From Candidatus Saccharimonadales bacterium (lineage in GTDB: Bacteria; Patescibacteriota; Saccharimonadia; Saccharimonadales; DATKHC01): a stretch of 64,000 nucleotides of DNA. The notes under the pieces are model-generated. The model was not told the DNA's origin and did not search any database. It was given only the letters and a program-made list of their open reading frames with translations. The number at the start of each line of letters is the position of its first letter. Position 1 is the first letter of the stretch. The translations under genes were made by a program, and so were the position numbers. This document shows positions 1-64,000 of the stretch, piece after piece. Where the stretch lies: positions 22,036 to 86,035 of the forward strand of contig DATKHC010000010.1 of the NCBI GenBank assembly GCA_035510465.1, written 5' to 3'.

Positions 1-1
1 T

Positions 2-487
2 AAGGTTAAACTAACTGAACTACTCGAGTTAACTGCGGCAGCTTACGGAGAAAAAGTTGACGCGCTAGCACTACTCAAAGACGTCAATCTTGAAGACAAG
101 GCTTCTAGCTATATTGAGCAGCTTTCTGGTGGACAAAAACAACGTTTTTCAATTGCCGCCGCACTAGTTCACAAACCGAAGATTCTATTCATGGATGAGC
201 CGACCACCGGACTCGACCCTCAAGCCAGACACAATCTATGGGATTTAACCAAGAAAATTAAAGATAGAGGCATTACGGTAATACTGACCACTCACTACAT
301 GGAAGAAGCTGAACTACTCTGCGACCGAGTGGCCATCATGGACAAGGGGCGGATTATCTCTTTAGATTCACCTGATAATTTAGTTACTCAGCTACTTAAA
401 AAGGGGTTTAAAAAACACGAGAAAGTTAAAGAAGCTGACCTAGAAGATGTCTTTTTGGATTTAACTGGGAAGGCGCTGAGGGATTAA
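2..487 (+). CDS. ABC transporter ATP-binding protein, C-terminal part; 5' end lies before the window
   Basis: Frame 2 is open from position 2. It carries the ABC signature LSGGQKQR, Walker B ILFMDEPTTGLD and an H-loop TTHYMEEA. The permease gene follows immediately. Confidence 0.85.
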   Translation, partial: KVKLTELLELTAAAYGEKVDALALLKDVNLEDKASSYIEQLSGGQKQRFSIAAALVHKPKILFMDEPTTGLDPQARHNLWDLTKKIKDRGITVILTTHYMEEAELLCDRVAIMDKGRIISLDSPDNLVTQLLKKGFKKHEKVKEADLEDVFLDLTGKALRD

Positions 488-490
488 CTC

Positions 491-1594
491 ATGCCTAAAT
501 CAATCTTCACAATACTCGTATTCGCCAAAATCAACATTAGGCGATTTTTCCGCGATAAGACCGCTTTGTTCTTTACGATTATATTTCCTCTAATCTTCCT
601 GTTTATTTTCGGCGGTATTTTCGGGCGTAGCAGTAATGTCAGTTTTAGTATTGGTTTGATCAATCAGTCTGGCTCCAGCCTTGCCAAACAGCTCCAGCAC
701 GGGATATCATCTAATAAAGATTTTAAGATAAACGACACCGTTAACAATTTGTCAGAGGGCACTGACTTAATGGGCAAAAGCCAGATCGATGCAACCATTA
801 TCCTGCCTCCAAGTTTCGGGCAGGTTAGCAATGGCCACCCTAGCGGACAAATTAAGGTTTATTATGACGAGAACAACGCCTCAGCAGCCCAAACAATTGC
901 CACGATTTTGCAGGCAACAACCGCAGCTATCAATGCCAAGATCGAAATTAGCCCACAGCCACTGAGCGTTACGACTATTTCAACTAACCAGGCCGGATTA
1001 ACTCAATTTGACTATGTTTTCTCAGGTTTACTTGGCTTCACAATTATCGGGCTCGGTATTTTCGGCCCAGTTAATGTTTTCCCCGAACTAAAAAAACAAG
1101 GCGTACTGAGACGTTGGCACGTAACGCCCATTAGGGTCTGGCAGTATTTTTTGTCTAACGTAATATCGCAAGCCGTGGTTGGCTTAATCTCAGTGGCTAT
1201 AATGTTTTTAGTCGCCATAACGGTCTTCCATTTGAAAATGCACGGTAGCTACTTCACTTTATCGGTCTTTCTTATACTGGGTATATTTACAATCTATGGC
1301 ATCGGACTTGCGATCGGCGGTTGGGCAAAGAATCAAAATCAAGCAGCACCGCTGTCGAATATTATTGTCTTCCCGCTAATGTTTCTAACTGGAGTATTCT
1401 TCCCAACCTACCTAATGCCAGTTTGGCTGCAAAACGTCTCTACTTTCTTGCCGCTTACGCCCATAATTAACGGACTCAGGTTAATAATAACCGAGAATAA
1501 AAGCTTGCTTCAGCTGGGCCCACAAATAGGTCTAACCATAGCTTGGGCAATTATTATCTATGCCATAGCCTTTCGGGTTTTTAGGTGGGAGTAA
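491..1594 (+). CDS. ABC-2 family transporter permease
   Basis: 367 aa with about 6 predicted TM helices and a large extracytoplasmic loop after TM1, typical of the ABC-2 family. Start is 3 bp after the ATPase stop. Confidence 0.75.
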   Translation: MPKSIFTILVFAKINIRRFFRDKTALFFTIIFPLIFLFIFGGIFGRSSNVSFSIGLINQSGSSLAKQLQHGISSNKDFKINDTVNNLSEGTDLMGKSQIDATIILPPSFGQVSNGHPSGQIKVYYDENNASAAQTIATILQATTAAINAKIEISPQPLSVTTISTNQAGLTQFDYVFSGLLGFTIIGLGIFGPVNVFPELKKQGVLRRWHVTPIRVWQYFLSNVISQAVVGLISVAIMFLVAITVFHLKMHGSYFTLSVFLILGIFTIYGIGLAIGGWAKNQNQAAPLSNIIVFPLMFLTGVFFPTYLMPVWLQNVSTFLPLTPIINGLRLIITENKSLLQLGPQIGLTIAWAIIIYAIAFRVFRWE

Positions 1595-1605
1595 GCCAAC
1601 TTCAT

Positions 1606-1650
1606 AAGCTGGCTAAGCTTAAGCTTGGTTAGGTTAAGCCTTTTTGTTAA
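1606..1650 (+). terminator. Putative intrinsic terminator after the ABC operon
   Basis: A palindromic AAGCTTAAGCTT/GGTTAAGCC-rich segment is followed by CTTTTTG. Confidence 0.3.
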
Positions 1651-1869
1651 TATGTAATCTGTGAATAACTAGTGGTTGTCTAAGTATTTCTACTAAACTC
1701 ACTCCAGACAATCAAAATTATCGTGATAAGAATATTAATCCTGCCCAGCGAGAATATGGCAGGAAACACACGGGACAATAGTCATTATTGATATCAGAAA
1801 CACAAACCTTAATCTGATTTTATCTAAAGCAGATCTTAAGATTACATCTTTAATCTTTTAACACGTGCC

Positions 1870-3567
1870 ATGGACAGATCAAAACCTCACAGGCACTTAA
1901 AAGCTAATCAGCAATTAAATCGTCGCGCGACCAGCCTCGATGGTTTTATACCTAATCGTCGAGGACGGCTTATTCAACCCAATTTCCATAAGCTACCGGA
2001 CACCGGAGGATTGCAGACAGACGACAAGATAATCGGAGACATGCCAAAGATTATGAAAGCAGGAGCCAAGTTACCAGCTGGCGCAGCCCCCCAACAATCC
2101 TTAGGGGTTACTTGGGCTTCTTCGAGACTTAAAGATCCCGGAGCGGTTGATTTAACGCGCCCACCGCGCAAAGGTAGAGCTAGGCGCAAACTTGGCAGCA
2201 AAGTACCTACCGGTTTCCCTTGGAAAAAAGTTCTTAAACGAGGTGGCATAGGCCTTGCTAGCGTGCTAATTGTTGTTGGGGGTTACGTTGGATACAAATT
2301 TGCTCACAACATTGATAAAGTTTTTGGCGGCAACATCTTTAGTGATTTAAGTGGTCTGTTTGGCAAAACAACCCTAAAGGGCGAAGCCGAAGGTAGAGTT
2401 AACGTTCTCCTCGCGGGTGACTCTTCGGACCAACAAGGGCACGGAGGAGCAAATTTAACAGACTCCATCTTAATTTTAAGTATCGACACCAATAACCACA
2501 CAGCGTTTTTACTTAGCATACCCAGAGACCTATGGGTAGACCAGCCTGGCGTAGGTTGGGAGAAGATCAATGCAGCTAATGACGATCTTGGGACAAATAT
2601 CCCAGGCTATCCGCAAAACGGCATGGGTCAGTTAGAGAATTTAGTTTCAACGGATCTAGGAATACCAATAGATTACTATGCGCTTTCAGATTATGGTGCT
2701 TTTCAAGACGCGGTTAATGCCGTAGGAGGAGTTAAAGTCGACATACAAAGCCCAGACCCGCGCGGTCTTTACGACCCCAACGTAAAACTTAAGTTGCCAA
2801 ACGGCGTTGTTAGCTTAAACGGACAGACGGCCTTAAACCTAGCCAGGGCTAGAGGCGACGGTTACGGCTCATATGGTTTTCCGGATTCCGATTTTGATAG
2901 AACAGAGCATCAGAGACAAATATTCACAGCTATTGTTCAAAAAGCCCAGACCTTAGGTTTCTTGGATAACCCAATTAAGATCGGTAACTTATTCGATGCA
3001 TTCGGCAACAACGTCCAGACCGATTTAAGCCTGAAAGACGTTCTTGCTCTTGTGCAGCTTACTAAGGGCTTAAACTTATCGAATATAAAGTCGTATGCTT
3101 ACTGTTCCACTCTAACGGTTGGTCAGGATGGTTGCACGACCCCACTTCTAACTGATTACACCGACCCAGCCTCTGGTCAGGAAGCACTTATACCAACTGC
3201 TGGTATCAGCAATTACGATCAGTTGCAGTATTACTATCAAACGTTATCTAGCAATAACCCGGTAGTTCAAGAAGCAGCCGGCGTAGTCGTATTAAACGGT
3301 GGTAATACGGTTGGGTTAGCAGGGAAGTATCAATCTCAACTTATCGGTAAAGGTGTGAACGTCACTTCCGTAGGCGATGCCGCCCAGCCCTACAGCCAAA
3401 CTGTTATTATGGATAATTCTGAGGGTAAGAAACCTGCTACGCTTCATTTACTTGAAAGCATATTTGGGGGCAGCACTATAAGTAATAACGCATCCATTAA
3501 CACCTCGAACGCTAGTTTTGTTGTTATACTCGGCGCCAACCAAGGGCCGCCTGCATCTTCTCAATAA
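1870..3567 (+). CDS. LCP family (LytR-CpsA-Psr) cell-envelope phosphotransferase with a long basic cytoplasmic N-tail
   Basis: Carries the LCP core VNVLLAGDSSD...LTDSILILSIDTNNHTAFLLSIPRDLWV. A single TM (IGLASVLIVVGGYVGYKF) follows about 120 basic residues. The C-terminal region is LytR_C-like. Confidence 0.8.
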   Translation: MDRSKPHRHLKANQQLNRRATSLDGFIPNRRGRLIQPNFHKLPDTGGLQTDDKIIGDMPKIMKAGAKLPAGAAPQQSLGVTWASSRLKDPGAVDLTRPPRKGRARRKLGSKVPTGFPWKKVLKRGGIGLASVLIVVGGYVGYKFAHNIDKVFGGNIFSDLSGLFGKTTLKGEAEGRVNVLLAGDSSDQQGHGGANLTDSILILSIDTNNHTAFLLSIPRDLWVDQPGVGWEKINAANDDLGTNIPGYPQNGMGQLENLVSTDLGIPIDYYALSDYGAFQDAVNAVGGVKVDIQSPDPRGLYDPNVKLKLPNGVVSLNGQTALNLARARGDGYGSYGFPDSDFDRTEHQRQIFTAIVQKAQTLGFLDNPIKIGNLFDAFGNNVQTDLSLKDVLALVQLTKGLNLSNIKSYAYCSTLTVGQDGCTTPLLTDYTDPASGQEALIPTAGISNYDQLQYYYQTLSSNNPVVQEAAGVVVLNGGNTVGLAGKYQSQLIGKGVNVTSVGDAAQPYSQTVIMDNSEGKKPATLHLLESIFGGSTISNNASINTSNASFVVILGANQGPPASSQ

Positions 3568-3569
3568 AA

Positions 3570-3836
3570 CTATCCAGAATGCAGCCTGAGCCAGGTTGAA
3601 ATATCACTGACACCTAACTTATCAACTGCTATCTTTACTGCGAAGTCTTCAATTTCACCATTATTGGCTTTCATTTTGTAGCCATTCCTCTTTAGAAACA
3701 TCGCTAACGTAGTTATACCTGTCCTCTTATTCCCATCATGAAAAGGGTGGTCAGAAATTAAGTTTCGGGATTTGGGATAGTTTTTATGCAGGTTTGCATG
3801 TAGTCCACTTAAGCTTACGACGAGCTGAGCTTGCAA
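3570..3836 (-). pseudogene. Doc/Fic-family toxin fragment (N-terminally truncated, no phd partner)
   Basis: HPFHDGNKRTG matches the Fic/Doc motif HxFx(D/N)GNKR. The ORF has no ATG; the annotated M is TTG, and an in-frame TAG lies 12 codons upstream. Only about 30 aa precede the motif, versus about 65 in P1 Doc. It is wedged between the LCP stop and the uvrD start. Confidence 0.5.
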
Positions 3837-3874
3837 AATTAAGGTTTTACAGCCTAAGCCGATAAAATAGAGCT

Positions 3875-6800
3875 ATGGCAGAGCGTTTTAGTAGGGAATA
3901 TGCTCGGTTAAACCCGAAACAAAAACAGGCCGTTGATCAAATCGACGGGCCCTTGTTAGTACTTGCTGGCCCCGGAACTGGTAAAACCCAACTTCTGAGC
4001 ATGCGTGTAGCTAACGTCTTAAAAGCTACCGACATTGGCCCGGGTAACATCCTATGTCTAACATTTACTGAGGCTGCCGCTTTTAATATGCGCGAGAGGC
4101 TACTTAAGTTAATCGGACCCGATGCTCACAAAGTCGGAGTTTTTACTTTCCATAGTTTTGGCACATACGTTATTCAAAATTTCCCAGAATACTTTTACGA
4201 CGCTCCGCTTACTGAGTCAATCGATACTCTAAGAGAATACGAGATACTGGCTACTATTTTAGATGATCTACCTCATACAAATCCTTTTTCAAAAAAGCTC
4301 GGCGACAGTTTTTTTCATAATAATTCACTCATTAGAACTATCAGCTGGGCTAAGAAAGCTGGGTTGAGTCCGAGTGACTTAGCTAAGCAGATCAAAGAAA
4401 ATTTGCGTGTTCTTGAGACTTTGAATCCCAGTCTGGCTAATAGCTTCGAGGATACACCTAGTAAGAAGATGCTGAGCACATACCAAGCGCTTGCTAAAAA
4501 AATTCATACGAAAGCCAAATCCGAGGGTAGCCAACTAATCGGCTTAGCGGGTGAAGAGTTATTCGGGGCAATAGCTTCGATAAAGCCCGGTTCAAGCAGA
4601 GTAAGTTCAATTACAGCCTGGCGAAACAAGTGGTTGACCCAAGTTAGACCTGGTAGGTGGCAATTTGCAGATACAAATCCATCAAAATTGCTTCTTAAGT
4701 TTTGTGAGATTTACGAAAAATACCAGCGGGAGCTTACCAGCAGAGGCTTATACAGCTTCGATGACATGATCCTAAGAACAAACCAAGCAATAAGAGATAA
4801 CGATGAACTTCGCCTAAACCTCCAGGAACAATATCAATATATTTTGGTAGACGAATATCAAGATACCAATGGGGCGCAAAACCAATTACTTTACTCTCTC
4901 GTAGACAACCAAGTAAACGAAGACCGACCAAACTTAATGGTAGTAGGCGATGATGACCAGGCCATCTACCGGTTCCAAGGAGCTGACAGCTCTGTTTTAG
5001 GGGATTTTATAAACCGATTTAGGGATGTTTCTGTTGTCATACTGGAACGTAGTTATAGAAGCGGCCAAGAGCTACTGGATTTGTCAGGCAAAGTCATCTC
5101 AAACGCTAGCGGCCGGCTTGATAAGTTACTTGAAGGTAACAAGCAACTTGATTCCGTTCCGGGAGTCTCTACTAAAATCCAACAAATTCAAGCTAGCAGT
5201 AAGACAGGTTTGTATCATCATCTAGCTAAAATTATCAAAGAAACGATTGATAAAGGAACAAAACCTGGTCAGATAGCAGTTCTTGCCCCCAAACACAGCT
5301 ATTTAGAGGCGTTTGTACCCTATTTACAGGCCAAAGGTGTATCAGTTAGCTACGAACGCAGAGAAAGAGTCCTGCAACAACCGAGAATCGTTGAAATACT
5401 TGATCTTTTTGACCTGATCTGGGCACTAACTAAAACTCAGATTCACGTAGCTAACTCGTTACTGCCCAAAATTTTGGCAGCGGACTACTTTGAGCTATCA
5501 CCAAATGAGTGGTTTGGTTTGGCTCTCTCTGCCAGAGAGCACCAACTTGGCTGGCTGGGTCTTACATCCGAGCATGACAATCAAAAACTTAACGATTTTG
5601 CGACAGCTATCAGAGGGATCGCCAAAGCTAGTCTTAACCAGCCTTTTGAGTACACTTTTTACCAGTTAATCGGCATGGCGCCAGTTAGACTGGTCGGTAC
5701 CCGTGAGTGGTATTCACCTTGGCGGGCTTACTATTTCAGCGACCCAAAAATTAAAGCCGACCCAGAGGCATATCTGAGATTTACTGGCCAATATAGCACA
5801 TTGCTCTTGAAGTTTCGCGCATATAGCCCTGGTGGCAGTGTAGGCCTAGAAGATTTCAGAAAGTTCATTGATTTATACAAACAAAGTGATAGCCCACTAC
5901 TCTATAGCGGCGTGGAAGTCGAAAATGAGCTAGCTGTTAACGTCCAAACTGTTTACAAGGCTAAAGGCCTAGAGTGGGACGTCGCAATTCTACTTAACTG
6001 CCTGGATGACGTTTGGGGACCAAAAACCAGGGTTAGACACCCCAGCTTTAGACTACCGACCTACCTGAGATGGATAGAACCGGTCGGAGCAAGTTCTGAG
6101 GACTTAATTCGACTATTCTACGTAGGTCTAACCAGAGCCAGAAAACAGCTCTATCTAACCAGCTATGAATTTAAAGAAAATGGTCAACCAGCCGAGCAAC
6201 TACGCTACTTGGAGGAAATCAGTGACCACCTACCGAAAGTTAGACAATTAGCCAGCCTAAGTACGCCAGCGATAATCGCCGACCACGCGGACCGTATAGC
6301 ACAGATAATCGGGAACCGGAGTAGCGAGCTTGATGAACTGCTAAAACCATATCTATCAACGTATAAGTTAAGTGCCACCCACTTGAACGATTTCCTTGGC
6401 CTTGACCGTGGCGGACCTGAGCATTTTTTCAGAAGACATCTACTTAGAGTGCCTGAACTTATTAACCCTCTAACCATGTACGGCAATGCAATACATAGAA
6501 CACTAGAGTATATCCACCGCCAGGTGAAACTAACGGCTAAGTTGCCCAAACTCAGTCTAGTCTCAGAACATTTCGAGCAACAGTTAGCTAGTTTCCCGCT
6601 GCCTCCCGCAGAAATGAAAAGGTTAAAGCAAAGGGGAATTGAAAATTTAAGCGGATGGCTTGCCAAACACAAAGCTGACTTCAAACCTAGTGACCTAGCT
6701 GAGCATAATTTTATGCACGAAGGAGCAGTGTCTGGTGAGGCTCGTTTAACCGGAGCAATAGACGTGCTCCGGCAAGACGGTAATAAGACTCTGCAAGTTA

Positions 6801-7168
6801 TAGATTACAAAACGAGCCGACCACTTTATGGGTGGCAGGGAACTAACTCATCTCAGGCGATTAGCGGCTATGGCTACTTAAGGCAGCTCTACTTTTACAA
6901 GATACTTGTCGAGAACTCTCGCAGTTTTGGTAATAAATTCTCTGTAAATAGCGGACGGATTGATTTCATTACGCCAGAAGAGGGGACCGACAACTTTACT
7001 AGTCTGACAACTGAACTTGACGGTGAGCAGACAACTAGACTTTCTAAGTTAATAGCTCAAGTCTGGCAGCACATAGTCAATTTGAGTTTGCCGGACACAA
7101 GCTCTTATCCACCAACCCTAGCTGGTATCAAGCAGTTCGAAGAAGATCTAATAAATAAACGGATCTAA
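3875..7168 (+). CDS. UvrD/PcrA-like SF1 helicase fused to a C-terminal RecB-type PD-(D/E)xK nuclease domain (AddA-like, single subunit)
   Basis: Motif I is LVLAGPGTGKTQ and motif II is ILVDEYQDTN. The C-terminus carries IDVLRQDG...LQVIDYKTSRP, the (I/V)DYK nuclease motif. No Cys cluster. Confidence 0.8.
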   Translation: MAERFSREYARLNPKQKQAVDQIDGPLLVLAGPGTGKTQLLSMRVANVLKATDIGPGNILCLTFTEAAAFNMRERLLKLIGPDAHKVGVFTFHSFGTYVIQNFPEYFYDAPLTESIDTLREYEILATILDDLPHTNPFSKKLGDSFFHNNSLIRTISWAKKAGLSPSDLAKQIKENLRVLETLNPSLANSFEDTPSKKMLSTYQALAKKIHTKAKSEGSQLIGLAGEELFGAIASIKPGSSRVSSITAWRNKWLTQVRPGRWQFADTNPSKLLLKFCEIYEKYQRELTSRGLYSFDDMILRTNQAIRDNDELRLNLQEQYQYILVDEYQDTNGAQNQLLYSLVDNQVNEDRPNLMVVGDDDQAIYRFQGADSSVLGDFINRFRDVSVVILERSYRSGQELLDLSGKVISNASGRLDKLLEGNKQLDSVPGVSTKIQQIQASSKTGLYHHLAKIIKETIDKGTKPGQIAVLAPKHSYLEAFVPYLQAKGVSVSYERRERVLQQPRIVEILDLFDLIWALTKTQIHVANSLLPKILAADYFELSPNEWFGLALSAREHQLGWLGLTSEHDNQKLNDFATAIRGIAKASLNQPFEYTFYQLIGMAPVRLVGTREWYSPWRAYYFSDPKIKADPEAYLRFTGQYSTLLLKFRAYSPGGSVGLEDFRKFIDLYKQSDSPLLYSGVEVENELAVNVQTVYKAKGLEWDVAILLNCLDDVWGPKTRVRHPSFRLPTYLRWIEPVGASSEDLIRLFYVGLTRARKQLYLTSYEFKENGQPAEQLRYLEEISDHLPKVRQLASLSTPAIIADHADRIAQIIGNRSSELDELLKPYLSTYKLSATHLNDFLGLDRGGPEHFFRRHLLRVPELINPLTMYGNAIHRTLEYIHRQVKLTAKLPKLSLVSEHFEQQLASFPLPPAEMKRLKQRGIENLSGWLAKHKADFKPSDLAEHNFMHEGAVSGEARLTGAIDVLRQDGNKTLQVIDYKTSRPLYGWQGTNSSQAISGYGYLRQLYFYKILVENSRSFGNKFSVNSGRIDFITPEEGTDNFTSLTTELDGEQTTRLSKLIAQVWQHIVNLSLPDTSSYPPTLAGIKQFEEDLINKRI

Positions 7169-7199
7169 AAAAGGACCGTTTTCCTCGGCCCTTTTTTTA
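7167..7199. terminator. Putative bidirectional terminator between convergent uvrD-like and aquaporin genes
   Basis: AAAAAAGGACCGTTTTCCTCGGCCCTTTTTTT: an imperfect GC hairpin flanked by an A-run and a T-run. Confidence 0.35.
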
Positions 7200-7236
7200 A
7201 GAGAACTGAGCTTTTAGCCCAGTTACCTGGTGGAGT

Positions 7237-7878
7237 TTATTTTGATTTTGCTTTAGAAACAGAGCCAGTAAATAACATGGTATATAGATTCATACCAACG
7301 ACTGCGCCAACGATTGGGCCGACCGTGTATGCCCAGCTCCATGATTTAACGCCCAAAGCTACGGCTGGGTTTAACAAAGCATTACTGCCAACTGAGGCTA
7401 CCATGATTCCGATAACTAGCGCGAAACCAACAATTAATACTTGTTTGCCAGTATCAATATTTTTGTTTACAACCGCGGCTGCTATGCCGAAGCCAAATAT
7501 TAGCGCGCCGATACCTTCAGCAACCATTGCTCGGGTATCAACACCGCCTGTTGCTAGAGGACTAAGTGTTTGCTTCAAGAGATACTCACCAACTCTGAAA
7601 GCCACAAATCCACCTAGAGCTTGCGCTATTATGTATACAACAGCGTCGAGTGTCTTGATCTTTCTTAAGGTCCAAAGACCGATTGTTACAGCTGGGTTCA
7701 GGTGTGAACCACTAATGCCGCCAAATATGACTAGCATTAAGGCGTAAACCAAACCCGCCGCCACAGCAGAGAAAAAAGCAAAGTTAGTACGCACCAACAT
7801 CGACAACATAGCTGTTGCCAGAACATAGGTACCTAAGAACTCTGCCACCACCATGGCAAATTTTTGTCGTCCAAACAT
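7237..7878 (-). CDS. MIP-family channel (aquaporin/glycerol facilitator)
   Basis: Two NPA boxes: SGSHLNPAVTIG and ALLNPAVALG. 213 aa with 6 TM helices. Confidence 0.85.
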   Translation of the reverse strand: MFGRQKFAMVVAEFLGTYVLATAMLSMLVRTNFAFFSAVAAGLVYALMLVIFGGISGSHLNPAVTIGLWTLRKIKTLDAVVYIIAQALGGFVAFRVGEYLLKQTLSPLATGGVDTRAMVAEGIGALIFGFGIAAAVVNKNIDTGKQVLIVGFALVIGIMVASVGSNALLNPAVALGVKSWSWAYTVGPIVGAVVGMNLYTMLFTGSVSKAKSK

Positions 7879-7987
7879 AAATTAGACTCCCTTCTTTATT
7901 TAATGACTATAGAATAAAACAGCTTATGTCAGTTTTGCAAATCGCCTGTGTATAAGTGTAGCTTCTGAGGCCACCATCTTTAATGAA

Positions 7988-8272
7988 TTAATCTGGTAGT
8001 TGCCCACCTGGGATTGAAGATACAAATAACATTTCTGGTCGAATTGTAGACTCTACGCTGACACTATCACTTACGATCCCGGTACTGGCCACTGCCACTG
8101 CCGTACCATGACGAATCATTTCTGAGAATTGATGAGCACTCAGATCAGGAGTATAAATCCTCATGGACTCAACCACTCCTTGCCCGAGGCAATTTGGGGG
8201 ATAGTGGTCGCTTGTTCCATCTCCAGCAGAGGTTTCAGGAGGTCGCCTTTGGTCGAAAGTTCTAGTTACCAT
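7988..8272 (-). CDS. Hypothetical protein
   Basis: 94 aa ORF with no recognisable motif. Weak call. Confidence 0.25.
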   Translation of the reverse strand: MVTRTFDQRRPPETSAGDGTSDHYPPNCLGQGVVESMRIYTPDLSAHQFSEMIRHGTAVAVASTGIVSDSVSVESTIRPEMLFVSSIPGGQLPD

Positions 8273-8449
8273 TTTTTTGTTTTTACTACTTATTTAATTG
8301 TACTCCTATTGTAAAGGCTTGTGCTTAATTGGGTCAGAAAGTTTCTTAAGGTTCGAGCACGCTCGTTACTAGATCGCACAGGTTTATTAATCTATCCTTA
8401 GGGTACTAATAGGGGCAAATTATGCTAGCTCATGATGGCGATGTGACGA

Positions 8450-8806
8450 TTATAGGATATCGTCTAGTTTACTAAGTAGTTCGTGCTGCTCCGGGTATTT
8501 TGCAGAATGCTTTTTACTGATTGCTTTGTGGTTAGCAAGAGTAGAGTGTTTGTGGCAGGTTTTATAAGGAGTGCCATCTACTTTAATACGACCTATCCTC
8601 CAGCAATTAACGCATTTATGGTGCTTATATACGGCAATAATTGAACCCAGTATTGCAAATTCGGCTAAATCACTACCAAATCCAGACCAAAAGTTGTACC
8701 ACATGCTTCCCGTAGGAGGTATGTGAGTACCAGTTACGTTTAATAACCAGTGCCAAATATCCATGGGTTCATCTCCTTTTTTGAAGTAATAAACTAATGA
8801 TACCAA
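8450..8806 (-). CDS. Hypothetical small protein with hydrophobic N-part and C-terminal Cys/His cluster
   Basis: Contains YKHHKCVNCWRIGRIKVDGTPYKTCHKH, zinc-ribbon-like. The true start may be the internal Met (MDIWHW). Confidence 0.4.
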   Translation of the reverse strand: MVSLVYYFKKGDEPMDIWHWLLNVTGTHIPPTGSMWYNFWSGFGSDLAEFAILGSIIAVYKHHKCVNCWRIGRIKVDGTPYKTCHKHSTLANHKAISKKHSAKYPEQHELLSKLDDIL

Positions 8807-9306
8807 ATGCCGTTAACTGGCTGGGGGTCGTCTCCAGACCGATTTCAGAACTTTTTAGCACCTAAATTTGTAAATATCAATAACCCCTTTCAACGTATGA
8901 CTATGAGTAGATATTTAGAGTGTCTGATAGCGCAAAAGAACTTCCGATTGATATGAGAGAAAGAATAGACGTAGAGGCCGTAGAGACAGAATGGCGTAAG
9001 GTTATTGAAAGTGGAGTACTAATTCACCACGTGAAGATGGTTATACGCCAAGGCCTAGCCTCATAGAACAAATTGATATTACTCTTCGAAGATCTGGTTG
9101 GCTTAAGGGGAAAGCCACTAAGTTTTGCACTCGGTCAACTTACTATCAATGTATTTATATTAACCATTAATTACTGAAATGGTTTTAATTAATTTTCACT
9201 TCAATCCGTAAGCATAATAACTTTCTTATATAATATACTTGCTTAAAACACATATATAGTGTACTCTATTTATCATTAAATAAATTAATTTTTTGGAGAA
9301 GTCTAG

Positions 9307-9492
9307 ATGAGTGGTTCAAACTCACCAGTAACTCAGGTAGCCGCTACAGGGACAACTATCGCAAGTACATCATTACTTCCGTTTACGCATGGAAATAAGA
9401 CTGGTACATATGTACTGATTGTTGCGATATCTTGCGCGCTTATTGTCTTGTTAAGCAAGCTGATTAAACACCTTGCCGCAAAGTCTCTTTAG
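9307..9492 (+). CDS. Small tail-anchored membrane peptide (61 aa) with sorting-signal-like C-terminus
   Basis: No signal peptide. The C-terminus reads LLPFTHG, then a TM segment (TYVLIVAISCALIVLL), then a KLIKHLAAKSL basic tail. A TAG stop sits immediately upstream of the ATG. First gene of the sortase-EPS operon. Confidence 0.45.
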   Translation: MSGSNSPVTQVAATGTTIASTSLLPFTHGNKTGTYVLIVAISCALIVLLSKLIKHLAAKSL

Positions 9493-9535
9493 AGAAGACT
9501 TAAAGCAAAGTTAACCTTGTCTAGGTAGATTAATT

Positions 9536-10186
9536 ATGCATCGACCATCTATAAGTATTGCTAATTGGCGAATTTGGACAGTCACGGGGATCATTTATAT
9601 CGGATTCACGATGCTATTCCTGTTACCGGTTTTTGAGCAGCACCTTGCTACGATAACCGTAAATAAAGATCTAACAAGCTACCTGGGGTCTATTAAGCAA
9701 GATAAAAAGCCGATTTCTAGCCCCAGTCTCATTAGTGGTACACCAATCTCCATCTCAATTAATCGGTTAGGCGTTAATTTGCCGATAGAGAAGGGTTATT
9801 ACGATAATCTAGACGGTACTTGGACACTTAATAATTATCATGCATTCGTTGATGCTTCAACGGTTGCTAATCCAGTTGTAAGCAATGCGACTACCGGTAA
9901 TGCATTTATTTACGCTCACGACTTTGAAAACCTATTCGAAAAAACTAGTCAGTTAATCCCTGGAGACCTTGTAAACATAACTACATCGAACGACTATATA
10001 TTTACTTATGAATATCAATCAGGCGCAATAGTTGAACCATCAAGTACTTATATTCTTACCCAACAAGGTAATAAGGATCAACTTACCTTAATGACTTGTA
10101 GCGGGGCATGGTATCAAAATCGTCATGTTATGTACTTTTCGTTTCTAAATGTACAACCGCTAAAAAGTAAGACGGCTCAAACATGA
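9536..10186 (+). CDS. Sortase-family transpeptidase
   Basis: N-terminal TM. Sortase motifs ISINRLGVNLPIEKG, GNAFIYAHDF (His), LIPGDLVNI, LTLMTCSG (TLxTC with catalytic Cys) and a downstream NRH Arg. Confidence 0.7.
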   Translation: MHRPSISIANWRIWTVTGIIYIGFTMLFLLPVFEQHLATITVNKDLTSYLGSIKQDKKPISSPSLISGTPISISINRLGVNLPIEKGYYDNLDGTWTLNNYHAFVDASTVANPVVSNATTGNAFIYAHDFENLFEKTSQLIPGDLVNITTSNDYIFTYEYQSGAIVEPSSTYILTQQGNKDQLTLMTCSGAWYQNRHVMYFSFLNVQPLKSKTAQT

Positions 10187-11460
10187 TTGAAGACTCTGTA
10201 ACATTTATTTGCATTCTGGCCATTTTCAACTTGGTCCGGATGATGCTATATCTTGTTGGAAGCGACGTTTATAGCTATAAAAACCTAAAGCGAAAAAGTC
10301 AGAAAAAGCATAGCTTTAGGCCAACTGTCAGTTTAGTTGTCCCATGCCACAATGAAGAAGGCTTAATTGGAACTACGCTTGATTGCCTGAGTCGAATAGA
10401 CTATCCGAGAAATAAACTCCAAGTAATTATTGCCGACGACGGTTCGACAGATTCAACTCTTAAAATAGTTAAATCCTTCATCAGAAAAAATAAAGCTGGC
10501 GTCCAAATGGAAGTCTATAGCCAAAAAAATAACCATGGCAAGGCCGAAGCATTAAATAATGCCATGAAGCGTCGTGCGACCGGTAGTTTAATCATGTGCT
10601 TGGACGCCGATTCGCTTATAGCGGCTGACGGTATTAAAAAGGCCGTTGAATATTTCCGTGACCGTAATGCTGTGGCCATGGCCAGTAACGTTAACATTAT
10701 CGAAAACGGAACTATTATAGGACTTGCCCAACGGATTGAATATCTTATCTCCTATCATATGAAAAAGGCTCAAACTATTTACAATATCGAATATATCATC
10801 GGCGGGATAGGATCTATGTTTCGCCGAAGTATCTTAGAAAAAGTTTCATATTACGATACCAACACAATGACAGAAGACATTGATCTGACAATGAAAATAA
10901 TAAGCCTCGGTAACAAGAAAAACCGAGTTGTTTATGCTGCGGACTGTATTACATTCTCCGAAGCCGTTCCTTCGTTTAAGTCATTGATCAAGCAGAGGTA
11001 TCGGTGGAAATACGGTCGTCTACAAACGTTTATTAAAAACTATCACTTATTCTTTTCGACAGATAAAAGGTACACAAAAGCGCTATCCTGGTTTATTTTG
11101 CCATATGCCATTATTCAGGAACTGCTGTTTATCTTAGAACCTCTTGTCGTAACTCTTGTAATTGGATCAGCTATTTACTTCAAGCAACCAAGGATAATTC
11201 TTTTTGCAATTGCTATTATTAGTTCTTATATATGGGTTAATATTTGGTCAACCGTTCATCTATCAATTAAAGAACGAGCCCGACTTAGTATATTTGCTCC
11301 GGCAATGTATGTAATTTTATATACCCTCTCAGTAGTTGAGTATATAGCTTTGATTCAAACAATTATTAGAATACCGTTCATTAAAGATAGTATTTCAAAC
11401 AAAAAAACATCTTGGGTTTCACCTGAGAGAAGCGGGACAGCCAAGGAGGCTTTAATATGA
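10183..11460 (+). CDS. Membrane-integrated processive family-2 glycosyltransferase (PgaC/IcaA/cellulose-synthase-like)
   Basis: VVPCHNEE, IIADDGSTDST, DxD in CLDADS, and QRYRWKYG, the QxxRW processivity motif. C-terminal TM helices. 4-bp overlaps (ATGA) with both neighbours. Confidence 0.8.
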   Translation: MIEDSVTFICILAIFNLVRMMLYLVGSDVYSYKNLKRKSQKKHSFRPTVSLVVPCHNEEGLIGTTLDCLSRIDYPRNKLQVIIADDGSTDSTLKIVKSFIRKNKAGVQMEVYSQKNNHGKAEALNNAMKRRATGSLIMCLDADSLIAADGIKKAVEYFRDRNAVAMASNVNIIENGTIIGLAQRIEYLISYHMKKAQTIYNIEYIIGGIGSMFRRSILEKVSYYDTNTMTEDIDLTMKIISLGNKKNRVVYAADCITFSEAVPSFKSLIKQRYRWKYGRLQTFIKNYHLFFSTDKRYTKALSWFILPYAIIQELLFILEPLVVTLVIGSAIYFKQPRIILFAIAIISSYIWVNIWSTVHLSIKERARLSIFAPAMYVILYTLSVVEYIALIQTIIRIPFIKDSISNKKTSWVSPERSGTAKEALI

Positions 11461-13211
11461 GATCACTTAAAAATAGAATAGCTTACGTTGTCGTGGGTTT
11501 AGTTTATGCCAGTGTATTATTTTTTATTCCAGTACCGAGCGCTAAAGCTGACTCATCCAGTAATATAGTTGCCAATGGCAACCTTGAACAGAGTAGCGGA
11601 TCACCAGCAGAGCCAGTTGACTGGTCGCCTGAAAGTTGGGGAGTAAACAGCAGCACATTTAATTATTTAACTACCGGATACAATAGCTCTAACTCCGTAC
11701 AAACAATAGTTTCAGGGTATTCTAGCGGCGATGCGAAGTGGATATTTAACCCTGTAAGTATAACCGGAGGGAATAGTCACCAATATACAGACTGGTATGA
11801 GTCAAGTGCTGTAACTAATATTTGGGCAGAGTACACATTAAATGATGGTACAACTCAGTATGTTTGGTTAGGAGCTGATCAGGCTGCTTCAAGCTGGACA
11901 GAAACATCCGAAACATTTACTGCACCCTCCAATGCAGTAAGTGTTAGCGTCCTTCATGTTATAAATGCTAATGGGCAGCTTACACTAGATGATGTTTATT
12001 TATCAGTTCCTTGTACACCTACTTACGTTAATGGATTAGCTAATGGCAGTTTTGATCAAACTTGCCCTAATAGCCCCAATGTACCGTCCGGGTGGTTTAC
12101 ACAAACCTACGGTCCGGACCCTGCAGACTATGGCTACAGCACTACTGATTACAATGGCTCACCAGCAGTTACAATTACTAATAGTTCAGCCAATGACGAA
12201 GCCGGCTGGACGACTAATATACTTTCTCCGCTAAGTAATCAACGCTACCAATTGAGTTTCTGGCAAGAAGGGACTACCTATGTCTACGCATATGTTAATG
12301 AAACTCTAACGAATGGTTCTACGCAATCTGTATCGTTAATGTCGGCACCTTCTACCGCAGGTATATTTGGTACGAATCCTCCTACTTGGTCACAGTATAC
12401 AGATGCATTCGTAACACCTACCAATCTCCAGTCGATGCAGATAGTCATTGCTACAAGTGGAGAAGGAACCTTAGCATTAGCTAACGTAACTTTAAACCTT
12501 TTGACTAACCAAAACCCAACAATATTTAATAGCGGTATGGTTAGCGTAACACTCGATGACAATTTTGTTGATCAATATACAAACGGAGTTAAAACATTAA
12601 ATGAGGATGGATTAAAGGGAACATTTTACGTAGTCGGTGGAACAATAGGTACTAAAGGTTATATGACCCGATCTCAGCTAATCCAAACTGCCAACGATGG
12701 AAACGAAATAGCATCACATCAATATCATTTATCTGATGAGGTAGAGTTAAGCACTTCAACTTTGGTTAGTGAAATAACAGGCAATATTGCCTATCTGCAA
12801 CAAATGTTGGGTTCACAATATCCAATCACAGATTTTGCTAGTCCATACGGCTCGTACACATCCTCTGACACTGATACAGTTATGCAATATGAGCAATCCG
12901 ACCGAACAACAGATGGAGAAATGAACACGAAAGCTAATCTTGACCTTAGCCAAATACATGCTCGTTTGGTATTGCCTACCACCACGCCAGCTGAAGTTGA
13001 ATCGTGGATAGCTCAAGCTCAGACGGAGCATGACTGGTTAGTACTGGTCTATCACGGCATTACTAGATCCCCACTTAACTCCGAGGAAGCTCAATATGCT
13101 ACTAAGCCAGGAAATTTTATAAAAGAAATGTCTTACTTGGAAGCTAGCGGTATTACCGTCGACCCAGTTAATCAAGCACTCACTTCGCTTGAAGCTCAAA
13201 TTAATCAATAA
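11457..13211 (+). CDS. Secreted polysaccharide deacetylase (CE4/NodB domain) with two N-terminal CBM4/9-like modules
   Basis: Signal peptide present. Two roughly 150 aa W/Y-rich repeats each begin NGNLEQ / NGSFDQ. The C-terminal CE4 motifs are VTLDDNF (TFDD-type) and SHQYH (HxxH). PgaB/IcaB-like. Confidence 0.75.
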   Translation: MRSLKNRIAYVVVGLVYASVLFFIPVPSAKADSSSNIVANGNLEQSSGSPAEPVDWSPESWGVNSSTFNYLTTGYNSSNSVQTIVSGYSSGDAKWIFNPVSITGGNSHQYTDWYESSAVTNIWAEYTLNDGTTQYVWLGADQAASSWTETSETFTAPSNAVSVSVLHVINANGQLTLDDVYLSVPCTPTYVNGLANGSFDQTCPNSPNVPSGWFTQTYGPDPADYGYSTTDYNGSPAVTITNSSANDEAGWTTNILSPLSNQRYQLSFWQEGTTYVYAYVNETLTNGSTQSVSLMSAPSTAGIFGTNPPTWSQYTDAFVTPTNLQSMQIVIATSGEGTLALANVTLNLLTNQNPTIFNSGMVSVTLDDNFVDQYTNGVKTLNEDGLKGTFYVVGGTIGTKGYMTRSQLIQTANDGNEIASHQYHLSDEVELSTSTLVSEITGNIAYLQQMLGSQYPITDFASPYGSYTSSDTDTVMQYEQSDRTTDGEMNTKANLDLSQIHARLVLPTTTPAEVESWIAQAQTEHDWLVLVYHGITRSPLNSEEAQYATKPGNFIKEMSYLEASGITVDPVNQALTSLEAQINQ

Positions 13212-13333
13212 TAATCATCGCTGTGTCACTTTGAAAATGTAGTGATATTATCTGTCGTTTTGAGTTTGAGGGATTTTGTAATATCATGCGGTTTCTAATT
13301 TATACGTAATCTTGATTCGGATAAAATGCGAAA

Positions 13334-13366
13334 CCGCTTATAGGAATCGAGTCGGAATTCCGTACC
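13334..13366 (-). repeat. Dispersed intergenic repeat, copy A (diverged; CGGAATTCCG palindrome)
   Basis: CCGCTTATAGGAATCGAGTCGGAATTCCGTACC. Reverse orientation of consensus GGTACGGAAYTCAACCTCGATTCCCAGCCAWAAGCGG. Confidence 0.5.
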
Positions 13367-13372
13367 ACTTAA

Positions 13373-13777
13373 TTGACAGTAGAACACATATGTTATAATC
13401 AATACATGAGTGATGTTTTTGAGATACAGACACCAGCAGAACCTGATGTAAGGTTTTATGAAGCTTTCAAAGCTATTGGGAGTGAACATGGCTACCAAGT
13501 AGAATGTGTAGGAGACACAATAGACGGGCAAACTATTTACCACGCCTTGATAATGACCCGTACTGAATACGACACTCTACTTGCTGAAGTCAACGAAAAA
13601 GAGCGAAGAGATTTTGAAAGTATCACTTTAATGCCAGGTGAAAGACGGGAGCCCTTCAGGCCTCACGAAGTTCTTCCATGGGAATTCTTTATTGAGCAAG
13701 AGGGTCTAGTTAGCGGATATCCAACCCGGAAGTCTGCATTACTTGCCTCACTGAAAAAAGTATTTTATCCGAATTAA
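13373..13777 (+). CDS. Hypothetical protein (possible start at internal MSDVFE)
   Basis: 134 aa ORF bracketed by repeat copies A and B. No recognisable motif. Confidence 0.45.
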   Translation: MTVEHICYNQYMSDVFEIQTPAEPDVRFYEAFKAIGSEHGYQVECVGDTIDGQTIYHALIMTRTEYDTLLAEVNEKERRDFESITLMPGERREPFRPHEVLPWEFFIEQEGLVSGYPTRKSALLASLKKVFYPN

Positions 13778-13784
13778 CGCCAAG

Positions 13785-13820
13785 CCGCTTATGGCTGGGG
13801 ATCGAGGTTCAACTCCGTAC
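13785..13820 (-). repeat. Dispersed intergenic repeat, copy B
   Basis: CCGCTTATGGCTGGGGATCGAGGTTCAACTCCGTAC, between convergent gene ends. Confidence 0.6.
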
Positions 13821-13821
13821 T

Positions 13822-14277
13822 CTATGACTGTGAATTACCAACCACAATCATTGCACAAGCGAATGCTTTTTCGTCTCGAGTTCTAACGAAAAGAGTATTC
13901 TGTGCTCTTTCTACGGGATTGTTAACTAGGTCATAGAACCCAACTCCACTAGGATTATCCTTGCCGTATCTCGTAAGCCAATCTGTCTCGTACTCATCGC
14001 CCAAAGCTTCCTCGAATTCAGATACGGCTTCATGAGGATGTTGGCCGGTATCGGGCATCATTAATAGAACGTGGCTTTCGTCTTCAATTGGCACCAAGGC
14101 TAATATTCCTTTAAGTGCTCTTGCAGAGGAATTGCCCTGGTAATCGACGATTCTAGCCCCCTCAGGAATGCTATAACTAGGGTCAACAATCGCTATGTGA
14201 TCGCCGTGCCCTGTTTCTTCTAGAGCTTTGAGCAGGACGCCGTTTATTCCTCTATCAATTCCTTTAAGTGGTGGCAT
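13822..14277 (-). CDS. RbsD/FucU-family sugar mutarotase-like protein
   Basis: 151 aa. The N-terminus GINGVLLKALEETGHGDHIAIVDPSYSIP resembles the RbsD/FucU GH(G/T)D core. Confidence 0.5.
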   Translation of the reverse strand: MPPLKGIDRGINGVLLKALEETGHGDHIAIVDPSYSIPEGARIVDYQGNSSARALKGILALVPIEDESHVLLMMPDTGQHPHEAVSEFEEALGDEYETDWLTRYGKDNPSGVGFYDLVNNPVERAQNTLFVRTRDEKAFACAMIVVGNSQS

Positions 14278-14364
14278 AATTTCTCCTTCTTAAGATATAT
14301 TTAAGACCTAACAGATAGGAATTGCAAGCTTGAGCAGTAAGTAGATTTACCAATAGATAAAGAT

Positions 14365-14399
14365 GCTTATGGCTGGGATTTGAGGTTGAATTCTGTACC
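14365..14399 (-). repeat. Dispersed intergenic repeat, copy C
   Basis: GCTTATGGCTGGGATTTGAGGTTGAATTCTGTACC. Confidence 0.6.
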
Positions 14400-14417
14400 A
14401 TTTAATCAAGAGCTTTC

Positions 14418-15344
14418 TTAAATCAAAGAACCATATATAACTATATTGTTGCTATAGTGGTGGGTTTGTTCACTAAATACCCCACCACAAGTAATCAATC
14501 TAAGACCAGCGTAGTCAACGTTCCCATATACAAGTTGGGTTGGGAAACTATTTTGCGGATACTCTCTAAGAGCATCGACTTTAAACCTGGCAGTAGTCCC
14601 ATCAGCCCTAACTACATCAATTTCATCGCCTGGCTGAAGCAACCTTAAGTCCCAAAAGACACCAATACCACCTACGTGATCTACGTGACCAACTATAACT
14701 GAAGCCCCAATTGAACCTGGAGTTGGTGAACCTGTGTACCAGCCGGTGGTTGTATAGTCACTTGGCGGAGTTAAACTCCCGTCTGGTTGCAGACCATCGG
14801 GAAATACCGAAGCGTCAACTTCAATGCTCGGAATTTGAATTTCGACTGGCGTAGAACTAGGCATCGAAAGGGGTACAGCCGGTGTAACAATAGTACTAGA
14901 TTTTATAGCACCGGTGTCTGCCGTATTAATATTTATTCGGGCTACACCATAAACACTAGGTCCAAAAACAAACATCCCCGCAACTCCGGCCATGATAATA
15001 ATTAGACTGGCTGGATTTATTTGAGAGAAGTATTTCGAATTATTAACAGATTGCTGAATTATATTGAGTCGTGATCTGCGCTTTATGCCAGAGAAAGAGA
15101 TTTCCCTAAACGGCATGAAGTACAGAGGCAAGACTATCTGAGCCAGCAGTTTCGAACGATTGTTAGGTTTAGTTCGGAAACGTCTAACCGAGACAGAAAA
15201 ACGAATCTTGGAAAACCGTACTTGCCAACGACGAGCTCGAGTGTGATCTTTCCTAGCTGAACTCCTATTAAAATAGGAAATTGACCGCTTGGCGAGCACC
15301 TTTGCTTTATCAGCGAGGGGCTTTTTGATGCCTAACACGGTCAA
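14418..15344 (-). CDS. Class F (actinobacterial-type) sortase with long basic cytoplasmic N-extension
   Basis: IQIPSIEVDASVFPDG...GWYTGSPTPGSIGASVIVGHVDH...LLQPGDEIDV...FPTQLVYGNVDYAGLRLITCGG. About 130 basic residues precede the TM. Confidence 0.7.
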   Translation of the reverse strand: MTVLGIKKPLADKAKVLAKRSISYFNRSSARKDHTRARRWQVRFSKIRFSVSVRRFRTKPNNRSKLLAQIVLPLYFMPFREISFSGIKRRSRLNIIQQSVNNSKYFSQINPASLIIIMAGVAGMFVFGPSVYGVARININTADTGAIKSSTIVTPAVPLSMPSSTPVEIQIPSIEVDASVFPDGLQPDGSLTPPSDYTTTGWYTGSPTPGSIGASVIVGHVDHVGGIGVFWDLRLLQPGDEIDVVRADGTTARFKVDALREYPQNSFPTQLVYGNVDYAGLRLITCGGVFSEQTHHYSNNIVIYGSLI

Positions 15345-15376
15345 TCTCCTTATCTAAATCTATACGAAAACCAGGG

Positions 15377-15970
15377 TTACTGGTTTTTACTCAGGCGTCG
15401 TACGCCCAAGAAAGCTATAGCAGCAGAACCGACTAGTCCGAGAGCTGCAGCAACGTCTAGAGTTTTTACACCACCGAAACCAGCGTTAACTGGACCGACA
15501 GGCGCAGCAACGGGTGCTGGGGCCGGGGCTTGGGCTGTAGCAGCTACAGGTGGAGTAGGTGTTGGGGTTGTTGTTACAGGAGGAATAACGACTGGCTGAG
15601 CACATGCTGTGGCCAGAGTTACGGTAGCAGTACGGCTACGCATTGTACTATCGCTAGGGAAGTTACCCTCAAGCATTAATGTGTCGCTACCTGCTTTTGT
15701 GCCATCAGCAACCTGAGTAAAATCCTCAGTGCTTTTTGCAGCTACAGTTGTTCCGACAGGAACAACAGCAGTGTCACTTGAACCTGTGATTGTTAGTGCT
15801 TCATTTTCGACAGAGTTATCTACAACCCATGTAATTTTAAAAGAACCATCAGTTTGACACTGTCCGGTTCCTGTTAATCCGTAAGTCCAGGCAAGAGCTG
15901 AACCACTCATAAATGCTACTGTTGCTAGGGTTGTTATTCCGCTCGCAGCTGTTAATAAAACTCGTTTCAT
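15377..15970 (-). CDS. Secreted Pro/Thr/Ala-rich surface protein with C-terminal hydrophobic anchor and RR tail (candidate sortase substrate, no canonical LPXTG)
   Basis: Signal peptide MKRVLLTAASGITTLATVAFMSGSALA. PTPTPP/APAPAP linker. C-terminus VNAGFGGVKTLDVAAALGLVGSAAIAFLGVRRLSKNQ. Lies immediately upstream of the class F sortase on the same strand. Confidence 0.6.
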   Translation of the reverse strand: MKRVLLTAASGITTLATVAFMSGSALAWTYGLTGTGQCQTDGSFKITWVVDNSVENEALTITGSSDTAVVPVGTTVAAKSTEDFTQVADGTKAGSDTLMLEGNFPSDSTMRSRTATVTLATACAQPVVIPPVTTTPTPTPPVAATAQAPAPAPVAAPVGPVNAGFGGVKTLDVAAALGLVGSAAIAFLGVRRLSKNQ

Positions 15971-16148
15971 CTGACTTCTCCCAGTTAGATTAGATTATTG
16001 CTAGTAATATTACACTTAGATTACAACTTGTCAACTATATTGTTTTATTCTTATGTTTATTGGGGTGGTAAGAAGTTATGGATTTTTAGCTATTTTAAAC
16101 TGGATTTATCCTTAATTTTTTTGCCATCTCTGTGGCAGAATAAAGAAT

Positions 16149-16499
16149 TTGTACTATACTTCTATGCTGATGGAAAAAGATTCAGATCGTGAGAGAATTC
16201 CGAAGAAGGCATTGTGGCTGACCCTAGGCACTATATGCGTAGGGTCAGCGTTTAATGATCCATTGGTTGTTTCTGCAGGGTTTATGTCTGGTGGTTACTG
16301 GATGCTGAGGTATGGGGTTCGAGTTGCAAACTCGATTGAGCGTTGGATGGATTCATTCTCCCCCCAAGAAGCTGGTTTTGAGCTTAGTCCGGAGGTAAGT
16401 GAATACTTAAAGACGTACGACGCTATTAGCCCAGAAGATAGCGATATATTATTGGCTACGGCAGAAGCAATAGTCAATAATCCTGATAAGCTAATTTAG
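16149..16499 (+). CDS. Hypothetical protein
   Basis: 116 aa ORF with no recognisable motif. Confidence 0.4.
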   Translation: MYYTSMLMEKDSDRERIPKKALWLTLGTICVGSAFNDPLVVSAGFMSGGYWMLRYGVRVANSIERWMDSFSPQEAGFELSPEVSEYLKTYDAISPEDSDILLATAEAIVNNPDKLI

Positions 16500-16531
16500 G
16501 CTTTTATAAGCTTATAGATCAACGTTTACTA

Positions 16532-17208
16532 ACCTAGGGCTGATTGTAATTTAGCTAGGTTTACTACGATAAAAGAATGGTCTTTCTGTGATAGCAAGCC
16601 TTCTTTGAAAAGAAGCTCAATCGCCCTGCTGGCGGTCTCTCGGTTCATGCTAATAGAATCAGCGATATCCTGATGGGTGATTAGGAACGTCAATGAATAC
16701 TCCTGCCCCTAGGTGTTTGCCAAACCTTTTAGCCAGGTATATTATTTCTGCAATAATTCTTTCTCTGGCTCTGGCTGATCTAAACTCTAAGGTTTGGATC
16801 CTCTGTGTATACAGAGCAATGATGTTTACGGTCTGATTTAACACTTCCTGAGCCAACCATTGATTATTCCCCGTGTCTTCGCGCAACCTATCTTTGGATG
16901 CTTTTATAACGGTAACTTGACATTGCTTGGTAAGACAAGCCTGTTATATTTGTCCCGTCTAGCGCCCAAGGAAGCGGAATAAACTCGCCTGCTTGATGGA
17001 TTAGCAAAAGGTTCCCATTTCCGTTTCGTGATACAGAATACGCTTTAACAAAACCAAGCTTTATAAGATAAACTCCATCAGGCTCTTCAAGGCCATTAAT
17101 AATAGTCTCTTCTTTAGAGAACTCCATAATTAAACCATCATTGAAATGAGATATTATGCTTTTATCTTTGGTCTCCGAAGCTAGTGCAGCCCGTAAACTA
17201 GTATCCAT
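16532..17208 (-). pseudogene. Crp/Fnr-family regulator pseudogene (two frameshifts)
   Basis: Three consecutive minus-strand segments in three different frames. The cNMP-binding domain is 17208..16888. The middle segment, 16886..16659, reads RSARARERIIAEIIYLAKRFGK. The HTH, about 16680..16532, reads ITHQDIADSISMNRETASRAIELLFKEGLL. The intact paralog at 36936..37586 aligns with them collinearly. Confidence 0.7.
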
Positions 17209-17371
17209 ATACTAAAGTACATACTCCTTACGATTTAAATAACGTGACCTTGCGCACATACATATTAAAAAAAGCCATCTACTATGAGTATGGAAAGCTT
17301 AAACAATTACGCACATCAATTGGAAGGGGGGTGTTAACTAAACTGCTAGGCTTTGTTCATAAACACAGATA

Positions 17372-17605
17372 ATGAAAGGTAAAAGAATGCCCAACTTAAT
17401 TAGTGCATCGAACAACAAACAGCAAAAACACCCAAAAGTAAGCTCAAATCAGTATTTATATGACGTCAGTGATCCAGAGGATATTAGCTCAGATCTTTCC
17501 GAAACATTTAAGGCTCAACTTGAAGAACGTGCCGATAGGTACTACATGACTATGAGACGACAATTCAGGCGGGAAGCTCAGAAACTCAGGAGAGACTACT
17601 CCTGA
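17372..17605 (+). CDS. Hypothetical small basic protein
   Basis: 77 aa. A terminator hairpin lies directly downstream. Confidence 0.35.
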   Translation: MKGKRMPNLISASNNKQQKHPKVSSNQYLYDVSDPEDISSDLSETFKAQLEERADRYYMTMRRQFRREAQKLRRDYS

Positions 17606-17616
17606 ACTATAGAAAA

Positions 17617-17643
17617 GGCCTCCAAATTATCGGAGGTCTTTTT
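17617..17643. terminator. Bidirectional rho-independent terminator (shared with atpC)
   Basis: GGCCTCC-aaattatc-GGAGGTC hairpin followed by TTTTT, with AAAA on the other side. Confidence 0.55.
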
Positions 17644-17649
17644 AATAGT

Positions 17650-18078
17650 TTATGTACGTTTTCCGTGTCTTTTTAGCTCGGCAACCCTAAGTCTCACAGC
17701 TTGACGGTCAACCATAGCTTGCGCATTCTCTAAGCTTGTCTGATCTTTAGCTTCACTCTTCAGCTTCATTGCACGCTCAAATGCCTTTTGGGCTTCAGCT
17801 TCGTTGATTTCATCTCCGTTATCGGCTTCATCAACCAAAACCTTAAGTACATTATCGGCAATGTCAATGACACCTCCGTTGGTAGCGAAGAATTCACGAG
17901 CCGAGTCCGGATCATTGCTCCTTCTTCTAACCATCACGATACCGTTATTTACGACGCTGATTAGCGGCATATGGTGCTCCAGTACGCCTATTTGACCGTC
18001 AAGCGTCGGTAAAACAACCTCATAAACATCATCGTCAAACTTACTGCCCGTTATGCTAACCAGCTGGAACCTAAACAT
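17650..18078 (-). CDS. atpC: F1 ATP synthase epsilon subunit
   Basis: 142 aa. Last gene of the operon. Epsilon-like beta-sandwich N-part plus helical C-part. Confidence 0.75.
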   Translation of the reverse strand: MFRFQLVSITGSKFDDDVYEVVLPTLDGQIGVLEHHMPLISVVNNGIVMVRRRSNDPDSAREFFATNGGVIDIADNVLKVLVDEADNGDEINEAEAQKAFERAMKLKSEAKDQTSLENAQAMVDRQAVRLRVAELKRHGKRT

Positions 18079-20375
<2,297 letters not shown>

Positions 20376-20380
20376 GTTAA

Positions 20381-21940
20381 CTACCCCTCAGCCTTATCTA
20401 CTTTTTTAGTTTCGCTCTTATAGCTAGCACAGACCGCTTTGGCAACTTCTAGTAACGAGGCGTTTTGGGCGTCTGTTGGCTTATCGCCACTATTAAGGTC
20501 GCTAACTAATTTAGCGTGCTTGGCTTTTAGCTCACGGTGAAGGGCGGACTCAGCCAACTTAACCTTGTCTAGAGGCACAGCATCAAAACAGCCGTTATTA
20601 GCAGCGTATAGACTGGAGTACATTTCCCAAATAGAGTAGGGCGTAAATTGGGGTTGTTTCAAAAGTTCGGTTAGTCGCTGCCCTCGCTCAATAGTCTGGC
20701 GGGTCTCAGTATCAAGATCGGTCGAGAATTGAGAAAAAGCCGCTAGCTCTCGGAATTGAGCCAGGTCAAGTTTTAAGCCTCCGCCAACGCTTTTAATAGA
20801 TTTGTACTGGGCGTCACCACCGACTCTAGACACGCTTAAGCCTACAGATATGGCTGGACGAATACCCTGGTAGAACAAATCAGTCTCAAGGAATATTTGA
20901 CCATCAGTAATAGAAATAACATTGGTTGGTATGTATGCGCTAATATCACCGGCCTGGGTCTCAATTATTGGCAGAGCAGTTAAGCTGCCTGAGCCCAGCT
21001 TATCGCTAAGCTTAGCTGAGCGTTCCAAAAGCCGCGAATGCAGATAGAAAACGTCACCAGGATAGGCTTCACGGCCAGGTGGACGGCGAAGTAGTAGTGA
21101 CATTTGGCGGTAAGCCGCGGCATGCTTCGTCAAATCATCATAGATAATCAAGGCATGTTTACCGTTATCCCGGAAGTACTCTCCCATAGAGGAACCAGTG
21201 TAGGGTGCCAAGTACAGCAGGGCTGCTGGGTCAGAAGGGCCAGTCGCTACAATTATAGTCTGGTCCATAACTCCTTCACGCTGCAGTCTTTCCTTCAGAG
21301 CGGCTACTTTAGACAGTTTCTGGCCAATTGCCACGTAAACGTTAATAACTCCGGTTTTCTGTTTAGCCTGATTAACCATAGTATCAACCGCCACGGCCGT
21401 TTTACCGGTCTGTCTATCCCCAATAATTAGCTCTCGCTGGCCTCTTCCAATCGGCACCGTAGCATCGACAGCCATTATGCCGCTCATTAAAGGTTCATAG
21501 ACATGCTTACGATCAAGTACTCCTGGGGCCGGACGTTCCACTCTGTAGTTTTGCTTGGTTTTAATCGGCCCGCCACCATCCAGGGGCTTACCTAAAGGAT
21601 CAACGACTCGGCCGACTAGCTCTGGCCCTACTGGAACTTCTAGAACATGGCCGCTCAAACGAACCTTAGCGCCCGCTTTAACAGCTGTGTCTTCACCAAT
21701 TAGCACTGCGCCTATCTCGTCTTCGCCAAGATTAAAGGCAAAGGCCATAACTTTTTGACCACTTACGCCTTCAACTTCGAGCATTTCATTGAAGCCAGCG
21801 TTGGCTAACCCATAAACCCACGCCACACCATCTCCAACTCGAGTGACAACCCCGACGTCTTCAATCTGGGGACGTTGTTTTAACTCGGCAATTGCTGCGC
21901 GAATGTCGTCTGATAGTTCTGTAATTGATAACTCTGGCAC
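20381..21940 (-). CDS. atpA: F1 ATP synthase alpha subunit
   Basis: P-loop GDRQTGKTAVAVDTM. 519 aa. Confidence 0.95.
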   Translation of the reverse strand: MPELSITELSDDIRAAIAELKQRPQIEDVGVVTRVGDGVAWVYGLANAGFNEMLEVEGVSGQKVMAFAFNLGEDEIGAVLIGEDTAVKAGAKVRLSGHVLEVPVGPELVGRVVDPLGKPLDGGGPIKTKQNYRVERPAPGVLDRKHVYEPLMSGIMAVDATVPIGRGQRELIIGDRQTGKTAVAVDTMVNQAKQKTGVINVYVAIGQKLSKVAALKERLQREGVMDQTIIVATGPSDPAALLYLAPYTGSSMGEYFRDNGKHALIIYDDLTKHAAAYRQMSLLLRRPPGREAYPGDVFYLHSRLLERSAKLSDKLGSGSLTALPIIETQAGDISAYIPTNVISITDGQIFLETDLFYQGIRPAISVGLSVSRVGGDAQYKSIKSVGGGLKLDLAQFRELAAFSQFSTDLDTETRQTIERGQRLTELLKQPQFTPYSIWEMYSSLYAANNGCFDAVPLDKVKLAESALHRELKAKHAKLVSDLNSGDKPTDAQNASLLEVAKAVCASYKSETKKVDKAEG

Positions 21941-21943
21941 TTC

Positions 21944-22348
21944 TTAATCCTTTCCGGCAATCGTCAACTGTTTAAACTTGTTTAATTTGGCCTCAAAGCT
22001 TAGATCGAGCTGTTGGTTCGCTAAGTTGAGCCTGACTCCACCAATAATATTAGGGTCTCTAATTTCACCAACAATAATTCGCTTAGCATGCGGGTAGAGC
22101 TTCTTGATCTGCTTTTTAATATCCTCTACGGCGCCAGCAGACAAAGGATGAGCACTAGTAGCTAGCACTTCAACGTATCCAGCGTCCGCCCAATCAGCTT
22201 GAACGTCACGAAGCAGCGAGGCAAGTTCGGAAATACGCCCTTCACTTAGCAGGTATGCGGCAACTTCACGACTCAGCCTCTTAGTCGAAACGCCCGCCAT
22301 AGCATCGTCTGCTACAATCTGGGCAATTTGGGTACGTGGTGTTTTCAT
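21944..22348 (-). CDS. atpH: F1 ATP synthase delta subunit (short, 134 aa)
   Basis: Operon position between b and alpha, and an OSCP-like C-terminal region. About 40 aa shorter than the typical 175-180 aa. Confidence 0.65.
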   Translation of the reverse strand: MKTPRTQIAQIVADDAMAGVSTKRLSREVAAYLLSEGRISELASLLRDVQADWADAGYVEVLATSAHPLSAGAVEDIKKQIKKLYPHAKRIIVGEIRDPNIIGGVRLNLANQQLDLSFEAKLNKFKQLTIAGKD

Positions 22349-22884
22349 CGACTAACCTGGCGCTCTCTTAAGGCCCGCTCGATTAGCTGACCATCCTTCT
22401 TAGCATCAACTTTCTCTTCAATAATTGCTTCGGTGGTGTCTGCGATCAGGCCGATTAGTTCCTTCTCCAGTTTCTGCCTAACCCTTTGGGTGTTCTGAAC
22501 TATTTGAGCTTCAGCTTCGCTTAAAATGTTGGCCGCTTTCTGGCGGGATTTCTCTTCAGCATCGCGAATGGCTTGGCGACCAGCGTCTTGGGCCTGAGCA
22601 ATAATGCCATCAGCCTCACGACGGGCTTGGTGCAACAACTTTTCAACCTTTTCTTCCATTTCAACTTGTTCAGCTTGGAGCTTTTCTGCCAGTTTAACGT
22701 TGCCCTCGATGGTGTCGCGGCGTTGCTTCATCATTTTCAGAATCGGGCCAAAGGCATAGTGACGCAGCACCAGATATGCAAGAATGAAAGTAACCAACTG
22801 GATCAAGAAGGCCTGCCCACTGAAACCGAGCGCGCCAATACCTGACGAGTTCGCAGCAAAATGATTTAGTAACGCGCTATTCAT
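22345..22884 (-). CDS. atpF: Fo ATP synthase subunit b
   Basis: N-terminal TM followed by a long charged coiled-coil (EEK/AEQ repeats). 4-bp overlap with atpH. Confidence 0.8.
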   Translation of the reverse strand: MNSALLNHFAANSSGIGALGFSGQAFLIQLVTFILAYLVLRHYAFGPILKMMKQRRDTIEGNVKLAEKLQAEQVEMEEKVEKLLHQARREADGIIAQAQDAGRQAIRDAEEKSRQKAANILSEAEAQIVQNTQRVRQKLEKELIGLIADTTEAIIEEKVDAKKDGQLIERALRERQVSR

Positions 22885-22972
22885 AGTGCTCGGCGTCCAT
22901 TCCGTCTATCCGTATATCTTGAACTTCTCTCATTGTCTTAATCTAAGATTCTCCTATGTGTCTCTTTTGTTT

Positions 22973-23203
22973 TTATGCAAAGATAAATACTGACGCGAAG
23001 GCCAGTAAGCCGAAAAGCTCAACAATAGCCACGAAGATCAGGGCTTGACCCAACAGTGATCGAGCTGCTCCTGGGTTACGACCAACGGCCTGTAAATAAT
23101 TACCGCCAATCAGACCAATACCAATACCCGGACCAATAAAACCTCCACCGATCATTAAACCTTTGGCAATAATAGTTGTGTTAATAGTGTCTGCAACTGT
23201 CAT
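22973..23203 (-). CDS. atpE: Fo ATP synthase subunit c
   Basis: 76 aa two-helix hairpin. GLMIGGGFIGPGIGIGLIGG loop and a conserved acidic residue in IVELFGLLAFA. Confidence 0.9.
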   Translation of the reverse strand: MTVADTINTTIIAKGLMIGGGFIGPGIGIGLIGGNYLQAVGRNPGAARSLLGQALIFVAIVELFGLLAFASVFIFA

Positions 23204-23262
23204 ACTATTTCACTTTCTCCTCTTTATTAATACTAATGTTTGTACTTAAACTCATTATAAAA

Positions 23263-24114
23263 CTAGCCACCCTCAGCCTCACCGTGCGTTACCTGTATTG
23301 TTTCAGGAACCTCTCTCTCGGTCAAGTCATGCTCGTGCCCGTGAGCTGAATTTACTGCAATCGCCAAATAGTTAACTGCCAGAATTACGAATATGTAGGC
23401 CTGAAGTGCCGCTACAGCCACTTCTAACAGGGTAAATGGCAGAGCAGTCAACGGAGCAGCAATATGACCAAGGTATGAGAAGACGGCAATCAGAATTTCA
23501 CCAATAGTGATGTTCAGGAAAAGTCGTAAACTTAAACTGATCACCCTACTTAGGTCAGTTACCATTTCTAGCATGCCAATAACTAGATAAAGCGGATTTA
23601 GCGGATTGCCAACAAAAAAATGTTTAAGGTATCGCCTGAAGCCACCCGACTCCCGAATTGAGGCTACGTAAACTAGTAGCATGGTGACCACACCCAAAGC
23701 TAAAGTTCCACTTAAATCACCAGTGAAGGGCCTAAGCAGCGGGAAGCCGTTACCCTTGATACCTTCACCAACAATCGGCAATAAGCCTAACCAGTTATTG
23801 AATAGAATGAAGAAGAAGAGGGTTACGAAGTAGGGAGTATAGCGCCTACCCGTTTCCTGATTATCAAAAGCACCCTCTACTAGGTTAGTAATAAACTCTA
23901 CGCCGACTTCGACATATTGAATAAATCCACCCTTAGGCTTAACTGTCACTTTTCGAGCAACAAGTATTAGAGCAACAGCAATTGCTATCACGCAAATCCA
24001 GCCATAGAACATTGAGTTGGTTATTGCGATACCATGGAATGCAAACACTTCATGCGGTGCAATGTGAACGACCGGCCCAGAAGTTGCCATCATTTTTATT
24101 AGTCCGCTAATCAT
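23263..24114 (-). CDS. atpB: Fo ATP synthase subunit a
   Basis: 283 aa polytopic protein with the conserved Arg in LSLRLFLNITIGE. Confidence 0.9.
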   Translation of the reverse strand: MISGLIKMMATSGPVVHIAPHEVFAFHGIAITNSMFYGWICVIAIAVALILVARKVTVKPKGGFIQYVEVGVEFITNLVEGAFDNQETGRRYTPYFVTLFFFILFNNWLGLLPIVGEGIKGNGFPLLRPFTGDLSGTLALGVVTMLLVYVASIRESGGFRRYLKHFFVGNPLNPLYLVIGMLEMVTDLSRVISLSLRLFLNITIGEILIAVFSYLGHIAAPLTALPFTLLEVAVAALQAYIFVILAVNYLAIAVNSAHGHEHDLTEREVPETIQVTHGEAEGG

Positions 24115-24401
24115 CAGGTTTCACCCCAGTCGCTTACTATTTTTAGCGTTCGTCTAAGTATGGCGACAACTCCAACAACCGCCCCAGCAAAACCAACAAT
24201 CGTCCAAAGCGGTTGGGTGTGCGAATGTTTGTCTAGACTGTAGCCACCCAGCACCGGCAACAGGACAACGATTGCTAACTGCCAGCTCATAGATACAACC
24301 GTAGCTAAAAACTGCTTTTTAAGCATATCTTGTTTGTTCTTGGACTTCAGCTCGGACTTCGGGAAAGCCTCGTCGGTACCAGTTGAGGCAACGTTCTTCA
24401 T
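24114..24401 (-). CDS. atpI: AtpI/AtpZ-like small membrane protein (first gene of the atp operon)
   Basis: 95 aa with two TM helices. 1-bp overlap with the atpB start. Confidence 0.5.
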   Translation of the reverse strand: MKNVASTGTDEAFPKSELKSKNKQDMLKKQFLATVVSMSWQLAIVVLLPVLGGYSLDKHSHTQPLWTIVGFAGAVVGVVAILRRTLKIVSDWGET

Positions 24402-24491
24402 CTGTTTTTATTATATCAATTAGTGGGGCTCAGGGAAAATACCTATTTCTTGCTTAAAAAGGTTAGCGAAATTGTTTATGATTAATGCTTA

Positions 24492-24719
24492 GTGAAGTTC
24501 TCCGAAACAAAACAACGATCAATCTTCAAGTCAATAACGTTTCGTATTCTAATTGTCTGCGCAGACTTGGTTGTTATCTATTTGATAACCAAGAAAGTTA
24601 GCGCAACAATCGCTATCACAATTATCACCAACTTGGTTAGTACAACTCTGTACTTCTTGCACGAGAGACTCTGGAACGGAGTCAGTTGGGGTAGGCGAAA
24701 ATCTGTGGGGCCAAAATGA
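24492..24719 (+). CDS. Small membrane protein, DUF2061-like
   Basis: KSITFRIL...TLYFLHERLWN pattern. Confidence 0.4.
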   Translation: MKFSETKQRSIFKSITFRILIVCADLVVIYLITKKVSATIAITIITNLVSTTLYFLHERLWNGVSWGRRKSVGPK

Positions 24720-25045
24720 GAAACTTAAGTAGGCGAAGAGTCGTTACAACTGGGCTTAATCTATCTCAAGACGTTAGGTTACGCTTAAACAAAAGAATCT
24801 TTCTGCTTGTAGTCATTTGCAGCGTTATATGTGCTGTGTCTGTACGATTTTACGATAGTCTGAGTTATAACAACCAGCTTTCACAAGCTAATTCTCAGAT
24901 AAGTTCTGACAAGTCATCATTGAATACTGAGCAAACAGATGCCCAGTTTATTATTGATAACGACAACTCTCAGCTCAATTGTTACCAACTTGCGTCGTCC
25001 TACGACCGCAATCTCTGCTTTACTCACAACCAGAAGAACCCTTAA
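24716..25045 (+). CDS. Hypothetical membrane-anchored protein
   Basis: TM segment IFLLVVICSVICAV. Q/S/N-rich. Confidence 0.35.
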   Translation: MRNLSRRRVVTTGLNLSQDVRLRLNKRIFLLVVICSVICAVSVRFYDSLSYNNQLSQANSQISSDKSSLNTEQTDAQFIIDNDNSQLNCYQLASSYDRNLCFTHNQKNP

Positions 25046-25119
25046 GGGAAATGGCCACTTGCACTTAAAGTGTTAAGGAGGCAATTTACCACTGTTCAAA
25101 CTAATGTTAAAATTAAGGT

Positions 25120-25359
25120 ATGATAACTATTTATTCAGCAGATTGGTGCGCGTTTTGCCGAGCAGCTAAAGACTACCTTACTAAATTAGATATTAAATTT
25201 ATTGAAAAGAATGTCGAACAAGACCCCGCAGCTGGCCAAGAGGCAGTTTCAAAATCTGGCCAAATGGGCATTCCAGTCATAGACGTCGACGGCAAAGTTA
25301 TTATTGGCTTCAATAAGCCAAGCCTAGATTCTGCTCTAAAACAAGCTGGCTTGATTTAA
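25120..25359 (+). CDS. Glutaredoxin-like protein (NrdH/YruB type)
   Basis: 79 aa with a CAFC active site after beta1 (ITIYSADWCAFC). A GIPVI loop is present. Confidence 0.75.
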   Translation: MITIYSADWCAFCRAAKDYLTKLDIKFIEKNVEQDPAAGQEAVSKSGQMGIPVIDVDGKVIIGFNKPSLDSALKQAGLI

Positions 25360-25388
25360 CCAAACATTTTAAATAAGCTGGGCTAACA

Positions 25389-25958
25389 ATGAAGCTGGAT
25401 GAATATAAGTCCAAGCCATCGGTAGTCTTGGTATACACTGGTGAAGGCAAGGGCAAGACAAGCGCTGCACTCGGTCTAATGGTGAGAGCCCTTGGCAACC
25501 GGTCAAAAGTAGCTTTTATACAGTTCATTAAATACTGGGGTGTCAGTGAACATATATTTATACGAGATATCATGCCGGTTTTCAAAGGACAGCTTTTTTT
25601 CTATAAAGGCGGCAAAGGTTTTTACAAAGCAGGGGATTTAAGTCAGCCAAATATTTCCGAATCTCAGCACAGACAAGCAGCGCTGGAAACTTATGCGCAG
25701 GCTTACGGCAAAGCAACTTCAGGAAAATATGATTTGGTTGTCTGCGACGAGATTAACAACGCGGTGCATGATGGGCTGCTCAAAACAATCGATCTTGAAA
25801 ATCTAATCAAGAATAGGCATCCATCAACTAACCTGTGTCTAACGGGCCGAAATTTTCCAAAGAGTCTTATTAAATATGCCGACATCGTCACAGACATGAG
25901 CAAAATAAAACACCATTTTGACGATAAATTCATTGCCCAAAAAGGGATCGACTACTAG
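25389..25958 (+). CDS. Cob(I)yrinic acid a,c-diamide / corrinoid adenosyltransferase (CobO/BtuR family)
   Basis: P-loop VYTGEGKGKTSAALG, VAFIQFIKY, VVCDEIN, and a C-terminal KGIDY as in BtuR. Confidence 0.75.
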   Translation: MKLDEYKSKPSVVLVYTGEGKGKTSAALGLMVRALGNRSKVAFIQFIKYWGVSEHIFIRDIMPVFKGQLFFYKGGKGFYKAGDLSQPNISESQHRQAALETYAQAYGKATSGKYDLVVCDEINNAVHDGLLKTIDLENLIKNRHPSTNLCLTGRNFPKSLIKYADIVTDMSKIKHHFDDKFIAQKGIDY

Positions 25959-26797
25959 TCCGAGGAACGATCAAGCCGAAGCCAATGCCATATATAACTA
26001 CTTATAACAAACGTTAGGGAGGGGATAGCGCATATTACTACTCCTAAAGCCCAAAGGCTAAAAGGGTAGCTCAGTGCAGATTCTTTTTTCAGAGTACCTT
26101 TTGAATCGTGGAGTTTCTTTGTATTTTGTGAACGCTTAATATATTGTTTGAATTTTGAGATCTTATGGTAGGAGCTGGCCCTTGATTCTGTGTCAATCAA
26201 AAGCTTAAAGTCCTGTTTTACCTTATAACCATGCCCAGCAAGTAGTAATGAGAGATCTTGGTCCTCGTGGACCAACTTGTCGTCCGTTGATGTCTCGCTT
26301 CTAATTGATTGCCATATTTGATTCCTAATTGCCATGTTGGCCCCCCAAAGTATCCTGGCATGGAAGAAACTGTTACTAGCCATTAAATAGACTATCGACC
26401 AGGCCCTTGAACGAAGTCCAAAATTTTCTGAAAAAGTGAACGCCAAACCCGGTCCAGTAACAGCCTTCAGCTCTTTGTCGATAAAATCAGCCTTAACCCT
26501 ACCAGCCCAATCGGGGGCTATTCTCGAATCAGCATCAACTCTTCCTATTAGATCACTCTTGGCCGCATTAAACCCTCGGTTTCTAGCTGAAGTTATGCCA
26601 GGTTTTGGCTCATTGATTACTCTTACGAAAGGGAACTGTGCTGCCTTTTTTGCAGTGTCATCGGTCGAGCCATTATCAACGACAATAACCTCGTCGGGCA
26701 TAACTTCCTGGCCGGCAATTGCGCTTAAGCAACCCTCGATATAGCGTGATTCATTGTATGCTGGTATAACTATTGATAACGTTAATGGTTTTTTCAT
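25955..26797 (-). CDS. Family-2 glycosyltransferase
   Basis: LSIVIPAYNESRYI...VIVVDNGSTDDT. DAD motif. Confidence 0.8.
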   Translation of the reverse strand: MKKPLTLSIVIPAYNESRYIEGCLSAIAGQEVMPDEVIVVDNGSTDDTAKKAAQFPFVRVINEPKPGITSARNRGFNAAKSDLIGRVDADSRIAPDWAGRVKADFIDKELKAVTGPGLAFTFSENFGLRSRAWSIVYLMASNSFFHARILWGANMAIRNQIWQSIRSETSTDDKLVHEDQDLSLLLAGHGYKVKQDFKLLIDTESRASSYHKISKFKQYIKRSQNTKKLHDSKGTLKKESALSYPFSLWALGVVICAIPSLTFVISSYIWHWLRLDRSSD

Positions 26798-26823
26798 GCG
26801 GGATTAGTTTAGTCTAAATAATT

Positions 26824-27942
26824 ATGTCACAGCCAAAAAAGCATAAAGTTAAAATTGTTAGATACATCTTGGATTCGTCTCTTGGTTGGTGGCGAAAAAA
26901 TTGGTGGCATAAAGTTTTGACCATTTTTGTCGCTATTGTTTTTGCTTGTGTTGGAGTTATGTACGGTATAGCTGAGTGGTATATAAATTCTCAGAAAAAC
27001 GTGCCTTACAATCTTGGGGTCACTTATATACCAGATTACGCCCAATACTACGGTCTCGACCCAGTCGCCACACTGCACGCAATACTTACGCAACTCGGTA
27101 TCACGAACATTCGTTTCGTTAGCTACTGGAGCGACATTGAACCATCACCGGGTGTTTTTGATTTTAGTGAATTAGACAATGAGTTCGCCCAGGCTCAAGC
27201 TGCCGACATGCCAGTTAGTCTGAGTATTGGACTCAGACAACCACGCTGGCCGGAGTGTCATATGCCAAGTTGGGCAGCCAATGAAACCGAAGCCCAGTGG
27301 TACCCCCAGCTAAAGACCTTTATGGCAGCGGTTATAAATAGGTATAAAAACTCTCCAGTACTTCAAAGCTATCAATTAGAAAATGAATATTTCCTAAAGG
27401 CTTTTGGGGAGTGTACGAATTTCTCACGGAGTCGCCTAATTGATGAATACAATTTTGTTAAAAAACTTGATCCCAAACACCCAATCATAATTAGTAGATC
27501 TAATAACGCAGTAGGTTTACCCATAGGCAAGCCAACCCCCGACGAATTTGGGGTATCAGTTTACAAACGAGTCTGGGACAAAAGCATAACTCACCGCTAT
27601 TTCGAATATCCTATACCAGCTTGGTTTTATGGCTTCCTGGCGGGCGCAGGTAAGCTATTAACGGGTAAGAACATGATCATTCATGAGTTGCAGGCCGAAC
27701 CTTGGCCTCCTAACGGTGACATATTATCGACTTCTATTGCTGAGCAAAACCTGTCAATGAACGCTCAAATTCTAGCAAGTCGTTTCAAATATGGTGAAGC
27801 AACGGGTATAAAAACAATTGATCTCTGGGGAGTGGAATGGTGGTACTGGCGAATGGTCGACCAACACGACCCTAGTCTCTGGAACACTGCCAAGGCTCAG
27901 TTTGCCTGGGCGAAAGCTCAAAATGCCAAACTCAACCATTAG
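26824..27942 (+). CDS. Membrane-anchored clan GH-A glycoside hydrolase (GH35/42/5-like TIM barrel)
   Basis: N-terminal TM. NIRFVSYWSDIEPSPGVFDFSELD. QLENEY acid/base motif. Confidence 0.55.
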   Translation: MSQPKKHKVKIVRYILDSSLGWWRKNWWHKVLTIFVAIVFACVGVMYGIAEWYINSQKNVPYNLGVTYIPDYAQYYGLDPVATLHAILTQLGITNIRFVSYWSDIEPSPGVFDFSELDNEFAQAQAADMPVSLSIGLRQPRWPECHMPSWAANETEAQWYPQLKTFMAAVINRYKNSPVLQSYQLENEYFLKAFGECTNFSRSRLIDEYNFVKKLDPKHPIIISRSNNAVGLPIGKPTPDEFGVSVYKRVWDKSITHRYFEYPIPAWFYGFLAGAGKLLTGKNMIIHELQAEPWPPNGDILSTSIAEQNLSMNAQILASRFKYGEATGIKTIDLWGVEWWYWRMVDQHDPSLWNTAKAQFAWAKAQNAKLNH

Positions 27943-28024
27943 CACTTCGTAGACTATAGTTATAGGTTGGTTAATTTTCTAGTTTGAATTTTCTCAAACC
28001 TGAGAGTATAAATACACACAAGTT

Positions 28025-28432
28025 ATGGAAGAACCAAATCAAGCCGGAGATTTGGGTGGAGATTTCGATCGGTTAATAAACGATGAAGCTGCAATAAGAG
28101 CGTTAACCGTCGACATGTCAGGCCGATTCGGTGTAGGTTTTGAGACTGCCGAAATAGCAGTTGCATGGGGCTTAAAGTGGGTAGAACACTACAATCTACT
28201 TGATGAATTATTCCTAGAGTTAGAGGGTGGCGACAGAGAGGCTAGACACACTAGATCTACTAGCGCTATGACTGATTTCGCATTCGAGCAATCTTTGGAG
28301 CGTGTAGGTGGGATTGGGGTCGGACCAAAAGGCGAGATATATGTGCCCTCCGTTAGCATCGCAGAAGAAGTCTTCAAAAGGTTCAAGGGCCGGTCCGCAG
28401 AGATAATCAAACACGGGTGGTTTGCCTCATAA
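28025..28432 (+). CDS. Hypothetical protein
   Basis: 135 aa acidic ORF with no recognisable motif. Confidence 0.35.
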   Translation: MEEPNQAGDLGGDFDRLINDEAAIRALTVDMSGRFGVGFETAEIAVAWGLKWVEHYNLLDELFLELEGGDREARHTRSTSAMTDFAFEQSLERVGGIGVGPKGEIYVPSVSIAEEVFKRFKGRSAEIIKHGWFAS

Positions 28433-28596
28433 TCAAGGTTAAATAGTACGGTAAAAACAGAAAATGGCCACAGTCTAGTGCTTGAAACATATAGAACAAT
28501 ACCCCACACGCTGTCCGAGGAAGAGCTGGAGGTGTATTTTGAGCTTCTAGGCCAAGAGCCCCAGGTGCTGCGGAAGTCATAGGCACAGTCAGTGAT

Positions 28597-29328
28597 TTGA
28601 GCTTGCCTAAGCTGGCCGTTAAACAAGTCGTTGAAGCTGGTCAAGACTGGAGAGTTAGGGAGGGCCTAAGTTTAATTGAAGCACATGATCCCGCAACTCT
28701 CAGACACGTCGTCAGGGTTAGCGCTCTTGCTGTTCATCTTGCGCTTATGGAAGGGTACAACGAGTCAGAAACACCACCACTTGCAATGGGAGCAATGCTT
28801 CATGATGTTGGTAAGATTGGGGTCCGTATTGATATCATTCACCCAACTGACGTGAAAACCTCTAAAGTAGATTACACCGAGGCAAGTCCGGATAGGCGTT
28901 TTGCGGCGATAAAAGTACATCCTGAAATTGGCTATTTACTTGCATGGAATATGTTTCGGGATGAACAAGACGTAGTCTTACGTAGACTGGTACCGGGCTT
29001 AGTCCTAACACACCACTGCCATAATGCCGACCGTGAAAATTATCCAACTGACGAAACTATGAGCAGAATGGAAGACGAAGGAGTGCTTAAAAAAGACGAC
29101 TTTTTGGACGCATTTTTACTAGATTTTGGTGGAATTCTCGCGATCTCGGATGTTTACGAGGCTATTACCGCTAACAGGACATATACGCACGGGATTGGCT
29201 TTGAAGATCCGGCGAAGGTTCGGCAATGTTTAGTCGATTCTCACCCGAAAATGGGTAGACGTATTGAAGAATTGATGCGTCTTCATCTTATAAGATTCCC
29301 TAATAATGGATGGATGGGAAAGGCCTAG
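28597..29328 (+). CDS. HD-domain phosphohydrolase with degenerate HD-GYP-like signature
   Basis: H...MLHDVGK (HD). LTHHCHNADRENYP sits where canonical HD-GYP has HHExxDGxGYP. Confidence 0.6.
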   Translation: MSLPKLAVKQVVEAGQDWRVREGLSLIEAHDPATLRHVVRVSALAVHLALMEGYNESETPPLAMGAMLHDVGKIGVRIDIIHPTDVKTSKVDYTEASPDRRFAAIKVHPEIGYLLAWNMFRDEQDVVLRRLVPGLVLTHHCHNADRENYPTDETMSRMEDEGVLKKDDFLDAFLLDFGGILAISDVYEAITANRTYTHGIGFEDPAKVRQCLVDSHPKMGRRIEELMRLHLIRFPNNGWMGKA

Positions 29329-29410
29329 CCATAAAAATAGGCAACGACAAATGGTTTATTAAAGCCTAGCGGTTTTGTCTTAAGAATTTATTTGGTTCAT
29401 AATATTCGCC

Positions 29411-29863
29411 ATGACTAAGTCAAAGCGAAAAAGCGGTGTTATAAGCAACCGCAGAGTCAGATATGACTACAGTGTCAAAGATGAGCTCGAAGTAGGTATC
29501 GTTTTAACCGGTGCTGAAACTAAAGCCTTAAGAAACCACCAGGGAAACTTGACGGGCGCTTATGTAATAGTTAAGGACGATGAGCTCTTCTTAGTTAATG
29601 CCAAAATTACTGGCAGTAGTTCGTCCTCAATAGACGAGAATGAACAGACCAGAACCAGAAAATTATTAGCTAAAAAGCGTGAAATAGGAGTGCTCGATAA
29701 GGCTAGGGTCCAAGGCCTAAGCATTCTCCCCAGTGAAATATTAACTGGTAGAAAATATATTAAATTAAGAATAGTAATAGGTCAGGGTAAAAAGCGCTAT
29801 GACAAAAGGGCAACCCTAAAAGCACGTGACGATTCAAGAAGGATTAAAACGTATAAACACTAG
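29411..29863 (+). CDS. smpB: SsrA-binding protein SmpB
   Basis: NRRVRYDYSV, GIVLTGAETKAL, and a C-terminal basic tail. Confidence 0.85.
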   Translation: MTKSKRKSGVISNRRVRYDYSVKDELEVGIVLTGAETKALRNHQGNLTGAYVIVKDDELFLVNAKITGSSSSSIDENEQTRTRKLLAKKREIGVLDKARVQGLSILPSEILTGRKYIKLRIVIGQGKKRYDKRATLKARDDSRRIKTYKH

Positions 29864-29879
29864 TCGCTTGCTTTAAGCG

Positions 29880-30974
29880 CTAAATTTTTTTGGAAGAACC
29901 AAGCTGATCAACAATTTCCTGAGATTTCTCAATCAATACCTTGTTGGAAAATTGTTTTTTGTAAAGACCATGTCCTTTTCGGCCAATTGATTTTAGAGAA
30001 CTCCGATTTTCATATGCCCAAAGAATTTGTTTCGCTAGAGCCTGTGAGCTAGCTTGAGTAACAACTAAACTGTTAACTCGGTCGATGAACATCGTGCTAA
30101 CTTTATTTTTACCCACGATAGTTGGTATCCCAGTGGCCAGGAACTGCGCTGTTTTGCCGGTTACTACCATTTTGGCTTGAACAGAATTGCCAAATGGTCC
30201 ACCCAGCGCTAGATCGGCTCTCCGGATAGCCCTGGGTAGTTGAGCGGACTTTATCTCGTCACGATATTTGATGTTAGCGCCTCTGGCTTTAGTTTTTTCT
30301 GCAAGCGCCTTGGCTTCGGCACTGCCACCAACCAGCTGGAATTCAATTTTAGTAAAATACCTTAGTCTAAACGCTGTTTCTAAAATAATATTAAGCCCAT
30401 ATAGTGGGGTCATTCCTTCGCCGTAATTAAAAACCCTGAATACGCTATTTTTATTTAGTCTCGGTTGAGGTTTCTTGGAAGGGTAAAAGAGTTTTTCGTC
30501 TGCACTAATCGGAACCACGCGGTAGTGATTAGGCCTAAGCCCTGTCAGCTTTGATGAATAGTCCGCATGGGATTGAGTATCAGACAATATAAAACGGCAG
30601 TGTCTCGATAACCATAAATAATACTTATGCAGAAGCCGAGCTAGCATCCCGTTACGTTTTATAATGTGATGCTCGTAAACAGCCCACTCAATCGGATTAA
30701 TAAATTCATCGTAAATTACAGGTTTTTTGCCTGCTATTAAAAGAACCAAAAAAAGCATCTCATAGCCTCGAAAGGTTAGAACGTAAGCATCTGGCTTTTG
30801 GGTTATACGAGTTTTTATCAACCTGAAGGTTGTCTCGGCATACCTGGTCAAACCTTTGTTGGTATTCTTGACTACTATCGTCTCAACGCCCCTACAACCG
30901 CCAAAGCCTGTTCTAAGATTTTTAGCCCTAATGTAATCAGGGTCACTCTTGCAAGTGACTATTGCAATCCTCAT
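29880..30974 (-). CDS. GT-B fold glycosyltransferase (GT1/GT4-like)
   Basis: 364 aa. A C-terminal Rossmann half with a KxxGxxxxE-like region. Weak family assignment. Confidence 0.5.
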   Translation of the reverse strand: MRIAIVTCKSDPDYIRAKNLRTGFGGCRGVETIVVKNTNKGLTRYAETTFRLIKTRITQKPDAYVLTFRGYEMLFLVLLIAGKKPVIYDEFINPIEWAVYEHHIIKRNGMLARLLHKYYLWLSRHCRFILSDTQSHADYSSKLTGLRPNHYRVVPISADEKLFYPSKKPQPRLNKNSVFRVFNYGEGMTPLYGLNIILETAFRLRYFTKIEFQLVGGSAEAKALAEKTKARGANIKYRDEIKSAQLPRAIRRADLALGGPFGNSVQAKMVVTGKTAQFLATGIPTIVGKNKVSTMFIDRVNSLVVTQASSQALAKQILWAYENRSSLKSIGRKGHGLYKKQFSNKVLIEKSQEIVDQLGSSKKI

Positions 30975-31134
30975 AAACCTATTTATAACAGGTTTTCAGA
31001 TAAAAACAACTGCGGATATTATTACCGTTTGGTTAACGTGCAGGATATTTTAAGTCTTTAGGGTTTATTTAATCGATACTATCAAGCGACTGTCTCATCT
31101 ATACTGATAATAGTTATTTCTAGAAATCATAGGC

Positions 31135-32370
31135 ATGAGCAAGCGAGCACCAGCAAAGAAGCATAAAAAAAAGAAGTATCCAGCTTTATTGGTGGCCGTC
31201 TTAATAATCCTGGTGATCGCAGGCCCAATTTTCTTCTTGTTCGTTCGTTTCAGCTCAATAGGTCAGATCCACCCCAGCATCTCAGGGCCAAATCAAATAT
31301 CTACGGGCAGTTTAAATATAAGCTGGCCTGCATCAACAGAGGACGCCATAGGCGTTAGTGGGTATGGTCTGCTTAGCGAAAGCTCCAACCAGGCCGCCTC
31401 CCCAACAGCAAGTATCGCCAAAATTTTAACCGCACTATCTGTATTAAGGGTAAAACCATTGGTTCTTGGGGAGCAGGGACCAGTCATTACTATCTCTTCT
31501 GCCGACGTTAATTCATACTTAACTTACCAGGCTGAAGGCGGTTCAGTTGTTAAGGTTTCTCAGGGTGAACAAATTACGGAGTATCAAGCACTTGAAGCTA
31601 TGCTGCTTCCTTCGGCTAATAACATGGCAGACACTCTCGTCAATTGGGCTTTTGGATCTATGGATAACTACACTAGCTATGCAAACAATTACGCCAAGTT
31701 AATAGGAATGAGCTCAACACATATAGCGGATGCCAGCGGATTCTCACCTCAAACCGTCAGTAGTCCGACAGATCTTATAGTGCTCGGACAGACTGCTCTA
31801 AACAATCAGACAATTGCTCAAATTATTGCCCAAAAATCTGCCGTTATTCCAGTTGCTGGTACGGTTTCAAACGTGAATTGGTTACTTGGACAGAACGGAG
31901 TAATCGGGATAAAGACTGGTAACACAGACCAGGCTGGTGGATGTTATTTATTCGCGGCCAATTACGACGAAGGTAAGCAGGTTATCACAATCATCGGCGA
32001 TGTGAGCAAGGCAAGCACACTACAGAATGCCATAGACGACGGGGCAAATCTAATAGACCAAGTAAGGCCACAGATCCAAACGATTAACTTAAGTGCGACC
32101 AGTCTTGAGAACGTAGAATACAAATCTACCTGGGGCCAGAACAGTTCCGCAACTGCCACAGACCAGGAGACTCTATCTTATATCCCAGGAATGATTTTAA
32201 AAGAGCAGGTTAGCACTAAATCCATCAGGGTCCCTTCCATGCAAGGTAAGATTGTCGGACAAATAACCATATCTTCTGGCGCAGACTCCATATCATCAGC
32301 CTTAGCGCTAAAAAACAGCATAAACAAACCTGGCTGGCTATGGGTCCTGGAACACCCAAGTAAAATTTAA
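31135..32370 (+). CDS. D-alanyl-D-alanine carboxypeptidase (peptidase S11, PBP5/6-like)
   Basis: SxxK (ASIAKI), SxN (PSANN) and KTG (IKTGNT) motifs. N-terminal TM/signal. Confidence 0.8.
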   Translation: MSKRAPAKKHKKKKYPALLVAVLIILVIAGPIFFLFVRFSSIGQIHPSISGPNQISTGSLNISWPASTEDAIGVSGYGLLSESSNQAASPTASIAKILTALSVLRVKPLVLGEQGPVITISSADVNSYLTYQAEGGSVVKVSQGEQITEYQALEAMLLPSANNMADTLVNWAFGSMDNYTSYANNYAKLIGMSSTHIADASGFSPQTVSSPTDLIVLGQTALNNQTIAQIIAQKSAVIPVAGTVSNVNWLLGQNGVIGIKTGNTDQAGGCYLFAANYDEGKQVITIIGDVSKASTLQNAIDDGANLIDQVRPQIQTINLSATSLENVEYKSTWGQNSSATATDQETLSYIPGMILKEQVSTKSIRVPSMQGKIVGQITISSGADSISSALALKNSINKPGWLWVLEHPSKI

Positions 32371-32939
32371 GTAATCAACTCTGTGACCGCTGATGGTTCC
32401 ATGTCTGGATAGTCAGTGTACCTTGTGAACTTTTGGTGTTTTTTCCATAAGCCTTCGAGTTCGCCTTTTGAGACAGCTTTTTTAGATAAATACCACGCTA
32501 GCTTAGCTGTGCCTTTTTTATTATCCTTAAGCTCAAGTTCAAAAAGTTTTGTGACTTTTATTGGCTTTCTGTACGAAACCCGATAAAGCACTAAGTTGTT
32601 GGAGTTAGTAATCACAACCCAATTTAGGCCTAGACCAAGAGCGTAAGCAAGTGCCTGCGAAAGGTGTTGAGGTGACAACTTAGTATTAAGCGGTTTAACC
32701 TCGATCACAAATATCTGCTTACCCATTATTTCGACTAGATAGTCGGCAAAACCTCCGCCAATATGTGGTTCAATTTTTATATCTACAAGCTCTTTGTAGC
32801 CTAGCACATCTGTTAATAGATGGTTTACAAGTATCCTGGTCGATGATTCAGATAGATTATCTAGCTGTTTGTTTAAATAAAAACGTCGGTAGCGATTTAG
32901 TTTTCCTGTTATACCCGCATCTGTGGGTGATAGGATCAT
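32367..32939 (-). CDS. Stand-alone PD-(D/E)xK nuclease-fold protein (HsdR N-terminal domain-like)
   Basis: GGGFADYLVE...IFVIEVKP (D...ExK). 190 aa. Directly abuts the IS30 element. Confidence 0.5.
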   Translation of the reverse strand: MILSPTDAGITGKLNRYRRFYLNKQLDNLSESSTRILVNHLLTDVLGYKELVDIKIEPHIGGGFADYLVEIMGKQIFVIEVKPLNTKLSPQHLSQALAYALGLGLNWVVITNSNNLVLYRVSYRKPIKVTKLFELELKDNKKGTAKLAWYLSKKAVSKGELEGLWKKHQKFTRYTDYPDMEPSAVTELIT

Positions 32940-33079
32940 AACTTGCGCCTCTTAACCGAGTTTTATTCGGTCTAAAAAGATACGTTAACATGCTTTTGCT
33001 CAAATTGCAAGTTATAAACCTTGCAATCTAGCCCGAAGTGCAACGTAAACACTAACAACTAAAAAGCACCTCTGCTCAG

Positions 33080-34145
33080 ATCTTGTAGACTAGTGGTTGT
33101 AACACAACTAAATACAAGGAGAACAGAGATGCACTTTCATCTTACACAACAACAACGTATAGAGCTAAGCCTTTTGCTTAAGCTCGGTCACACGCAACAT
33201 AATATTGCACTGGTACTAGGAGTTAACCCAAGTACCATAAGCCGGGAGCTAGGTCGGAATCGTAGAGCTAGCGGCATATACCATCCGGCTTCGGCTAGAT
33301 TGAGAGCTGGCACACGACGAGCAAATGCCAATGCTCTACGTACTAAGCTACTGGCAAATATACAGCTAGCAGAAGCTGTAGAGCGTAAACTCATTCGTAA
33401 TGATTCACCAGACCAAATAGCTGGTTGGATGCGCGACACCAAACGGAGAGTCAGGGTTTGTGCTCAAACTATCTATGACTGGGTATACTTGCATGCTCGG
33501 CATTTACTGAAACACCTTCATTGCCGTAAAGGTAAGTACCGTCTAACTAGAGAAACTGCTCTTAAGAAAGCTTTTAGGGATAAGCTGAAAGAAGCTAGGC
33601 GTATTAGCGCTAGACCAGCCCATATCCAACGACGAAGTCGGTATGGCCATTGGGAAGGAGATACGGTTGTTGGCAAAGGCCATAGTGGCTGTATTGCTAC
33701 ATTCGTGGAACGCAAGAGTGGTTATCTAATGGCGGTTAAGTTGGCTCGAGGGACAGCCAAGAATTTTGAGGTAGCTGCAGAGCGTAGTTTTGCTGTCATT
33801 ACCAAAAGCTACCGCAAAACCCTAACCCTAGACAATGGCGCTGAGATGAGCAACTACGAGGAAATTGAACTAAGTACTGGTTTACGGATTTACTTTGCTC
33901 AACCCTATCATTCGTGGGAGAGAGGTACTAACGAGAATACCAATGGATTACTTAGGTTCTACTTCCCAAAGCAAATGAGGCTTGAAAGTATTACTCAAGA
34001 AATGCTTGACGTAGCCGTCAAGCAGCTAAATACTAGACCAAGGAAACGACTAGGCTACAAGACACCAGAGCAAGTCTTTAAGTTAAAAAGGTAATGTTAC
34101 GATTCGGGTTGGAATCTAAGGTTTAGTCGGAACCTAGTAACTCAG
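33080..34145 (+). mobile_element. IS30-family insertion sequence (boundaries approximate)
   Basis: Single DDE transposase ORF. The left end TGTAGACTAGTGGTTGTAACACAAC (33084-) resembles IS30 IRL TGTAGATTCAATTGG... The right end, around GGAATCTAAGG...AACCTAGTAA, is only loosely inverted-repeat-like. I could not delimit a target-site duplication. Confidence 0.55.
33130..34094 (+). CDS. IS30-family DDE transposase
   Basis: N-terminal HTH IALVLGVNPSTISRELGRN. HWEGDTVVGKGHSGCIATFVERKSGY, the IS30 catalytic region. An alternative upstream start at 33093 is possible. Confidence 0.85.
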
Positions 34146-34153
34146 ATGTAAAA

Positions 34154-34810
34154 TTATTTTTTGTTTTTAAGCATATCTTCCACATATCCACTAAAGAGTT
34201 CCTCCAAAGAACGACTCCTAAATGTCCTCTGGCTCTGATCACCAAAACCACCAATGTACTCACCGATTGAAATATACTTTCCATTAGGAACATGAGGGCC
34301 ACTTGGGATCGTCCCAGCACCATGAGCAAAACTATGGCCGGCAGGGAAGATGAGGCTACTTCTAAAACAGCGTAGCTTGCCGTCATTACAGATATATACA
34401 GTGACACCACCAAATGCGCGATTTGATGCGTTTTGTATGTTTGTTAATTCACCTATTGGATAGCCTGTGCCTTGCCACAGAGTGAACCATCTGGATCTTT
34501 TTAGAAAATGTCTAACCGGACCTGGCGCCCAAGATCCTGATCTTATAGCTTGTTCATTTAAAGAACGCCCGGATTTAGGTTTCTCTAACTTAAGATTCTT
34601 AGCTCCATAAAAACCATGCTTGGACATGAAATCTATAAATTCCTGTGCTATCTTGGCATTTTCGGCACCCAGAAGATCCTTTGGTTGATTACCCCTGAAA
34701 TCATCACTAACTGATTGCAAGTATTTCTTGCGTTTTTTATTCAACTCTTTTTGTTCTTGTTGCGATTTTTTGAAATTAGCTTTAAATTCATCAAATCGAT
34801 TTCGAGCCAT
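34154..34810 (-). CDS. Hypothetical protein (K-rich N-terminus, Gly-rich C-part)
   Basis: 218 aa with no recognisable motif. Lies between the IS30 element and the high-GC gene. Confidence 0.4.
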   Translation of the reverse strand: MARNRFDEFKANFKKSQQEQKELNKKRKKYLQSVSDDFRGNQPKDLLGAENAKIAQEFIDFMSKHGFYGAKNLKLEKPKSGRSLNEQAIRSGSWAPGPVRHFLKRSRWFTLWQGTGYPIGELTNIQNASNRAFGGVTVYICNDGKLRCFRSSLIFPAGHSFAHGAGTIPSGPHVPNGKYISIGEYIGGFGDQSQRTFRSRSLEELFSGYVEDMLKNKK

Positions 34811-35082
34811 CTTTAGTAACCTCGTTAATGGCTACATTACACCTTATTATCGGGAATTCTACAAGTGTTTAAAAAAAGGATTTAACATTCTATATAATAA
34901 CCTTGATGTTGGTAGTATATTATGGTATAAATATTATGCTATAGAGCACCCTTTATGGGTGTTTTTTAAGCGCTCATTAACAAAGGAAATCTGTAATGTC
35001 CAGTAAAGCTTACCCGGTTTGTGCATCCTACGAACCAAGTGAGCTTTACTGGAAATAAAAACTACAACGGGAGGTACATAAA

Positions 35083-36024
35083 GTGCCAGGGTTATTCGTT
35101 TTCGCGATAGTGATCTTCATCATCGCGGTCATTCTGTTTCTCATCGGCAAGGGTCTCAGAAAACGGGGTTCAAGCGATGACACCAAGGACGCTGCCCCGA
35201 TGCTTTACATAGTCGGAGCTGCCGTTCTTGCCTTCGGGCTTTTGCTTACGTTTTTCTCGTCGTATACCACGGTATCGACTAAGAACGTCGGCATTACAAC
35301 TGCCTTCGGGAGAACGGTCGGGCACCTGTCCAACGGGCTTCATTTCATAGCCCCATGGGAGCAGGTGACGGAAATGGACGCCGCGATTCAGGCAGACTCC
35401 TATACGGGAGACAACTGCCTGAACGTACGCATCGCCAATCAGCAGAACGCCTGCGTCAACGTGTCAATCCGTTGGAGGATCAAGTTCGCTCAGGCCGACG
35501 ACCTGTTCCAGAACTACCGAACCTTCGAAAACGTGAGAGACTCACTGGTCACGAGAGAGCTGACGGCGGCGGTCAACAATCAGTTGTCCAACTACAATCC
35601 GCTCAACTCGATCTTGATCCAGGTCCCGACGGGCAATAACTACCCGACGAATCCGAGCCTCACCAAGGTCGCGCACGCTGTCACCCGGCAGATGCGATCT
35701 GAAATTGGCTCCGATATCGACGTCATCAACACGATCATTCCGATCATGACGTTCGACCCGGCTACCCAGGCAAGGCTCAACCAGCTGCAACAGCAGGAAG
35801 CTTTGACACGGGTTGCCATCGCATCGGATCAGACCAACGAAGCTCAGGCCGCAGCTAACCAGGCCCTGGCTCAGTCGGTCAACGACAGCCCAAATGTCCT
35901 GGTGGCGCAATGCATGTCAATTCTGTCGGAAATGGTCAAGAATGGCCAGTCGGTTCCGGCGGGATTCTCGTGTTGGCCGGGTGGTGGCGTCACTGGCGTT
36001 ATTGCCAACGCAACCACGAAGTAG
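35083..36024 (+). CDS. SPFH/band-7 (prohibitin/HflK-like) membrane protein, GTG start, markedly higher GC than its surroundings
   Basis: N-terminal TM. SPFH core VGITTAFGRTVGHLSNGLHFIAPWEQV. GGGAGG RBS 7 nt upstream of GTG. Local GC is visibly about 55-58% against about 43% elsewhere. Confidence 0.75.
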   Translation: MPGLFVFAIVIFIIAVILFLIGKGLRKRGSSDDTKDAAPMLYIVGAAVLAFGLLLTFFSSYTTVSTKNVGITTAFGRTVGHLSNGLHFIAPWEQVTEMDAAIQADSYTGDNCLNVRIANQQNACVNVSIRWRIKFAQADDLFQNYRTFENVRDSLVTRELTAAVNNQLSNYNPLNSILIQVPTGNNYPTNPSLTKVAHAVTRQMRSEIGSDIDVINTIIPIMTFDPATQARLNQLQQQEALTRVAIASDQTNEAQAAANQALAQSVNDSPNVLVAQCMSILSEMVKNGQSVPAGFSCWPGGGVTGVIANATTK

Positions 36025-36192
36025 CTCTGGGTGAGGGAAATGACCGTGGGGCGGTTCCAGATTCTGGGCCGTCCTACAGTCTACCCTCCCAGCTACAGCA
36101 TTTCCCTTTGTTTAATTCACTCAATAACTGTTCGGTTATTCTGATGAGTCCAATAGGACGAAAGTGAATATCGATATCCAAGATGTCTAGGC

Positions 36193-36795
36193 TCACACCG
36201 ATTGATCGCTATTCAAGAGTGGAGATCCTTCATGAAGGAAGGGCTGCTCATATGGCAGGTTGAGAGGAGAGTTAGGACTTATATTACCGTTTGGCAGACT
36301 GGACACTGGAGTCGAGTGGATGGCTTGGTGTGGTTGGGGCACTGTCGGAACGGACATTGGTTGAGGCTGTGGTGCGTAACCCTGTGGGTTCATATAGCCC
36401 TGGTACGCGCGTACTTCTAAAACTTTCTGTTGTGTGTGATTAAGAATCATCCTTAGCCTGTGGTGATTCCATGAGCTGAAGATTAAAACTTTATTGGACG
36501 TATAAATATGGATTGTCGAGTTGAGTAGGCGGTAGTTTAACAGCACCTCTTGGATCATGCTGTAGGAAATGGCGTCCAGAGTCAGGAACATTGGCTTTCT
36601 GTCCACCAGAAGGAGTCTCTGGTCTGTCGCGACGAGTAGAGCGAAACCATTATCGTAATAGCCATTCAAGGCCTGTACGATGGTCTCACCGGGGGTTAAT
36701 ATATTACAAAGTTCTTTGACTTCAGCTCGGCCCCAAGAGCTAATCCTGCAACCTGCCTTCGCCAACTGGGCTTCGATATTTGATAAAGCTATCAT
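36193..36795 (-). CDS. Hypothetical protein (bacterial PH-like domain, Q/P-rich C-terminal tail)
   Basis: 200 aa. The C-terminal YQGYMNPQGYAPQPQPMSVPTVPQPHQ is low-complexity. Confidence 0.4.
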   Translation of the reverse strand: MIALSNIEAQLAKAGCRISSWGRAEVKELCNILTPGETIVQALNGYYDNGFALLVATDQRLLLVDRKPMFLTLDAISYSMIQEVLLNYRLLNSTIHIYTSNKVLIFSSWNHHRLRMILNHTQQKVLEVRAYQGYMNPQGYAPQPQPMSVPTVPQPHQAIHSTPVSSLPNGNISPNSPLNLPYEQPFLHEGSPLLNSDQSV

Positions 36796-36935
36796 ATACT
36801 TTTCCTCCCCTTAACAACTTAATCATAGGCTTCAAGAGAGAGCTTGTCCGTATTTTTACTCACCCAGACAATGCGATTATTATCACACGCCGTCAGAAAT
36901 TAGCCAGAATTTACATCTTGTGACATAATAAATAT

Positions 36936-37586
36936 ATGTTGGCTTCCGAAGCCCAAAATTCTGCTTTGGTTGACTTGTTCAGAAGAGAAGGGAATAAGTT
37001 AACCTACAAAAAGGGAGAATTTGTAATTCGCCCGGGACAAGCTCCTACGGGCGTTTTTTATATCTCAAGTGGGATCGTAAAGGCATTTGATATCACAAAG
37101 TACGGTGAAGATAACATGCTGATCATCCGAAAAGAAAAAGAAATATTCCCGCTAATATGGGCTGTAACAGGGGAAGAGCGGCACATCATCTACGAGACTC
37201 TGTCCGATACTATTCTGTACCAGATTAGTAGAGACAAATTCGTAAAACATATGAGGAATAACCCTGAGATTCTGACTCCACTGCTTGATATGGTCACAGA
37301 AATGTATCGAATCCATTCAGAAAGAATTCTAAACCTTGAGTATAGAAGCGTAAGAGAACGAGTGATATCGTTCCTAATCGCAATGTCCAACCGTTTTTCT
37401 AGACCAGCTGCTAAGGGTGTGACTATAGACGTTCCTTTGCGGAGGCAAGATATAGCCAGCTCAATAAACGCCACAAGAGAAACGACCAGTCGTGAAATGG
37501 TCTACCTTGAAAAGCATGGGCTTGTTTCAAATAAAAACACCTACATCACGCTCATTGATATAGATAAGCTTCAATCTTTCTTGTAA
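36936..37586 (+). CDS. Crp/Fnr-family transcriptional regulator (intact)
   Basis: cNMP-binding beta-barrel (GEFVIRPGQAPTGVFYISSGIVK) plus a C-terminal HTH (RQDIASSINATRETTSREMVYLEKHGLV). Confidence 0.8.
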   Translation: MLASEAQNSALVDLFRREGNKLTYKKGEFVIRPGQAPTGVFYISSGIVKAFDITKYGEDNMLIIRKEKEIFPLIWAVTGEERHIIYETLSDTILYQISRDKFVKHMRNNPEILTPLLDMVTEMYRIHSERILNLEYRSVRERVISFLIAMSNRFSRPAAKGVTIDVPLRRQDIASSINATRETTSREMVYLEKHGLVSNKNTYITLIDIDKLQSFL

Positions 37587-37663
37587 TAAAGCTACGCTAA
37601 GTTAGGTTTCCGGGCTCAGAAATGGCAAAATAATGTTAGTGTTTTTAATAGCAAAATTACCTG

Positions 37664-40180
37664 ATGCAAGCTAAATCTATCCTTAATTTATCAGCAGAAG
37701 AAGTAATAACAGAGCTTAAGACTTCTCATGACGGATTAACTTCATCTGAAGCTAGAATTCGCCTGGAGAAAAATGGGCCCAATTTACTAAAATCCAGTTC
37801 TACCACTGGACCTGGCAAGCTCTTACTTAGGCAATTCAAAAGTTCTCTTATTTATTTACTCGTCGTAGCATGCTTAATCTCTTTTGGCCTGCGTGATTTC
37901 AGTGACGGTTTCATAATCCTGTCAATCTTAATAATCAATACTGGGCTTGGATTTTACCAGGAATTCCGATCTGAAAACGCTGTCGCTAAACTACAGAAAC
38001 TTATCATGAGGGAAATACTGGTTAAACGCGACGGTCGGGAGGCATTAACGAATGAGGCTGACCTAGTAATAGGTGATCTGGTTGTTTTAAGGGAAGGGGA
38101 TATTGTACCAGCTGACATTAGACTAGTTGAAGTTAACGAGCTAAGCGTAAACGAATCACAAATTACTGGCGAGTCTTTACCTGTATCCAAGACAAGGTCT
38201 GGCAAAGATTCAATTTTATACACCGGAAGCACAGTTGAGGGCGGCGAGGGTTTTGGCTATGTTTTCGCTACTGCATCACAAACCGAGCTCGGGAAAATAG
38301 CCAAGCTCGCGTCCTCAACAAAACGAACTACTCAATACGAAAAATCACTTTCATCGTTTAGTTCATTTCTTGTAAAAGTTACTTTTCTGATTTTGGCAGC
38401 AGTTTTTGTCCTTAAAGTCGTGGTAGACAGAGACGGCACTAGCATTGCTTCACTTGGTTTGTTCGTGATAGCTTTGTCGGTTGCTGTTGTCCCTGAGGTC
38501 ATGCCTGTTATCGCAACCGTTACGCTTTCAACAGGAGCAATGCGTTTAGCTCGCGCCCATGTTATCGCCAAGACTCTAACGGCTGTTGAAGATTTGGGTA
38601 ACATAACTGTGCTTTGCAGTGACAAAACAGGTACGTTAACAGAGAATAAGCAGAGAATTACACGGTTAGAGTCGGATAACCCAGAACTTTTCCAAACCGT
38701 TGCCATAGCGTCTCTTGAAACTTTAGATGAAAAACGTAAAAAATTTCAAAGCGCATTCGATCGAGCTTTTATAGATTTTGTACCCGAGAACATAAAGACT
38801 ACAGCTAACGGCTTCGAACGAGTTGAAGAACTTCCGTTTGATCCACGCTCCCGGAGGAGGGCAGTAATATACAAAAATGGCGATAAGTACTATCTAGCAG
38901 TCATTGGGGCGGTTGAAACTCTGTTAGAACTAACTAAAGATCACCGCACCAAAAACTACCGTAAGATCATAAAAAATGATGGTCAACAAGGCTTAAGACA
39001 CCTAGCAATCGCTTACAAGGCTATAAAATTCGAGTCTCACGATTTCGATATCGCAAAGCACGAAAAAGACCTTGAATTCTTAGGTTTTGTCGCCTTAGAA
39101 GACCCTCTTAGACCGACCGCTAAACACACTATCGAACTAGCAGAACAACTTGGCCTTAAAATTAAAATACTCTCCGGCGACAGTGTCGAAGTAACTAACT
39201 ACGTTGCCAGCAGGGTAGGATTGATTAAGCCAGGGCAGTTGGTTTACAGCGGCCCAGAGGTAGAAACATTCTCGGATGAGAAGCTTGGGGAAATACTCAA
39301 AACTAACAATGTCTTCGCAAGACTTAACCCTGAGCAGAAATTCCGAATTATTAAAATCTTAAAAGAACACGGCAATATTGTCGGTTACCAGGGCGATGGC
39401 ATAAACGATGCTCCAGCACTAAAACTGGCCGATGTTGCTGTTGCAGTTAGTGGCGCCACGGATGTCGCACAGGACAGTGCAGATATCTTACTGATTCGCA
39501 ACGATCTGGAAGTTCTAGTTAACGGTATTAGATATGGCAGAGTAATCTTCTCGAACATCAATAAATATATACGCTTCACTATGATTGCCAACTTTGGTAA
39601 CTTTTTCGCGTTGTCCGCCATTTATTTGGGTACATCAGCAGCCTTACCGCTCGTACCTATACAGTTAATCCTTACAAACCTACTCACCGATCTACCGACC
39701 ATCACTATTGCTACCGACAACGTCGGTCTGGAAGAGCTAACCCGGCCTAGTGTCTATAACATACGTGCACTTATGTTTGTGCCGATATTCCTTGGGATGA
39801 TAACTGCAATTTACGAGCTAATGTTCTTTACTTCGGTCTTCCACCAATCGACGTCAATTAAGCAAACTTGTCTTTATTTGTTCTTATCCCTTACGGGACT
39901 AATTGTTATCTTAGTTGTCCGAAATCGTGGACATTTTTGGCTGGCGCCAAAGCTTTCTACTCAACTTAAGTTGGCATTTACTATAGTCTTGTTTATAAGT
40001 GTAGCGATTATTTATATTTCAATCACTCGCAAGTTGTTCTATTTCGACCCAGTTAGTATTGCGATGCTTTCCTACACTGTTTTAGTTTCTGTGGCTTATT
40101 TATTTATCTTGGATGGTATCAAGGTCTGGTTTTTCCGAACCCGCTTAGGAGACAGCACCCGAGAAAATGCGTTAGCTTAA
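37664..40180 (+). CDS. Cation-transporting P-type ATPase (P2/P3 type)
   Basis: TGES (ITGESLPV), DKTGTLT (CSDKTGTLTENKQ), GDGINDAPAL. About 10 TM helices. Confidence 0.85.
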   Translation: MQAKSILNLSAEEVITELKTSHDGLTSSEARIRLEKNGPNLLKSSSTTGPGKLLLRQFKSSLIYLLVVACLISFGLRDFSDGFIILSILIINTGLGFYQEFRSENAVAKLQKLIMREILVKRDGREALTNEADLVIGDLVVLREGDIVPADIRLVEVNELSVNESQITGESLPVSKTRSGKDSILYTGSTVEGGEGFGYVFATASQTELGKIAKLASSTKRTTQYEKSLSSFSSFLVKVTFLILAAVFVLKVVVDRDGTSIASLGLFVIALSVAVVPEVMPVIATVTLSTGAMRLARAHVIAKTLTAVEDLGNITVLCSDKTGTLTENKQRITRLESDNPELFQTVAIASLETLDEKRKKFQSAFDRAFIDFVPENIKTTANGFERVEELPFDPRSRRRAVIYKNGDKYYLAVIGAVETLLELTKDHRTKNYRKIIKNDGQQGLRHLAIAYKAIKFESHDFDIAKHEKDLEFLGFVALEDPLRPTAKHTIELAEQLGLKIKILSGDSVEVTNYVASRVGLIKPGQLVYSGPEVETFSDEKLGEILKTNNVFARLNPEQKFRIIKILKEHGNIVGYQGDGINDAPALKLADVAVAVSGATDVAQDSADILLIRNDLEVLVNGIRYGRVIFSNINKYIRFTMIANFGNFFALSAIYLGTSAALPLVPIQLILTNLLTDLPTITIATDNVGLEELTRPSVYNIRALMFVPIFLGMITAIYELMFFTSVFHQSTSIKQTCLYLFLSLTGLIVILVVRNRGHFWLAPKLSTQLKLAFTIVLFISVAIIYISITRKLFYFDPVSIAMLSYTVLVSVAYLFILDGIKVWFFRTRLGDSTRENALA

Positions 40181-40198
40181 GCTATATGACGTCTGGGT

Positions 40199-42007
40199 TT
40201 AGCTACAAGCACGTGGATCCCAAGCGGATAGAGGTTGCATTGGGGCGCTTGCTGGTTCTAGCCCAGTGACGGCTATTGGCGCTGCGGGAGCGGCAGGAGT
40301 GGATGGAGTTGAAGAACTTGAGCTCGAAGCTGCTTTGCCGGGAGGAGCATTAACCGCAAGTCCAGTTCCTGTAAGTACTGTGACCTCCGAACTACTCGTA
40401 ACCTGGCCAGCATTTTCTGATAGTATAACTGGCCCCGTTAGCTGTCTAGCCACTGCTTCTGCGTCCGCTTCGGTACTCGGACCGGCGTAGTTAACAACGG
40501 TCTCTACGGCTTCTGAGCTCAGAGGCGTAGCAGTTTGAGGCTGCCCAACCACGTTAAATCCTAGAGCCTGTAGAGCTGTAGATGTCTGAGTAGCTTGACC
40601 TGATATACCACTGCCGTTTACTACACTAACACTGAATGATGCTGGAGTAGGCAGGGACTTGCCGGTCATAGTATCCGTAGAATTAGTTACCCCCAGAAAT
40701 TCGTTAATAACCTGTCGATCAACTGCCTCAGACGGGAAAACAACGTCACCATAGTCTGTGCCTCCGTATTCGTAGTCTCCGAAACTGGTGGTTGAAATTG
40801 GCAGGGTATACTGTGGTACGCTGTTTATATTTACGGTGTGGAATTCTAACCCAAGCTGTAACATTGCTGATGTTGAAAAGCCTGAGTCAACCTGGACTTG
40901 GGGTGCAATAGCATCAACTATTTTCTGGACCGTAAAAGGATTGCTTAGATTTTGAGCAGCAACCGTGCTAGCAAGTACCCGTAGGAACTCGTGAGTTCTA
41001 GCAATTCTTGCAATGTCACTTTCTGGCTCTTGTGGCCAAAGGTACTGCAGATTGGTGGTTACTCCTGGTGGTTTGTACTGCAAATGACGAGACCTAACGA
41101 CTTGCAGAGCTTCGACACCGTTAAGTAACTGACAACCTGCTGTCTTTACGTTAAGATACGAGTCAGAGTCATAAACTGGCATCGGAAAGTCCATTTTTAT
41201 CCCACCGACAGCATTTACGATATTGACGAAGCCGTCAAAGCCTACCTCGGCATAATGTTGAATAGGTATGCCAAAGTCTTCCTCTACTGCTTTAACAAGT
41301 TGCGTGGGTCCCTCGTAGAGTGCAGCATCAATTTTAAATGCTTGGTCACCAGACCGGGCGTTAGGCACAAATGTGTCACGCGGGATAGATAATAAACTTA
41401 TGCTATTTGTTTTTGGCACAATATGGACAATAAAAATAATGTCACTATTAACCCCGGTTACGCCTTGAGAACAGAAACCCCACTGAGCATTTTGGACTTT
41501 AAGGTTGCAACGGTTAGTCGAACCAGCAACTAAAATATTCTCAGCTCCGCCAACCGAAGTTGAAAGATTGCCAACGGCAAGGTGATTTACTTTGTGGTCT
41601 AACTGCCAAGCGTCCCAAGCCCCAAAACCAATCAGGCCAGCAATCAGAACTACCGCTCCCGTAACAATTCTTCTTCTCAAACTCCACTTATTTCTATCAC
41701 GCCCCCAGAAACGCAATAGTTTATTCTTTTTCTTACCTGGAGTTCTTTCACCACTAGACCTTTGCGCATATCTTGGGTTAGGAAGTGCCGTGTGGAGTAG
41801 AGAGTTTGACTGTTGATCAATCGCTTCAGCATGAGTTAGCGGTTTTTTTTCTGGCATACTGGCGAGACTATCATCTGAAACTGGAGTTTGACTTGAGTGA
41901 GCGGCATGAGGGTGAGATCCGCTATGTTTTACGGGAGACCTCAAAATCCCATCAACACTAGCATAGTGCGGCCGTCTTATTGGTCTGTCGTCTTTGTTGT
42001 CATTCAC
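40199..42007 (-). CDS. LCP family (LytR-CpsA-Psr) protein, second paralog, with a Ser/Pro/Ala-rich C-terminal tail
   Basis: IVHIVPKTNSISLLSIPRDTFV core. A basic N-tail precedes the TM. The C-terminus reads ...AASSSSSSTPSTPAAPAAP.... Confidence 0.8.
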   Translation of the reverse strand: MNDNKDDRPIRRPHYASVDGILRSPVKHSGSHPHAAHSSQTPVSDDSLASMPEKKPLTHAEAIDQQSNSLLHTALPNPRYAQRSSGERTPGKKKNKLLRFWGRDRNKWSLRRRIVTGAVVLIAGLIGFGAWDAWQLDHKVNHLAVGNLSTSVGGAENILVAGSTNRCNLKVQNAQWGFCSQGVTGVNSDIIFIVHIVPKTNSISLLSIPRDTFVPNARSGDQAFKIDAALYEGPTQLVKAVEEDFGIPIQHYAEVGFDGFVNIVNAVGGIKMDFPMPVYDSDSYLNVKTAGCQLLNGVEALQVVRSRHLQYKPPGVTTNLQYLWPQEPESDIARIARTHEFLRVLASTVAAQNLSNPFTVQKIVDAIAPQVQVDSGFSTSAMLQLGLEFHTVNINSVPQYTLPISTTSFGDYEYGGTDYGDVVFPSEAVDRQVINEFLGVTNSTDTMTGKSLPTPASFSVSVVNGSGISGQATQTSTALQALGFNVVGQPQTATPLSSEAVETVVNYAGPSTEADAEAVARQLTGPVILSENAGQVTSSSEVTVLTGTGLAVNAPPGKAASSSSSSTPSTPAAPAAPIAVTGLEPASAPMQPLSAWDPRACS

Positions 42008-42051
42008 GGTTAAGTTTTATTATTCTATCACCGCAAACTTTCTGTGGCCAG

Positions 42052-43305
42052 CTAGGCTCTATTTAGCAACAGCTCGAAATAACGCGTACTGCCAAATGGT
42101 ATTTTTTGTCTGATAATTTCTTTAGAGGTAAGCGAATTGGCGTAAGTTACGGTAAATTCACCGAAGTCTTCGTTAATCCTATCGACCGCCTGCGTCAGCC
42201 AATTCTGCTTATTTACTTCTTCAAGCAGACTCATTTGTGAACGGTTAGACGGGACCAGGTTATAGCAGGTGACTCCAATCTCCTTAGGTTTAGCGTCAAG
42301 TGGTCGGTGATTAAAAAGTAGTAGTGCCCGGCGGTAAACTTCAGCGTTGGTGAAGAAACTGCTCTTGAAGGTTTTTCGCTCATACCAGTAATCTCCCGTT
42401 TCGTATCTCACGTAGACCATGACTCCACGGGCACAGAAGTTTTTATAGCGCAGTTTCATGCCAGTTGTCTCGCAAAGGTAGCTAAGGCGGGACAACAGAT
42501 CCATTTGACTAATATTGGAGCTACCTAGTACATACTGGCGACCAATTGATTTGGTGTCATAGTCATTATCATCAACCTCGAAACCATGCAAACGCTTGAA
42601 CCAATCCTCCCCGCAAACACTCCTAAAAACAAACCGCTTTAAAAGATCAGACGAAGAATCTAAAAACTGCAAGGGGGTAAATATACCATAAGCGTTGAGT
42701 CTAGCCTGGTTACGCTCAGCAATACCAAATAAGTCTGTCAGCTTAAGGCTAGACAAGGTTTGCCTAAGATTTTTGTAGTCAATTACGTCGAGACCATCGG
42801 GTTTATGTAGCGAGGCAGCTTGTTTAGCTAGGAAACGATTTGGCGCAATACCAACATTGCAGCGCATCCAAGAACCCACCTCCGCTCTAAGACGCCTTTT
42901 GATTTCATAGCCAATGTCTTCGAGTGGGCGGGGATTAACCACTTTTCTAGTACCGTGAAAATCGATAACGCCTTCATCGATACTCTTCATAGTTACATCA
43001 GGAGAATAGGATCGCATGATGGACACCAGTTTCTTATATACATGGTGGTATTTGGGAGGATCAGTTTCGAGCATGATTAAACTCGGCAGCAAAACTCTAG
43101 CCTCGTCGAGTCTCATGCCTACCTTAATGCCATATGCCTTGGCTTCGTAAGAAGCAGCTATCACACAGCAATGCTTGCTAATACGATTAGTTACTCCTAT
43201 TGGTTTGCCGCGCAGTAGGGGACGAGCCTGTTGCTCAACTGTCGCGAAACAGGAATTAAGATCAATATGCATGATCTGAGAAAGCTCAGGGTTAATATCG
43301 TACAT
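42052..43305 (-). CDS. Y-family (DinB/UmuC-like) translesion DNA polymerase
   Basis: IMHIDLNSCFATVEQ (DxD...FATVE) and CVIAASYEAKAYGIKVGM. 417 aa. Confidence 0.85.
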   Translation of the reverse strand: MYDINPELSQIMHIDLNSCFATVEQQARPLLRGKPIGVTNRISKHCCVIAASYEAKAYGIKVGMRLDEARVLLPSLIMLETDPPKYHHVYKKLVSIMRSYSPDVTMKSIDEGVIDFHGTRKVVNPRPLEDIGYEIKRRLRAEVGSWMRCNVGIAPNRFLAKQAASLHKPDGLDVIDYKNLRQTLSSLKLTDLFGIAERNQARLNAYGIFTPLQFLDSSSDLLKRFVFRSVCGEDWFKRLHGFEVDDNDYDTKSIGRQYVLGSSNISQMDLLSRLSYLCETTGMKLRYKNFCARGVMVYVRYETGDYWYERKTFKSSFFTNAEVYRRALLLFNHRPLDAKPKEIGVTCYNLVPSNRSQMSLLEEVNKQNWLTQAVDRINEDFGEFTVTYANSLTSKEIIRQKIPFGSTRYFELLLNRA

Positions 43306-43567
43306 CTTGGCTATCCGAAATGGCTACTAGCATCCAAGTGAGAGCTTCAGCATCAAATTCTAGACGGTAATCGGCTGCGCCATCGCTCATATCGAAAACA
43401 TGGATCATGCGTTTGCCTTTGGAGGTAGGATGTCTAAGCCCCAATTCCGTAAAATTATAGGTACGGTTTTTGTACAGCATTCGCTTGGGTAAACAAACCT
43501 GCTCGCCATCGCCACCGTAAACTACTACTACCTTGATCTTTTGATTAATTAAAGTTTGATTTTCCAT
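43292..43567 (-). CDS. Small protein, paralog 2 of a tandem pair upstream of the Y-family polymerase (possible YolD-like accessory factor)
   Basis: 91 aa. Shares TLINxKI...Y.F.E.GL...G...I.DMSDG..YRL.FD...W.L..I with the upstream ORF. Overlaps the polymerase start. Confidence 0.5.
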   Translation of the reverse strand: MENQTLINQKIKVVVVYGGDGEQVCLPKRMLYKNRTYNFTELGLRHPTSKGKRMIHVFDMSDGAADYRLEFDAEALTWMLVAISDSQDVRY

Positions 43568-43859
43568 TTTTTATATTTCCTTTAGGTGAGGTTATACTAA
43601 TCAGTTTCCAACTTGCATGATCAACGTCAAACTGTAGTCGATAGCTACTTTCACCATCACTCATGTCATAGATCTGCAGACTCCCGCGTGGTTTTTTGAT
43701 TCGGTAAGCTAGACCTGATTCAATGAAACTATATTCACGACCCTCCAGCTCTATTCGTCTTGGGAAAATCCTAAGACCAAAGCTATTTTTAAAATATAGA
43801 GACGTAACATTAATCTTTTTATTTATAAGCGTTTTGGATTCCATAGCATTTACCCCCAC
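43545..43859 (-). CDS. Small protein, paralog 1 of the tandem pair
   Basis: 104 aa with the same conserved pattern. Overlaps paralog 2 by 23 nt. Confidence 0.5.
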   Translation of the reverse strand: MGVNAMESKTLINKKINVTSLYFKNSFGLRIFPRRIELEGREYSFIESGLAYRIKKPRGSLQIYDMSDGESSYRLQFDVDHASWKLISITSPKGNIKNGKSNFN

Positions 43860-44210
43860 AACTAATTAAGTGTTTCAAAAATTAACAAAACTGGCGTCTG
43901 GATAGACTTTTAGGTAACTACCAGTAACGGACTTTAAATGGTACTGCTTTACGAGGAGGGAAGTGACAACCGTCAATGCCACTGCCTTTTAACCTTGCAG
44001 TATTGGGACTTAAATGTAGGAGGTTTCAGCGGTGACGCTTAGCTTAAAATAAGCCAGTGAGTACGCCAATCCTTCATAAAGAAATGCTTTTGTAAGCCTG
44101 TGTGTAGGAAAGCCTAAGCAGCTAGCACACACATTGCTGGTTTCCATTATAAACCTTAGGGGGATGGCCTCGCAAACTAGTTTTGTGCCTGTACCAATAG
44201 TTCGCGGTGC

Positions 44211-44531
44211 CTAAGTCTCGGGATCCTCGATCGGAGAAAATTCGGGGCCAGGCTTAAGTGTCCAATCGCAATCAGCAACAAGTTGGCCAGAACTCCACAT
44301 ATCACTAAGAGCAGCTCGATGAACCTGAATAGTTCTTTTCTCTTCATCGGTAAGTTGCTTAACACCGATCACTTCTTCAATAACGTCATAGGCCCTAAGT
44401 GGAAGCTCTTGTCCATCATGGCCTAGCCTTCCAGTAAACAACGTCCTGATAGCTAGTGCAGCTTTTTGTTTATCGATTTCCCAAGCATCATCCGCTGCTT
44501 GTCTACCTGAAGCCTCGTGTTGAACTGTCAT
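44211..44531 (-). CDS. Hypothetical protein
   Basis: 106 aa ORF with no recognisable motif. Confidence 0.35.
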   Translation of the reverse strand: MTVQHEASGRQAADDAWEIDKQKAALAIRTLFTGRLGHDGQELPLRAYDVIEEVIGVKQLTDEEKRTIQVHRAALSDMWSSGQLVADCDWTLKPGPEFSPIEDPET

Positions 44532-44671
44532 GTGCTTTATTAAACACTTGATTTAGCTGCCAGGCAACTATAAATAACTTCACTCTGTAAGTGCTTACGT
44601 TATATTATCCAACCTATTTGACAAGCTAATAAATAAAGAGCATCATATGGGCATATTAATAAATAGGGGAG

Positions 44672-45235
44672 TTGTATATGTACACGACAGCTATTGCAAA
44701 GGATAGTTGGTGGGCCTTGTCTGTGCGCGGGTTGGTAACCGTTTTGCTTGGTGTGGCGTTGGTCTTTTGGCCATTTCTAACACTGCTAACGGTAATTTAC
44801 CTATTCAGTGCATACATAATATTAAGCGGCCTTTTTGGTGTCGTGAGTGGCATCATGAGCGTCGATAAAAGCACTTGGTGGTCATTGCAAGTTCTACTTG
44901 GGGTAGTTGAGCTTGGGTTTGGAGTCTACTTAGTTAGACACCTATCTGTCAAGTTCACCACATTGCTTCTTCTAGTCGGCTTTGTGCTGGTTATTAGGGG
45001 TTTGGTTGAAATTATCGGAACCTTCATAGAAGGTCAGGTAGCTTCAACGGTTAGGACGCTAAGTTCTATAACAGGTCTAGCAGCAATAGTAGCTGGAGTT
45101 GTTATATTGCTCCAACCAAAAACTGTCGGTGTAGGCTTTGTTTGGATACTTGGTCTTTACGCCCTAATAGTTGGTTCGTTGTACGTTGCTATGTCTGTTG
45201 ACGGCAAGAGACAGATGGACGGCGGAAAACGCTAA
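44672..45235 (+). CDS. HdeD/DUF308-family membrane protein
   Basis: Repeated short TM units: WWALSVRGLVTVLLGVALVFWP, then WWSLQVLLGVVELGFGVYLV. Confidence 0.6.
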   Translation: MYMYTTAIAKDSWWALSVRGLVTVLLGVALVFWPFLTLLTVIYLFSAYIILSGLFGVVSGIMSVDKSTWWSLQVLLGVVELGFGVYLVRHLSVKFTTLLLLVGFVLVIRGLVEIIGTFIEGQVASTVRTLSSITGLAAIVAGVVILLQPKTVGVGFVWILGLYALIVGSLYVAMSVDGKRQMDGGKR

Positions 45236-45251
45236 TATAGTCTCTTTAGTT

Positions 45252-45288
45252 CAAAAAAACCGCTATTTTTTAAGTAGCGGTTTTTTAT
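45252..45288. terminator. Bidirectional rho-independent terminator
   Basis: AAACCGCTA-ttttttaag-TAGCGGTTT perfect 9-bp stem, followed by TTTTT and preceded by AAAAAAA. Confidence 0.55.
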
Positions 45289-46781
45289 GTTTCATGCGAC
45301 GTTAGACTAATCTTTTGTAGGTTCTCCAGCAGAGACTTCTCGTCTGCACCTGCCCCCATTTTTTCATACCGATGACGAGTGTTTAATATTCTCAGCACAG
45401 CAGATATGGTCCAGGCTTGACCTGGTTCTGGTACGGGCAAGTCCCCGCCGGGGGAGATTGAATTAAAATGAGTCATTGCAGCTTTGTGGTCATACCAAAC
45501 TTTGCCATCTGTGTCGGCATAGTGAAATTCATAAAATTCTCCAGAGTTTAAAATGGCATCGACTAGACGGTTCTCAAATTGCATAGCCAAAGCGTGTAGG
45601 CCGTGGTTATGTAAGCCCTTGGCTGCCGCATTCGTTTCTTTAGGCCAAACAGTATACGAACCGTGATAATCAATAAAACCAGGGAATTTCGCAAGCTTTA
45701 GTGATCTGGAGCGTATTCCAGCATTTGTCATAAACTGTTTTTTCGTGACTACCTTGGCCACATTATGCACATAGTAATGCCTACGTTGTTCGGGCAAAGC
45801 ATGGAGTAACTTAGAATCAAGTATCAGCGCTGCGTTAGAAGTAAGGCTGTCAATTTGTCTTGTCTTGCCGTTACTATCGACGTATAAACCTTGGGCAAAA
45901 AACGCCTCATCCTTCATCCAGAGCAGCTCAAGTGTAAGGTCTTTAATTTGTGCGGCTAGTTTTAGAAGCAGCTCAACTCGTTCTACGCTTTGGCCCGGTA
46001 GATGCGCAAGACTCGTTAGTGCATCAAATGCATATCCCTGTAACTCAACAGAAGCTATACCACGGTCAAAGTCCGGCAAACTACCATCTTTATTTATGTA
46101 GGCCGTGGCTGAATCCTTCCAGGCCTGATTGGCTAGCCCGTTTGGATTTAGACGCTTATACTCCAGCAGTCCGCTATTGGAGTTTCTGATCTTACCAACT
46201 ATCCAATCACCAGCAGCCCTTACACTGTCGGATACTACTTTTTTCTGCCCGTCCTTTGTGATGTATGCTTCATCTAAAATTTCCGCCCCGTATCTCCTAA
46301 CATAATTACAGAGCAACCTAACATACAACAGAGTCGCATCATGACTACCATAATAGGTCATTGAATCAGTACCGGCACCGCCCCAAACTCGCTGGAGCTC
46401 AGACAGTACCTTAATCGAATGCTCAGCCACAGCTATGCCATCAAAAGTTTTTGCCCGAAATTCATGATGAATTTTACCGGGTTCTTCCTCGGATATATTG
46501 TTCAAGCTAACACCTTGCAGTCTGGCAAGTGTAAGTAAAATGTCGCGGACTAATGCTTGGTGAGTATTTAGTAAGTCTTCCCCTACGACAAGTGAATCTC
46601 GCCCGAAGATTGCGGAATGAAAATGAGGCCCATTACTTGCGTAAACCCCCCAGTGTCCTACCGCTCGGACAATATCAATATAATCGGGTGGCTGGTCATT
46701 TGAGCCAAGATTTATCAGTTGGGCAAGACTTTTTTTCTTAGATTCTAATGTCTTTTCAGCCCACTCGCTAGTAAACGACAT
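45285..46781 (-). CDS. (alpha/alpha)6-barrel glycoside hydrolase, GDE_C/GH63-like (amylo-alpha-1,6-glucosidase family)
   Basis: HFHSAIFGRDSLVVGEDLL, a GDE_C-type FGRD motif. 498 aa. Confidence 0.5.
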   Translation of the reverse strand: MSFTSEWAEKTLESKKKSLAQLINLGSNDQPPDYIDIVRAVGHWGVYASNGPHFHSAIFGRDSLVVGEDLLNTHQALVRDILLTLARLQGVSLNNISEEEPGKIHHEFRAKTFDGIAVAEHSIKVLSELQRVWGGAGTDSMTYYGSHDATLLYVRLLCNYVRRYGAEILDEAYITKDGQKKVVSDSVRAAGDWIVGKIRNSNSGLLEYKRLNPNGLANQAWKDSATAYINKDGSLPDFDRGIASVELQGYAFDALTSLAHLPGQSVERVELLLKLAAQIKDLTLELLWMKDEAFFAQGLYVDSNGKTRQIDSLTSNAALILDSKLLHALPEQRRHYYVHNVAKVVTKKQFMTNAGIRSRSLKLAKFPGFIDYHGSYTVWPKETNAAAKGLHNHGLHALAMQFENRLVDAILNSGEFYEFHYADTDGKVWYDHKAAMTHFNSISPGGDLPVPEPGQAWTISAVLRILNTRHRYEKMGAGADEKSLLENLQKISLTSHET

Positions 46782-46823
46782 ATTGTACTTTACTTTAGCA
46801 TAAGAGTTTATATACAGGATCGG

Positions 46824-47849
46824 TTAAGCTGCAATTGCTTTTTCGTAAACCTTTACGTAACGCTTGGCCATTAAGCTGGCACTGAAGCGCTTAGCCACAT
46901 CGGCACGGCAGAATTGGCGATCAATTTTTCCAATTTTAGTAATGGCCCTCAGCATATCCGATTCATTCTCGCAGAGAAAGCCGTTTTTCCCGTCTGAAAT
47001 AATCTCAGACATAGAGCCTCGCTTATAGGTGAGCACCGGCGTGCCGCAGGACAAAGCTTCTACTGTTGCCAACCCAAACGGTTCATCCCATTGAATTGGG
47101 GAGAGTAGGGCTTTAGCATTTTTTAGTAAATCGTTCTTGGCTTTAGCGTCAACCTCTCCGAGGAAGACGACGTTCTTATTATTGACGAGAGGTTTGATTA
47201 CTTTTCTGTAATAGGCTCGGTCTACTGGGTCAACCTTGGCACCCATGATTAATCTGTGGCCGCTTTTCTTGGCAATCTCAATAGCTTGCTTGGGGCCTTT
47301 ATCTGGGCTAATCCGCCCCAAGAAAGCCAGATAGTTCTTGGGTTTATCGTTGAAAACAAATTCGTCGACATTGATACCGTTATGGACTGTTGCTAGGTAG
47401 TTAAGATCGGGGGCGTAACGTCTTTGAGCCCGACTAATACTGACAAAATTCTGAGAAAGATAAGAGTTCTTTAATGAATAATCTACTGGGTTATGAATTG
47501 TAGTGACAATTGGAACTTTTACTAGTTTTCGGAATATGAGAAGTGGCGCATCTAGGTGATTATGAATAATGTCAAAACGGTTTTTGCCAATTAATTCTAG
47601 GGCTATGTGAAGAGCTTTGATCTGTTCGTCCAACCAAACTCGTGGATTGGTCGTCATGTACTTTCTTATTGAACGATTAGCGACAGGTATTAACTTTGCT
47701 GAAGTTTTGGAATCAGCGCTGGCAAATAGACTCACTTCGTGACCTAACTTAACCAGTTCTTCGGCCAGATTAAAGACGACTCGTTCCGTCCCGCCATATT
47801 TTTTAGGAGGAACACTCTCCTCAATAGGGGCTAGTAATGCAATTTTCAA
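46824..47849 (-). CDS. Family-4 glycosyltransferase (GT-B)
   Basis: EPFGLATVEALSCGTPVL (E-x7-E motif) and an N-terminal GG motif region. Confidence 0.8.
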   Translation of the reverse strand: MKIALLAPIEESVPPKKYGGTERVVFNLAEELVKLGHEVSLFASADSKTSAKLIPVANRSIRKYMTTNPRVWLDEQIKALHIALELIGKNRFDIIHNHLDAPLLIFRKLVKVPIVTTIHNPVDYSLKNSYLSQNFVSISRAQRRYAPDLNYLATVHNGINVDEFVFNDKPKNYLAFLGRISPDKGPKQAIEIAKKSGHRLIMGAKVDPVDRAYYRKVIKPLVNNKNVVFLGEVDAKAKNDLLKNAKALLSPIQWDEPFGLATVEALSCGTPVLTYKRGSMSEIISDGKNGFLCENESDMLRAITKIGKIDRQFCRADVAKRFSASLMAKRYVKVYEKAIAA

Positions 47850-47986
47850 ATTTTAGCTCCGGTGCTTTAAGACAAGCTGTCCCAGTTTTCTCCGATATGC
47901 CGTTATTCGCGATCGAATTATATCACACGTAAGGGTACTCAACCCTTGAGCGGGCTAGTATTTCAGGATTGTTGCATTAGTTATAG

Positions 47987-48436
47987 TTATCGAGTGTCAG
48001 TAATGACTGCGTTGTCTTCTGCGTCAGGGGCAGTCACTGTTACTCGGTTATTCGCATCTTCATATATTTGATAGTGAGTATCAGTATCAGTACCAGTTTG
48101 TGGATCCTCGGGTAACTTGACCATATAGGTTTCGTTGTTTGTCAGGACACTTAAGTCCACCTTGCCAGAGCAGACGTTTGCTCCAGTTGCGCAAATGTCG
48201 GTTGGGGTAGTTGTAATCGAAGCAGGCAAATTGCCGTTATTATCAATGCTGTATTCATAAACAGCATTTAGAATCTGATCAATATTTGATTGTCTCACTG
48301 CGTTTCGGCTATCGCCGAGCTGTTTTCCGGGATTAATGGCTAGAATTACGACGCCTGCTAATATGGCTATGATAGCCACTACTAGCAACATTTCTATTAG
48401 TGTAAAGCCGCCTTGGCCTTTTAGCTTTATTGACAC
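47987..48436 (-). CDS. Type IV pilin (candidate major pilin)
   Basis: Prepilin leader ...GQGG/FTLIEMLLVVAIIAILAGVV with Glu5. 149 aa with C-terminal Cys residues. Confidence 0.8.
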   Translation of the reverse strand: MSIKLKGQGGFTLIEMLLVVAIIAILAGVVILAINPGKQLGDSRNAVRQSNIDQILNAVYEYSIDNNGNLPASITTTPTDICATGANVCSGKVDLSVLTNNETYMVKLPEDPQTGTDTDTHYQIYEDANNRVTVTAPDAEDNAVITDTR

Positions 48437-48575
48437 GGTGCCCTTATGTTTTTTAGTAATCTTAGCCCTACTTAATTATCAATATAGACTAAGCACAATC
48501 ATTATACAACAAATAACAGATAGCCAATTAACTATTCACTCAATGCCTAGCATCAGAGTAAGGATTTTTGCATCT

Positions 48576-48610
48576 GGTTCGAATCTCCAAACCCCAGCCA
48601 ACCATAAGCA
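48576..48610 (+). repeat. Dispersed intergenic repeat, degenerate copy H
   Basis: GGTTCGAATCTCCAAACCCCAGCCAACCATAAGCA. The 3' half matches the consensus CCCAGCCAAGCGTAAGC at 15 of 19 positions. Confidence 0.35.
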
Positions 48611-48631
48611 ATTTAACTTATTAGTAGATAT

Positions 48632-48934
48632 TTATGCCGAAACAAAGAACTTCAGGCCCCTTGACCTATCGTCATCGTAAAAATCAAGGACGTTTTCATA
48701 AGAGTCTATTCCCATAAATCCATCCGTAGTTAAGACCTCGATACATTCCGGCCTATCTTCTCCTAACCCAACTACACTATGAACTGCAGCACCTAGTCTT
48801 GTGCTTTCGTCTCTTCCACCTAAAACAGCGTGGCGCCCCAGGGCAATTGGGGGATTAATAGGATATCCTTCTTCAACAACGTGGTCGGGTGCGGGTGGAC
48901 AATCGAACTCCCTAGCTACTATTGTGCCGTTCAT
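48632..48934 (-). CDS. Hypothetical protein; in frame with the upstream ORF across a single TAA
   Basis: 100 aa ORF with no recognisable motif. Confidence 0.35.
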   Translation of the reverse strand: MNGTIVAREFDCPPAPDHVVEEGYPINPPIALGRHAVLGGRDESTRLGAAVHSVVGLGEDRPECIEVLTTDGFMGIDSYENVLDFYDDDRSRGLKFFVSA

Positions 48935-48964
48935 CCAATACCCAAAACGGTGGCAGTTTGTTAC

Positions 48965-49297
48965 TTATCTTCGTCCAGGTACCATAAGACCCGTATATTC
49001 ACTTCTGACTTGGTTAAATCGGGGTTTATCTACAAAAAATCGAGTATAAAACTCACCTAGTTTACGGGCTACATCTTCAGGCATTTCTATGACTTCAAGC
49101 TCGGCATCCTTTGGATTGTACCCTGATTCAGGAACGGTATAGTCAACTCTTGTCCAACGGGTTGGTGACATATCTTGGACAATTTCCATACCTACAACAC
49201 GCCTATATGGTTGTTTGGTTGTCCTACCGTTTAGGTGAACATAAGTCGACGGAACAGTGTATAGTTGAACTCGCTCAATACCTGTCATAATAAACAT
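48965..49297 (-). CDS. Hypothetical protein
   Basis: 110 aa. The stop TAA at 48965-48967 is followed 10 codons later, in the same frame, by the next ORF. Confidence 0.35.
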   Translation of the reverse strand: MFIMTGIERVQLYTVPSTYVHLNGRTTKQPYRRVVGMEIVQDMSPTRWTRVDYTVPESGYNPKDAELEVIEMPEDVARKLGEFYTRFFVDKPRFNQVRSEYTGLMVPGRR

Positions 49298-49357
49298 ATT
49301 ATAGCATAACTGTTATAGATTATCAACTATAACTAGTGTAGTTAGGTCGTTTTATGG

Positions 49358-49388
49358 GGTACGGAACTCAACCTCGATTCCCAGCCAA
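49358..49388 (+). repeat. Dispersed intergenic repeat, copy D
   Basis: GGTACGGAACTCAACCTCGATTCCCAGCCAA. Confidence 0.6.
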
Positions 49389-49472
49389 TATTTCACCTAT
49401 GTCAACATTTGTGCCACCTCGGTTTGAATCCTTGTTGAATATTTGCGTCTGCGCATATAAGATTATATAATA

Positions 49473-49922
49473 TTGGTCATGGCAACCCAACTCGAATTTC
49501 AAGACCCACAGGTGCAGAGTGCGCTTGAAAATTTTAGTGAGTACGTCCTGACTAGTAACTTCAGAACCAGGATAGTACATCAAATTACACGGGTTATTGA
49601 TTTAGCTGAGTACTGCGAACATCCAAAACAAAAAATAGCGAACCTAAAAGAAGCTCTTGGGGCAGAAGCTTTATTTGCAGTTTGGAGACAACCTCTCAGT
49701 AACACCGAGGGCAACTTAAACCTCATCGTGAAAGTTGACGGAGACGGACGTATTATTGATGGATCTCCAGTACACGTTGGGATTTTAGTTGATGACCATC
49801 CACAAATGACCTGTTTTGGTTTCACTCCTGATGAACTAAGGGTTGTTGAGTATTTTGCGCTTGCTCAAGATCAACTACCCTGGCAACCCAACACTAGTGG
49901 ATTAATCTATCATTCTCGTTAA
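49473..49922 (+). CDS. Hypothetical protein
   Basis: 149 aa ORF bracketed by repeat copies D and E. Confidence 0.45.
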   Translation: MVMATQLEFQDPQVQSALENFSEYVLTSNFRTRIVHQITRVIDLAEYCEHPKQKIANLKEALGAEALFAVWRQPLSNTEGNLNLIVKVDGDGRIIDGSPVHVGILVDDHPQMTCFGFTPDELRVVEYFALAQDQLPWQPNTSGLIYHSR

Positions 49923-49949
49923 AGAGCCGGATTAATTACTTATCAAACC

Positions 49950-49989
49950 GTACGGAACTCAACCTCGATTCCCAGCCAAGCGTAAGCGG
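49950..49989 (+). repeat. Dispersed intergenic repeat, copy E (longest)
   Basis: GTACGGAACTCAACCTCGATTCCCAGCCAAGCGTAAGCGG. Confidence 0.65.
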
Positions 49990-49995
49990 TTTGAC

Positions 49996-50412
49996 CTAAG
50001 TCAGTTTTAGAAACTCAGCCGGAGTTAGTATTTGAATATTCTCGTATTTCTTTATGACCGTTAAGTCTTTATCGCCGCTAATAATATAGCTGCATTTGCC
50101 AATAACCGCTGTCTCTATAATTTTATTGTCGTCTATATCTCTAGAGACATTAATTACACGACTTCCAAGAGGTACCCATATTGCATATTTTCTAAGCAAC
50201 TTCTCGTATCTTCCTATGCCAGGTATGTGTTCCGGGAACCTAGAGGTTATGATGCGCCTGAGCTCAGACATGATCTCTTCTGACATCACAGGTCTTATTA
50301 CCTTATCGGGGATTAAATTTGTAACTTTTCGAGGAGTTCCTCCGAATACCAGAGCAGAGACAAGAACATTAGTATCAACTACAGCTCTAACTGGCTTTTG
50401 ATTGCTTTTCAC
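49996..50412 (-). CDS. PIN-domain toxin (VapC-like)
   Basis: VRAVVDTNVLVSAL (first acidic Asp) and IISGDKDL, typical PIN signatures. 138 aa. Confidence 0.8.
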   Translation of the reverse strand: MKSNQKPVRAVVDTNVLVSALVFGGTPRKVTNLIPDKVIRPVMSEEIMSELRRIITSRFPEHIPGIGRYEKLLRKYAIWVPLGSRVINVSRDIDDNKIIETAVIGKCSYIISGDKDLTVIKKYENIQILTPAEFLKLT

Positions 50413-50644
50413 TCTTGTACTCTGTAATCTTGTCGTAAACTTGCTGCTCGCTAGTTATTCCTGTCTGTTGGCCCAATTTATTTCCCCAATTGAATAGGTC
50501 TTCCCATTCTTTTCGGCGATCTAGGTCATCTAATGCCAAGCGACGGAAATACTCACTTCGGCTGCCCATATCTTTTTTAACAGCTTCGTCTATTTCTTTT
50601 AAAAGTTTTTCGTCTAACGCGATATTTAGCGTCTTAGTTGCCAT
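50387..50644 (-). CDS. Ribbon-helix-helix (CopG/VapB-like) antitoxin
   Basis: MATKTLNIALDEKLLKEIDEAVKKDMGSRSEYFRRLAL. The likely start is the MATKT Met at 50644. Overlaps the PIN gene by 26 nt. Confidence 0.7.
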   Translation of the reverse strand: MATKTLNIALDEKLLKEIDEAVKKDMGSRSEYFRRLALDDLDRRKEWEDLFNWGNKLGQQTGITSEQQVYDKITEYKSEKQSKAS

Positions 50645-50703
50645 ATTATATTCTCCTTCTACACATATTGTATAGATATTGTATAGGCATGTCAACTTAA
50701 CGT

Positions 50704-50741
50704 GGTACGGAACTCAACCTCAATTCCCAACCAAGCGTAAG
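50704..50741 (+). repeat. Dispersed intergenic repeat, copy F
   Basis: GGTACGGAACTCAACCTCAATTCCCAACCAAGCGTAAG. Confidence 0.65.
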
Positions 50742-50766
50742 AATTTTAATTTGATATTATTAAATT

Positions 50767-50949
50767 ATGCCATCTCCTCGTGTAATTCACGAATTTGAAG
50801 TCGGAGTACCTCCAATAGGACACGATGACGAAAGAATATTGTCTCCAACTGAGACTAGAATACTGAAAAAGTTAATATTGGGCGGAGACGTTGATCAAGC
50901 CACTAACGACTCACTATTAAGTAAGTTTGCCGGATTTATGACAGTTTGA
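50767..50949 (+). CDS. Hypothetical small protein
   Basis: 60 aa ORF immediately after repeat copy F. Confidence 0.3.
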   Translation: MPSPRVIHEFEVGVPPIGHDDERILSPTETRILKKLILGGDVDQATNDSLLSKFAGFMTV

Positions 50950-50972
50950 ACTCTAGCAATAAATAGGATTAG

Positions 50973-51574
50973 CTATCCAGTTTTTTCAGCTAATAACGCC
51001 ATGTGACCCATGCCTGCACACAAACTAGCCCGCTGCCAACTATAATCAGCGTTATGGAAACCGTACTCTGCAAATCCATGTTCAAATTGATCGTTTATGA
51101 ATACTCCCTCAACTTCTGGGCCCATACACGCACAATTACCCATAACCTGTACTCCAATTCCACCAAGTTCTCTTCTGCCTGCTGAAAAACCCATGTGAGT
51201 TCGAGTTGATCTTTGCGGTGTCTCTTCCGGTAATTCATGCAGAGACCTATATGCATCTTGCATAACTCGCCAAGTATCGCTTAATAGCCCTGGGTTGCTA
51301 TCCACCCATTCTTGTAGCTTGGGGCTGGCTATTAGACGACCAGGATAGTCTGGTATGTAGAGGGGGTGTTTCCCGACTTCTGCTACATCTATACCTTCAT
51401 CGCGCTCAGTCCTAAATCTGAGTGACTATAATCATGGGGATCAAAAGAGTCTAAAGGGAGAGATTTATCGGCTATTAAGAAGACTTTGTCCTTGCTGTCA
51501 TAGCTAAATGGATAAAGAGTTGCTCCTGAGCCCTCTCTTGCAAGGTATTCAAAAAACTCGGGTACTTCAGCCAT
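50973..51574 (-). pseudogene. Frameshifted gene (two overlapping reading frames of one probable roughly 230 aa protein), unknown family
   Basis: ORF 51574..51389 ends in ...SAMKV. A second frame is open from 51425 to 50973 with a GTG 'start' at 51305. The two overlap over 51389..51425, so one indel would join them. Confidence 0.45.
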
Positions 51575-51627
51575 AGGTCTAATATATATTAAAATTTTAT
51601 TGAAAGCTAGTAACTTTTGTGATCTAA

Positions 51628-51656
51628 GTTACGGAATTCAACCTAGATTTCCAGCC
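51628..51656 (+). repeat. Dispersed intergenic repeat, copy G (diverged)
   Basis: GTTACGGAATTCAACCTAGATTTCCAGCC. Confidence 0.5.
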
Positions 51657-51665
51657 TTCATAAAC

Positions 51666-52094
51666 CTAATAAGGTGTGTCCTGCCAACTGCTTACCGACA
51701 CCTGAGGTGAGGTGGCATTTACGGTTATAGTAATTTGGTGATAGTAGCTGGTGTAGCCGTTAACTACGCTGCCAAGTGAGCTAATTGAATAGTTCGGGTT
51801 TGTGCCGGATATAGTGTAGTTGCAAGTCTCATTAATACTTGAGTTAAGTGTTTGGGAGCCACTGAGCGGGCTAGGGGAGCCTGGGCTCTGTTGGATAGCT
51901 AGTAGGGCAAGCTGCGCGCAACCGCCTGAAGCAGCTTTCGCCTGAACATTGCCATCTACAGCCCCGGATGAAATACTTGAATTCTGACCGCTCAGAAGCA
52001 GAAAGGCTGCAGTGGTTACCGCAATTACACCTAGCACTAAAACTGTTATCAGGACTATGTAGCCTTTTTCTTGGCTGTTATTTATTCTACTCAT
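51666..52094 (-). CDS. Minor pilin/pseudopilin-like protein (PilX/GspK-like, lacks Glu5)
   Basis: N-terminal KGYIVLITVLVLGVIAVTTAAFLL hydrophobic helix. 142 aa. Last gene of the pilus operon. Confidence 0.5.
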   Translation of the reverse strand: MSRINNSQEKGYIVLITVLVLGVIAVTTAAFLLLSGQNSSISSGAVDGNVQAKAASGGCAQLALLAIQQSPGSPSPLSGSQTLNSSINETCNYTISGTNPNYSISSLGSVVNGYTSYYHQITITVNATSPQVSVSSWQDTPY

Positions 52095-52648
52095 GGCAGT
52101 GTTGCGGCACCGTAGAAAGTTTTTACGTAGTTATACTCAGCCAAGCTTGAGCCGCTTTGGTAACTGAGAGTGAAGTGGAACAATATTGAGCCCTTAGTGT
52201 TGAATAAACCCTCATTGATAAAACTAAGCCCAGATAAATTTACATGTGAGCTTGTTAAATAGGTAACGTTAGCTGGACTGCCTTCGCTAAGCCTCAGTCG
52301 GTTGGTTGTACCGTCGTTATAGGAGTCGAAAACTGTTGGGTTATTGCCGGCGTCCACTACGGTCAGACTAAGCATAGTGTCGGAATTTGCCATTGCTGGA
52401 TCATTAATCGAGCTAGCGTTTCTGATCGTTTGGTCAATTAGGGATACATTAGACTCTCCTTGGTAATTAACTTCTGCTATGGCCTCCGATTTAACCCTTT
52501 GAAGCGAAGTTATCGCCGCCAAACCTACAATCGCTCCAATAACCAGTGAAAATATCGCAAGATACAGTAGAACTTCAGCCAAAGTAAATCCAGATTGATC
52601 GTTTGAGTTGGATAAATCTTTTAATCGGTTCATGTTGGTGCTGTCCAA
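52091..52648 (-). CDS. Type IV minor pilin
   Basis: QSG/FTLAEVLLYLAIFSLVIGAIVGL prepilin motif with Glu5. Confidence 0.7.
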   Translation of the reverse strand: MDSTNMNRLKDLSNSNDQSGFTLAEVLLYLAIFSLVIGAIVGLAAITSLQRVKSEAIAEVNYQGESNVSLIDQTIRNASSINDPAMANSDTMLSLTVVDAGNNPTVFDSYNDGTTNRLRLSEGSPANVTYLTSSHVNLSGLSFINEGLFNTKGSILFHFTLSYQSGSSLAEYNYVKTFYGAATLP

Positions 52649-53085
52649 TTACTAAAAATAGTCGTTGCGCTAACTTGAGGGGTCTCCTGAGCGCTTTCAA
52701 CCCAAGAAACTGTAACTTTGGCTTGTCTCGTTCCATCCGGGCCCTCGGAAAAAACTATGGCGGGGGTAAATATATTGTTCATCGCCGTTGGAGTAGTTAT
52801 CAGGCTCCATTGATTCGATACAGTGGTCAGGTAATATGTAGTTCCGTCAGTGTAGTCAGCCAAGTTTGAATAAGAACTTTGAGCAATGTTGGATACTGCT
52901 TCGATAGCAGCGTTGGCAATTTCTGCACCGTTATAAGCGTCACCAGCCAAGGCCGTGGCCTGACGTCCGTAAACGAAAGCCGACAAAATAATCAAACTAA
53001 TTATTCCAAAAATAGCAGTGGCCAAGATAATTTCAATTAAAAGTAAACCTGCTTGGCTTGAGTTAAACCTGCGTTTGGACTTCAT
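52630..53085 (-). CDS. Type IV minor pilin-like protein
   Basis: SQAG/LLLIEIILATAIFGIISLIIL. Confidence 0.6.
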   Translation of the reverse strand: MKSKRRFNSSQAGLLLIEIILATAIFGIISLIILSAFVYGRQATALAGDAYNGAEIANAAIEAVSNIAQSSYSNLADYTDGTTYYLTTVSNQWSLITTPTAMNNIFTPAIVFSEGPDGTRQAKVTVSWVESAQETPQVSATTIFSNWTAPT

Positions 53086-53549
53086 CAGTAATCAACCATG
53101 CCTTTAGAGTTAACGCTGATCGTAACGCTTTTATTTGACGAGCTTAGATTTATAGAAGCAGGTGATGACGGGAGCCCATAAAGAGCCGAGTAATCAATCT
53201 CGGTCGTACCTGAGGTACTTATACTAGCTGGGATTGTGTAGTTGAAGTCATATGCGGAATTTCTCGATGCGTAAGTATTGCCACAAAAAAGCGTAATAAC
53301 CGGGTTATTTATAGCTACCCCCCAACCACAGCCATGAGATTCACTGCGGCTGTAAATTTGAGCCTGGTAGAGATCCTGGACTAAAATATCCGTTGCTAAA
53401 TCAACTGCCCCATTCTTTTGAGCGCTTGCATAAAAGGGCGCCGCTATAGCGACAATAATACTTATAAGTGCAGTTACAAGTATTACTTCAATTAGAGTAA
53501 AGCCGCCCCCAGCGGCCTTTTGGTTCCCGCTCGCGCTTGAACTAGCCAC
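53085..53549 (-). CDS. Type IV pilin (GspH/FimT-like)
   Basis: GGG/FTLIEVILVTALISIIVAIAAPF. Confidence 0.7.
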   Translation of the reverse strand: MASSSASGNQKAAGGGFTLIEVILVTALISIIVAIAAPFYASAQKNGAVDLATDILVQDLYQAQIYSRSESHGCGWGVAINNPVITLFCGNTYASRNSAYDFNYTIPASISTSGTTEIDYSALYGLPSSPASINLSSSNKSVTISVNSKGMVDY

Positions 53550-54798
53550 TGGCGTTTAGGTTTCCTATTAAGCTGTAGATCGGCAAGAAAACTCCAAGCG
53601 CTACAAATAGGACCCCAACCGCAATAATCACCAAGATAATTGGCTCAAGTAGAGTTTCAAGATTATGGGCTGTGATATCCGCCTTATCCTCATATGACTC
53701 GCCAATTTTCAGCAAACTTTCTGACAGAGTACCCGATTTCTCAGCGCTGACAACTATCTGACAGATTGCTCCTGATAACATTTGACGATTCTTTTTGTTG
53801 GCCAAAATTTTAGCAAAAGAATTACCGACATCAATCTGGTTACTTAGGTCATAGGCAAATACTTGGTAACGTCTGGTGACCATTGATCCAGACAGAGATT
53901 GCAGGGCAGCCACGACCGGTAAACCCGCCTCAAGTAAAGTGCCAAATATATATCCGAAACGAGCTATCTCTGTTTGGAATAGAAGTTTCTTTATTCCGGG
54001 GATGTGAAACATGATAGCCTCCGAAAAAGCTCTAACTCTGAATGAAAGTTTGACTGCAAAAATGAAAGCCACGACCACAATAGCCACAGTGACTGCGAAA
54101 ATTACGCCCCAATGAGCGAAAAAACCACCTATAGCAATCAATCCTCGCGTGATTGGACCAACCTTAACTTGCAAGCTATTAATAACGCTAAGTAAACGGG
54201 GGAGTAAGAATACTCCGACGCCAGTGCCAACAGCGAAAAGTAGACAAACCAAGAAAGCAGGGTAGAGCATAGCTGATTTTATTTTCGAGGACATGACGTT
54301 ATTCTTGTGAACCTGATCAGCAATGACTTTTAGGTTCTGTGGCAACTTACCAGTAGATTCGCCAATTAGGATCAAAGTCACCGCGGACTGGTTGAACAAC
54401 CTGGTCTGCTCGATGGCCTGAGAAAAAGGCATACCCTCGTCAACCTGCTGACGAATTTTTAAAATTGCGCTTTTGATTTTTGGTTTCGAGAGTTCTGTCG
54501 CTATAGAATCCAGCGCTTCTCCAACCGAAACTCCCGCTGTTAACATCATGCTTAAGTTACCAATGATATACTCTGTATCCTCTCGGCTGATGCCTCCAAA
54601 TATCCGTTTTCTGGGGATTTTAGCTCTCAATTGATTAAGCTGCTGACCAAGTGAAGCATCAGGGTCTTCTACAGCTTTCGCTATGGGGTCAATTGTGGTC
54701 GGATTTTGGGCTTCAACTTCAACACTTTTTGGTAGTGGTGGTCCAGCCTGGCCAATAGGTGCGCTTTTTTCTGGTATTTTTGCTTTTTCGACATCCAT
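53542..54798 (-). CDS. pilC: Type IV pilus assembly platform protein PilC (GspF family)
   Basis: 418 aa. Two GspF repeats with 3 TM. 1-bp overlap with pilB. Confidence 0.85.
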   Translation of the reverse strand: MDVEKAKIPEKSAPIGQAGPPLPKSVEVEAQNPTTIDPIAKAVEDPDASLGQQLNQLRAKIPRKRIFGGISREDTEYIIGNLSMMLTAGVSVGEALDSIATELSKPKIKSAILKIRQQVDEGMPFSQAIEQTRLFNQSAVTLILIGESTGKLPQNLKVIADQVHKNNVMSSKIKSAMLYPAFLVCLLFAVGTGVGVFLLPRLLSVINSLQVKVGPITRGLIAIGGFFAHWGVIFAVTVAIVVVAFIFAVKLSFRVRAFSEAIMFHIPGIKKLLFQTEIARFGYIFGTLLEAGLPVVAALQSLSGSMVTRRYQVFAYDLSNQIDVGNSFAKILANKKNRQMLSGAICQIVVSAEKSGTLSESLLKIGESYEDKADITAHNLETLLEPIILVIIAVGVLFVALGVFLPIYSLIGNLNASG

Positions 54799-56495
54799 TA
54801 TCTGGGTTCCGCTACTCTAAGCAATTCTTGAAGAGTCGTCAGACCGGTTTGAATTTTCTCAATCCCATCTTCGAACAAAGTATGATCACCTTGTTTTTTA
54901 GCTAGGCGTTCAATTTCGACAGTTGAAGGATTCTTTAGGATAAGTTCCTTCATTTCTGGGTTTATACTAATTAGCTCAAAAATAGCTGTTCGACCATGAT
55001 AGCCCGTGAAGTTACAGCCATTACAGCCCTTGCCCTGATACAGCGTTACTTTGGGTGTGTGAAAGTACGTATCGGCGTTGGGTAGGTATTCTCTTATAAC
55101 TCCTATGTCCACACCAAAGCTATAGCGGCAGGCTGGGTGAATTGTCCTAACCAGTCGCTGAGCAATAACTAGGTTAAGTGTGCTGGCAAGCAGGAAAGGC
55201 TCCACGTCCATATCAAGTAAACGAGGAATAGCTGCTGCAGCTGTATTGGCATGAAAAGTAGAGAATAGGAGATGCCCAGTAAGAGCGGCATTAACGGCCA
55301 GCTCAGCCGTATCATTGTCTCTGATTTCTCCCACCAAAATAACATCGGGATCCTGCCTAAGCATTGCCCTTAGTCCTTCGGTAAAGTTTATGTGCGTTTG
55401 TTGGTTTACTTGGATTTGGTTAACCCCGACTATCTTGTATTCCACCGGATCCTCGATCGTCGTGACGTTAATTTCTGGGTTGTTAAGCATTTTGATCATT
55501 GAATAAAGTGTGGTGGTTTTGCCTGATCCTGTTGGTCCGGTAGTAATGATCATGCCATAAGGCCTGTGAATCTGTTTGTCTAAAATGGTCTTGTCGGCTT
55601 TAGAGAGCCCAAGGCTCTTAACACTTATCCCCTTAGAGTATTCAGCTAGGATCCTAAGCGCTGCTTTTTCACCGTCTAGCGTTGGTATTACAGACATACG
55701 AACGTTCACAGGTTTACCGTCGATCTTATAGCGAATAGCACCGTCTTGGCTCATGTTGTGTTCATCAATTCGCATATGTGCCTGGACTTTTAGACGGTTC
55801 AAAATATTGTCGTAATACTGCTTGGGTAGCTGACCGGCATCGTGCAGTACTCCGTCAATTCTAAAGCGGATCAGAACAATCGATTCTTGTGGCTCGAAGT
55901 GTATATCTGAGACTTTGAAAGCCGTAGCATCCTTTAAGATTTCATTAATAATCTCTGGTGCTACTCGGTTTTGCTCCTTCAAGATTTGATTGAACCTGGT
56001 AACCAGTGGCTTCCTGTAATGAATTAAAACTTCATTAAGGTCATCCGGCATGGCATAGGCGATTTCGATCGGCCGACTGTCACCGAAGATTCGTTTTAAT
56101 TCCTCAAGTAGCCCAGTTTGGCGAGGATTATCGGTTGCTACAGTTAGGATATTGGTATCACTTTTGTATACGACAACCCGATACTTCTGGCCGACTTCCG
56201 GGGAAATCATACTTATATATTCCTTGGTGGGCTGAAAGACCCCAAGATCCGCAAACTCTACGCCGTAATATCTAGCCAAAGTTTGGCCCATAAGATCATA
56301 GGCAACAATATTTTGGTTCAGTAAATAATCAAACAGACTGATATGGTGGGTAGCAATATAGCCTTCTGCCATTTGCAGCTCTTCATTACTAAGAAACTGC
56401 CCCTTAATCAGTAACGATTTTAAGAGATTGTCGTCTTCCGGCACCAACTTCGGTGCAGTTTTCAGGTTTTGTGGCTGATTTATAGACTGATCCAT
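54798..56495 (-). CDS. pilB: Type IV pilus assembly ATPase PilB (GspE family)
   Basis: Walker A ITTGPTGSGKTTTLYSM. 565 aa with an N-terminal GSPII_E_N domain. C-terminal Cys motif CNGCNFTGY. Confidence 0.9.
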   Translation of the reverse strand: MDQSINQPQNLKTAPKLVPEDDNLLKSLLIKGQFLSNEELQMAEGYIATHHISLFDYLLNQNIVAYDLMGQTLARYYGVEFADLGVFQPTKEYISMISPEVGQKYRVVVYKSDTNILTVATDNPRQTGLLEELKRIFGDSRPIEIAYAMPDDLNEVLIHYRKPLVTRFNQILKEQNRVAPEIINEILKDATAFKVSDIHFEPQESIVLIRFRIDGVLHDAGQLPKQYYDNILNRLKVQAHMRIDEHNMSQDGAIRYKIDGKPVNVRMSVIPTLDGEKAALRILAEYSKGISVKSLGLSKADKTILDKQIHRPYGMIITTGPTGSGKTTTLYSMIKMLNNPEINVTTIEDPVEYKIVGVNQIQVNQQTHINFTEGLRAMLRQDPDVILVGEIRDNDTAELAVNAALTGHLLFSTFHANTAAAAIPRLLDMDVEPFLLASTLNLVIAQRLVRTIHPACRYSFGVDIGVIREYLPNADTYFHTPKVTLYQGKGCNGCNFTGYHGRTAIFELISINPEMKELILKNPSTVEIERLAKKQGDHTLFEDGIEKIQTGLTTLQELLRVAEPR

Positions 56496-56593
56496 ACCCG
56501 TTTCAAATCATTTGGATTTTAATAAATACACCCAAACTTTTTTTCTAACATAACCATTATATCTCAAGGGCCACACCAGTCATACATTCTTTA

Positions 56594-57802
56594 ATGCAAT
56601 TAGTGCATAATGTTATGGATGAGGCAGCAAAAGTGGACAGAGTAGACCTATTAATAGTCGTTATCTTGATATTCGCAGTACTAAGAGGGGCTCGCTCAGG
56701 TTTTATACAGTTAATTTTCTCAACTACCGGCTTTTTAATTGGGCTTTTTTTGGGTTCTTGGATATCAGTCAAACTACTTAAGTCTGTGAGCGTCCCAGTG
56801 ACAAAACTTCTGCTTATTCTTGTAATTGAGGTGGCCCTAACTATAACTTTCTCTTGGTTGGGCGAACTAATTGGAGTTCATTTAAGTCGGAACCTCAATA
56901 AGATTCATCTCTCTCGGCCAAATCAAATATTTGGGAGTATTTTTGAGTTTATTGCGACCCTGGTGATCATATGGTTGGTGGCGTCTGGTTTAACACATGT
57001 CTCAGCCGATAACATCGGTTACTACACTCAGAGGTCTCTGATAGTTCGATCAATCGACAAAACCCTACCTCAAGCGCCAGATCTATTTGCAAGGGTAGAG
57101 AGAGCCCTTACGCCAAACGGTTATCCTAACGTGTTCGTTGGTCTTGAGCCCAATCACACGACGCTCCCTCCAACCAATCCTATTAATAACCAGGCTATTT
57201 CAGCCGATGAAGCCTCGGTTGTAAAAGTAGAGGGAAGGGGATGCGGCGGAACTGTCGAGGGTTCCGGCTTTGTTGCTGCAAAAGGTATCGTGGTCACTAA
57301 TGCCCATGTCATTGCAGGCATACCAAACCCCAGTGTAATTGATGGCTCTGGTAGTTTCCCGGCAACCCCTATTTGGTTTGACCCAAATTTGGATTTAGCG
57401 GTACTTAGAGTTAATGGATTAAGTGACAAATCAATTAATTTGAGCTCTTCCACGCTAGGTTACAGAGATCCTGGCGTCATAATGGGCTTTCCGGGCAACT
57501 CAAGCGCACTTGTAACGGGGAATGCGACCATAATTGATCAAGTAGACGCAATCGGGCAAAACATATATAACCAGGGCCAAGTTAGCCGACAAATTTATGA
57601 GCTTGAAGCAAACGTTGAACCAGGCAATTCAGGTGGACCTTTAATCGACTCTAACGGCGACGTTGCGGGAATAGTTTTCGCAAAATCTCAGAACCAACCG
57701 GAAGTCGGTTACGCCTTAGTAATAAACGATATTAAATCTGAACTTACGCAAGCTGAGAATCAAAATTCTCAAGTTACGGTAGGTGAGTGTACTAGCGACT
57801 AG
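56594..57802 (+). CDS. CvpA-family membrane domain fused to a trypsin-like (S1) serine protease (MarP-like)
   Basis: Four N-terminal TM helices. The protease triad is His in VVTNAHVIAG, Asp in LDLAVLRV and Ser in EPGNSGGPLIDSNG. Confidence 0.75.
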   Translation: MQLVHNVMDEAAKVDRVDLLIVVILIFAVLRGARSGFIQLIFSTTGFLIGLFLGSWISVKLLKSVSVPVTKLLLILVIEVALTITFSWLGELIGVHLSRNLNKIHLSRPNQIFGSIFEFIATLVIIWLVASGLTHVSADNIGYYTQRSLIVRSIDKTLPQAPDLFARVERALTPNGYPNVFVGLEPNHTTLPPTNPINNQAISADEASVVKVEGRGCGGTVEGSGFVAAKGIVVTNAHVIAGIPNPSVIDGSGSFPATPIWFDPNLDLAVLRVNGLSDKSINLSSSTLGYRDPGVIMGFPGNSSALVTGNATIIDQVDAIGQNIYNQGQVSRQIYELEANVEPGNSGGPLIDSNGDVAGIVFAKSQNQPEVGYALVINDIKSELTQAENQNSQVTVGECTSD

Positions 57803-57814
57803 GCGGAATAAAAC

Positions 57815-58180
57815 TTAGGCTCTAGGGAGTGGTTGGAGCATACCAAATTGATTACCTTCGGTATCAAAAGCGTAGGCAAAGTCTCCTATGCCCGGTATGT
57901 TTTGCTTTTTGCCTTTTATTTTGCCACCAGCCTCCACTACTTTTTTCATCATTTCGTCTAAGTCATCGACAGCAATCGTATTAATAACCGGTTGTTTGCT
58001 GTTGCCCCTGGGCATTATTGCTCCGTCGATGCCCATGTCTTTTTCATCTCCAGTTTTAGCTAGCCAGTACTCCATGCCCGACATACCGGAATTACTAATC
58101 GTCCAGCCAAAGACCTCGTAGAACTTTTTTGCTCTGCCAACATCATCGGCTGTTATTTCAAAGTGGACTACTCTTCCCAT
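57815..58180 (-). CDS. VOC/glyoxalase-family protein
   Basis: 121 aa. VHFEITADDVGRAKKFYEVFGW, the betaalphabetabetabeta module. Confidence 0.7.
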   Translation of the reverse strand: MGRVVHFEITADDVGRAKKFYEVFGWTISNSGMSGMEYWLAKTGDEKDMGIDGAIMPRGNSKQPVINTIAVDDLDEMMKKVVEAGGKIKGKKQNIPGIGDFAYAFDTEGNQFGMLQPLPRA

Positions 58181-58252
58181 ACTAAACTCCTTTTATTTAA
58201 TAAAGTTGATAGTTTTAGAGTTTAACGCCATTTTAAATGTTTGCAATAGAGC

Positions 58253-60430
58253 TTAAGACTGAGCGGGTAAGAGGGGAGTAGTTTGGGTAACATTTGGCCT
58301 ATTGATTGGTAGGCGGAAGCCAAAAGTCGAACCTTTATTAATCTCACTTGAGAAGATAAGGCTACCACCCTGATCTTCAACTACTCGTTTAACTAAATAA
58401 AGGCCTATGCCCGTACCGCTTGGGCGGTGTTTACGGGCATTGTCCGCTCTGAAAAATTTCGAGAACAACTTCTGCTGCTGTTCTTGTGGGACACCAATTC
58501 CATTATCGACTACTTTAAACGTTATGTACTGGTCATCAGCGTCTAGGTAAACATCAACGTTGCCCTCGGGAGTGTATTGCAGAGCATTGTTTATTAAATT
58601 CATTACTGCTTGGCCAGTTTTTTGAGCGTCAATATTTACAGTTGGGACAGTCTTATTTGGCTCGTGAAAGACAAGCTCGCTTTTTTGCGTATTAGCAAGA
58701 TTTTGCAGATTATCTACTTCTTTAGTAACCAATTCCTTAAAATTCGCTGGTGCTATCTCGAGTACAAACTTACCGGCAGTCATCCTGCTTATATCAAGCA
58801 GGTCAGTTAGCAGGCTTCTCATGACACTGGCCCGTTCCTTCGCCATCTTCAAAGGACCGCTCAGTTTCTTGGTTATTTTCCCGTAAGCACCCTGATTAGC
58901 TAGGGTTAGGTAGCCATCGATAACAGAAAGAGGAGTTCCTAGTTGGTGAGATGCCATTGATATAAAATCGTTTTTAGCAGCATCGTCTTCCTTTAATTTT
59001 TCGTTTGCAGCACGCAACTGTTCGGTCGCTTCATCAACTTTAGCTTGCAAAGACTCACTAAATTGTTGGATCTGGGTATATGATCTGCTGTTCTGAACAC
59101 CAACGGCCAGTTCGTCGGCGATAGTCTGAATTAATGCGATTTCATGTTTAGTATAACTGGCTCCACTAGTCTTATAACCCAGGATCAGATAACCTACCAC
59201 TTCCTCCTGGGCTTTCAAGACTACGAAGACACTAATACTCCTTCGAAGCATAACCTTCTTTTGCTCGCTCTCGGGGAGATCATCAACAACTAGAATATTT
59301 TGTCCGAGCAAGGCCAGGTCATTTTCAAAAGCAGGTAGATCTGCTCCGAAATAATTTTGTGATTCAAAAAAGATGTGGCCATTATCTAAAATGATAATGT
59401 CCGCCACTGTGTGTATGTTTTGATTAAGCATATTAACTACTTGGCGGCCCAAGACTTCTAGACGAATTTCCGAAGCTAGGATTCTACCTACTTTGTTTAA
59501 CAAGTCTTCCGGGTCTAAACGATCACGAAAAAAAATCTTTGAGGTGGCTTTCTCTATACCACGAGTTAGCGGACGGAAAGAAAAGGCAAGGATCACAGCG
59601 GGTATTATCAAATAAGCTTCCAGCGAGCCATTTAACTCGTGATTGGGTAACAGCAACTTGCCCAAACCTAGAATAATCAGAACATAGAGGCCTATGACTA
59701 TCGAGACCGTTAGGGCATAACCTATTGAACGTAGTAGAGCTGATCTAATATCGAACATTTTTTGACGAAAAACCGCCAGGGCCATCGCGGAAGTGAAAAT
59801 CAAACCTGCTGGAGCTGAGACAATTGAACGCAGACTATAGAAATGAAATTCTGGTAAAACTACCTGGGCAAATAGAATCACCGACAAAGCACCGCCGATA
59901 CCGTAAATCATAATCCGAACCTGCAGCTTAACCTTATTTTCAGACTGTCGGCTGTGAAATAGTAAAACTACAAAGCAAGTCGTAAAGATTGCCATTATAT
60001 AAAGCAAGTTGATCCAAAGTAGGGGACCGTAGTTAGTTACGAATCCACTCGGATTAAGAATTTCAACCGACTTCATGGTTATAGGGAATAGAGTTAGGAT
60101 CGCCAGTATCGGTGCCGTTATATAGGTGGCTTTTGGAAACCATGGCAACCTTGGTTTCCACCCCGTAAAGGCTAGCGTAAACCTATAAAAACTTGCACAC
60201 AGAATGTCACCAAAAATTAGGGCCGCTCTTATCAGCCAAATGGTTTCAGTAGCTGAATGAGAAAATTCAGCAATGTTAGATAATCCAACCGCAACGAAGA
60301 CGCAAAATCCAAATAGTAGAAAAGCTTGGTTTAGATTGGAGCGTATGCCTTTGATAGCAACCAACCCGAGAATTATTATAACTCCACCTAACGACAAAAA
60401 ATATAAGATGATTTCTAGTATTTCTGTCAC
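58253..60430 (-). CDS. Sensor histidine kinase with polytopic N-terminal sensor and GAF-like module (no cognate regulator in window)
   Basis: About 9 TM helices. H-box MASHQLGTPLSVIDGYL. HATPase_c: DNGIGVPQEQ...GTGIGLYLVKRVVEDQGG. Confidence 0.8.
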   Translation of the reverse strand: MTEILEIILYFLSLGGVIIILGLVAIKGIRSNLNQAFLLFGFCVFVAVGLSNIAEFSHSATETIWLIRAALIFGDILCASFYRFTLAFTGWKPRLPWFPKATYITAPILAILTLFPITMKSVEILNPSGFVTNYGPLLWINLLYIMAIFTTCFVVLLFHSRQSENKVKLQVRIMIYGIGGALSVILFAQVVLPEFHFYSLRSIVSAPAGLIFTSAMALAVFRQKMFDIRSALLRSIGYALTVSIVIGLYVLIILGLGKLLLPNHELNGSLEAYLIIPAVILAFSFRPLTRGIEKATSKIFFRDRLDPEDLLNKVGRILASEIRLEVLGRQVVNMLNQNIHTVADIIILDNGHIFFESQNYFGADLPAFENDLALLGQNILVVDDLPESEQKKVMLRRSISVFVVLKAQEEVVGYLILGYKTSGASYTKHEIALIQTIADELAVGVQNSRSYTQIQQFSESLQAKVDEATEQLRAANEKLKEDDAAKNDFISMASHQLGTPLSVIDGYLTLANQGAYGKITKKLSGPLKMAKERASVMRSLLTDLLDISRMTAGKFVLEIAPANFKELVTKEVDNLQNLANTQKSELVFHEPNKTVPTVNIDAQKTGQAVMNLINNALQYTPEGNVDVYLDADDQYITFKVVDNGIGVPQEQQQKLFSKFFRADNARKHRPSGTGIGLYLVKRVVEDQGGSLIFSSEINKGSTFGFRLPINRPNVTQTTPLLPAQS

Positions 60431-60686
60431 GGTAAAACTCTGTTTTGATTGTTCAATTTAGCTCGCACTCTAAATAACGCTAAAGTTTATTCTTAAAGAT
60501 CATTATATTTACACAGTCTATACTTCTCAAGCACACTTCCGCTTTCATGACTCACATTATGGGGTGACTTTATACAAATGTAGTTATGATTAGTTCGCCC
60601 TAACCTATATAATTTTTCTAAGACAGATCGTCGGTTTGTTAATATAGAAGCTGATAAACGGGTCATCTCAAAAAAGCGAAGCCTAA

Positions 60687-62813
60687 ATGATAAAAAAAAT
60701 AGCTCTGATTTCATATAAGTACCGCCTAACCGTGGTCATCATTTGGTTGTGCTTATTGGGTGGGGCTGCTGTCTGGGCGCACTTTGCAGGCAATGGATTT
60801 GCGACTAATTTTCGACTTAACGGCACGGACTCCCAGGCTGCCTCTGATCTACTCAGTAGTCGCTTCCCAAGTGAAGCTGGTAGCACGGGAGATATAGTAT
60901 TTAAGGCAAGTGGTGGTATTTACGCCCCTCAGACCCGCCAGGAAATCCAAACCTTACTGAGCCGCGTTAGTAATGTCAGTCAGGTTAGCAGTATAGAGAG
61001 CCCTTATGGCCAACAGAACCTTGATCAAGTTAGCCTGAATGGAGAGATTGCATACGCTGTGGTCCAGTTTAATTCAAGTCTTACTGCTGTTACTGATCAA
61101 ACCATAAATTCGATCCAAACATTATCAGACCAGGCTTCAAACCCCAACTTGGAGATAGAACTCGGTAGTGGAGTATTTTCTAATTTTCGACCCCAACTTA
61201 CTAGCGAGGCTATAGGCATAACAGCTGCCATTATAATTTTACTAATAGTTTTCGGATCCATAATTGCAGCTGGGTTACCGATTTTTAATGCCCTGGTTGG
61301 TATCGGGATTGGGGTCAGTTTAGTTGAATTACTAGCTCATTTAATAGCGCTGCCTAGCTTTTCCACTCAACTAGGGGCAATGCTAGGAATTGGGGTTGGG
61401 ATTGACTACACGCTGCTAATAGTAACCAGGTACCGGCAAGGACTCAGCAGGAATCTTGATCCTAAAGCTGCGGTTTTAGCAGCTATGGATACGGCAGGTA
61501 GGTCAGTTTTGTTTGCAGGGATTGCCGTAGTCATATCTTTGCTCGGAATGCTGATTAGCGGAGTAAATTTTATCCAAGGTTTAGGAATTGCTTCAGCAGT
61601 TGTCGTCTGTATAACTATGCTCGCATCTATAACCTTGCTTCCGGCAGTTCTTAGTTTCATTGGCCGAAAGATTGATCACCTTAAGCTACGCAAAATTATT
61701 GATAAACCTAGCGATAGTGAAAGGTATTGGTACAGATGGAGTATCTTTATCCAGAAACGACCGATAAGAGTTCTCGTAATAGGCTTTGCAATTTTAGTTA
61801 TTCTAGCGATTCCACTGCTGTCAATACGCCTGGGCTCATCTGATTCGAGTAACCAGCCGACTTCTAGCACAAACAGGCGAGCATATGATTTAATCTCCGA
61901 GGGTTTTGGTGTTGGAACAAACGGGCCTCTGCTAATCGCAGCTGCCATTAATCAACCAAACCCTCTTTATCGTACTTATTTACATGCACTGACTGAATCT
62001 CTGCGCGCGACCCCTGGAGTCGCGTCTGTTTCGCCAGCGCAGATTAATCGGAGCGCTGATGCGGCAATAATCCAAGTGATTCCAACGACTTCACCAGAAG
62101 CAGTTCAAACCACAGACTTAATAAACCAGATAAGGGACTCTGTAATCCCAAATACTACAAACGGAACAGGTATCACTGTTCACGTTGGAGGAGTTACTGC
62201 CACTTACAGCGATCTATCTAACTTACTCCAGAAACGCCTAGCTATCTTTATAAGTGCGGTTCTTGGATTAAGCTTTATCCTGCTTCTACTAGTATTTAGG
62301 TCTGTTGTTATACCCATTAAAGCTGTGGTTATGAATATTTTCTCGATAGGTGCAGCATACGGTGTATTGGTAGCCGTATTCCAATGGGGATGGCTCAAAT
62401 CAATAGTTGGCATAGGGCAGGGCGGTCCCATAGACAGTTACGTGCCCATGATTATGTTTGCTGTTTTATTCGGATTATCCATGGATTACGAAGTATTTCT
62501 AATATCCAGAATAAAAGAGGAATACGGCTTAACATCTAATAATTCACAAGCTGTCGCAAGGGGACTAACCCACACAGCTAGGGTTATTTCAGCAGCCGCT
62601 TTAATTATGGTCACTGTGTTTGCTAGCTTCGTGATTACAGATTTCAGGATCTTAAAAGAGTTCGGCCTAGGACTGGCAGTGGCAATTCTAATTGACGCTA
62701 CAGTAGTGCGACTGGCTATGGTTCCAGCTGCAATGGAGATTTTAGGTAAGGCAAACTGGTGGCTCCCGCGGTGGCTGGAGTGGTTACCAAAAGTTCGGAT
62801 AGGCAGAGATTAA
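60687..62813 (+). CDS. MMPL/RND-superfamily transporter
   Basis: 708 aa. Two 6-TM bundles, each following a large periplasmic domain. MMPL-like. Confidence 0.8.
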   Translation: MIKKIALISYKYRLTVVIIWLCLLGGAAVWAHFAGNGFATNFRLNGTDSQAASDLLSSRFPSEAGSTGDIVFKASGGIYAPQTRQEIQTLLSRVSNVSQVSSIESPYGQQNLDQVSLNGEIAYAVVQFNSSLTAVTDQTINSIQTLSDQASNPNLEIELGSGVFSNFRPQLTSEAIGITAAIIILLIVFGSIIAAGLPIFNALVGIGIGVSLVELLAHLIALPSFSTQLGAMLGIGVGIDYTLLIVTRYRQGLSRNLDPKAAVLAAMDTAGRSVLFAGIAVVISLLGMLISGVNFIQGLGIASAVVVCITMLASITLLPAVLSFIGRKIDHLKLRKIIDKPSDSERYWYRWSIFIQKRPIRVLVIGFAILVILAIPLLSIRLGSSDSSNQPTSSTNRRAYDLISEGFGVGTNGPLLIAAAINQPNPLYRTYLHALTESLRATPGVASVSPAQINRSADAAIIQVIPTTSPEAVQTTDLINQIRDSVIPNTTNGTGITVHVGGVTATYSDLSNLLQKRLAIFISAVLGLSFILLLLVFRSVVIPIKAVVMNIFSIGAAYGVLVAVFQWGWLKSIVGIGQGGPIDSYVPMIMFAVLFGLSMDYEVFLISRIKEEYGLTSNNSQAVARGLTHTARVISAAALIMVTVFASFVITDFRILKEFGLGLAVAILIDATVVRLAMVPAAMEILGKANWWLPRWLEWLPKVRIGRD

Positions 62814-62815
62814 GA

Positions 62816-63718
62816 TCAAATACTATCAACCGTTGATAGTATCTTATTGAAGACCGCCAGACCATCGTCCACAAGCGCTGATGCGATTTGAACTGCTTTA
62901 GCTCCAGCAGACAAATAGTCGTTGACATCATTTAGTGAACTGATGCCACCACACCCAATTATTTCTTTATGACCTGGCAATATGTCCTTTAGTTGGCGCA
63001 CCACCCCTAAGCTAATAGGCTTGAGGGATCGTCCGGCCAAACCAGCCTGGACTTCGTCACGACTTTTAGCTGAATTCGTCCCTGTAGTAGTTAGAGCGTT
63101 CGGGTAACTGTTAGTGGCGGTTATCGCCGAAACAATGCCTGACTCAACTATAACCTTGGCTACATCCCGCAAAATATCAGGAGGGAGGGGGGAGATCTTA
63201 ACGCTTATACTAATTTTCGGACTGTTTTTACTAATATATCCCAGTACTTCCTTAACAAGGGAGAAATGATAGGAAATGATCTGCTTCTGTTTACCGTTAT
63301 CCCACACATTCGGGCAACCAAAATTAAATTCTGCCATGTCAGCTTCTGCGTCTTCAGCAAGTTTTAAAAGTCTGAGGAATTCTTCTTTCGAGAATCCTAC
63401 AATATTAGCTATAAGTGGTTTATTCCGCCCATGTGCTATTTTGACCATTTTCCGTAAATGTTTTTCATAGTAGGGGATCCCTCCGTTAGGAAGGCCGTAA
63501 GAGTTTAGGGAATAGAGCCGTTCTCGATGAGTCCAATAACTTTGGCCAGGGTTACTCTTCCTAGGTTTAACAGAAATTGAGCCAACAATGATCGCTCCAC
63601 AATCTGATTTCGATAAAGCCTCTACATCCTCAGTCGTCTTACTACCTATATAAGCACCGTTAATCAGAGGATTTTTAAACTCAATGCCCGAAATACTGAT
63701 GGCTGAATTTACCTTCAT
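62816..63718 (-). CDS. pyrD: Class 1 dihydroorotate dehydrogenase-like FMN oxidoreductase
   Basis: KNPLINGAYIGSKT, NFGCPNV, IIGCGGISS, the DHOD family 1 pattern. 300 aa. Confidence 0.65.
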   Translation of the reverse strand: MKVNSAISISGIEFKNPLINGAYIGSKTTEDVEALSKSDCGAIIVGSISVKPRKSNPGQSYWTHRERLYSLNSYGLPNGGIPYYEKHLRKMVKIAHGRNKPLIANIVGFSKEEFLRLLKLAEDAEADMAEFNFGCPNVWDNGKQKQIISYHFSLVKEVLGYISKNSPKISISVKISPLPPDILRDVAKVIVESGIVSAITATNSYPNALTTTGTNSAKSRDEVQAGLAGRSLKPISLGVVRQLKDILPGHKEIIGCGGISSLNDVNDYLSAGAKAVQIASALVDDGLAVFNKILSTVDSI

Positions 63719-63739
63719 CTAACCCTAGCTTAACAAAAA

Positions 63740-64000
63740 TCAGGTTAAATGTTTTATTGCCAAATCACCAACAACAGACAACCATTCGGTCTTCTCGTCG
63801 GCCCTTGTATATAAAGGCCTTTCGACTCTTTGCCAGTAAGAATCAGCATCCGTTTCTCGGACATGTCCCGTATCTACCAAAAATCCGTTTCTAGTTTTAT
63901 ATACCCCAATTGTACTAATACCATCCATTGGTTTTGACAGGTCATAATAAGAGTAGTAGGGGTTTAACCACCTATTACCTTTCATATCAAACCACATTGC
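63740..64000 (-). CDS. Hypothetical protein, 3' part only (start lies beyond the window end)
   Basis: A minus-strand ORF is open to the window edge. Confidence 0.35.
   Translation of the reverse strand, partial: AMWFDMKGNRWLNPYYSYYDLSKPMDGISTIGVYKTRNGFLVDTGHVRETDADSYWQRVERPLYTRADEKTEWLSVVGDLAIKHLT

Follow-up and report, generated by a model that had tools for sequence, protein, structure and literature searches.

A mini-peptide with a sorting signal, a sortase, and a processive GT2 synthase are encoded one after the other in a gene triad that, as judged by sequence comparison, is the conserved core of a four-gene operon from a tiny soil-dwelling member of Candidatus Saccharimonadales (CPR), with a CE4 deacetylase as accessory member. 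The module is apparently undescribed, and it suggests that a peptide becomes linked to a surface polysaccharide or that both share one anchor. Neither the literature nor the curated models yielded a description of the peptide-sortase-GT2 arrangement, in keeping with a preliminary description of this DNA, which had called a sortase within a synthase-dependent EPS operon undescribed.

The operon spans positions 9307–13211 of the window, i.e., the whole stretch of 64,000 nucleotides that was analyzed, and consists of four open reading frames, all on the + strand. The preliminary description had reported the same coordinates and had noted ATGA overlaps among the last three genes, and these are found at 10183–10186 (sortase/GT2) and 11457–11460 (GT2/CE4); its assignment of the genes likewise agrees with their Pfam matches to Sortase, Glycos_transf_2, and Polysacc_deac_1. 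Upstream lies an intergenic region (8807–9306, no strand assigned), presumably containing the promoter and 5′ region, which is indeed AT-rich, with a GC content of 34.8% that falls to 27% in the last 240 bp, the value for the window being 43.1%. The idea of a leader of about 500 bp did not hold as a conserved feature, because the gap upstream of the peptide gene ranges from 84 to ∼500 bp among relatives, and an Rfam search of 8807–9306 gave no match at E ≤ 1, i.e., no known RNA element.

The first gene (9307–9492, + strand), preceded by a GGAG ribosome-binding site 8 nt ahead of its ATG, encodes a peptide of 61 aa. Residues 1–23 form an uncharged N-tail rich in Gly, Ala, Ser, Thr, and Val, followed by LPFTHG (residues 24–29, nt 9376–9393), a hydrophobic stretch that covers approximately residues 30–58 and would form a single TM helix, and the basic C-terminal tail KLIKHLAAKSL. 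As noted before, the sequence contains no signal peptide, nor does it have a basic n-region, and we infer that the peptide is nevertheless exposed to the extracytoplasmic sortase domain. Searches of Pfam and NCBIfam with the window peptide gave no match; one relative matches Pfam Gram_pos_anchor, and JGI annotates another as an LPXTG protein. The family comprises at least 50 clusters, all of 56–78 aa, with LPxT kept in 48 of 50 and a general motif LPxT[G/S/H/A]G, in which P1′ is G, S, H, or A, while 38 of 50 have G at P2′. The N-tails consist of G, A, S, T, and V at 80%, with 0.5 K/R per tail, and the C-tails carry 3.3 K/R among the last 14 residues, while the TM sequences are not conserved and the N-termini vary (MSG, MYG, MSE, MYE, MYQ), MSG occurring in 22 of 50. 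LPFTHG itself is invariant across five homologues with 41–65% identity. It had been regarded as a mimic of a sorting signal, a view that the family comparison overturns in favor of a subclade variant: since canonical LPxTG occurs in 31 of the 50 members, the peptide is best read as a genuine dedicated sortase substrate. A His at P1′, as in the window subclade, is believed to be unusual among sortase substrates.

The second gene (9536–10186, + strand) encodes a membrane-anchored sortase of 216 aa, in which an N-terminal TM helix and helical stalk (residues 8–55) precede the catalytic β-barrel. It matches Pfam PF04203 with an E value of 6.8e-15 (55.4 bits, cutoff 26.6) and falls below every curated cutoff of the NCBIfam sortase class models (A to F, GN). 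The TLxTC motif reported earlier is present as TLMTC, and the catalytic residues are His128 (nt 9917–9919), Cys188 within this motif (nt 10097–10099), and Arg196 (nt 10121–10123). The preliminary description had allowed that the protein might lack the His-Cys-Arg fold; these three residues are invariant across 29 relatives, and the AF2 model (pLDDT 89.8) has a predicted sortase fold, with class A (7t8z, E 5e-10, TM 0.71) and class E sortases as best Foldseek matches. Sequence, conservation, and modeled fold thus indicate a genuine and intact sortase. Other members of its family have larger LPxTG proteins directly upstream or even fused to them, so that substrate adjacency is a family trait, and distant members adjoin ordinary LPxTG proteins of ∼200 aa. 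A further sortase, of class F and paired with a neighboring substrate of its own, lies 1.2 kb from the operon, and the operon sortase is therefore taken to be a dedicated extra enzyme.

The third gene (10183–11460, + strand) encodes a PgaC/IcaA-like membrane GT2 of 425 aa with the motifs D86 (DDG), D141-A-D143, T230-E-D232, and Q271-R-Y-R-W275 (nt 10993–11007), whose residues are all invariant in nine orthologues. Hydropathy places one TM segment N-terminally and three or more C-terminally, so the QxxRW motif and C-terminal helices of the preliminary description are both recovered. The Pfam Glycos_transf_2 match has an E value of 3.3e-30, and the best full-length NCBIfam match is PgaC_IcaA (1.5e-49), with residues 14–416 aligned to positions 7–406 of the 407 of the model, at 169 bits, far short of the equivalog cutoff of 422 bits. 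The runners-up are the XrtG-associated GT2, CelA, and NodC, the XrtP-associated GT2 being the fourth best match, and the PDB matches are 6yv7 and BcsA. By these similarities the protein groups with the processive synthases. It does not group with the polyprenol-phosphate transferases, the other identity raised in the preliminary description; a polyprenyl-phosphate transferase model reaches E 0.047 as compared with 1.5e-49 for PgaC_IcaA.

The fourth gene (11457–13211, + strand) encodes a secreted CE4 (NodB) de-N-acetylase of 584 aa, for which the earlier reading is borne out by a signal peptide (residues 1–31) and the motifs TLDD, HQYH, SPYG, and LVYH. Two β-sandwich, CBM-like modules (approximately residues 33–186 and 187–345, nt 11553–12491) precede the CE4 domain (approximately residues 359–540, nt 12531–13076); the Pfam Polysacc_deac_1 match has an E value of 1.8e-15. 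Both modules had been ascribed to CBM4/9: the second resembles CBM_4_9 over residues 193–333 at 23.2 bits, under the cutoff of 25.9, and the first has no match in the Pfam search, yet it is homologous to the second (hhalign probability 98.7%, E 2.7e-16). In the PDB, the protein matches chitin, xylan, and peptidoglycan deacetylases that have NodB domains, and the best NCBIfam match, HfsH (2.7e-16), is below cutoff, which points to a generic NodB domain, not specifically to PgaB or IcaB. Of the PNAG-like operon proposed earlier, the likeness to PgaC/IcaA stands as the best model match, and that to PgaB/IcaB is not a specific one; with the GT2 far below the equivalog cutoff and the CE4 generic, a PNAG-like polymer is no more than the best guess.

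The order peptide-sortase-GT2 occurs in the window and in 12 further distinct loci, all with different flanks (L001–L004/L006, counted as one locus, L005, L007, L008, L009, L011, L012, L015, L016, L021, L022, and L023), three of which were reached from peptide matches with E values of 4e-8 to 6e-7. The peptide gene is directly 5′ of the sortase gene in every locus where upstream DNA is present, and the truncated locus L010 still has the sortase-GT2 junction. Sortase and GT2 are linked in 13 of 13 triad loci and share a 4-bp overlap in 11 of 15 junctions, while identity to the window sortase drops to ∼28%; on this comparative evidence, their coupling is conserved and no accident of the window genome. 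Ten of the 13 loci have a deacetylase within them or close by, namely CE4 in nine and, in L022, a protein of the PIG-L family. CE4 orthologues lie 3′ of the GT2 in L001, L007, L009, L015, and L016, but the position varies among loci (downstream, upstream, or divergent), none was found beside the triad in L008, L011, and L022, and in L008 the GT2 is followed by a different gene; CE4 is thus regarded as accessory. Conservation of the whole four-gene block, the check suggested in the preliminary description, therefore applies to the first three genes and not to CE4 as a constant member.

The operon shares with PgaABCD of E. coli and IcaADBC of staphylococci a processive membrane GT2 of ∼410–440 aa with the D, DxD, TED, and QxxRW motifs, and an extracytoplasmic CE4 partner. 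It differs because homologues of the PgaD/IcaD partner and of the PgaA porin are both missing, the CE4 protein combines a generic NodB domain with two CBM-like modules instead of the PgaB architecture and is not always adjacent, and the cassette has a sortase and a mini LPXTG peptide as integral members, neither of which is known to us from any Pga or Ica locus. Dedicated sortase-substrate pairs include SrtB-IsdC, the class C pilin sortases, and the class GN sortases with their adjacent target, and the operon resembles them in having a second specialized sortase beside its own substrate with a variant motif. Unlike in those pairs, the substrate family has only 56–78 aa with neither signal peptide nor passenger domain, and the sortase, under all curated class cutoffs, is tied by translational coupling to a polysaccharide synthase. 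In PEP-CTERM/exosortase systems, exopolysaccharide loci contain both a sorting signal made up of motif, TM helix, and basic tail and the enzyme that processes it, the exosortases being polytopic membrane proteins unrelated to sortases (PMC1569441). The operon likewise combines a C-terminal sorting signal with an enzyme in a polysaccharide locus, and its GT2 has exosortase-associated GT2s as second and fourth best NCBIfam matches, but it uses a true sortase and an LPxTG signal, and the likeness is analogous and apparently convergent, the CPR cell here being monoderm-like. That a glycan can reach the wall via a sortase substrate has a precedent in GspA of Actinomyces oris, a sortase-anchored LPXTG protein that bears a glycopolymer (PMC6381275). 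In the GspA-LcpA-SrtA system, however, GspA is an ordinary secreted protein that receives its glycan from a lipid-linked donor through an LCP enzyme, while the operon has a synthase-type GT2 as partner, and a peptide tail of ∼25 residues would have to serve as carrier.

We tentatively propose, with confidence a little short of even, that the operon is a surface-glycan module of Saccharimonadales in which the dedicated sortase, a cysteine transpeptidase, couples the mini-peptide to the envelope along with a poly-GlcNAc-type polymer. The analysis shows what the genes encode, the catalytic motifs, the modeled sortase fold, and that triad and peptide family are conserved, whereas we infer how the peptide lies in the membrane, where it is cut, what it is joined to, and which polymer is made. 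The GT2, translationally coupled to the sortase, would polymerize and export a HexNAc polymer, most likely poly-GlcNAc, on which CE4, accessory in the window clade, would create free GlcN amines. The peptide would insert N-out/C-in without a signal peptide, through N-tail translocation of the Pf3-coat/YidC type, and the sortase would cut LPFT|HG after Thr27 and hold the 27-residue peptide as a thioester. Resolution of this thioester onto an envelope amine would place peptide and polymer in one covalent surface product.

Instead, the operon may serve canonical wall anchoring only, with the 27-residue peptide passed to lipid II or peptidoglycan and never covalently linked to the polymer, an outcome that we consider unlikely but quite credible. 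GT2 and CE4 would then produce a PNAG-like exopolysaccharide that is either free or bound ionically, and co-expression would reflect that both activities remodel the surface, e.g., through wall-bound peptide stubs that bind or organize the polymer. The characterized sortases known to us all use peptidoglycan or pilin amines, the tripartite sorting signal of the peptide is the classical one, and both the ordinary LPxTG neighbors of distant family sortases and the three triads with no CE4 nearby fit this explanation, which leaves unexplained why nothing but a tail and the sorting signal is left of the substrate, why the sortase is so regularly coupled and linked to the GT2, and why a class F sortase is kept for ordinary surface proteins. 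Sortase transfer to lipid II has been summarized (PMC1569441).

It is improbable that the peptide serves as an auxiliary membrane component of the synthase (IcaD/PgaD-like) or of the sortase (SafA-like). PgaC and IcaA do require small membrane partners, but IcaD and PgaD have two TM helices and the peptide has one, it has no Pfam or NCBIfam match, its TM sequences vary across the family, and its most conserved feature is LPxT(G) right before a TM helix and basic tail, i.e., a sorting signal. SafA of Actinobacteria is also a small single-TM protein genetically linked to a sortase, but it is encoded downstream, with N-in/C-out topology and PGP and FPW motifs (PMC9282373), and, instead of being a substrate, it protects the sortase against signal peptidase; the peptide is encoded upstream, lacks FPW, has LPxTG ahead of its TM helix, and would be N-out. 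Still less probable, to the point of being very doubtful, is a proteolytic role for the sortase, in which hydrolysis of the peptide would free a soluble fragment of ∼27 residues with signal or toxin function, or yield a head-to-tail cyclized or polymerized product, in each case unrelated to the polysaccharide. Sortases can hydrolyze, in vitro they can cyclize substrates with N-terminal Gly, and an MSG start is common in the family (22 of 50); however, the N-terminus varies, Met would stay before Tyr, the 50 clusters have no conserved Lys for pilin-type polymerization, and the GT2 linkage is left unexplained. As to a chance adjacency, with the peptide not expressed and the sortase merely beside an EPS operon, small ORFs are frequently spurious and this one has no database family, but it is effectively refuted by 50 homologous clusters with conserved length and motif and by an identical position in 13 loci with different flanks, and the peptide gene has a good ribosome-binding site.

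For the proposed coupling of peptide and polymer, the preferred acceptor would be the GlcN amines of the partly deacetylated polymer leaving the neighboring synthase; alternatively, a glycan-bearing peptide would be moved to peptidoglycan. A polysaccharide amine as acceptor, or a GT2 primed by a peptide, would amount to novel chemistry, which counts against the proposal: to our knowledge, the natural acceptors of sortases are limited to amines of peptidoglycan precursors, pilin lysines, and water. Since CE4 is missing beside the triad in L008, L011, and L022, an obligatory GlcN acceptor would need a deacetylase encoded elsewhere in these cases. The window also carries a gene for an LCP enzyme (1870–3567), so that other glycan-anchoring routes exist in this genome, a further point against the proposal. 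By either route, a synthase-made polysaccharide, a polymer that has no lipid carrier, would become fixed to the cell surface.

All four genes of the putative exopolysaccharide operon were confirmed as open reading frames on the + strand, at the positions assigned to them in the preliminary description, namely a 61-aa peptide (9307–9492), a 216-aa sortase (9536–10186; Pfam Sortase, 6.8e-15), a 425-aa GT2 synthase (10183–11460; Pfam Glycos_transf_2, 3.3e-30), and a 584-aa protein with a CE4 deacetylase domain (11457–13211; Pfam Polysacc_deac_1, 1.8e-15). The ATGA overlaps among the last three genes are also present, at 10183–10186 (sortase/GT2) and 11457–11460 (GT2/CE4), and a GGAG ribosome-binding site lies ahead of the peptide gene. 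The interpretation of this locus as a sortase-coupled operon for a polymer resembling poly-N-acetylglucosamine (PNAG) is partly supported and has to be sharpened: the peptide, the sortase, and the GT2 form the core, the peptide belongs to what is probably a genuine family of sortase substrates, and the deacetylase is an accessory.

The peptide-sortase-GT2 order, referred to here as the triad, occurs in the window and at 12 further distinct loci, i.e., L001–L004/L006 (one locus, found in several assemblies and in two different upstream contexts), L005, L007, L008, L009, L011, L012, L015, L016, L021, L022, and L023, and the flanking genes are different at essentially every one of them. The sortase and GT2 genes overlap by 4 bp at 11 of 15 junctions, so that their translational coupling is conserved along with the gene order, and the sortase-GT2 junction is kept at L010, a locus truncated ahead of the sortase. 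The three loci reached via the most distant peptides (L021–L023; E 4e-8 to 6e-7) keep the triad as well. Searching genome contigs with a profile of the sortase alignment returned one locus only, identical to L001, while a metagenome profile search with seven sequences gave six loci, two of which (L015 and L016) were of use.

The deacetylase behaves differently. Its gene is directly downstream of GT2 in the window and at L001, L007, L009, L015, and L016; at L021 it is upstream on the same strand and carries a dockerin (L021:3374–4966), and at L023 it is upstream and divergent, with the CE4 domain first and CBM-like repeats at the C-terminus (L023:3923–5740). No CE4 gene adjoining the triad was found at L008, L011, or L022, the last of which has a gene for a PIG-L family protein 3 kb upstream. 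The gene that follows GT2 at L008 (L008:10686–12464) encodes a 593-aa protein unrelated to CE4; it was considered as a dispersin-like PNAG hydrolase and dropped, since its GH20b match was weak (E 0.012) and it matched no sequence in the PDB. Because the position and presence of CE4 vary in this way, the conserved core is the triad, with the deacetylase as an accessory that is often present and that appears to have been repeatedly recruited or rearranged around a constant triad. Hence, of the four-gene block, the first three members are conserved, but not the fourth.

Beyond these loci, more distant sortases of the family are also found next to potential substrates. At L013 (L013:392–2341; also L014) the sortase, P0080, follows a 201-aa LPYTG protein and overlaps by 4 bp the gene of a membrane protein having, at best, a faint likeness to the GT2 (hhalign probability 10 %, E 0.003). 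This arrangement is possibly related to the triad in a degenerate form. Two other relatives, P0120 (412 aa) and P0157 (398 aa), are single ORFs joining the sortase in-frame to an LPxTG substrate, whose motif (LPYTGG or LPDTG) is followed by a TM helix; these could be either real fusions or read-through gene calls. LPxTG proteins that adjoin, or are fused to, these distant enzymes indicate that substrate adjacency is a habit of the family.

The operon sortase scores 55.4 bits against PF04203 (cutoff 26.6), and an alignment with 29 relatives shows no variation at His128, Cys188 (within TLMTC), or Arg196. The AF2 model (pLDDT 89.8) predicts an N-terminal helix at residues 8–55, corresponding to a TM helix and stalk, followed by the eight-stranded β-barrel expected of a sortase; when this model was compared with the PDB by Foldseek, class A sortases came out on top (e.g., 7t8z, E 5e-10, target-normalized TM ∼0.71), and class E sortases were also returned. 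With the catalytic residues invariant and the sortase fold confidently predicted, the loss of fold or catalytic residues that would have spoken against a sortase was not seen. None of the NCBIfam class cutoffs (A, B, C, D, E, F, GN) is reached: the best class match is class C, with 34 bits vs a cutoff of 160, classes E, F, and GN give 22, 14, and 25 bits, respectively, and the generic model TIGR01076 gives 37.4 bits vs a cutoff of 39.35. When the sortase was searched in full with HMMER against 1.84 billion representatives, 948 clusters were obtained at E≤1e-3, of which 537 also reached E≤1e-10 and 17 reached E≤1e-30; the 29 aligned relatives were drawn from these clusters.

The window peptide, MSGSNSPVTQVAATGTTIASTSLLPFTHGNKTGTYVLIVAISCALIVLLSKLIKHLAAKSL (9307–9492, + strand), carries the motif LPFTHG, with His at the first position after Thr (P1′) and Gly one position further on. 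This motif is followed by a TM segment at about residues 30–58 (mean hydropathy 2.7) and the tail KLIKHLAAKSL, and thus the peptide has the hydrophobic segment and positively charged C-terminal tail of a sorting signal. No Pfam or NCBIfam model matches it, and one of its relatives has a weak PF00746 match. LPFTHG is invariant in homologues of 41–65 % identity, and the more distant peptides that adjoin related sortases have canonical or near-canonical motifs: LPFTGS at L009, LPATGE at L011, LPNTAG at L012, and LPFTSG at both L015 and L016. A profile built from nine peptides recovered 50 clusters of the family, 56–78 aa long, of which 48 have LPxT; P1′ is Gly in 31 (the canonical LPxTG), Ser in 9, His in 5, and Ala in 5, and the next position, P2′, is Gly in 38. 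As canonical or near-canonical LPxT dominates the family, LPFTHG is probably a subclade variant within a genuine family of LPxTG mini-substrates. The preliminary description was therefore right about the motif, the TM segment, the basic tail, and the lack of a signal peptide, but probably not in regarding the peptide as a mimic of a sorting signal.

What precedes the motif is a short and nearly uncharged tail. Across the family the N-terminal tail before LP has a median of 22 residues, of which 80 % are G/A/S/T/V, with a mean of 0.5 K/R and 0.28 D/E, while the C-terminus has a mean of 3.3 K/R within its last 14 residues. Inspection of the n-region and hydropathy of the window peptide revealed no Sec signal peptide: the basic n-region is missing and the maximum 17-residue hydropathy is 0.97–0.99, a value that also led us to reject a hairpin with a membrane-embedded N-tail. 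For the family, the median of this maximum is 1.25, as compared with 2.5 for the TM helix of the peptides. The tail is thus only mildly hydrophobic, and is not predicted to form a signal peptide or a further TM helix.

Turning to the synthase, the best NCBIfam model of the GT2 is PgaC_IcaA (TIGR03937; 1.5e-49), which is followed by the XrtG-associated GT2, CelA, the XrtP-associated GT2, and NodC, whereas the polyprenyl-phosphate sugar transferase model PpgS gives only E 0.047. Nine orthologues all keep the motifs D86, D141-x-D143, T230-E-D232, and Q271-R-x-R-W275, hydropathy indicates one TM segment at the N-terminus and three or more at the C-terminus, and the PDB sequence neighbors are 6yv7, a minimal cellulose-synthase-like enzyme, and BcsA. 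Taken together, the models, motifs, TM layout, and PDB neighbors place the GT2 among the processive membrane synthases of the BcsA, PgaC, NodC, and HAS type, and a grouping with the polyprenol-phosphate transferases, which would have counted against the operon, is not what was found. The alignment to PgaC_IcaA spans the full length (residues 14–416 vs 7–406 of the 407 model positions), and yet the 169.1 bits obtained are far from the equivalog cutoff of 422.3; consequently, the term PNAG-like reflects the best full-length model, but does not extend to membership in the PgaC/IcaA equivalog. That the product may be β-1,6-GlcNAc finds indirect support in this best model and in the deacetylase, either CE4 or PIG-L, encoded nearby at 10 of the 13 loci.

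The secreted partner consists of a signal peptide, two CBM-like modules, and then the CE4 domain, which scores 57.5 bits against PF01522 (cutoff 23.1). Its motifs, TLDD, HQYH, SPYG, and LVYH, follow the reference set (TFDD, H..H, RPPY, LxH) except for the absent Arg of motif 3, so that both profile and catalytic motifs point to a CE4 deacetylase. The two modules (about residues 33–186 and 187–345) show homology with one another (hhalign probability 98.7 %, E 2.7e-16); their assignment to CBM4/9 is less secure, with residues 193–333 of module 2 at 23.2 bits against CBM_4_9 (PF02018), below the cutoff of 25.9 and matched in only one of six orthologues, and with no CBM_4_9 match for module 1. The single-sequence structure prediction of the protein has a pLDDT of 31.5. 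PDB neighbors of the CE4 domain are generic NodB domains of chitin, xylan, and peptidoglycan deacetylases, and IcaB (4wcj) appears only after the chitin and xylan enzymes, at E 8.6e-5. Of the comparison with PgaB/IcaB, the CE4/NodB domain is retained, but no similarity or architecture specific to these proteins, such as the GH-like C-terminal domain of PgaB.

The region upstream of the operon had been described as a long AT-rich leader of roughly 500 bp. It is indeed AT-rich, with a GC content of 34.8 % over the 500-bp gap and 27 % over the last 240 bp vs 43.1 % for the window; however, in the relatives the gap varies from 84 to about 500 bp, and for this reason a conserved leader is unsupported. 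An Rfam search of the whole window and of the upstream region returned no match, for the latter even at E≤1, and a c-di-GMP or other riboswitch was rejected accordingly. Promoter-like and terminator-like matches were not commoner than in shuffled sequence.

Other genes in the window include a second sortase, 1.2 kb downstream of the operon on the opposite strand (14418–15344), which is of class F (178.5 bits vs the NCBIfam cutoff of 166). Its neighbor on the same strand, a 197-aa secreted protein (15377–15970), ends in ...GPVNAGFGGVKTLDV, a TM helix, and RRLSKNQ; it has its own C-terminal anchor and no LPXTG. A comparable pair is seen at L012 (L012:1549–3188), where the neighbor of a 342-aa sortase is a 194-aa protein ending in ...GVNAGNVDMKT, a TM helix, and RFRRFGA; in Saccharimonadales, VNAG is a candidate sorting motif for sortases of this type. 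Since the class F enzyme is separate and has its own neighbor, the operon sortase is an additional, dedicated enzyme. Further downstream, on the − strand, are a 106-aa protein with a cyclic-nucleotide-binding domain match exactly at the cutoff of 27.5 bits (16888–17208) and a housekeeping operon for the epsilon, beta, alpha, and a subunits of an F-type ATP synthase (17650–24114), both identified with Pfam.

As regards known systems, a full-text literature search found no sortase inside a synthase-type polysaccharide operon, in line with the preliminary description, and none of the texts searched describes mini LPXTG peptides devoid of a signal peptide. On this basis, we class the triad as a conserved architecture that is new, although its parts are known. 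A conceptual precedent for the pairing of a sorting enzyme with a PgaC-like GT2 is the PEP-CTERM/exosortase system, whose EpsH is situated in EPS loci (PMC1569441); NCBIfam has GT2 models associated with XrtG and XrtP, and the window GT2 matches both. The likeness is limited to the GT2, because exosortases are unrelated to sortases: that system relies on a polytopic EpsH/Xrt and a PEP motif, whereas here there is a PF04203 sortase and LPxT. The GT2 and CE4 pair would work much as in the Pga and Ica systems, but neither protein of the window is a member of those families. SafA, on the other hand, is encoded downstream of its sortase, is N-in/C-out, and has PGP and FPW motifs (PMC9282373), whereas the window peptide is encoded upstream, lacks FPW and PGP, and has a basic C-terminal tail.

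A mechanism can be proposed from these elements. By the positive-inside rule the peptide would be oriented N-out/C-in, and its insertion without a signal peptide could proceed by translocation of the short, nearly uncharged N-tail, a process for which the Pf3 coat protein with YidC is a known example. The sortase would then cleave after Thr27, and the acyl-enzyme would be resolved onto an amine of the envelope. Either the deacetylase would generate GlcN amines in the polymer to which the peptide is then ligated, or a peptide already carrying the glycan would be transferred to peptidoglycan, by analogy with GspA of A. oris, which is glycosylated (PMC6381275).

The main rival of both routes is ordinary anchoring of the peptide to peptidoglycan, with a relation to the polymer that is only non-covalent or regulatory. 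A common covalent product of peptide and polymer is favored over this because the tail is bare, with no passenger function, and the sortase is tied most tightly to the synthase. In its explicit form, the proposal is that the 27-residue LPFT-peptide is amide-joined to GlcN amines as the polymer leaves the co-translated synthase, or that the small-residue tail is the site on which the GT2 assembles the polymer, after which the sortase would attach this conjugate to peptidoglycan; we regard this reading as less likely than not, but with a realistic chance of being true. The argument that the organism, being without LCP enzymes, needs another anchoring route was rejected, as an LCP enzyme (LytR_cpsA_psr + LytR_C) is encoded about 6 kb upstream of the operon (1870–3567, + strand), which gives the organism the classical wall-attachment route for lipid-linked glycopolymers as well. 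Among other fates of the peptide, head-to-tail cyclization, N-terminal polymerization, and a released or cyclic peptide were set aside in view of the variable N-terminus (MSG, MYG, MSE), and pilin-type polymerization in view of the absence of a conserved Lys in the family. Neither a SafA-like nor an IcaD/PgaD-like role fits the position and motifs of the peptide.

Sortase substrates are usually full-size secreted proteins, and no polysaccharide synthase is known to us to be partnered by a sortase. That a bare-signal peptide is conserved together with its own sortase and a PgaC-like synthase implies that peptide sorting and the assembly of surface glycans are connected, and the literature search found no description of such a connection. 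For Saccharibacteria, which live on host bacteria and have a little-characterized surface chemistry, a poly-GlcNAc layer that is covalently anchored or peptide-tagged would be a plausible adhesion or protection factor. The module is small, with four genes and a predicted transferred peptide of 27 residues. If either covalent route is true, the product would be a new type of peptide-polysaccharide conjugate and a new covalent way of anchoring a synthase-dependent glycan on the cell surface of an ultrasmall episymbiont, and should a sugar amine be the acceptor, sortase chemistry would be extended and a natural peptide-to-glycan ligase would be at hand.

Follow-up and report, generated by a model that had tools for sequence, protein, structure and literature searches.

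The DNA analysed here is a stretch of 64,000 nucleotides from the tiny genome of an uncultured Saccharimonadales bacterium, referred to below as the window. At 13.3-14.4 kb it contains two convergent small genes between three copies of one repeat, an arrangement that agrees with the original prediction for this locus. The following features make up this locus, designated array A:

13334 to 13368, + strand: repeat copy A1, first of array A (nhmmer E 1e-6; 8e-4 with an HMM of B copies only)
13373 to 13399, + strand: promoter-like site of the first cassette, read by eye (TTGACA, 15 nt, TGTTATAAT, extended -10)
13406 to 13777, + strand: orphan cassette gene of 123 aa (134 aa from TTG 13373), from the ORF list
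13785 to 13823, + strand: repeat copy A2 (nhmmer), which reads ..LWLGIEVQLRTL, then stop
13822 to 14277, - strand: RbsD/FucU-family cassette gene of 151 aa, a distant member (Pfam PF05025)
14363 to 14401, + strand: repeat copy A3, last of array A (nhmmer), which reads ..LWLGFEVEFCTI, then stop

All three predicted copies were found on the + strand. They had been described as inverted; among themselves A1-A3 are direct repeats, and the description holds relative to the copies at 49-51 kb, which lie on the - strand. A2 and A3 are 79% identical over 39 nt, and the value for A1 is 74% over 23 nt. A1 is the weakest copy of the array, with a degenerate 5' side from which the 5' TGGCTG is missing, and reads ..LIGIESEFRTT, then stop. 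The 3' end of A2 adjoins the stop codon of the convergent RbsD/FucU-like gene, and the class F sortase gene has its 3' end 17 nt away from A3. The similarity between the A copies and the 49-51 kb copies is above chance, and the prediction of a common repeat therefore stands. An HMM built from the pilus-locus copies alone recovered A3, A2 and A1 (E 6e-8, 7e-7 and 8e-4), with the next match at 0.66. The HMM built from A1-A3 alone recovered B3, B4, B2 and B1 (E 1e-8 to 4e-4). The best noise match of the single-locus HMMs had an E value of 0.3-0.7. For a 17-nt degenerate pattern, 6 matches were observed versus 0.07 expected.

The first cassette gene had been predicted as a hypothetical gene of 134 aa. 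The gene itself was confirmed as an orphan; its start is most likely ATG 13406, giving 123 aa, because the 134-aa frame begins inside the -35 box. No match to the protein was obtained in Pfam, NCBIfam or PADLOC, and among 5.8e9 protein clusters the sole match was the protein itself (NCBI 'hypothetical protein VMR34_02430'). The AlphaFold2 single-sequence model was poor (pLDDT 57.5), too poor for a fold search. Judged from its sequence, the site at 13373-13399 may serve as the promoter of this gene. It was missing from the consensus scan because of its 15-nt spacer, and as it stops 6 nt before ATG 13406, the mRNA of the first cassette is probably leaderless.

The second gene had been assigned to an RbsD/FucU-like mutarotase. 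The family assignment was borne out by the PF05025 (RbsD_FucU) profile, which matched with an E value of 2.5e-11 and 44.6 bits against a cut-off of 25, over profile positions 1-136 of 138. The label of mutarotase had to be dropped, since the Pfam match is a distant one and the NCBIfam L-fucose mutarotase equivalog reached 20 bits against a cut-off of 141. Exact-protein look-ups for the sortase (TTG start), the RbsD-like protein and the transposase described below returned no record.

A shared repeat at cassette borders of several loci

The repeat-gene-repeat layout had been predicted not to be unique to the pilus locus. In agreement with this, arrays A (13.3-14.4 kb) and B (48.6-51.7 kb) share the repeat. 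Array B is surrounded by a type IV pilus gene cluster with PilB-, PilC- and pilin-like genes. Its features are as follows:

51626 to 51664, - strand: repeat copy B1, first of array B (nhmmer)
48632 to 51574, - strand: cassette bodies of array B (ORFs, Pfam), including ORF61 + ORF110, possibly one broken gene, and the convergent ORF60
50702 to 50744, - strand: repeat copy B2, long form with CTTACGCTTGG (nhmmer)
50387 to 50644, - strand: RHH antitoxin (RHH_1 5e-5)
49996 to 50412, - strand: PIN toxin (PIN_3 1e-16)
49947 to 49989, - strand: repeat copy B3, long form (nhmmer)
49479 to 49922, + strand: convergent ORF147
49356 to 49394, - strand: repeat copy B4 (nhmmer)
48965 to 49297, - strand: ORF110
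48632 to 48934, - strand: ORF100
48570 to 48614, - strand: repeat copy B5, degenerate (internal deletions; A-only HMM E 0.29)

Up to B5, a copy of the repeat is found at every border between cassette bodies, which are transcription units or groups of convergent ORFs. B1 comes directly after the stop of a pilin-like gene and carries an in-frame stop, so it is regarded as decayed; in B5 the reading frame is no longer intact. Promoter-like hexamers occur within 10 nt after A1, B2 and B4, and B2 is followed by a TTGACA..TATACAAT promoter-like site. Same-strain Logan contigs stop inside B3, because B3 and B4 have more than 30 identical bases in common. PADLOC gave no match for ten cassette proteins, and a reading of the cassettes as a defence island was rejected on this ground.

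Outside the two arrays, the window holds only one further copy, which lies at a third locus:

8819 to 8856, + strand: degenerate solo copy C1 (nhmmer E 0.004, HMM of all 19 copies)

C1 contains indels and precedes a second sortase operon, on its upstream side, in a region of small orphan ORFs. The repeat family was also detected in a second Saccharimonadales-like genome (L002) and in seven metagenome contigs. Everywhere the repeats separate units of 0.3-0.9 kb (spacing 310-920 bp) with genes in either orientation, and the cargo across loci consists of toxin-antitoxin, GNAT, APH, HAD or orphan genes. The units divided by the repeat in L002 are a nuclease-toxin/CopG-like pair, an orphan and a GNAT gene, and those in the metagenome contigs contain HAD, APH and DUF1801 genes as well as orphans. 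Synteny between the L002 array and array A was rejected, since the common Crp-like gene is on the opposite side, and the chromosomal contexts of the arrays number no fewer than three. The repeat family occurs in several genomes and at several loci whose cargo is unrelated, and its position is exclusively at cassette borders. B2-B4 and the copies of other contigs differ very little despite their different cargo. A match in L001 (Lewinellaceae) was discarded as an intergenic chance match. The repeat had no match in GenBank phages or IMG/VR, and a phage or plasmid origin was rejected for this reason.

One natural variant was obtained from an ENA contig (L014), which matches the window at 100% identity for 2088 nt (50665 to 48578) and departs from it no more than 1 nt from where core B5 ends (3' edge, window 48578/48577). 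Because L014 diverges exactly there, the 3' edge of B5 is a junction where arrays differ, and because the surrounding DNA is 100% identical, the difference at the core edge is recent. Beyond the junction L014 contains a different sequence with an antisense ORF, which is CHAP/NlpC-P60-like by eye only. This single natural junction is located in a short, low-coverage metagenome contig. The remaining strain-level contigs have the same cassette order as the window, and no circular or excised form of a cassette was observed.

Folding and codon imprint of the repeat

The family consists of direct repeats of ~40-45 bp with the core GCTTA(YGCT)TGGCTGGGNATCSAGNNNGARTTCCGWAC. Conservation ends sharply at the 3' side (CGWAC) and raggedly at the 5' side. 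Terminal inverted repeats had been proposed as a possible outcome of the alignment of the copies; the repeat has none, nor does it have a hairpin. RNA and single-stranded DNA folds of both strands gave z-scores between -1.8 and +1.5 with no common stem, the alignment fold of the copies contained 6 pairs only (-3.2 kcal/mol), and no terminator-like site was found by a scan. A hairpin, an attC site and a terminator were rejected on the basis of these results. A candidate A-T to T-A compensatory pair, GCTTATGG with CCGTA, fails in other copies when compared by eye. ARAGORN found 0 tRNA/tmRNA genes and the T-arm geometry does not fit, so that a tRNA or tmRNA relic was discarded. A known RNA family was likewise dismissed, since Rfam yielded 0 matches at the gathering threshold for the whole window and only chance-level matches at E <= 10 over 13200-14500.

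The variation between the copies is codon-like and corresponds to the peptide WLGI(E/Q)xEFRT, then stop. Codon positions 1, 2 and 3 require at least 11, 2 and 13 changes, and without one hypervariable codon at least 9, 0 and 8 (P = 0.001). The observed peptide identity was reached in 1 of 5000 column shuffles. In the WLGI..EFRT frame, 350 synonymous pairwise codon differences were counted, compared with 18-250 in the other five frames. Of the 21 copies whose frame continues through EFRT, 20 reach a stop within the next 1-6 codons. The in-frame ORFs upstream of the copies are mostly 14-40 codons long, with a maximum of 69 codons. Translation as a mini-ORF was rejected because an in-frame start codon is absent from most copies, and fusion to the upstream cassette genes by frameshift or readthrough was rejected because of inconsistent frame offsets (2, 2, 1, 0, 2 and 1).

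Search for a parent gene and a recombinase

A parent gene was sought with six-frame regular expressions (window and loci), a PDB peptide profile, Pfam/NCBIfam peptides and back-translated patterns in IMG/VR. Neither the window nor PDB, Pfam, NCBIfam or IMG/VR yielded a full-length gene that ends in the repeat peptide. When the concatenated peptide variants were compared with 5.8e9 clusters in a word-indexed search, 3 word-sharing candidates were returned, none with E <= 10. The one match of a profile search of 1.84e9 representatives (P0122), a tandem WLGIEVEV(K/R)AV, was judged unrelated; its source contig (L017) has 54% GC and is highly repetitive. An intact target gene is missing from the head of every array. 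A recombinase gene was not present in or beside any array, and none of the arrays and loci retrieved carries an integrase. Neither the window ORFs scanned nor the precomputed Pfam calls contained a match of the Phage_integrase type. With Pfam covering most predicted genes, the sole recombinase-type match in the window was an IS30-family transposase. A gene for an AddA/RecB-like helicase-nuclease is also present in the window. The IS30-family element has the following coordinates:

33015 to 34125, + strand: IS30-family insertion sequence with 30-nt terminal inverted repeats (IRs) (Pfam HTH_38 + rve)
33129 to 34094, + strand: IS30 transposase (NCBIfam 262 bits versus 80)

The right IR together with the next 9 nt was aligned with B2/B3, giving 24 of 31 matching positions with 2 gaps, from TTACG to GGTTnA. 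The alignment score was equalled by 0 of 2000 shuffles. For both B2 and B3 the right end was the top non-array match in the whole window (23-24 versus a noise ceiling of 21-22), and it was not recovered by the all-copy HMM. The transposase stop precedes the IR by 1 nt. Overlap between an IS end and the end of the transposase frame is common and could account for a codon imprint. An empty-site reconstruction at the element was rejected because the joined flanks form no core. The element is a lead only, both as a possible relative of the repeat and as a candidate source of the trans-acting enzyme.

Proposed gene cassettes and alternative explanations

With moderate confidence, we interpret the repeats as the borders of small mobile gene cassettes in the chromosomes of Saccharimonadales, which would carry recombination sites used in trans and would be integron-like without being an integron. 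A unit would comprise a body of 0.3-0.9 kb with one or two genes in either direction plus one core at its 3' side, several of the sense-oriented cassette genes having a putative promoter in front, and stacks of such units, arranged head to tail, would occupy several sites of the chromosome. Cassettes would be gained, lost or swapped by recombination, with the junction at the 3' edge of the core (between CGWA and C). As no cassette codes for a recombinase, the enzyme would be supplied in trans, and it would recognize the core as a double-stranded sequence rather than as a folded hairpin. The activity of the core in recombination, the point at which strands would be exchanged and the identity of the enzyme are inferred. 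The codon-like variation suggests that the core descends from the last ~10 codons of an ORF. An origin from an ORF 3' end also applies to the attachment sites of elements integrating at gene 3' ends and to IS ends entered by the transposase frame. The cargo, with toxin-antitoxin pairs, acetyl- and phosphotransferases and an ORFan without relatives, is typical of cassette systems.

The arrays resemble integrons and CALINs, which are attC clusters without an integrase, in their head-to-tail units of 0.3-1 kb with one or two genes and a site-like repeat 3' of each, in their cargo of toxin-antitoxin, GNAT and APH-type genes and many orphans, and in the absence of an adjacent integrase. The junction is placed at the outermost 3' edge of the site, comparable to that between G and TTRRRY in integrons. 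However, attC sites are imperfect palindromes of 57-141 bp with R''/L''/L'/R' boxes that act as single-stranded hairpins, whereas the site described here is ~40 bp long, non-palindromic, conserved in sequence, non-folding and marked by a codon imprint. No RYYYAAC...GTTRRRY pair was seen in the repeat sequences. Further differences from an integron are the lack of IntI, attI and Pc, which are not required beside the array for a CALIN, and the presence of several small arrays per genome. In contrast to the mostly promoterless, co-oriented cassettes of integrons, the genes here point both ways and several have a promoter-like site.

Islands that integrate at gene 3' ends, such as the SCCmec/SCC composites at rlmH and e14 in icd, offer a second comparison. 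Tycheposons are islands of this kind that target tRNA genes (bioRxiv 10.1101/2020.12.28.424599). In such islands, each unit is flanked by direct repeats that copy the gene 3' end, new insertions push older units along, some units without their own recombinase rely on supply in trans, and degenerate repeats mark older events; the arrays may be alike in these respects. The arrays differ in lacking an intact target gene at the head and a detectable recombinase, in having units that are 5-50 times smaller and in being spread over several unrelated loci. The pdif modules of Acinetobacter plasmids are small modules, often with toxin-antitoxin or resistance genes, which are flanked by XerC/XerD sites and served by a housekeeping recombinase encoded elsewhere. 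The pdif sites are 28-bp dif-like sequences with two 11-bp arms in alternating orientation, whereas the core is always direct and has neither dif-like arms nor a common dyad symmetry. CRISPR arrays consist of 28-37 nt repeats and 30-40-nt spacers; here the spacing is 310-920 bp and the intervals hold complete genes.

An unlikely alternative is that the cores are orphan right ends of the IS30 family, or mimics of them, which are bound by the resident DDE transposase, and that the arrays arose through the insertion of IS30-type circular intermediates beside IS ends ('IR-targeting'). The codon imprint would then stem from a parent IS whose transposase frame ran through the right IR. A resident element with a transposase (262 bits) and 30-nt IRs is at hand, its right end resembles the long-form core (24/31 to B2/B3, the best non-array match in the window), its transposase stop is only 1 nt from the IR, and IS30 is documented to insert beside its own IRs, incomplete copies included, with the transposase in trans (PMC9333248). 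However, the score is just 1-2 points over noise, the match is limited to long-form copies, and the all-copy HMM misses the IS end. The conserved core runs 9 nt past the position equivalent to the IS tip, the peptide is not encoded by the resident transposase, whose frame stops short of the IR, target duplications of 2-3 bp are not evident, and no core results from joining the IS flanks. Unlike IS30 and MIC/MITE elements, the arrays have one type of end, all direct, with ordinary genes as cargo; no inverted copy was detected within them at E <= 100, and as no inverted left-end-like sequence is present, the units lack the kind of boundaries that transposons and mobile insertion cassettes have. 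Quite improbable is a process without any dedicated enzyme, in which DNA uptake by type IV pili is combined with RecA-dependent recombination between 35-45-bp cores as portable homology. The location of array B inside a type IV pilus cluster, the AddA/RecB-like gene and the possible identity of copies within an array over more than 30 nt (B3/B4) are consistent with it, and the L014 junction is compatible with a crossover anywhere in the common core. Forty bases, however, are at the lower limit for RecA-dependent exchange, and many neighbouring copies are too diverged for homologous recombination (A1-A3, 74-79%). Such a process also leaves unexplained why the same core is maintained across genomes with entirely different cargo, why its 3' boundary is sharp and why its variation is codon-like.

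Inactive copies were considered as well. That the repeats are inert relics of old duplications, or of decayed elements formerly integrated at a gene 3' end, and the arrays fossil, would account for the decay of the end copies (5' loss in A1, stop in B1, indels in B5 and C1), for the divergence of the array A copies among themselves and for the failure to find a parent gene and an integrase. We nevertheless consider this very improbable: B2-B4 and copies elsewhere are nearly identical with differing cargo, a recent strain-level difference maps to a core edge, and uniform small units with intact genes argue against random decay. Least probable of all is a role of the repeat in expression in cis, as a terminator, insulator, operator or small RNA, or its translation as a mini-ORF that accompanies accessory genes, with the array being secondary. 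The repeat is always found between transcription units, promoter-like hexamers are present no more than 10 nt after A1, B2 and B4, and the codon imprint could mean translation. Against these points, no Rfam, tRNA or tmRNA match, stable fold or terminator-like site was obtained, position and orientation relative to the genes are inconsistent (upstream, downstream or between convergent genes), and most copies are missing an in-frame start codon.

Going beyond the reading as mobile cassettes, we tentatively propose a previously undescribed gene-cassette capture system of Saccharimonadales, a lineage within the Candidate Phyla Radiation, with non-palindromic, double-stranded sites of ~40 bp, an ORF-3'-end imprint and a trans-acting recombinase or transposase that would stack, swap and remove single-gene cassettes with their own promoters at several loci of the chromosome. 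Such a system would be an independently evolved functional analogue of the integron. The cassette sites may be domesticated right ends of the IS30 type. Bacteria of the Candidate Phyla Radiation are ultra-small epibionts with few recognizable mobile elements and yet strain-variable accessory genes, and their gene acquisition is poorly understood. A short, searchable site that marks the entry and exit of accessory genes would help to chart their flexible gene pool. It could also lead to the enzyme responsible and could offer defined insertion sites for the genetic tools that are now in development for these organisms. If the site is a domesticated IS end or a mimic of a gene 3' end, an integron-like function would have been built from different parts.

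Organization of arrays A and B

The window comes from the chromosome of an uncultured Candidatus Saccharimonadales bacterium. Array A was located on its + strand, between a polysaccharide deacetylase gene and a class F sortase gene whose product has 100% identity with an NCBI protein from a Saccharimonadales MAG.

Features of array A and its flanks
11457-13211, polysaccharide deacetylase gene, flanking array A
13334-13368, + strand, repeat copy A1
13785-13823, + strand, repeat copy A2
13822-14277, - strand, RbsD/FucU-family gene (full-domain match to Pfam RbsD_FucU, E 2.5e-11)
14363-14401, + strand, repeat copy A3
14418-15344, - strand, class F sortase gene, flanking array A

As in the original prediction, three copies bracket two convergent genes, one from 13406 onward (+) and one at 13822-14277 (-). 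The copies had been called inverted, but they are mutually direct, with start-to-start spacings of 451 and 578 bp, and are inverted only relative to array B on the - strand. The first gene (VMR34_02430) is an orphan that had been read as a 134-aa hypothetical; its best start is ATG 13406, giving 123 aa, TTG 13373 being the -35 hexamer of a promoter-like site (TTGACA-15-TGTTATAAT) that stops 6 nt before this ATG. No relative of the 123-aa protein was found among 5.8 billion protein clusters. For the second gene the proposed family was retained, but with the NCBIfam fucose-mutarotase model the protein scored just 20 bits against a cut-off of 141.

A 16-nt inverted repeat (arms 13312-13327 and 13762-13777, TTGATTCGGATAAAAT / ATTTTATCCGAATTAA, 15/16 complementary) has its arms 6-8 nt upstream of A1 and A2, the second overlapping the end of the orphan gene. 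Logan assemblies of two runs of the same strain independently showed contig breaks at 14134 and 14312, one within the RbsD/FucU-like gene and the other slightly upstream of it; the 178-nt gap between them could stem from low coverage of this cassette or from its variation in the population. Two likely sortase substrates (9307-9492 and 15377-15970) adjoin sortase genes; their unusual, sorting-signal-like C termini (LPFTHG..., ..PVNAGFG..) continue into a hydrophobic stretch and then basic residues.

Features of array B (pilus locus) and of a third locus
51626-51664, - strand, repeat copy B1
50702-50744, - strand, repeat copy B2
49947-49989, - strand, repeat copy B3
49356-49394, - strand, repeat copy B4
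48570-48614, - strand, repeat copy B5, decayed
array B unit, ORF61/ORF110 (possibly broken) and convergent ORF60
array B unit, RHH-PIN toxin-antitoxin pair
array B unit, 147-aa orphan, convergent
array B unit, two small orphans
8819-8856, degenerate repeat copy at a third locus, among small orphan ORFs (HMM of all 19 copies, E 0.004)

In array B, up to B5, a copy lies at each border between cassette bodies, a body being either one transcription unit or a group of convergent ORFs, with start-to-start spacings of about 590-920 bp. Cassette genes run either way relative to the repeat, and sense-oriented ones have a promoter-like site within ~10 nt after it (A1, B2, B4). Ten cassette proteins gave 0 matches to defence-system models.

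The similarity between the two arrays, on which the original prediction depended, was well above chance. A degenerate 17-mer had 6 matches in the window versus 0.07 expected. An HMM built from four pilus-locus copies alone recovered A3, A2 and A1 as best others (E 6e-8, 7e-7 and 8e-4), the first match beyond them having E 0.66, and an HMM from A1-A3 alone recovered B3, B4, B2 and B1 (E 1e-8 to 4e-4), with the decayed B5 next (0.29). The region 7880-8860 is a possible third, decayed mini-array. Its repeat traces lie between two small - strand ORFs that match no family (7988-8272 and 8450-8764); by eye alone, there are perhaps further remnants near 8313-8360 and 7922-7955.

Distribution and codon imprint of the repeat

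When one genome per species was scanned, the repeat turned up in a single further genome, OY969420.1 (uncultured bacterium; closed chromosome, 780 kb). There, four to five copies lie between a nuclease-toxin/CopG-like pair, an orphan, a small ORF and a GNAT acetyltransferase. Next to this array is a gene with a sortase-substrate-looking C terminus; the array has no synteny with array A. Seven short metagenome contigs carried the repeat, one of them identical to the window, and in the remaining ones it separates HAD, APH-family and DUF1801 genes and orphans. The predicted extension of the repeat-gene-repeat plan beyond the pilus locus holds: array A shares its repeat with array B of that locus, and the plan recurs in OY969420.1 and the metagenome contigs. 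The repeat was not found in phage and viral collections, and a match in a Lewinellaceae genome was intergenic and attributed to chance. A Crp/Fnr-like gene at 16535-17208 (-) is apparently broken in the window (10 stops in a single frame, a 106-aa piece called); OY969420.1 has an intact 228-aa homologue with ~80% identity to the window sequence.

A tRNA or tmRNA was ruled out, as none was found. Rfam gave 0 families at the gathering threshold for the whole window and only chance-level matches, none to the repeat, at E <= 10 for 13200-14500. No stable or common fold of the repeat was detected as RNA or ssDNA on either strand (z -1.8 to +1.5); the alignment fold had 6 pairs, -3.2 kcal/mol and almost no covariation. 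No terminator-like site was found. Because the arrays contain no inverted copy, the units are not bounded by the terminal inverted repeats that had been raised as possible.

Comparison of 17 distinct copies revealed three-periodic variation, with one frame reading W-L-G-I-(E/Q)-x-E-F-R-T. Synonymous codons were used for Gly (GGA, GGC, GGT, GGG), Arg (CGT, CGA, AGA), Leu (CTG/TTG), Ile (ATC/ATT), Glu (GAG/GAA) and Phe (TTC/TTT). Minimum changes at codon positions 1/2/3 were 11/2/13, both second-position changes falling within one hypervariable codon; with this codon excluded they were 9/0/8 (binomial P = 0.001). The observed peptide identity was matched by 1 of 5000 column shuffles, and synonymous pairwise codon differences numbered 350 in this frame versus 18-250 in the other five. 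Of the 21 copies reading through EFRT, 20 have a stop 1-6 codons later. On the 5' side of the Trp codon, only the DNA sequence is conserved (GCTTA), the frame being interrupted there by a 4-nt indel. The in-frame ORF through the repeat is long in no copy, and most lack a start codon. From the codon imprint and the stop, the conserved ~40-45-bp core resembles the final ~10 codons of a gene whose remainder was not copied. Since different core versions (with GAG GTT, CAG ACC or GAG TCT) coexist within single arrays (OY969420.1 and another repeat locus, L005), the sequences suggest that each cassette brought in its own core copy.

The parent gene was not found by six-frame search of the window and loci, nor in PDB, Pfam and NCBIfam, or IMG/VR. 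When concatenated variants were compared with 5.8e9 clusters through a word index, three candidates emerged, none at E <= 10. A profile search of 1.84e9 representatives gave one match, a tandem WLGIEVEV(K/R)AV on JGI contig Ga0599629_00862, which was judged unrelated (54% GC, repetitive contig). At 10001-10189 and 12650-16650 this contig carries a tandem 80-nt duplication encoding that peptide and 43-nt satellite arrays, and it has many long inverted and direct repeats. Because these searches are blind to a single 10-residue match at database scale, the absence of the parent gene is not proven.

A natural junction and the proposed cassette mechanism

Over 2088 nt that span three cassettes (50665 down to 48578), ENA metagenome contig L014 (k = 141 assembly) matches the window with 100% identity; beyond this stretch it diverges. 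The window reads ...GGAGATTCGAA|CCAGATGC into the pilA promoter, and the contig ...GGAGATTCGAA|TATCATTC into unrelated DNA, which holds an antisense ORF ending 38 nt from the junction (CHAP/NlpC-P60-like by eye alone). The break is at most 1 base from the 3' end of the conserved B5 core. The contig could come from this locus carrying one more cassette, or from another place that holds a further copy of the three cassettes; under both readings, the otherwise identical block stops at the core edge. This junction is the sole direct sign of turnover: cassette order in other contigs of the same strain was as in the window. Some of these contigs end inside B3 because B3 and B4 have >30 identical bases in common.

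From the array anatomy and this one junction, we infer a mode of action to which we give about even chances: small mobile cassettes would have the repeat as their border and as their site of recombination. Each unit would consist of a cassette body followed by a core, cassettes would be stacked head to tail at several loci, an enzyme supplied in trans would act on the cores, and the exchange point would be the core's 3' edge. The arrays would work like integron cassette arrays. However, the repeat is no folding palindrome, the cassettes face both ways, several after a promoter-like site, and no IntI was found among the window genes scanned; the system fails the tests that define integrons. The arrays also resemble tandem islands at gene 3' ends, such as SCC composites and tycheposons, but have neither an intact target gene nor an integrase.

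Alternative readings and the IS30-family element

Pfam calls covering most predicted genes of the window gave a single gene of recombinase type, which encodes an IS30-family transposase.

Features of the IS30-family element
33015-34125, IS30-family insertion sequence, 30-nt imperfect terminal inverted repeats at 33015-33044 and 34096-34125
33129-34094, IS30-family transposase (NCBIfam, 262 bits vs 80)

Its left neighbour (32367-32939, HSDR_N_2 domain) has ~47% identity to a protein within the OY969420.1 cassette array, over the N-terminal ~130 residues of the latter.

In many IS, the transposase frame stops in or near the right repeat. Such a frame would account for the codon imprint, and the cores could be orphan IS30-type ends used by the transposase. 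The right end of the resident element (GTTACGATTCGGGTTGGAATCTAAGGTTTA then GTCGGAACC) aligned with the long-form copies B2/B3 at 24/31 positions with two gaps (blocks TTACGCTT-GGCTGGGAATC-GAGGTTGAGT); 0 of 2000 shuffles reached this score, and it was the top non-array match in the window for both queries. IS30 also inserts beside its own ends, incomplete copies included, with transposase acting in trans (PMC9333248). However, the score of 23-24 barely exceeds the noise of 21-22, and the HMM of all copies did not recover the IS end. The arrays have no left ends, their copies are all in direct orientation, and no target duplications were seen. Moreover, the core reaches 9 nt beyond the IS-tip position, and the resident transposase stops before its own repeat. 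We treat this reading as a lead of low probability. Cassette exchange by RecA after natural transformation, which would dispense with a dedicated enzyme, is a rather improbable reading. That the copies are inert relics appears very improbable beside the junction at the B5 core, and a cis-regulatory or translated role, for which the promoter-like sites after the repeat and the peptide frame could speak and the lack of a start codon in most copies does not, is the least probable reading.

Arrays A (13334-14401, +) and B (48570-51664, -) are mutually inverted and ~34 kb apart, enclosing the ATP synthase operon along with further core genes; cumulative GC skew has no switch within the window. Recombination between the arrays would flip the intervening segment. 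The observation and main inference of the original prediction are correct, and the element is real, recurrent and tied to strain-variable cargo.

Follow-up and report, generated by a model that had tools for sequence, protein, structure and literature searches.

Acinetobacter plasmids carry Xer-dependent pdif modules, which are small, often hold toxin-antitoxin or resistance genes between short sites, and depend on a recombinase encoded elsewhere. Each pdif site is a 28-bp XerC/XerD site with an 11-6-11 dyad, and the orientation alternates from site to site. Saccharibacteria need type IV pili for host contact and DNA uptake. The genomes of CPR/Patescibacteria are very small, and the ways in which these bacteria acquire and shed accessory genes are poorly understood. 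In the literature searched, no integron-like cassette arrays were described for CPR/Patescibacteria.

In integrons, the attC site is an imperfect palindrome (R''-L''/L'-R') that forms a single-stranded hairpin, and IntegronFinder uses a covariance model for it (PMC4889954). Clusters of attC sites without an integron-integrase are called CALINs (Cury et al. 2016, PMC4889954). The tycheposons of Prochlorococcus are several kb long, possess their own integrase and replication genes and form islands beside full-length tRNAs; tandem elements are parted only by partial tRNAs, and older events leave scattered partial tRNAs (bioRxiv 10.1101/2020.12.28.424599). In the window, i.e. the whole 64-kb stretch of DNA analysed here, which comes from a Saccharimonadales soil bacterium with a tiny genome, we examined an island that looks like an undescribed integron-like gene-capture system.

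The island in the pilus locus

The island occupies positions 48437-51665, between pilB, pilC and four minor pilins on one side and the major pilin on the other. Pfam matches and gene calls bore out an earlier sequence-only reading, in which the pilin gene and the pilus operon share one strand and are parted by the island. Five copies of a repeat of ~45 bp (sites A-E), each composed of a left half, a core and a right half, all lie on the plus strand and delimit four cassettes of 591-924 bp.

51666-56495, minus strand: pilus assembly operon of pilB, pilC and four minor-pilin-like genes (Pfam; tblastn against relatives)
54798-56495, minus strand: pilB (T2SSE)
53542-54798, minus strand: pilC (T2SSF)
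51666-53549, minus strand: four minor-pilin-like ORFs
47987-48436, minus strand: major pilin gene, 149 aa, with class III signal / N-methylation motif (Pfam N_methyl, E 1.3e-7)
48481-48509, minus strand: native pilin promoter kept beside the island, TTGTAT-17-TATATT, predicted at the sequence level only
48571-48614, plus strand: site A, first junction, degenerate (nhmmer E 1.5e-6)
48632-49297, minus strand: cassette 1 cargo, one gene of ~215 aa, seen as ORFs 48965-49297 and 48632-48934 with an in-frame TAA between them
49359-49450, plus strand: site B, consensus left half and core, then a ~62-nt 'extended' right half, ATATTTCACCT...GGTTTGAATCC
49473-49922, plus strand: cassette 2 cargo, 149-aa orphan ORF in the direction of the repeats
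49950-49993, plus strand: site C, consensus left half, core and consensus right half AGCGTAAGCGGTTT
49996-50695, minus strand: cassette 3 cargo, predicted type II toxin-antitoxin pair (PIN and RHH)
50705-50748, plus strand: site D, left half with 2 mismatches to the consensus, core CCCAACCA, consensus right half
50767-50949, plus strand: cassette 4, 60-aa ORF, putative gene of no known family
50973-51574, minus strand: cassette 4, probable frameshifted gene, 61-aa ORF 51389-51574 and 110-aa ORF 50973-51305 in different frames
51629-51665, plus strand: site E, last junction, diverged consensus left half and CCAGCC (nhmmer E 1.4e-9)

The two outer sites are only partly of the consensus type. The left half of site A is non-consensus and consists of a tRNA-like fragment, GGTTCGAATCTCCAAACCCCAGCCA; its core, CCCAGCCA, lies at 48593-48600 and is followed by a consensus-like right half, ACCATAAGCAATTT. 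The right flank of site E is non-consensus and reaches into the stop codon with which the last minor pilin gene ends.

It had been proposed that the repeat brackets each small gene. Repeat-bounded cassettes are indeed present, but they are four rather than six units; in the D-E cassette no repeat separates the 60-aa ORF from the frameshifted gene (nhmmer and alignment). The two in-frame ORFs of cassette 1, correctly described as parted by a single TAA, are halves of one gene, being 46% identical over 216 aa (E 1e-76) to the full-length homologue P0125. The product is a putative hydrolase, for whose family a papain-like (NlpC/P60-type) Cys-His fold is predicted, and a promoter-like site of the gene's own, TTGATA-17-TATAAT with TG, is found at 49326-49298. 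The hypothetical protein of cassette 2 proved to be an orphan: it has a single homologue (41% identical) among 5.8 billion proteins and no Pfam, NCBIfam or PADLOC match, and its structure model is unusable (pLDDT 47.5).

In cassette 3, the PIN toxin (49996-50412) matches PIN_3 (E 1.1e-16) and TIGR00305 (E 7.8e-17), and the RHH antitoxin (50387 to about 50644, called as 85 aa in contig L008) matches RHH_1 (E 5.4e-5). The toxin gene is preceded by this small predicted DNA-binding antitoxin gene and overlaps it at 50387-50412. The domains and the overlap identify a putative VapBC-like type II toxin-antitoxin pair, as the sequence-only reading had it; a promoter-like site (TTGACA-17-TACAAT) lies at 50695-50667. 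In cassette 4, the 60-aa ORF was found again, and the frameshifted gene is plausible: three-frame translation showed that the second of the two frames stays open for 38 codons ahead of the start of its ORF, and neither a homologue nor a family match was found for this probable gene. Among the island cassette genes, one is thus interrupted by a stop and a second is apparently frameshifted.

We compared the locus with that of six related Saccharimonadales lineages, in which PilC is 57-64% identical, the nearest relatives being distant. All pilus genes are contiguous on one strand in these lineages, in the order pilB, pilC, ORFs of ~150, 590, 178 and 140 aa, one conserved ORF of about 235-258 aa, and the pilin(s). 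The island genes are absent from all six, and so is the repeat; no lineage has the same genes in a block without repeats. The pilin does not directly adjoin the minor pilins there, however, since the conserved ORF, itself absent from the window, intervenes. The second minor pilin is 151 aa in the window versus ~590 aa in the relatives. The window pilin is 70% identical to that of L013 and 51% to that of L011, and its promoter aligns with the conserved one of the relatives, TTGYAW-AACGYTTATGCTTAG..-TATNAT. This synteny, together with a break at the core in contigs L020 and L021 (below), supports a repeat-delimited cargo array inside a conserved locus. Plasticity and mobility of the island are what we infer; neither a structural variant within the population nor an excision product was seen.

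Anatomy and distribution of the repeat

A 24-nt degenerate pattern of the repeat had 6 matches in the window (0.00 expected), and an nhmmer profile found exactly 8 copies in the 64 kb (E 1e-6 to 1e-13). They form only two clusters, five copies in the island and three at 13.3-14.4 kb, co-oriented within each. All bracket accessory genes, and none was found in roughly 50 other intergenic regions of the window. The second cluster is located where the 3' ends of two genes face each other, namely a sortase gene (14418-15344, minus strand) and a polysaccharide deacetylase gene (11457-13211, plus strand).

13325-14398, minus strand: second array, with three sites of this repeat and two cassettes
14398, 13820 and 13365, minus strand: sites F, G and H, the last without CAGCCA
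13822-14277, minus strand: cassette with an RbsD/FucU-like 151-aa ORF
13373-13777, plus strand: cassette with a 134-aa orphan

The left half of the repeat is 29 nt long, near-invariant and sharply bounded (GTACGGAACTCAACCTCGATTCCCAGCCA), and stands just 3' of the stop codon in same-sense cassette ORFs. The core is CCCAGCC(A). The right half varies, being A(GC)RTAAGCGGTTT, a shorter TAAGCGG form or a 62-nt extended module. In an alignment of 20 junctions, taken from the window and from seven further contigs (L001-L005, L020 and L021), conservation was sharp on the left and collapsed directly after CCAGCCA. The left half is identical at 29/29 positions between the window and L001, whereas orthologous DNA of the two genomes is only ~70% identical. 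Among 185,579 species genomes the repeat turned up in 1, and beyond these in 6 short metagenome contigs, a family so small and narrow that the statistics rest on about 20 junctions.

RNAalifold revealed no consensus base pairs in the 8 copies, and single DNA folds of the copies were inconsistent (z from -2.8 to +1.9). There was no excess of folding energy over 16 sites, two folding windows and both strands (mean z -0.03 to -0.43). The repeat had no Rfam match, the sites had no inverted-repeat arms or terminal inverted repeats, and by inspection there is no obvious dyad symmetry of the sort usual for tyrosine-recombinase core sites.

A classical integron array without an integrase nearby (CALIN) and with unusually conserved attC sites would account for an array of small cassettes, for toxin-antitoxin and orphan cargo typical of sedentary integrons, and for chimeric sites, which are expected in integrons (PMC4889954). 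However, sites that show neither consensus pairing nor excess folding energy on either strand, that have no paired inverse core site and whose conserved part is merely 29-45 nt make this explanation extremely improbable. A complete integron (IntI-type recombinase, attI and Pc) was not found in the window or the array-bearing contigs. As a candidate attC site the repeat was rejected: it has no hairpin and no R/L boxes, and is conserved as a linear sequence.

Being short, intergenic and lineage-specific, the repeat could also be an element of the REP or MITE kind, or else a motif for regulation or RNA processing, frequent among accessory genes without mobilising them. A piece of its right half, AAGCATAAGCG, matches in reverse complement the conserved pilin-promoter spacer of the relatives, which hints at a putative protein-binding motif. 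Such an element is nevertheless quite unlikely, given the lack of hairpins, terminal inverted repeats and an Rfam family (mean folding z 0 to -0.4 over the 16 sites), the confinement of all 8 copies to two clusters, and the unit common to L020 and L021, which includes a gene as well as the repeat. Moreover, the orientation of the repeat is fixed within arrays whatever the direction of the genes, which argues against a transcript-level signal.

Hybrid junctions and the tRNA-Gln gene

Comparison of the junctions showed that the two halves of the site assort independently. The consensus left half has at least 6 different right partners. The extended right half has four left partners: the tRNA-Gln of L021, where it lies directly 3' of the real tRNA gene, unrelated intergenic DNA in L020, the consensus in site B of the window, and a variant in L004. 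L020 and L021, which come from different samples and assemblers, have a 637-nt block in common that is 100% identical. The identity starts exactly at CCCAGCCA, and the left flanks are unrelated, that of L021 being the tRNA-Gln gene. An assembly chimera is unlikely because the 8-9-nt overlap is too short for a k-mer chimera. The two contigs differ at the left junction only and agree on the right as far as the shorter one extends, so that an exchange between arrays, and not the insertion of a single cassette, could account for the event. Besides this pair, no cassettes were common to different arrays. Chimeric junctions with a fixed crossover point are present, as a signature in the sequence.

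The core CCCAGCC(A) equals the acceptor 3' strand, discriminator and CCA of tRNA-Gln(UUG), and the left half closes with 9 nt that are identical to the 3' end of this tRNA in L021, where the gene is bona fide (ARAGORN; Rfam, 65 bits). Beyond the 9-nt core, the likeness of the left half to tRNA-Gln appears modest, scoring 21-24 versus 12 +/- 2.4 for shuffled sequences, some of which reach it. Neither ARAGORN nor Rfam recognised the repeat as a tRNA. A cassette beside a full-length tRNA gene was found only in the related contig L021/L007.

This core, the L021 cassette directly behind an intact tRNA-Gln and the tRNA-like T-loop fragment in site A would all agree with accretion in the manner of tycheposons, i.e. 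with decayed tRNA-targeting integrative elements that came one after another, each entering a tRNA-Gln 3' end by means of its own integrase, and that later lost these integrases and left partial-tRNA scars, a block or seed having moved to the pilus locus. We consider this unlikely, however. There are no tRNA genes in the 64-kb window and both arrays are at protein-gene junctions; no array contains integrase fragments, and the units are all very small (0.45-1.4 kb). Far from decaying, the left half is near-invariant across genomes that are ~70% identical elsewhere, which suggests a functional site under selection and not a scar.

The arrangement of the island agrees in three independent assemblies, namely the NCBI MAG window, JGI contig L006 (100% identical to the window over 1833 nt) and Logan contigs L008 and L022, which end at repeats B and C. 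In these three assemblies of the strain, neither a circular junction nor an empty site, population variant or excision product was seen. The layout of the window arrays was also found in L001, L003, L004, L005 and L020: in the island, the second array and the other contigs alike, co-oriented sites separate short, mostly one-ORF cassettes. Units across the arrays are 455-1436 bp long and contain one or two ORFs, ~11/16 being in the same sense as the site. The left half follows the ORF stop codon at a distance of 1-50 nt, and 33-102 nt lie between the core and the start of the next ORF. The cargo comprises PIN/RHH, ParE/Phd and CopG-type toxin-antitoxin genes, GNAT, APH, DUF488, RbsD/FucU, RraB and orphans, a content typical of cassette pools.

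No tyrosine or serine recombinase (Phage_integrase domain included) was found among about 60 window ORFs, nor any recombinase, integrase or integrase fragment in the array-bearing contigs or in any cassette. An IS30-like transposase at 33093-34094 is the only such mobility enzyme in the window.

The failure to find a recombinase would be consistent with arrays formed without a dedicated enzyme, by RecA-dependent or microhomology-mediated recombination over 30-45 nt of identity, for example after pilus-mediated DNA uptake. Repeats B and C have 30 identical bases in common, which is near the minimum for homologous recombination. But the foreign junctions (L020, L021 and site A) share 8-9 nt, too short for RecA, and the breaks are always at the same core. 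This explanation, which we hold to be improbable, also leaves the 29-nt invariance across diverged genomes and the fixed post-stop orientation unexplained.

Proposed mechanism and comparison with known systems

On balance, the cassettes were probably assembled by site-specific recombination at a tRNA-Gln-derived site, with a recombinase supplied in trans. The island would be an array of four cassettes built at a double-stranded attachment site of ~45 bp, with CCCAGCC(A) as the crossover point and the variable right half as the start of the next cassette. A circular cassette with one complete site would recombine with a chromosomal site or with a look-alike target, such as the 3' end of tRNA-Gln or other sequences containing CCCAGCCA. 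Each insertion would yield hybrid junctions, so that n cassettes have n+1 sites. The array of the pilus locus may have started from a secondary target that lay between the promoter of the pilin and the last of the minor pilins, as the foreign left half of site A and the foreign right half of site E would be expected in that case. The recombinase, having no gene in the window, would work in trans, like that of integron CALINs. The pilin has retained a promoter of its own, which suggests that the insertion is tolerated, and cassettes antisense to the repeats would bring promoters of their own. A circular intermediate, an enzyme, a direction of events and perhaps current activity are what we infer here.

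It is possible, if short of probable, that Saccharimonadales have an integron-like capture system of their own, with gene-sized cassettes, a double-stranded, non-hairpin site that mimics the tRNA-Gln 3' end, and a recombinase in trans that would insert the cassettes at this tRNA, at sites already present and at look-alikes such as that in the type IV pilus locus, so that these tiny genomes would come to hold several dispersed arrays. If so, gene-capture arrays would have evolved more than once, with a linear tRNA-derived site in one case and a folded attC in the other, and there would be an unrecognised recombinase-site pair, a possible genetic tool for almost intractable organisms. The location also matters, as the array splits a type IV pilus locus beside the major pilin promoter.

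Like CALINs, the arrays consist of tandem, mostly single-gene units of 0.5-1.4 kb, each with one co-oriented site just downstream of the ORF and with hybrid junction sites; they carry toxin-antitoxin, acetyltransferase and orphan cargo and are dispersed in several places with no integrase near. Unlike in CALINs, the site is linear and appears to derive from a tRNA 3' end, no attI-intI-Pc platform is seen, the end of a tRNA gene can serve as a target, and the host belongs to the Patescibacteria/CPR. Like the pdif modules, the units are small and lie between short sites, and the proposed recombinase would be encoded elsewhere; however, the sites here are all direct and by inspection have no 11-6-11 dyad. 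As in tycheposons, direct repeats lie between the cargo blocks, here with a likeness to a partial tRNA 3' end, and the L021 cassette lies directly behind an intact tRNA-Gln. Unlike tycheposons, the units are gene-sized, have no integrase and are found at protein-gene junctions, and the T-arm portion of the repeat is unlike a foldable tRNA.

The pilus locus and its distant relatives

The pilus genes of the window all lie on the minus strand, and a gap of 3.2 kb separates the major pilin gene from the minor-pilin-like genes:

54798-56495, minus strand: pilB
53542-54798, minus strand: pilC
51666-53549, minus strand: four minor-pilin-like genes
47987-48436, minus strand: major pilin

Names on identical proteins assign the window to a 'Candidatus Saccharimonadales bacterium' MAG. 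The nearest PilC proteins are ~57-64% identical, so the relatives are distant. In six out of six related lineages, the locus was found to be a contiguous operon in the order pilB, pilC, ORFs of ~150, 590, 178 and 140 aa, a conserved ORF of ~235-258 aa, and the pilin gene or genes, with neither the repeat nor the island genes at this locus. This agrees with the sequence-only reading, which had taken the gap (48437-51665) for an accessory island within a conserved locus. The adjacency of pilin and minor pilins that it looked for elsewhere was found only in part: the island genes are missing there, but one conserved ORF lies between.

This pre-pilin ORF of ~240 aa is absent from the window. The second minor pilin (52630-53085, minus strand; 151 aa) aligns to residues 10-151 alone of its ~590-aa orthologue in the six lineages. 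The pilus operon is reduced in the window's lineage.

The major-pilin promoter, including a 17-nt spacer, AACGYTTATGCTTAG, is conserved in the distant relatives (L009 and L011, ~15270-15310; L013, ~15180-15215; L023, ~12560-12600; window, 48481-48509). The window keeps it at 48509-48481, and site A, the first repeat copy of the island, lies ~75 nt away. With the promoter retained and the operon of the relatives contiguous, the island is an insertion or replacement at the sole intergenic spot from which the pilin is transcribed by a promoter of its own.

Repeat-bounded cassettes

Five repeat copies, all on the plus strand, were identified in the gap, where chance predicts none (nhmmer E values from 1e-6 to 1e-13). 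The nhmmer profile added just three copies elsewhere in the 64 kb, on the minus strand at 14398, 13820 and 13365 (sites F, G and H). The sites, three of the four island cassettes and the second array are as follows:

~48571, plus strand: site A
49359, plus strand: site B
49950, plus strand: site C
50705, plus strand: site D
51629, plus strand: site E
B-C: a 149-aa orphan ORF
C-D: a PIN/RHH toxin-antitoxin pair
D-E: a 60-aa ORF and two ORFs resembling one frameshifted gene
13325-14398, minus strand: second array, in which three sites delimit two cassettes, one with an RbsD/FucU-like ORF and the other with a 134-aa orphan

The small genes named from sequence alone were recovered, but they form four cassettes, since the 60-aa ORF and the frameshift-like gene share D-E. 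We considered whether the latter is a remnant of the relatives' ~240-aa ORF and rejected this, as similarity was absent. The two cassettes that run antisense to the repeats each carry strong promoter-like sites. The island is not distinguished by its GC content, and no anti-phage defence genes were found among all cassette ORFs by PADLOC. The second array is flanked by convergent sortase and polysaccharide deacetylase genes, lying between their 3' ends; its final site (13365) is without the CAGCCA core and is scar-like.

A homologue search aimed at further arrays showed the 149-aa ORF and an RraB-like ORF from contigs L007/L021 to be near-orphans. The structure model of the former was unusable (pLDDT 47.5), and its sole homologue context, contig L019, is without the repeat. 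L019 bears a different direct repeat of 173 nt (88% identical; 22-194, 3360-3532 and, partially, 4825-5024). This repeat codes for a small hydrophobic peptide, has small genes between its copies, and may be another lineage-specific repeat system. No cassettes recurred in other arrays except in the pair of contigs L020 and L021. No population variation was seen among assemblies of the window's strain. Logan contigs of this strain (L008, L017 and L022) end precisely at B and C, two repeats with 30 identical bases in common; these breaks stem from the assembly and do not point to structural variation.

Two further features of the window are recorded here. An IS30-family transposase with HTH_38 and rve domains (33093-34094, plus strand) adjoins an HSDR_N_2-domain protein (32367-32939), whose homologue lies ~0.7 kb from the array on chromosome OY969420.1 (L001); no evident link of the transposase to the sites was found. 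Three adjacent ORFs at 16532-17211 (minus strand) jointly match a 228-aa Crp/cNMP-binding regulator of L001 with 77-82% identity and are apparently one frameshifted, pseudogenised Crp-family gene; an intact paralogue lies at 36936-37586.

The repeat and its breakpoint

Alignment of 20 junctions revealed a near-invariant, sharply bounded left half of 29 nt, GTACGGAACTCAACCTCGATTCCCAGCCA, which is identical at 29 of 29 positions between the window and L001, whose orthologous DNA is ~70% identical. After CCAGCCA, conservation drops to a few alternative right halves:

Form 1: A(GC)RTAAGCGGTTT
Form 2: shorter, TAAGCGG
Form 3: a 62-nt extended module, ATATTTCACCT...
Form 4: unrelated flanking sequence

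The repeat was found in at least one of 185,579 species genomes (L001) and at least six short metagenome contigs by exact-pattern scans, which may miss diverged sites. Three IMG/VR pattern scans gave no match in viral contigs, and a phage or plasmid origin was rejected on this result. CRISPR was rejected, as the copies stand 455-1436 bp apart and the units between them are coding. ARAGORN and Rfam were negative for both the repeat and the extended module, and a consensus fold was absent, which excluded a tRNA, tmRNA or structured RNA. The extended module (window 49388-49450; L020 637-700; L004 ~800-860) contains a T-loop-like GTTCGAATCC motif and is possibly a second decayed tRNA fragment. An integron attC is defined by its hairpin (PMC4889954). 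The repeat has neither a consensus secondary structure nor excess folding energy on either strand, which rules out attC, and a classical integron fails as an explanation on this point. Site A and L020 were also compared for an attI-like module in their left flanks; this was rejected, the alignment having only CCCCAGCCAA in common.

The reverse complement of the promoter spacer has 11 nt (AAGCATAAGCG) in common with the consensus right half. Since the window's own promoter aligns to the spacer, 75 nt from site A, we treat this likeness as probably coincidental; a common DNA-binding motif may be involved.

A genuine tRNA-Gln(UUG), ending in ...CGTCCCAGCCA, is present in L007/L021 (ARAGORN; Rfam 65 bits) and is directly followed by the extended module, the RraB-like ORF and a complete repeat. 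Beyond the core, the left half modestly resembles the T-arm and acceptor region of tRNA-Gln. In a less favoured reading, the array is what decay has left of tycheposon-type elements that integrated at a tRNA one behind the other. This would account for tRNA-like repeats but leave unexplained why a tRNA and remnants of an integrase are missing, the gene-sized units, and a left half that is invariant across diverged genomes.

At site B of the window, the consensus left half is fused to the same extended module. Contig L020, from a different sample and a different assembler, carries the module, ORF and repeat of L021 in a stretch of 637 nt that is 100% identical. The left flanks of the two contigs are unrelated, and identity begins exactly at CCCAGCCA. 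A REP/MITE-like or regulatory repeat is contradicted by this common gene-containing block, and also by the clustering and the missing symmetry of the copies. Altogether, four left partners were counted for the extended module and at least six right partners for the consensus left half among the 20 junctions; junctions are few, and the one cassette pair shared between contigs differs on one side only. This swapping of halves around one fixed point of 8-9 nt is characteristic of site-specific recombination. So short a common stretch cannot sustain RecA-dependent recombination or give rise to a k-mer assembly artefact, and enzyme-free homologous or microhomology recombination leaves unexplained a constant breakpoint with just 8-9 nt in common.

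Proposed mechanism and comparison with known systems

With moderate confidence, we propose that the cassette array was built by site-specific recombination with the enzyme supplied in trans. A circular cassette would bear one complete site and would insert by recombining either with a site that is present beforehand or with a look-alike target, such as the 3' end of tRNA-Gln or other CCCAGCCA sequences. The inserted cassette would then open with the right half and close, distally, with the conserved left half. The pilus array would have been seeded at a secondary target, leaving the foreign halves of sites A and E. This model fits the geometry of ORFs and sites, in that same-sense ORFs end 1-50 nt upstream of the left half and the following ORF begins 33-102 nt past the core. 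It also fits the end sites, as site A joins a tRNA-like foreign left half to a consensus-type right half, and site E joins a consensus left half to a foreign right flank reaching the minor-pilin stop codon. Neither the window nor any array contig encodes a tyrosine or serine recombinase, so these arrays would be CALIN-like and reliant on a trans-acting factor. What the sequences establish is the anatomy, the difference in synteny from the relatives and the fixed breakpoint; a circular form, an enzyme and activity today are what we infer under this model.

Literature searches found no prior description of such arrays in Saccharibacteria/CPR. The island has the defining features of neither integrons nor tRNA-targeting islands. 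Functionally, it is closest to integron cassette arrays without an integrase, and its site is most like the partial-tRNA repeats at which tRNA-targeting islands attach.
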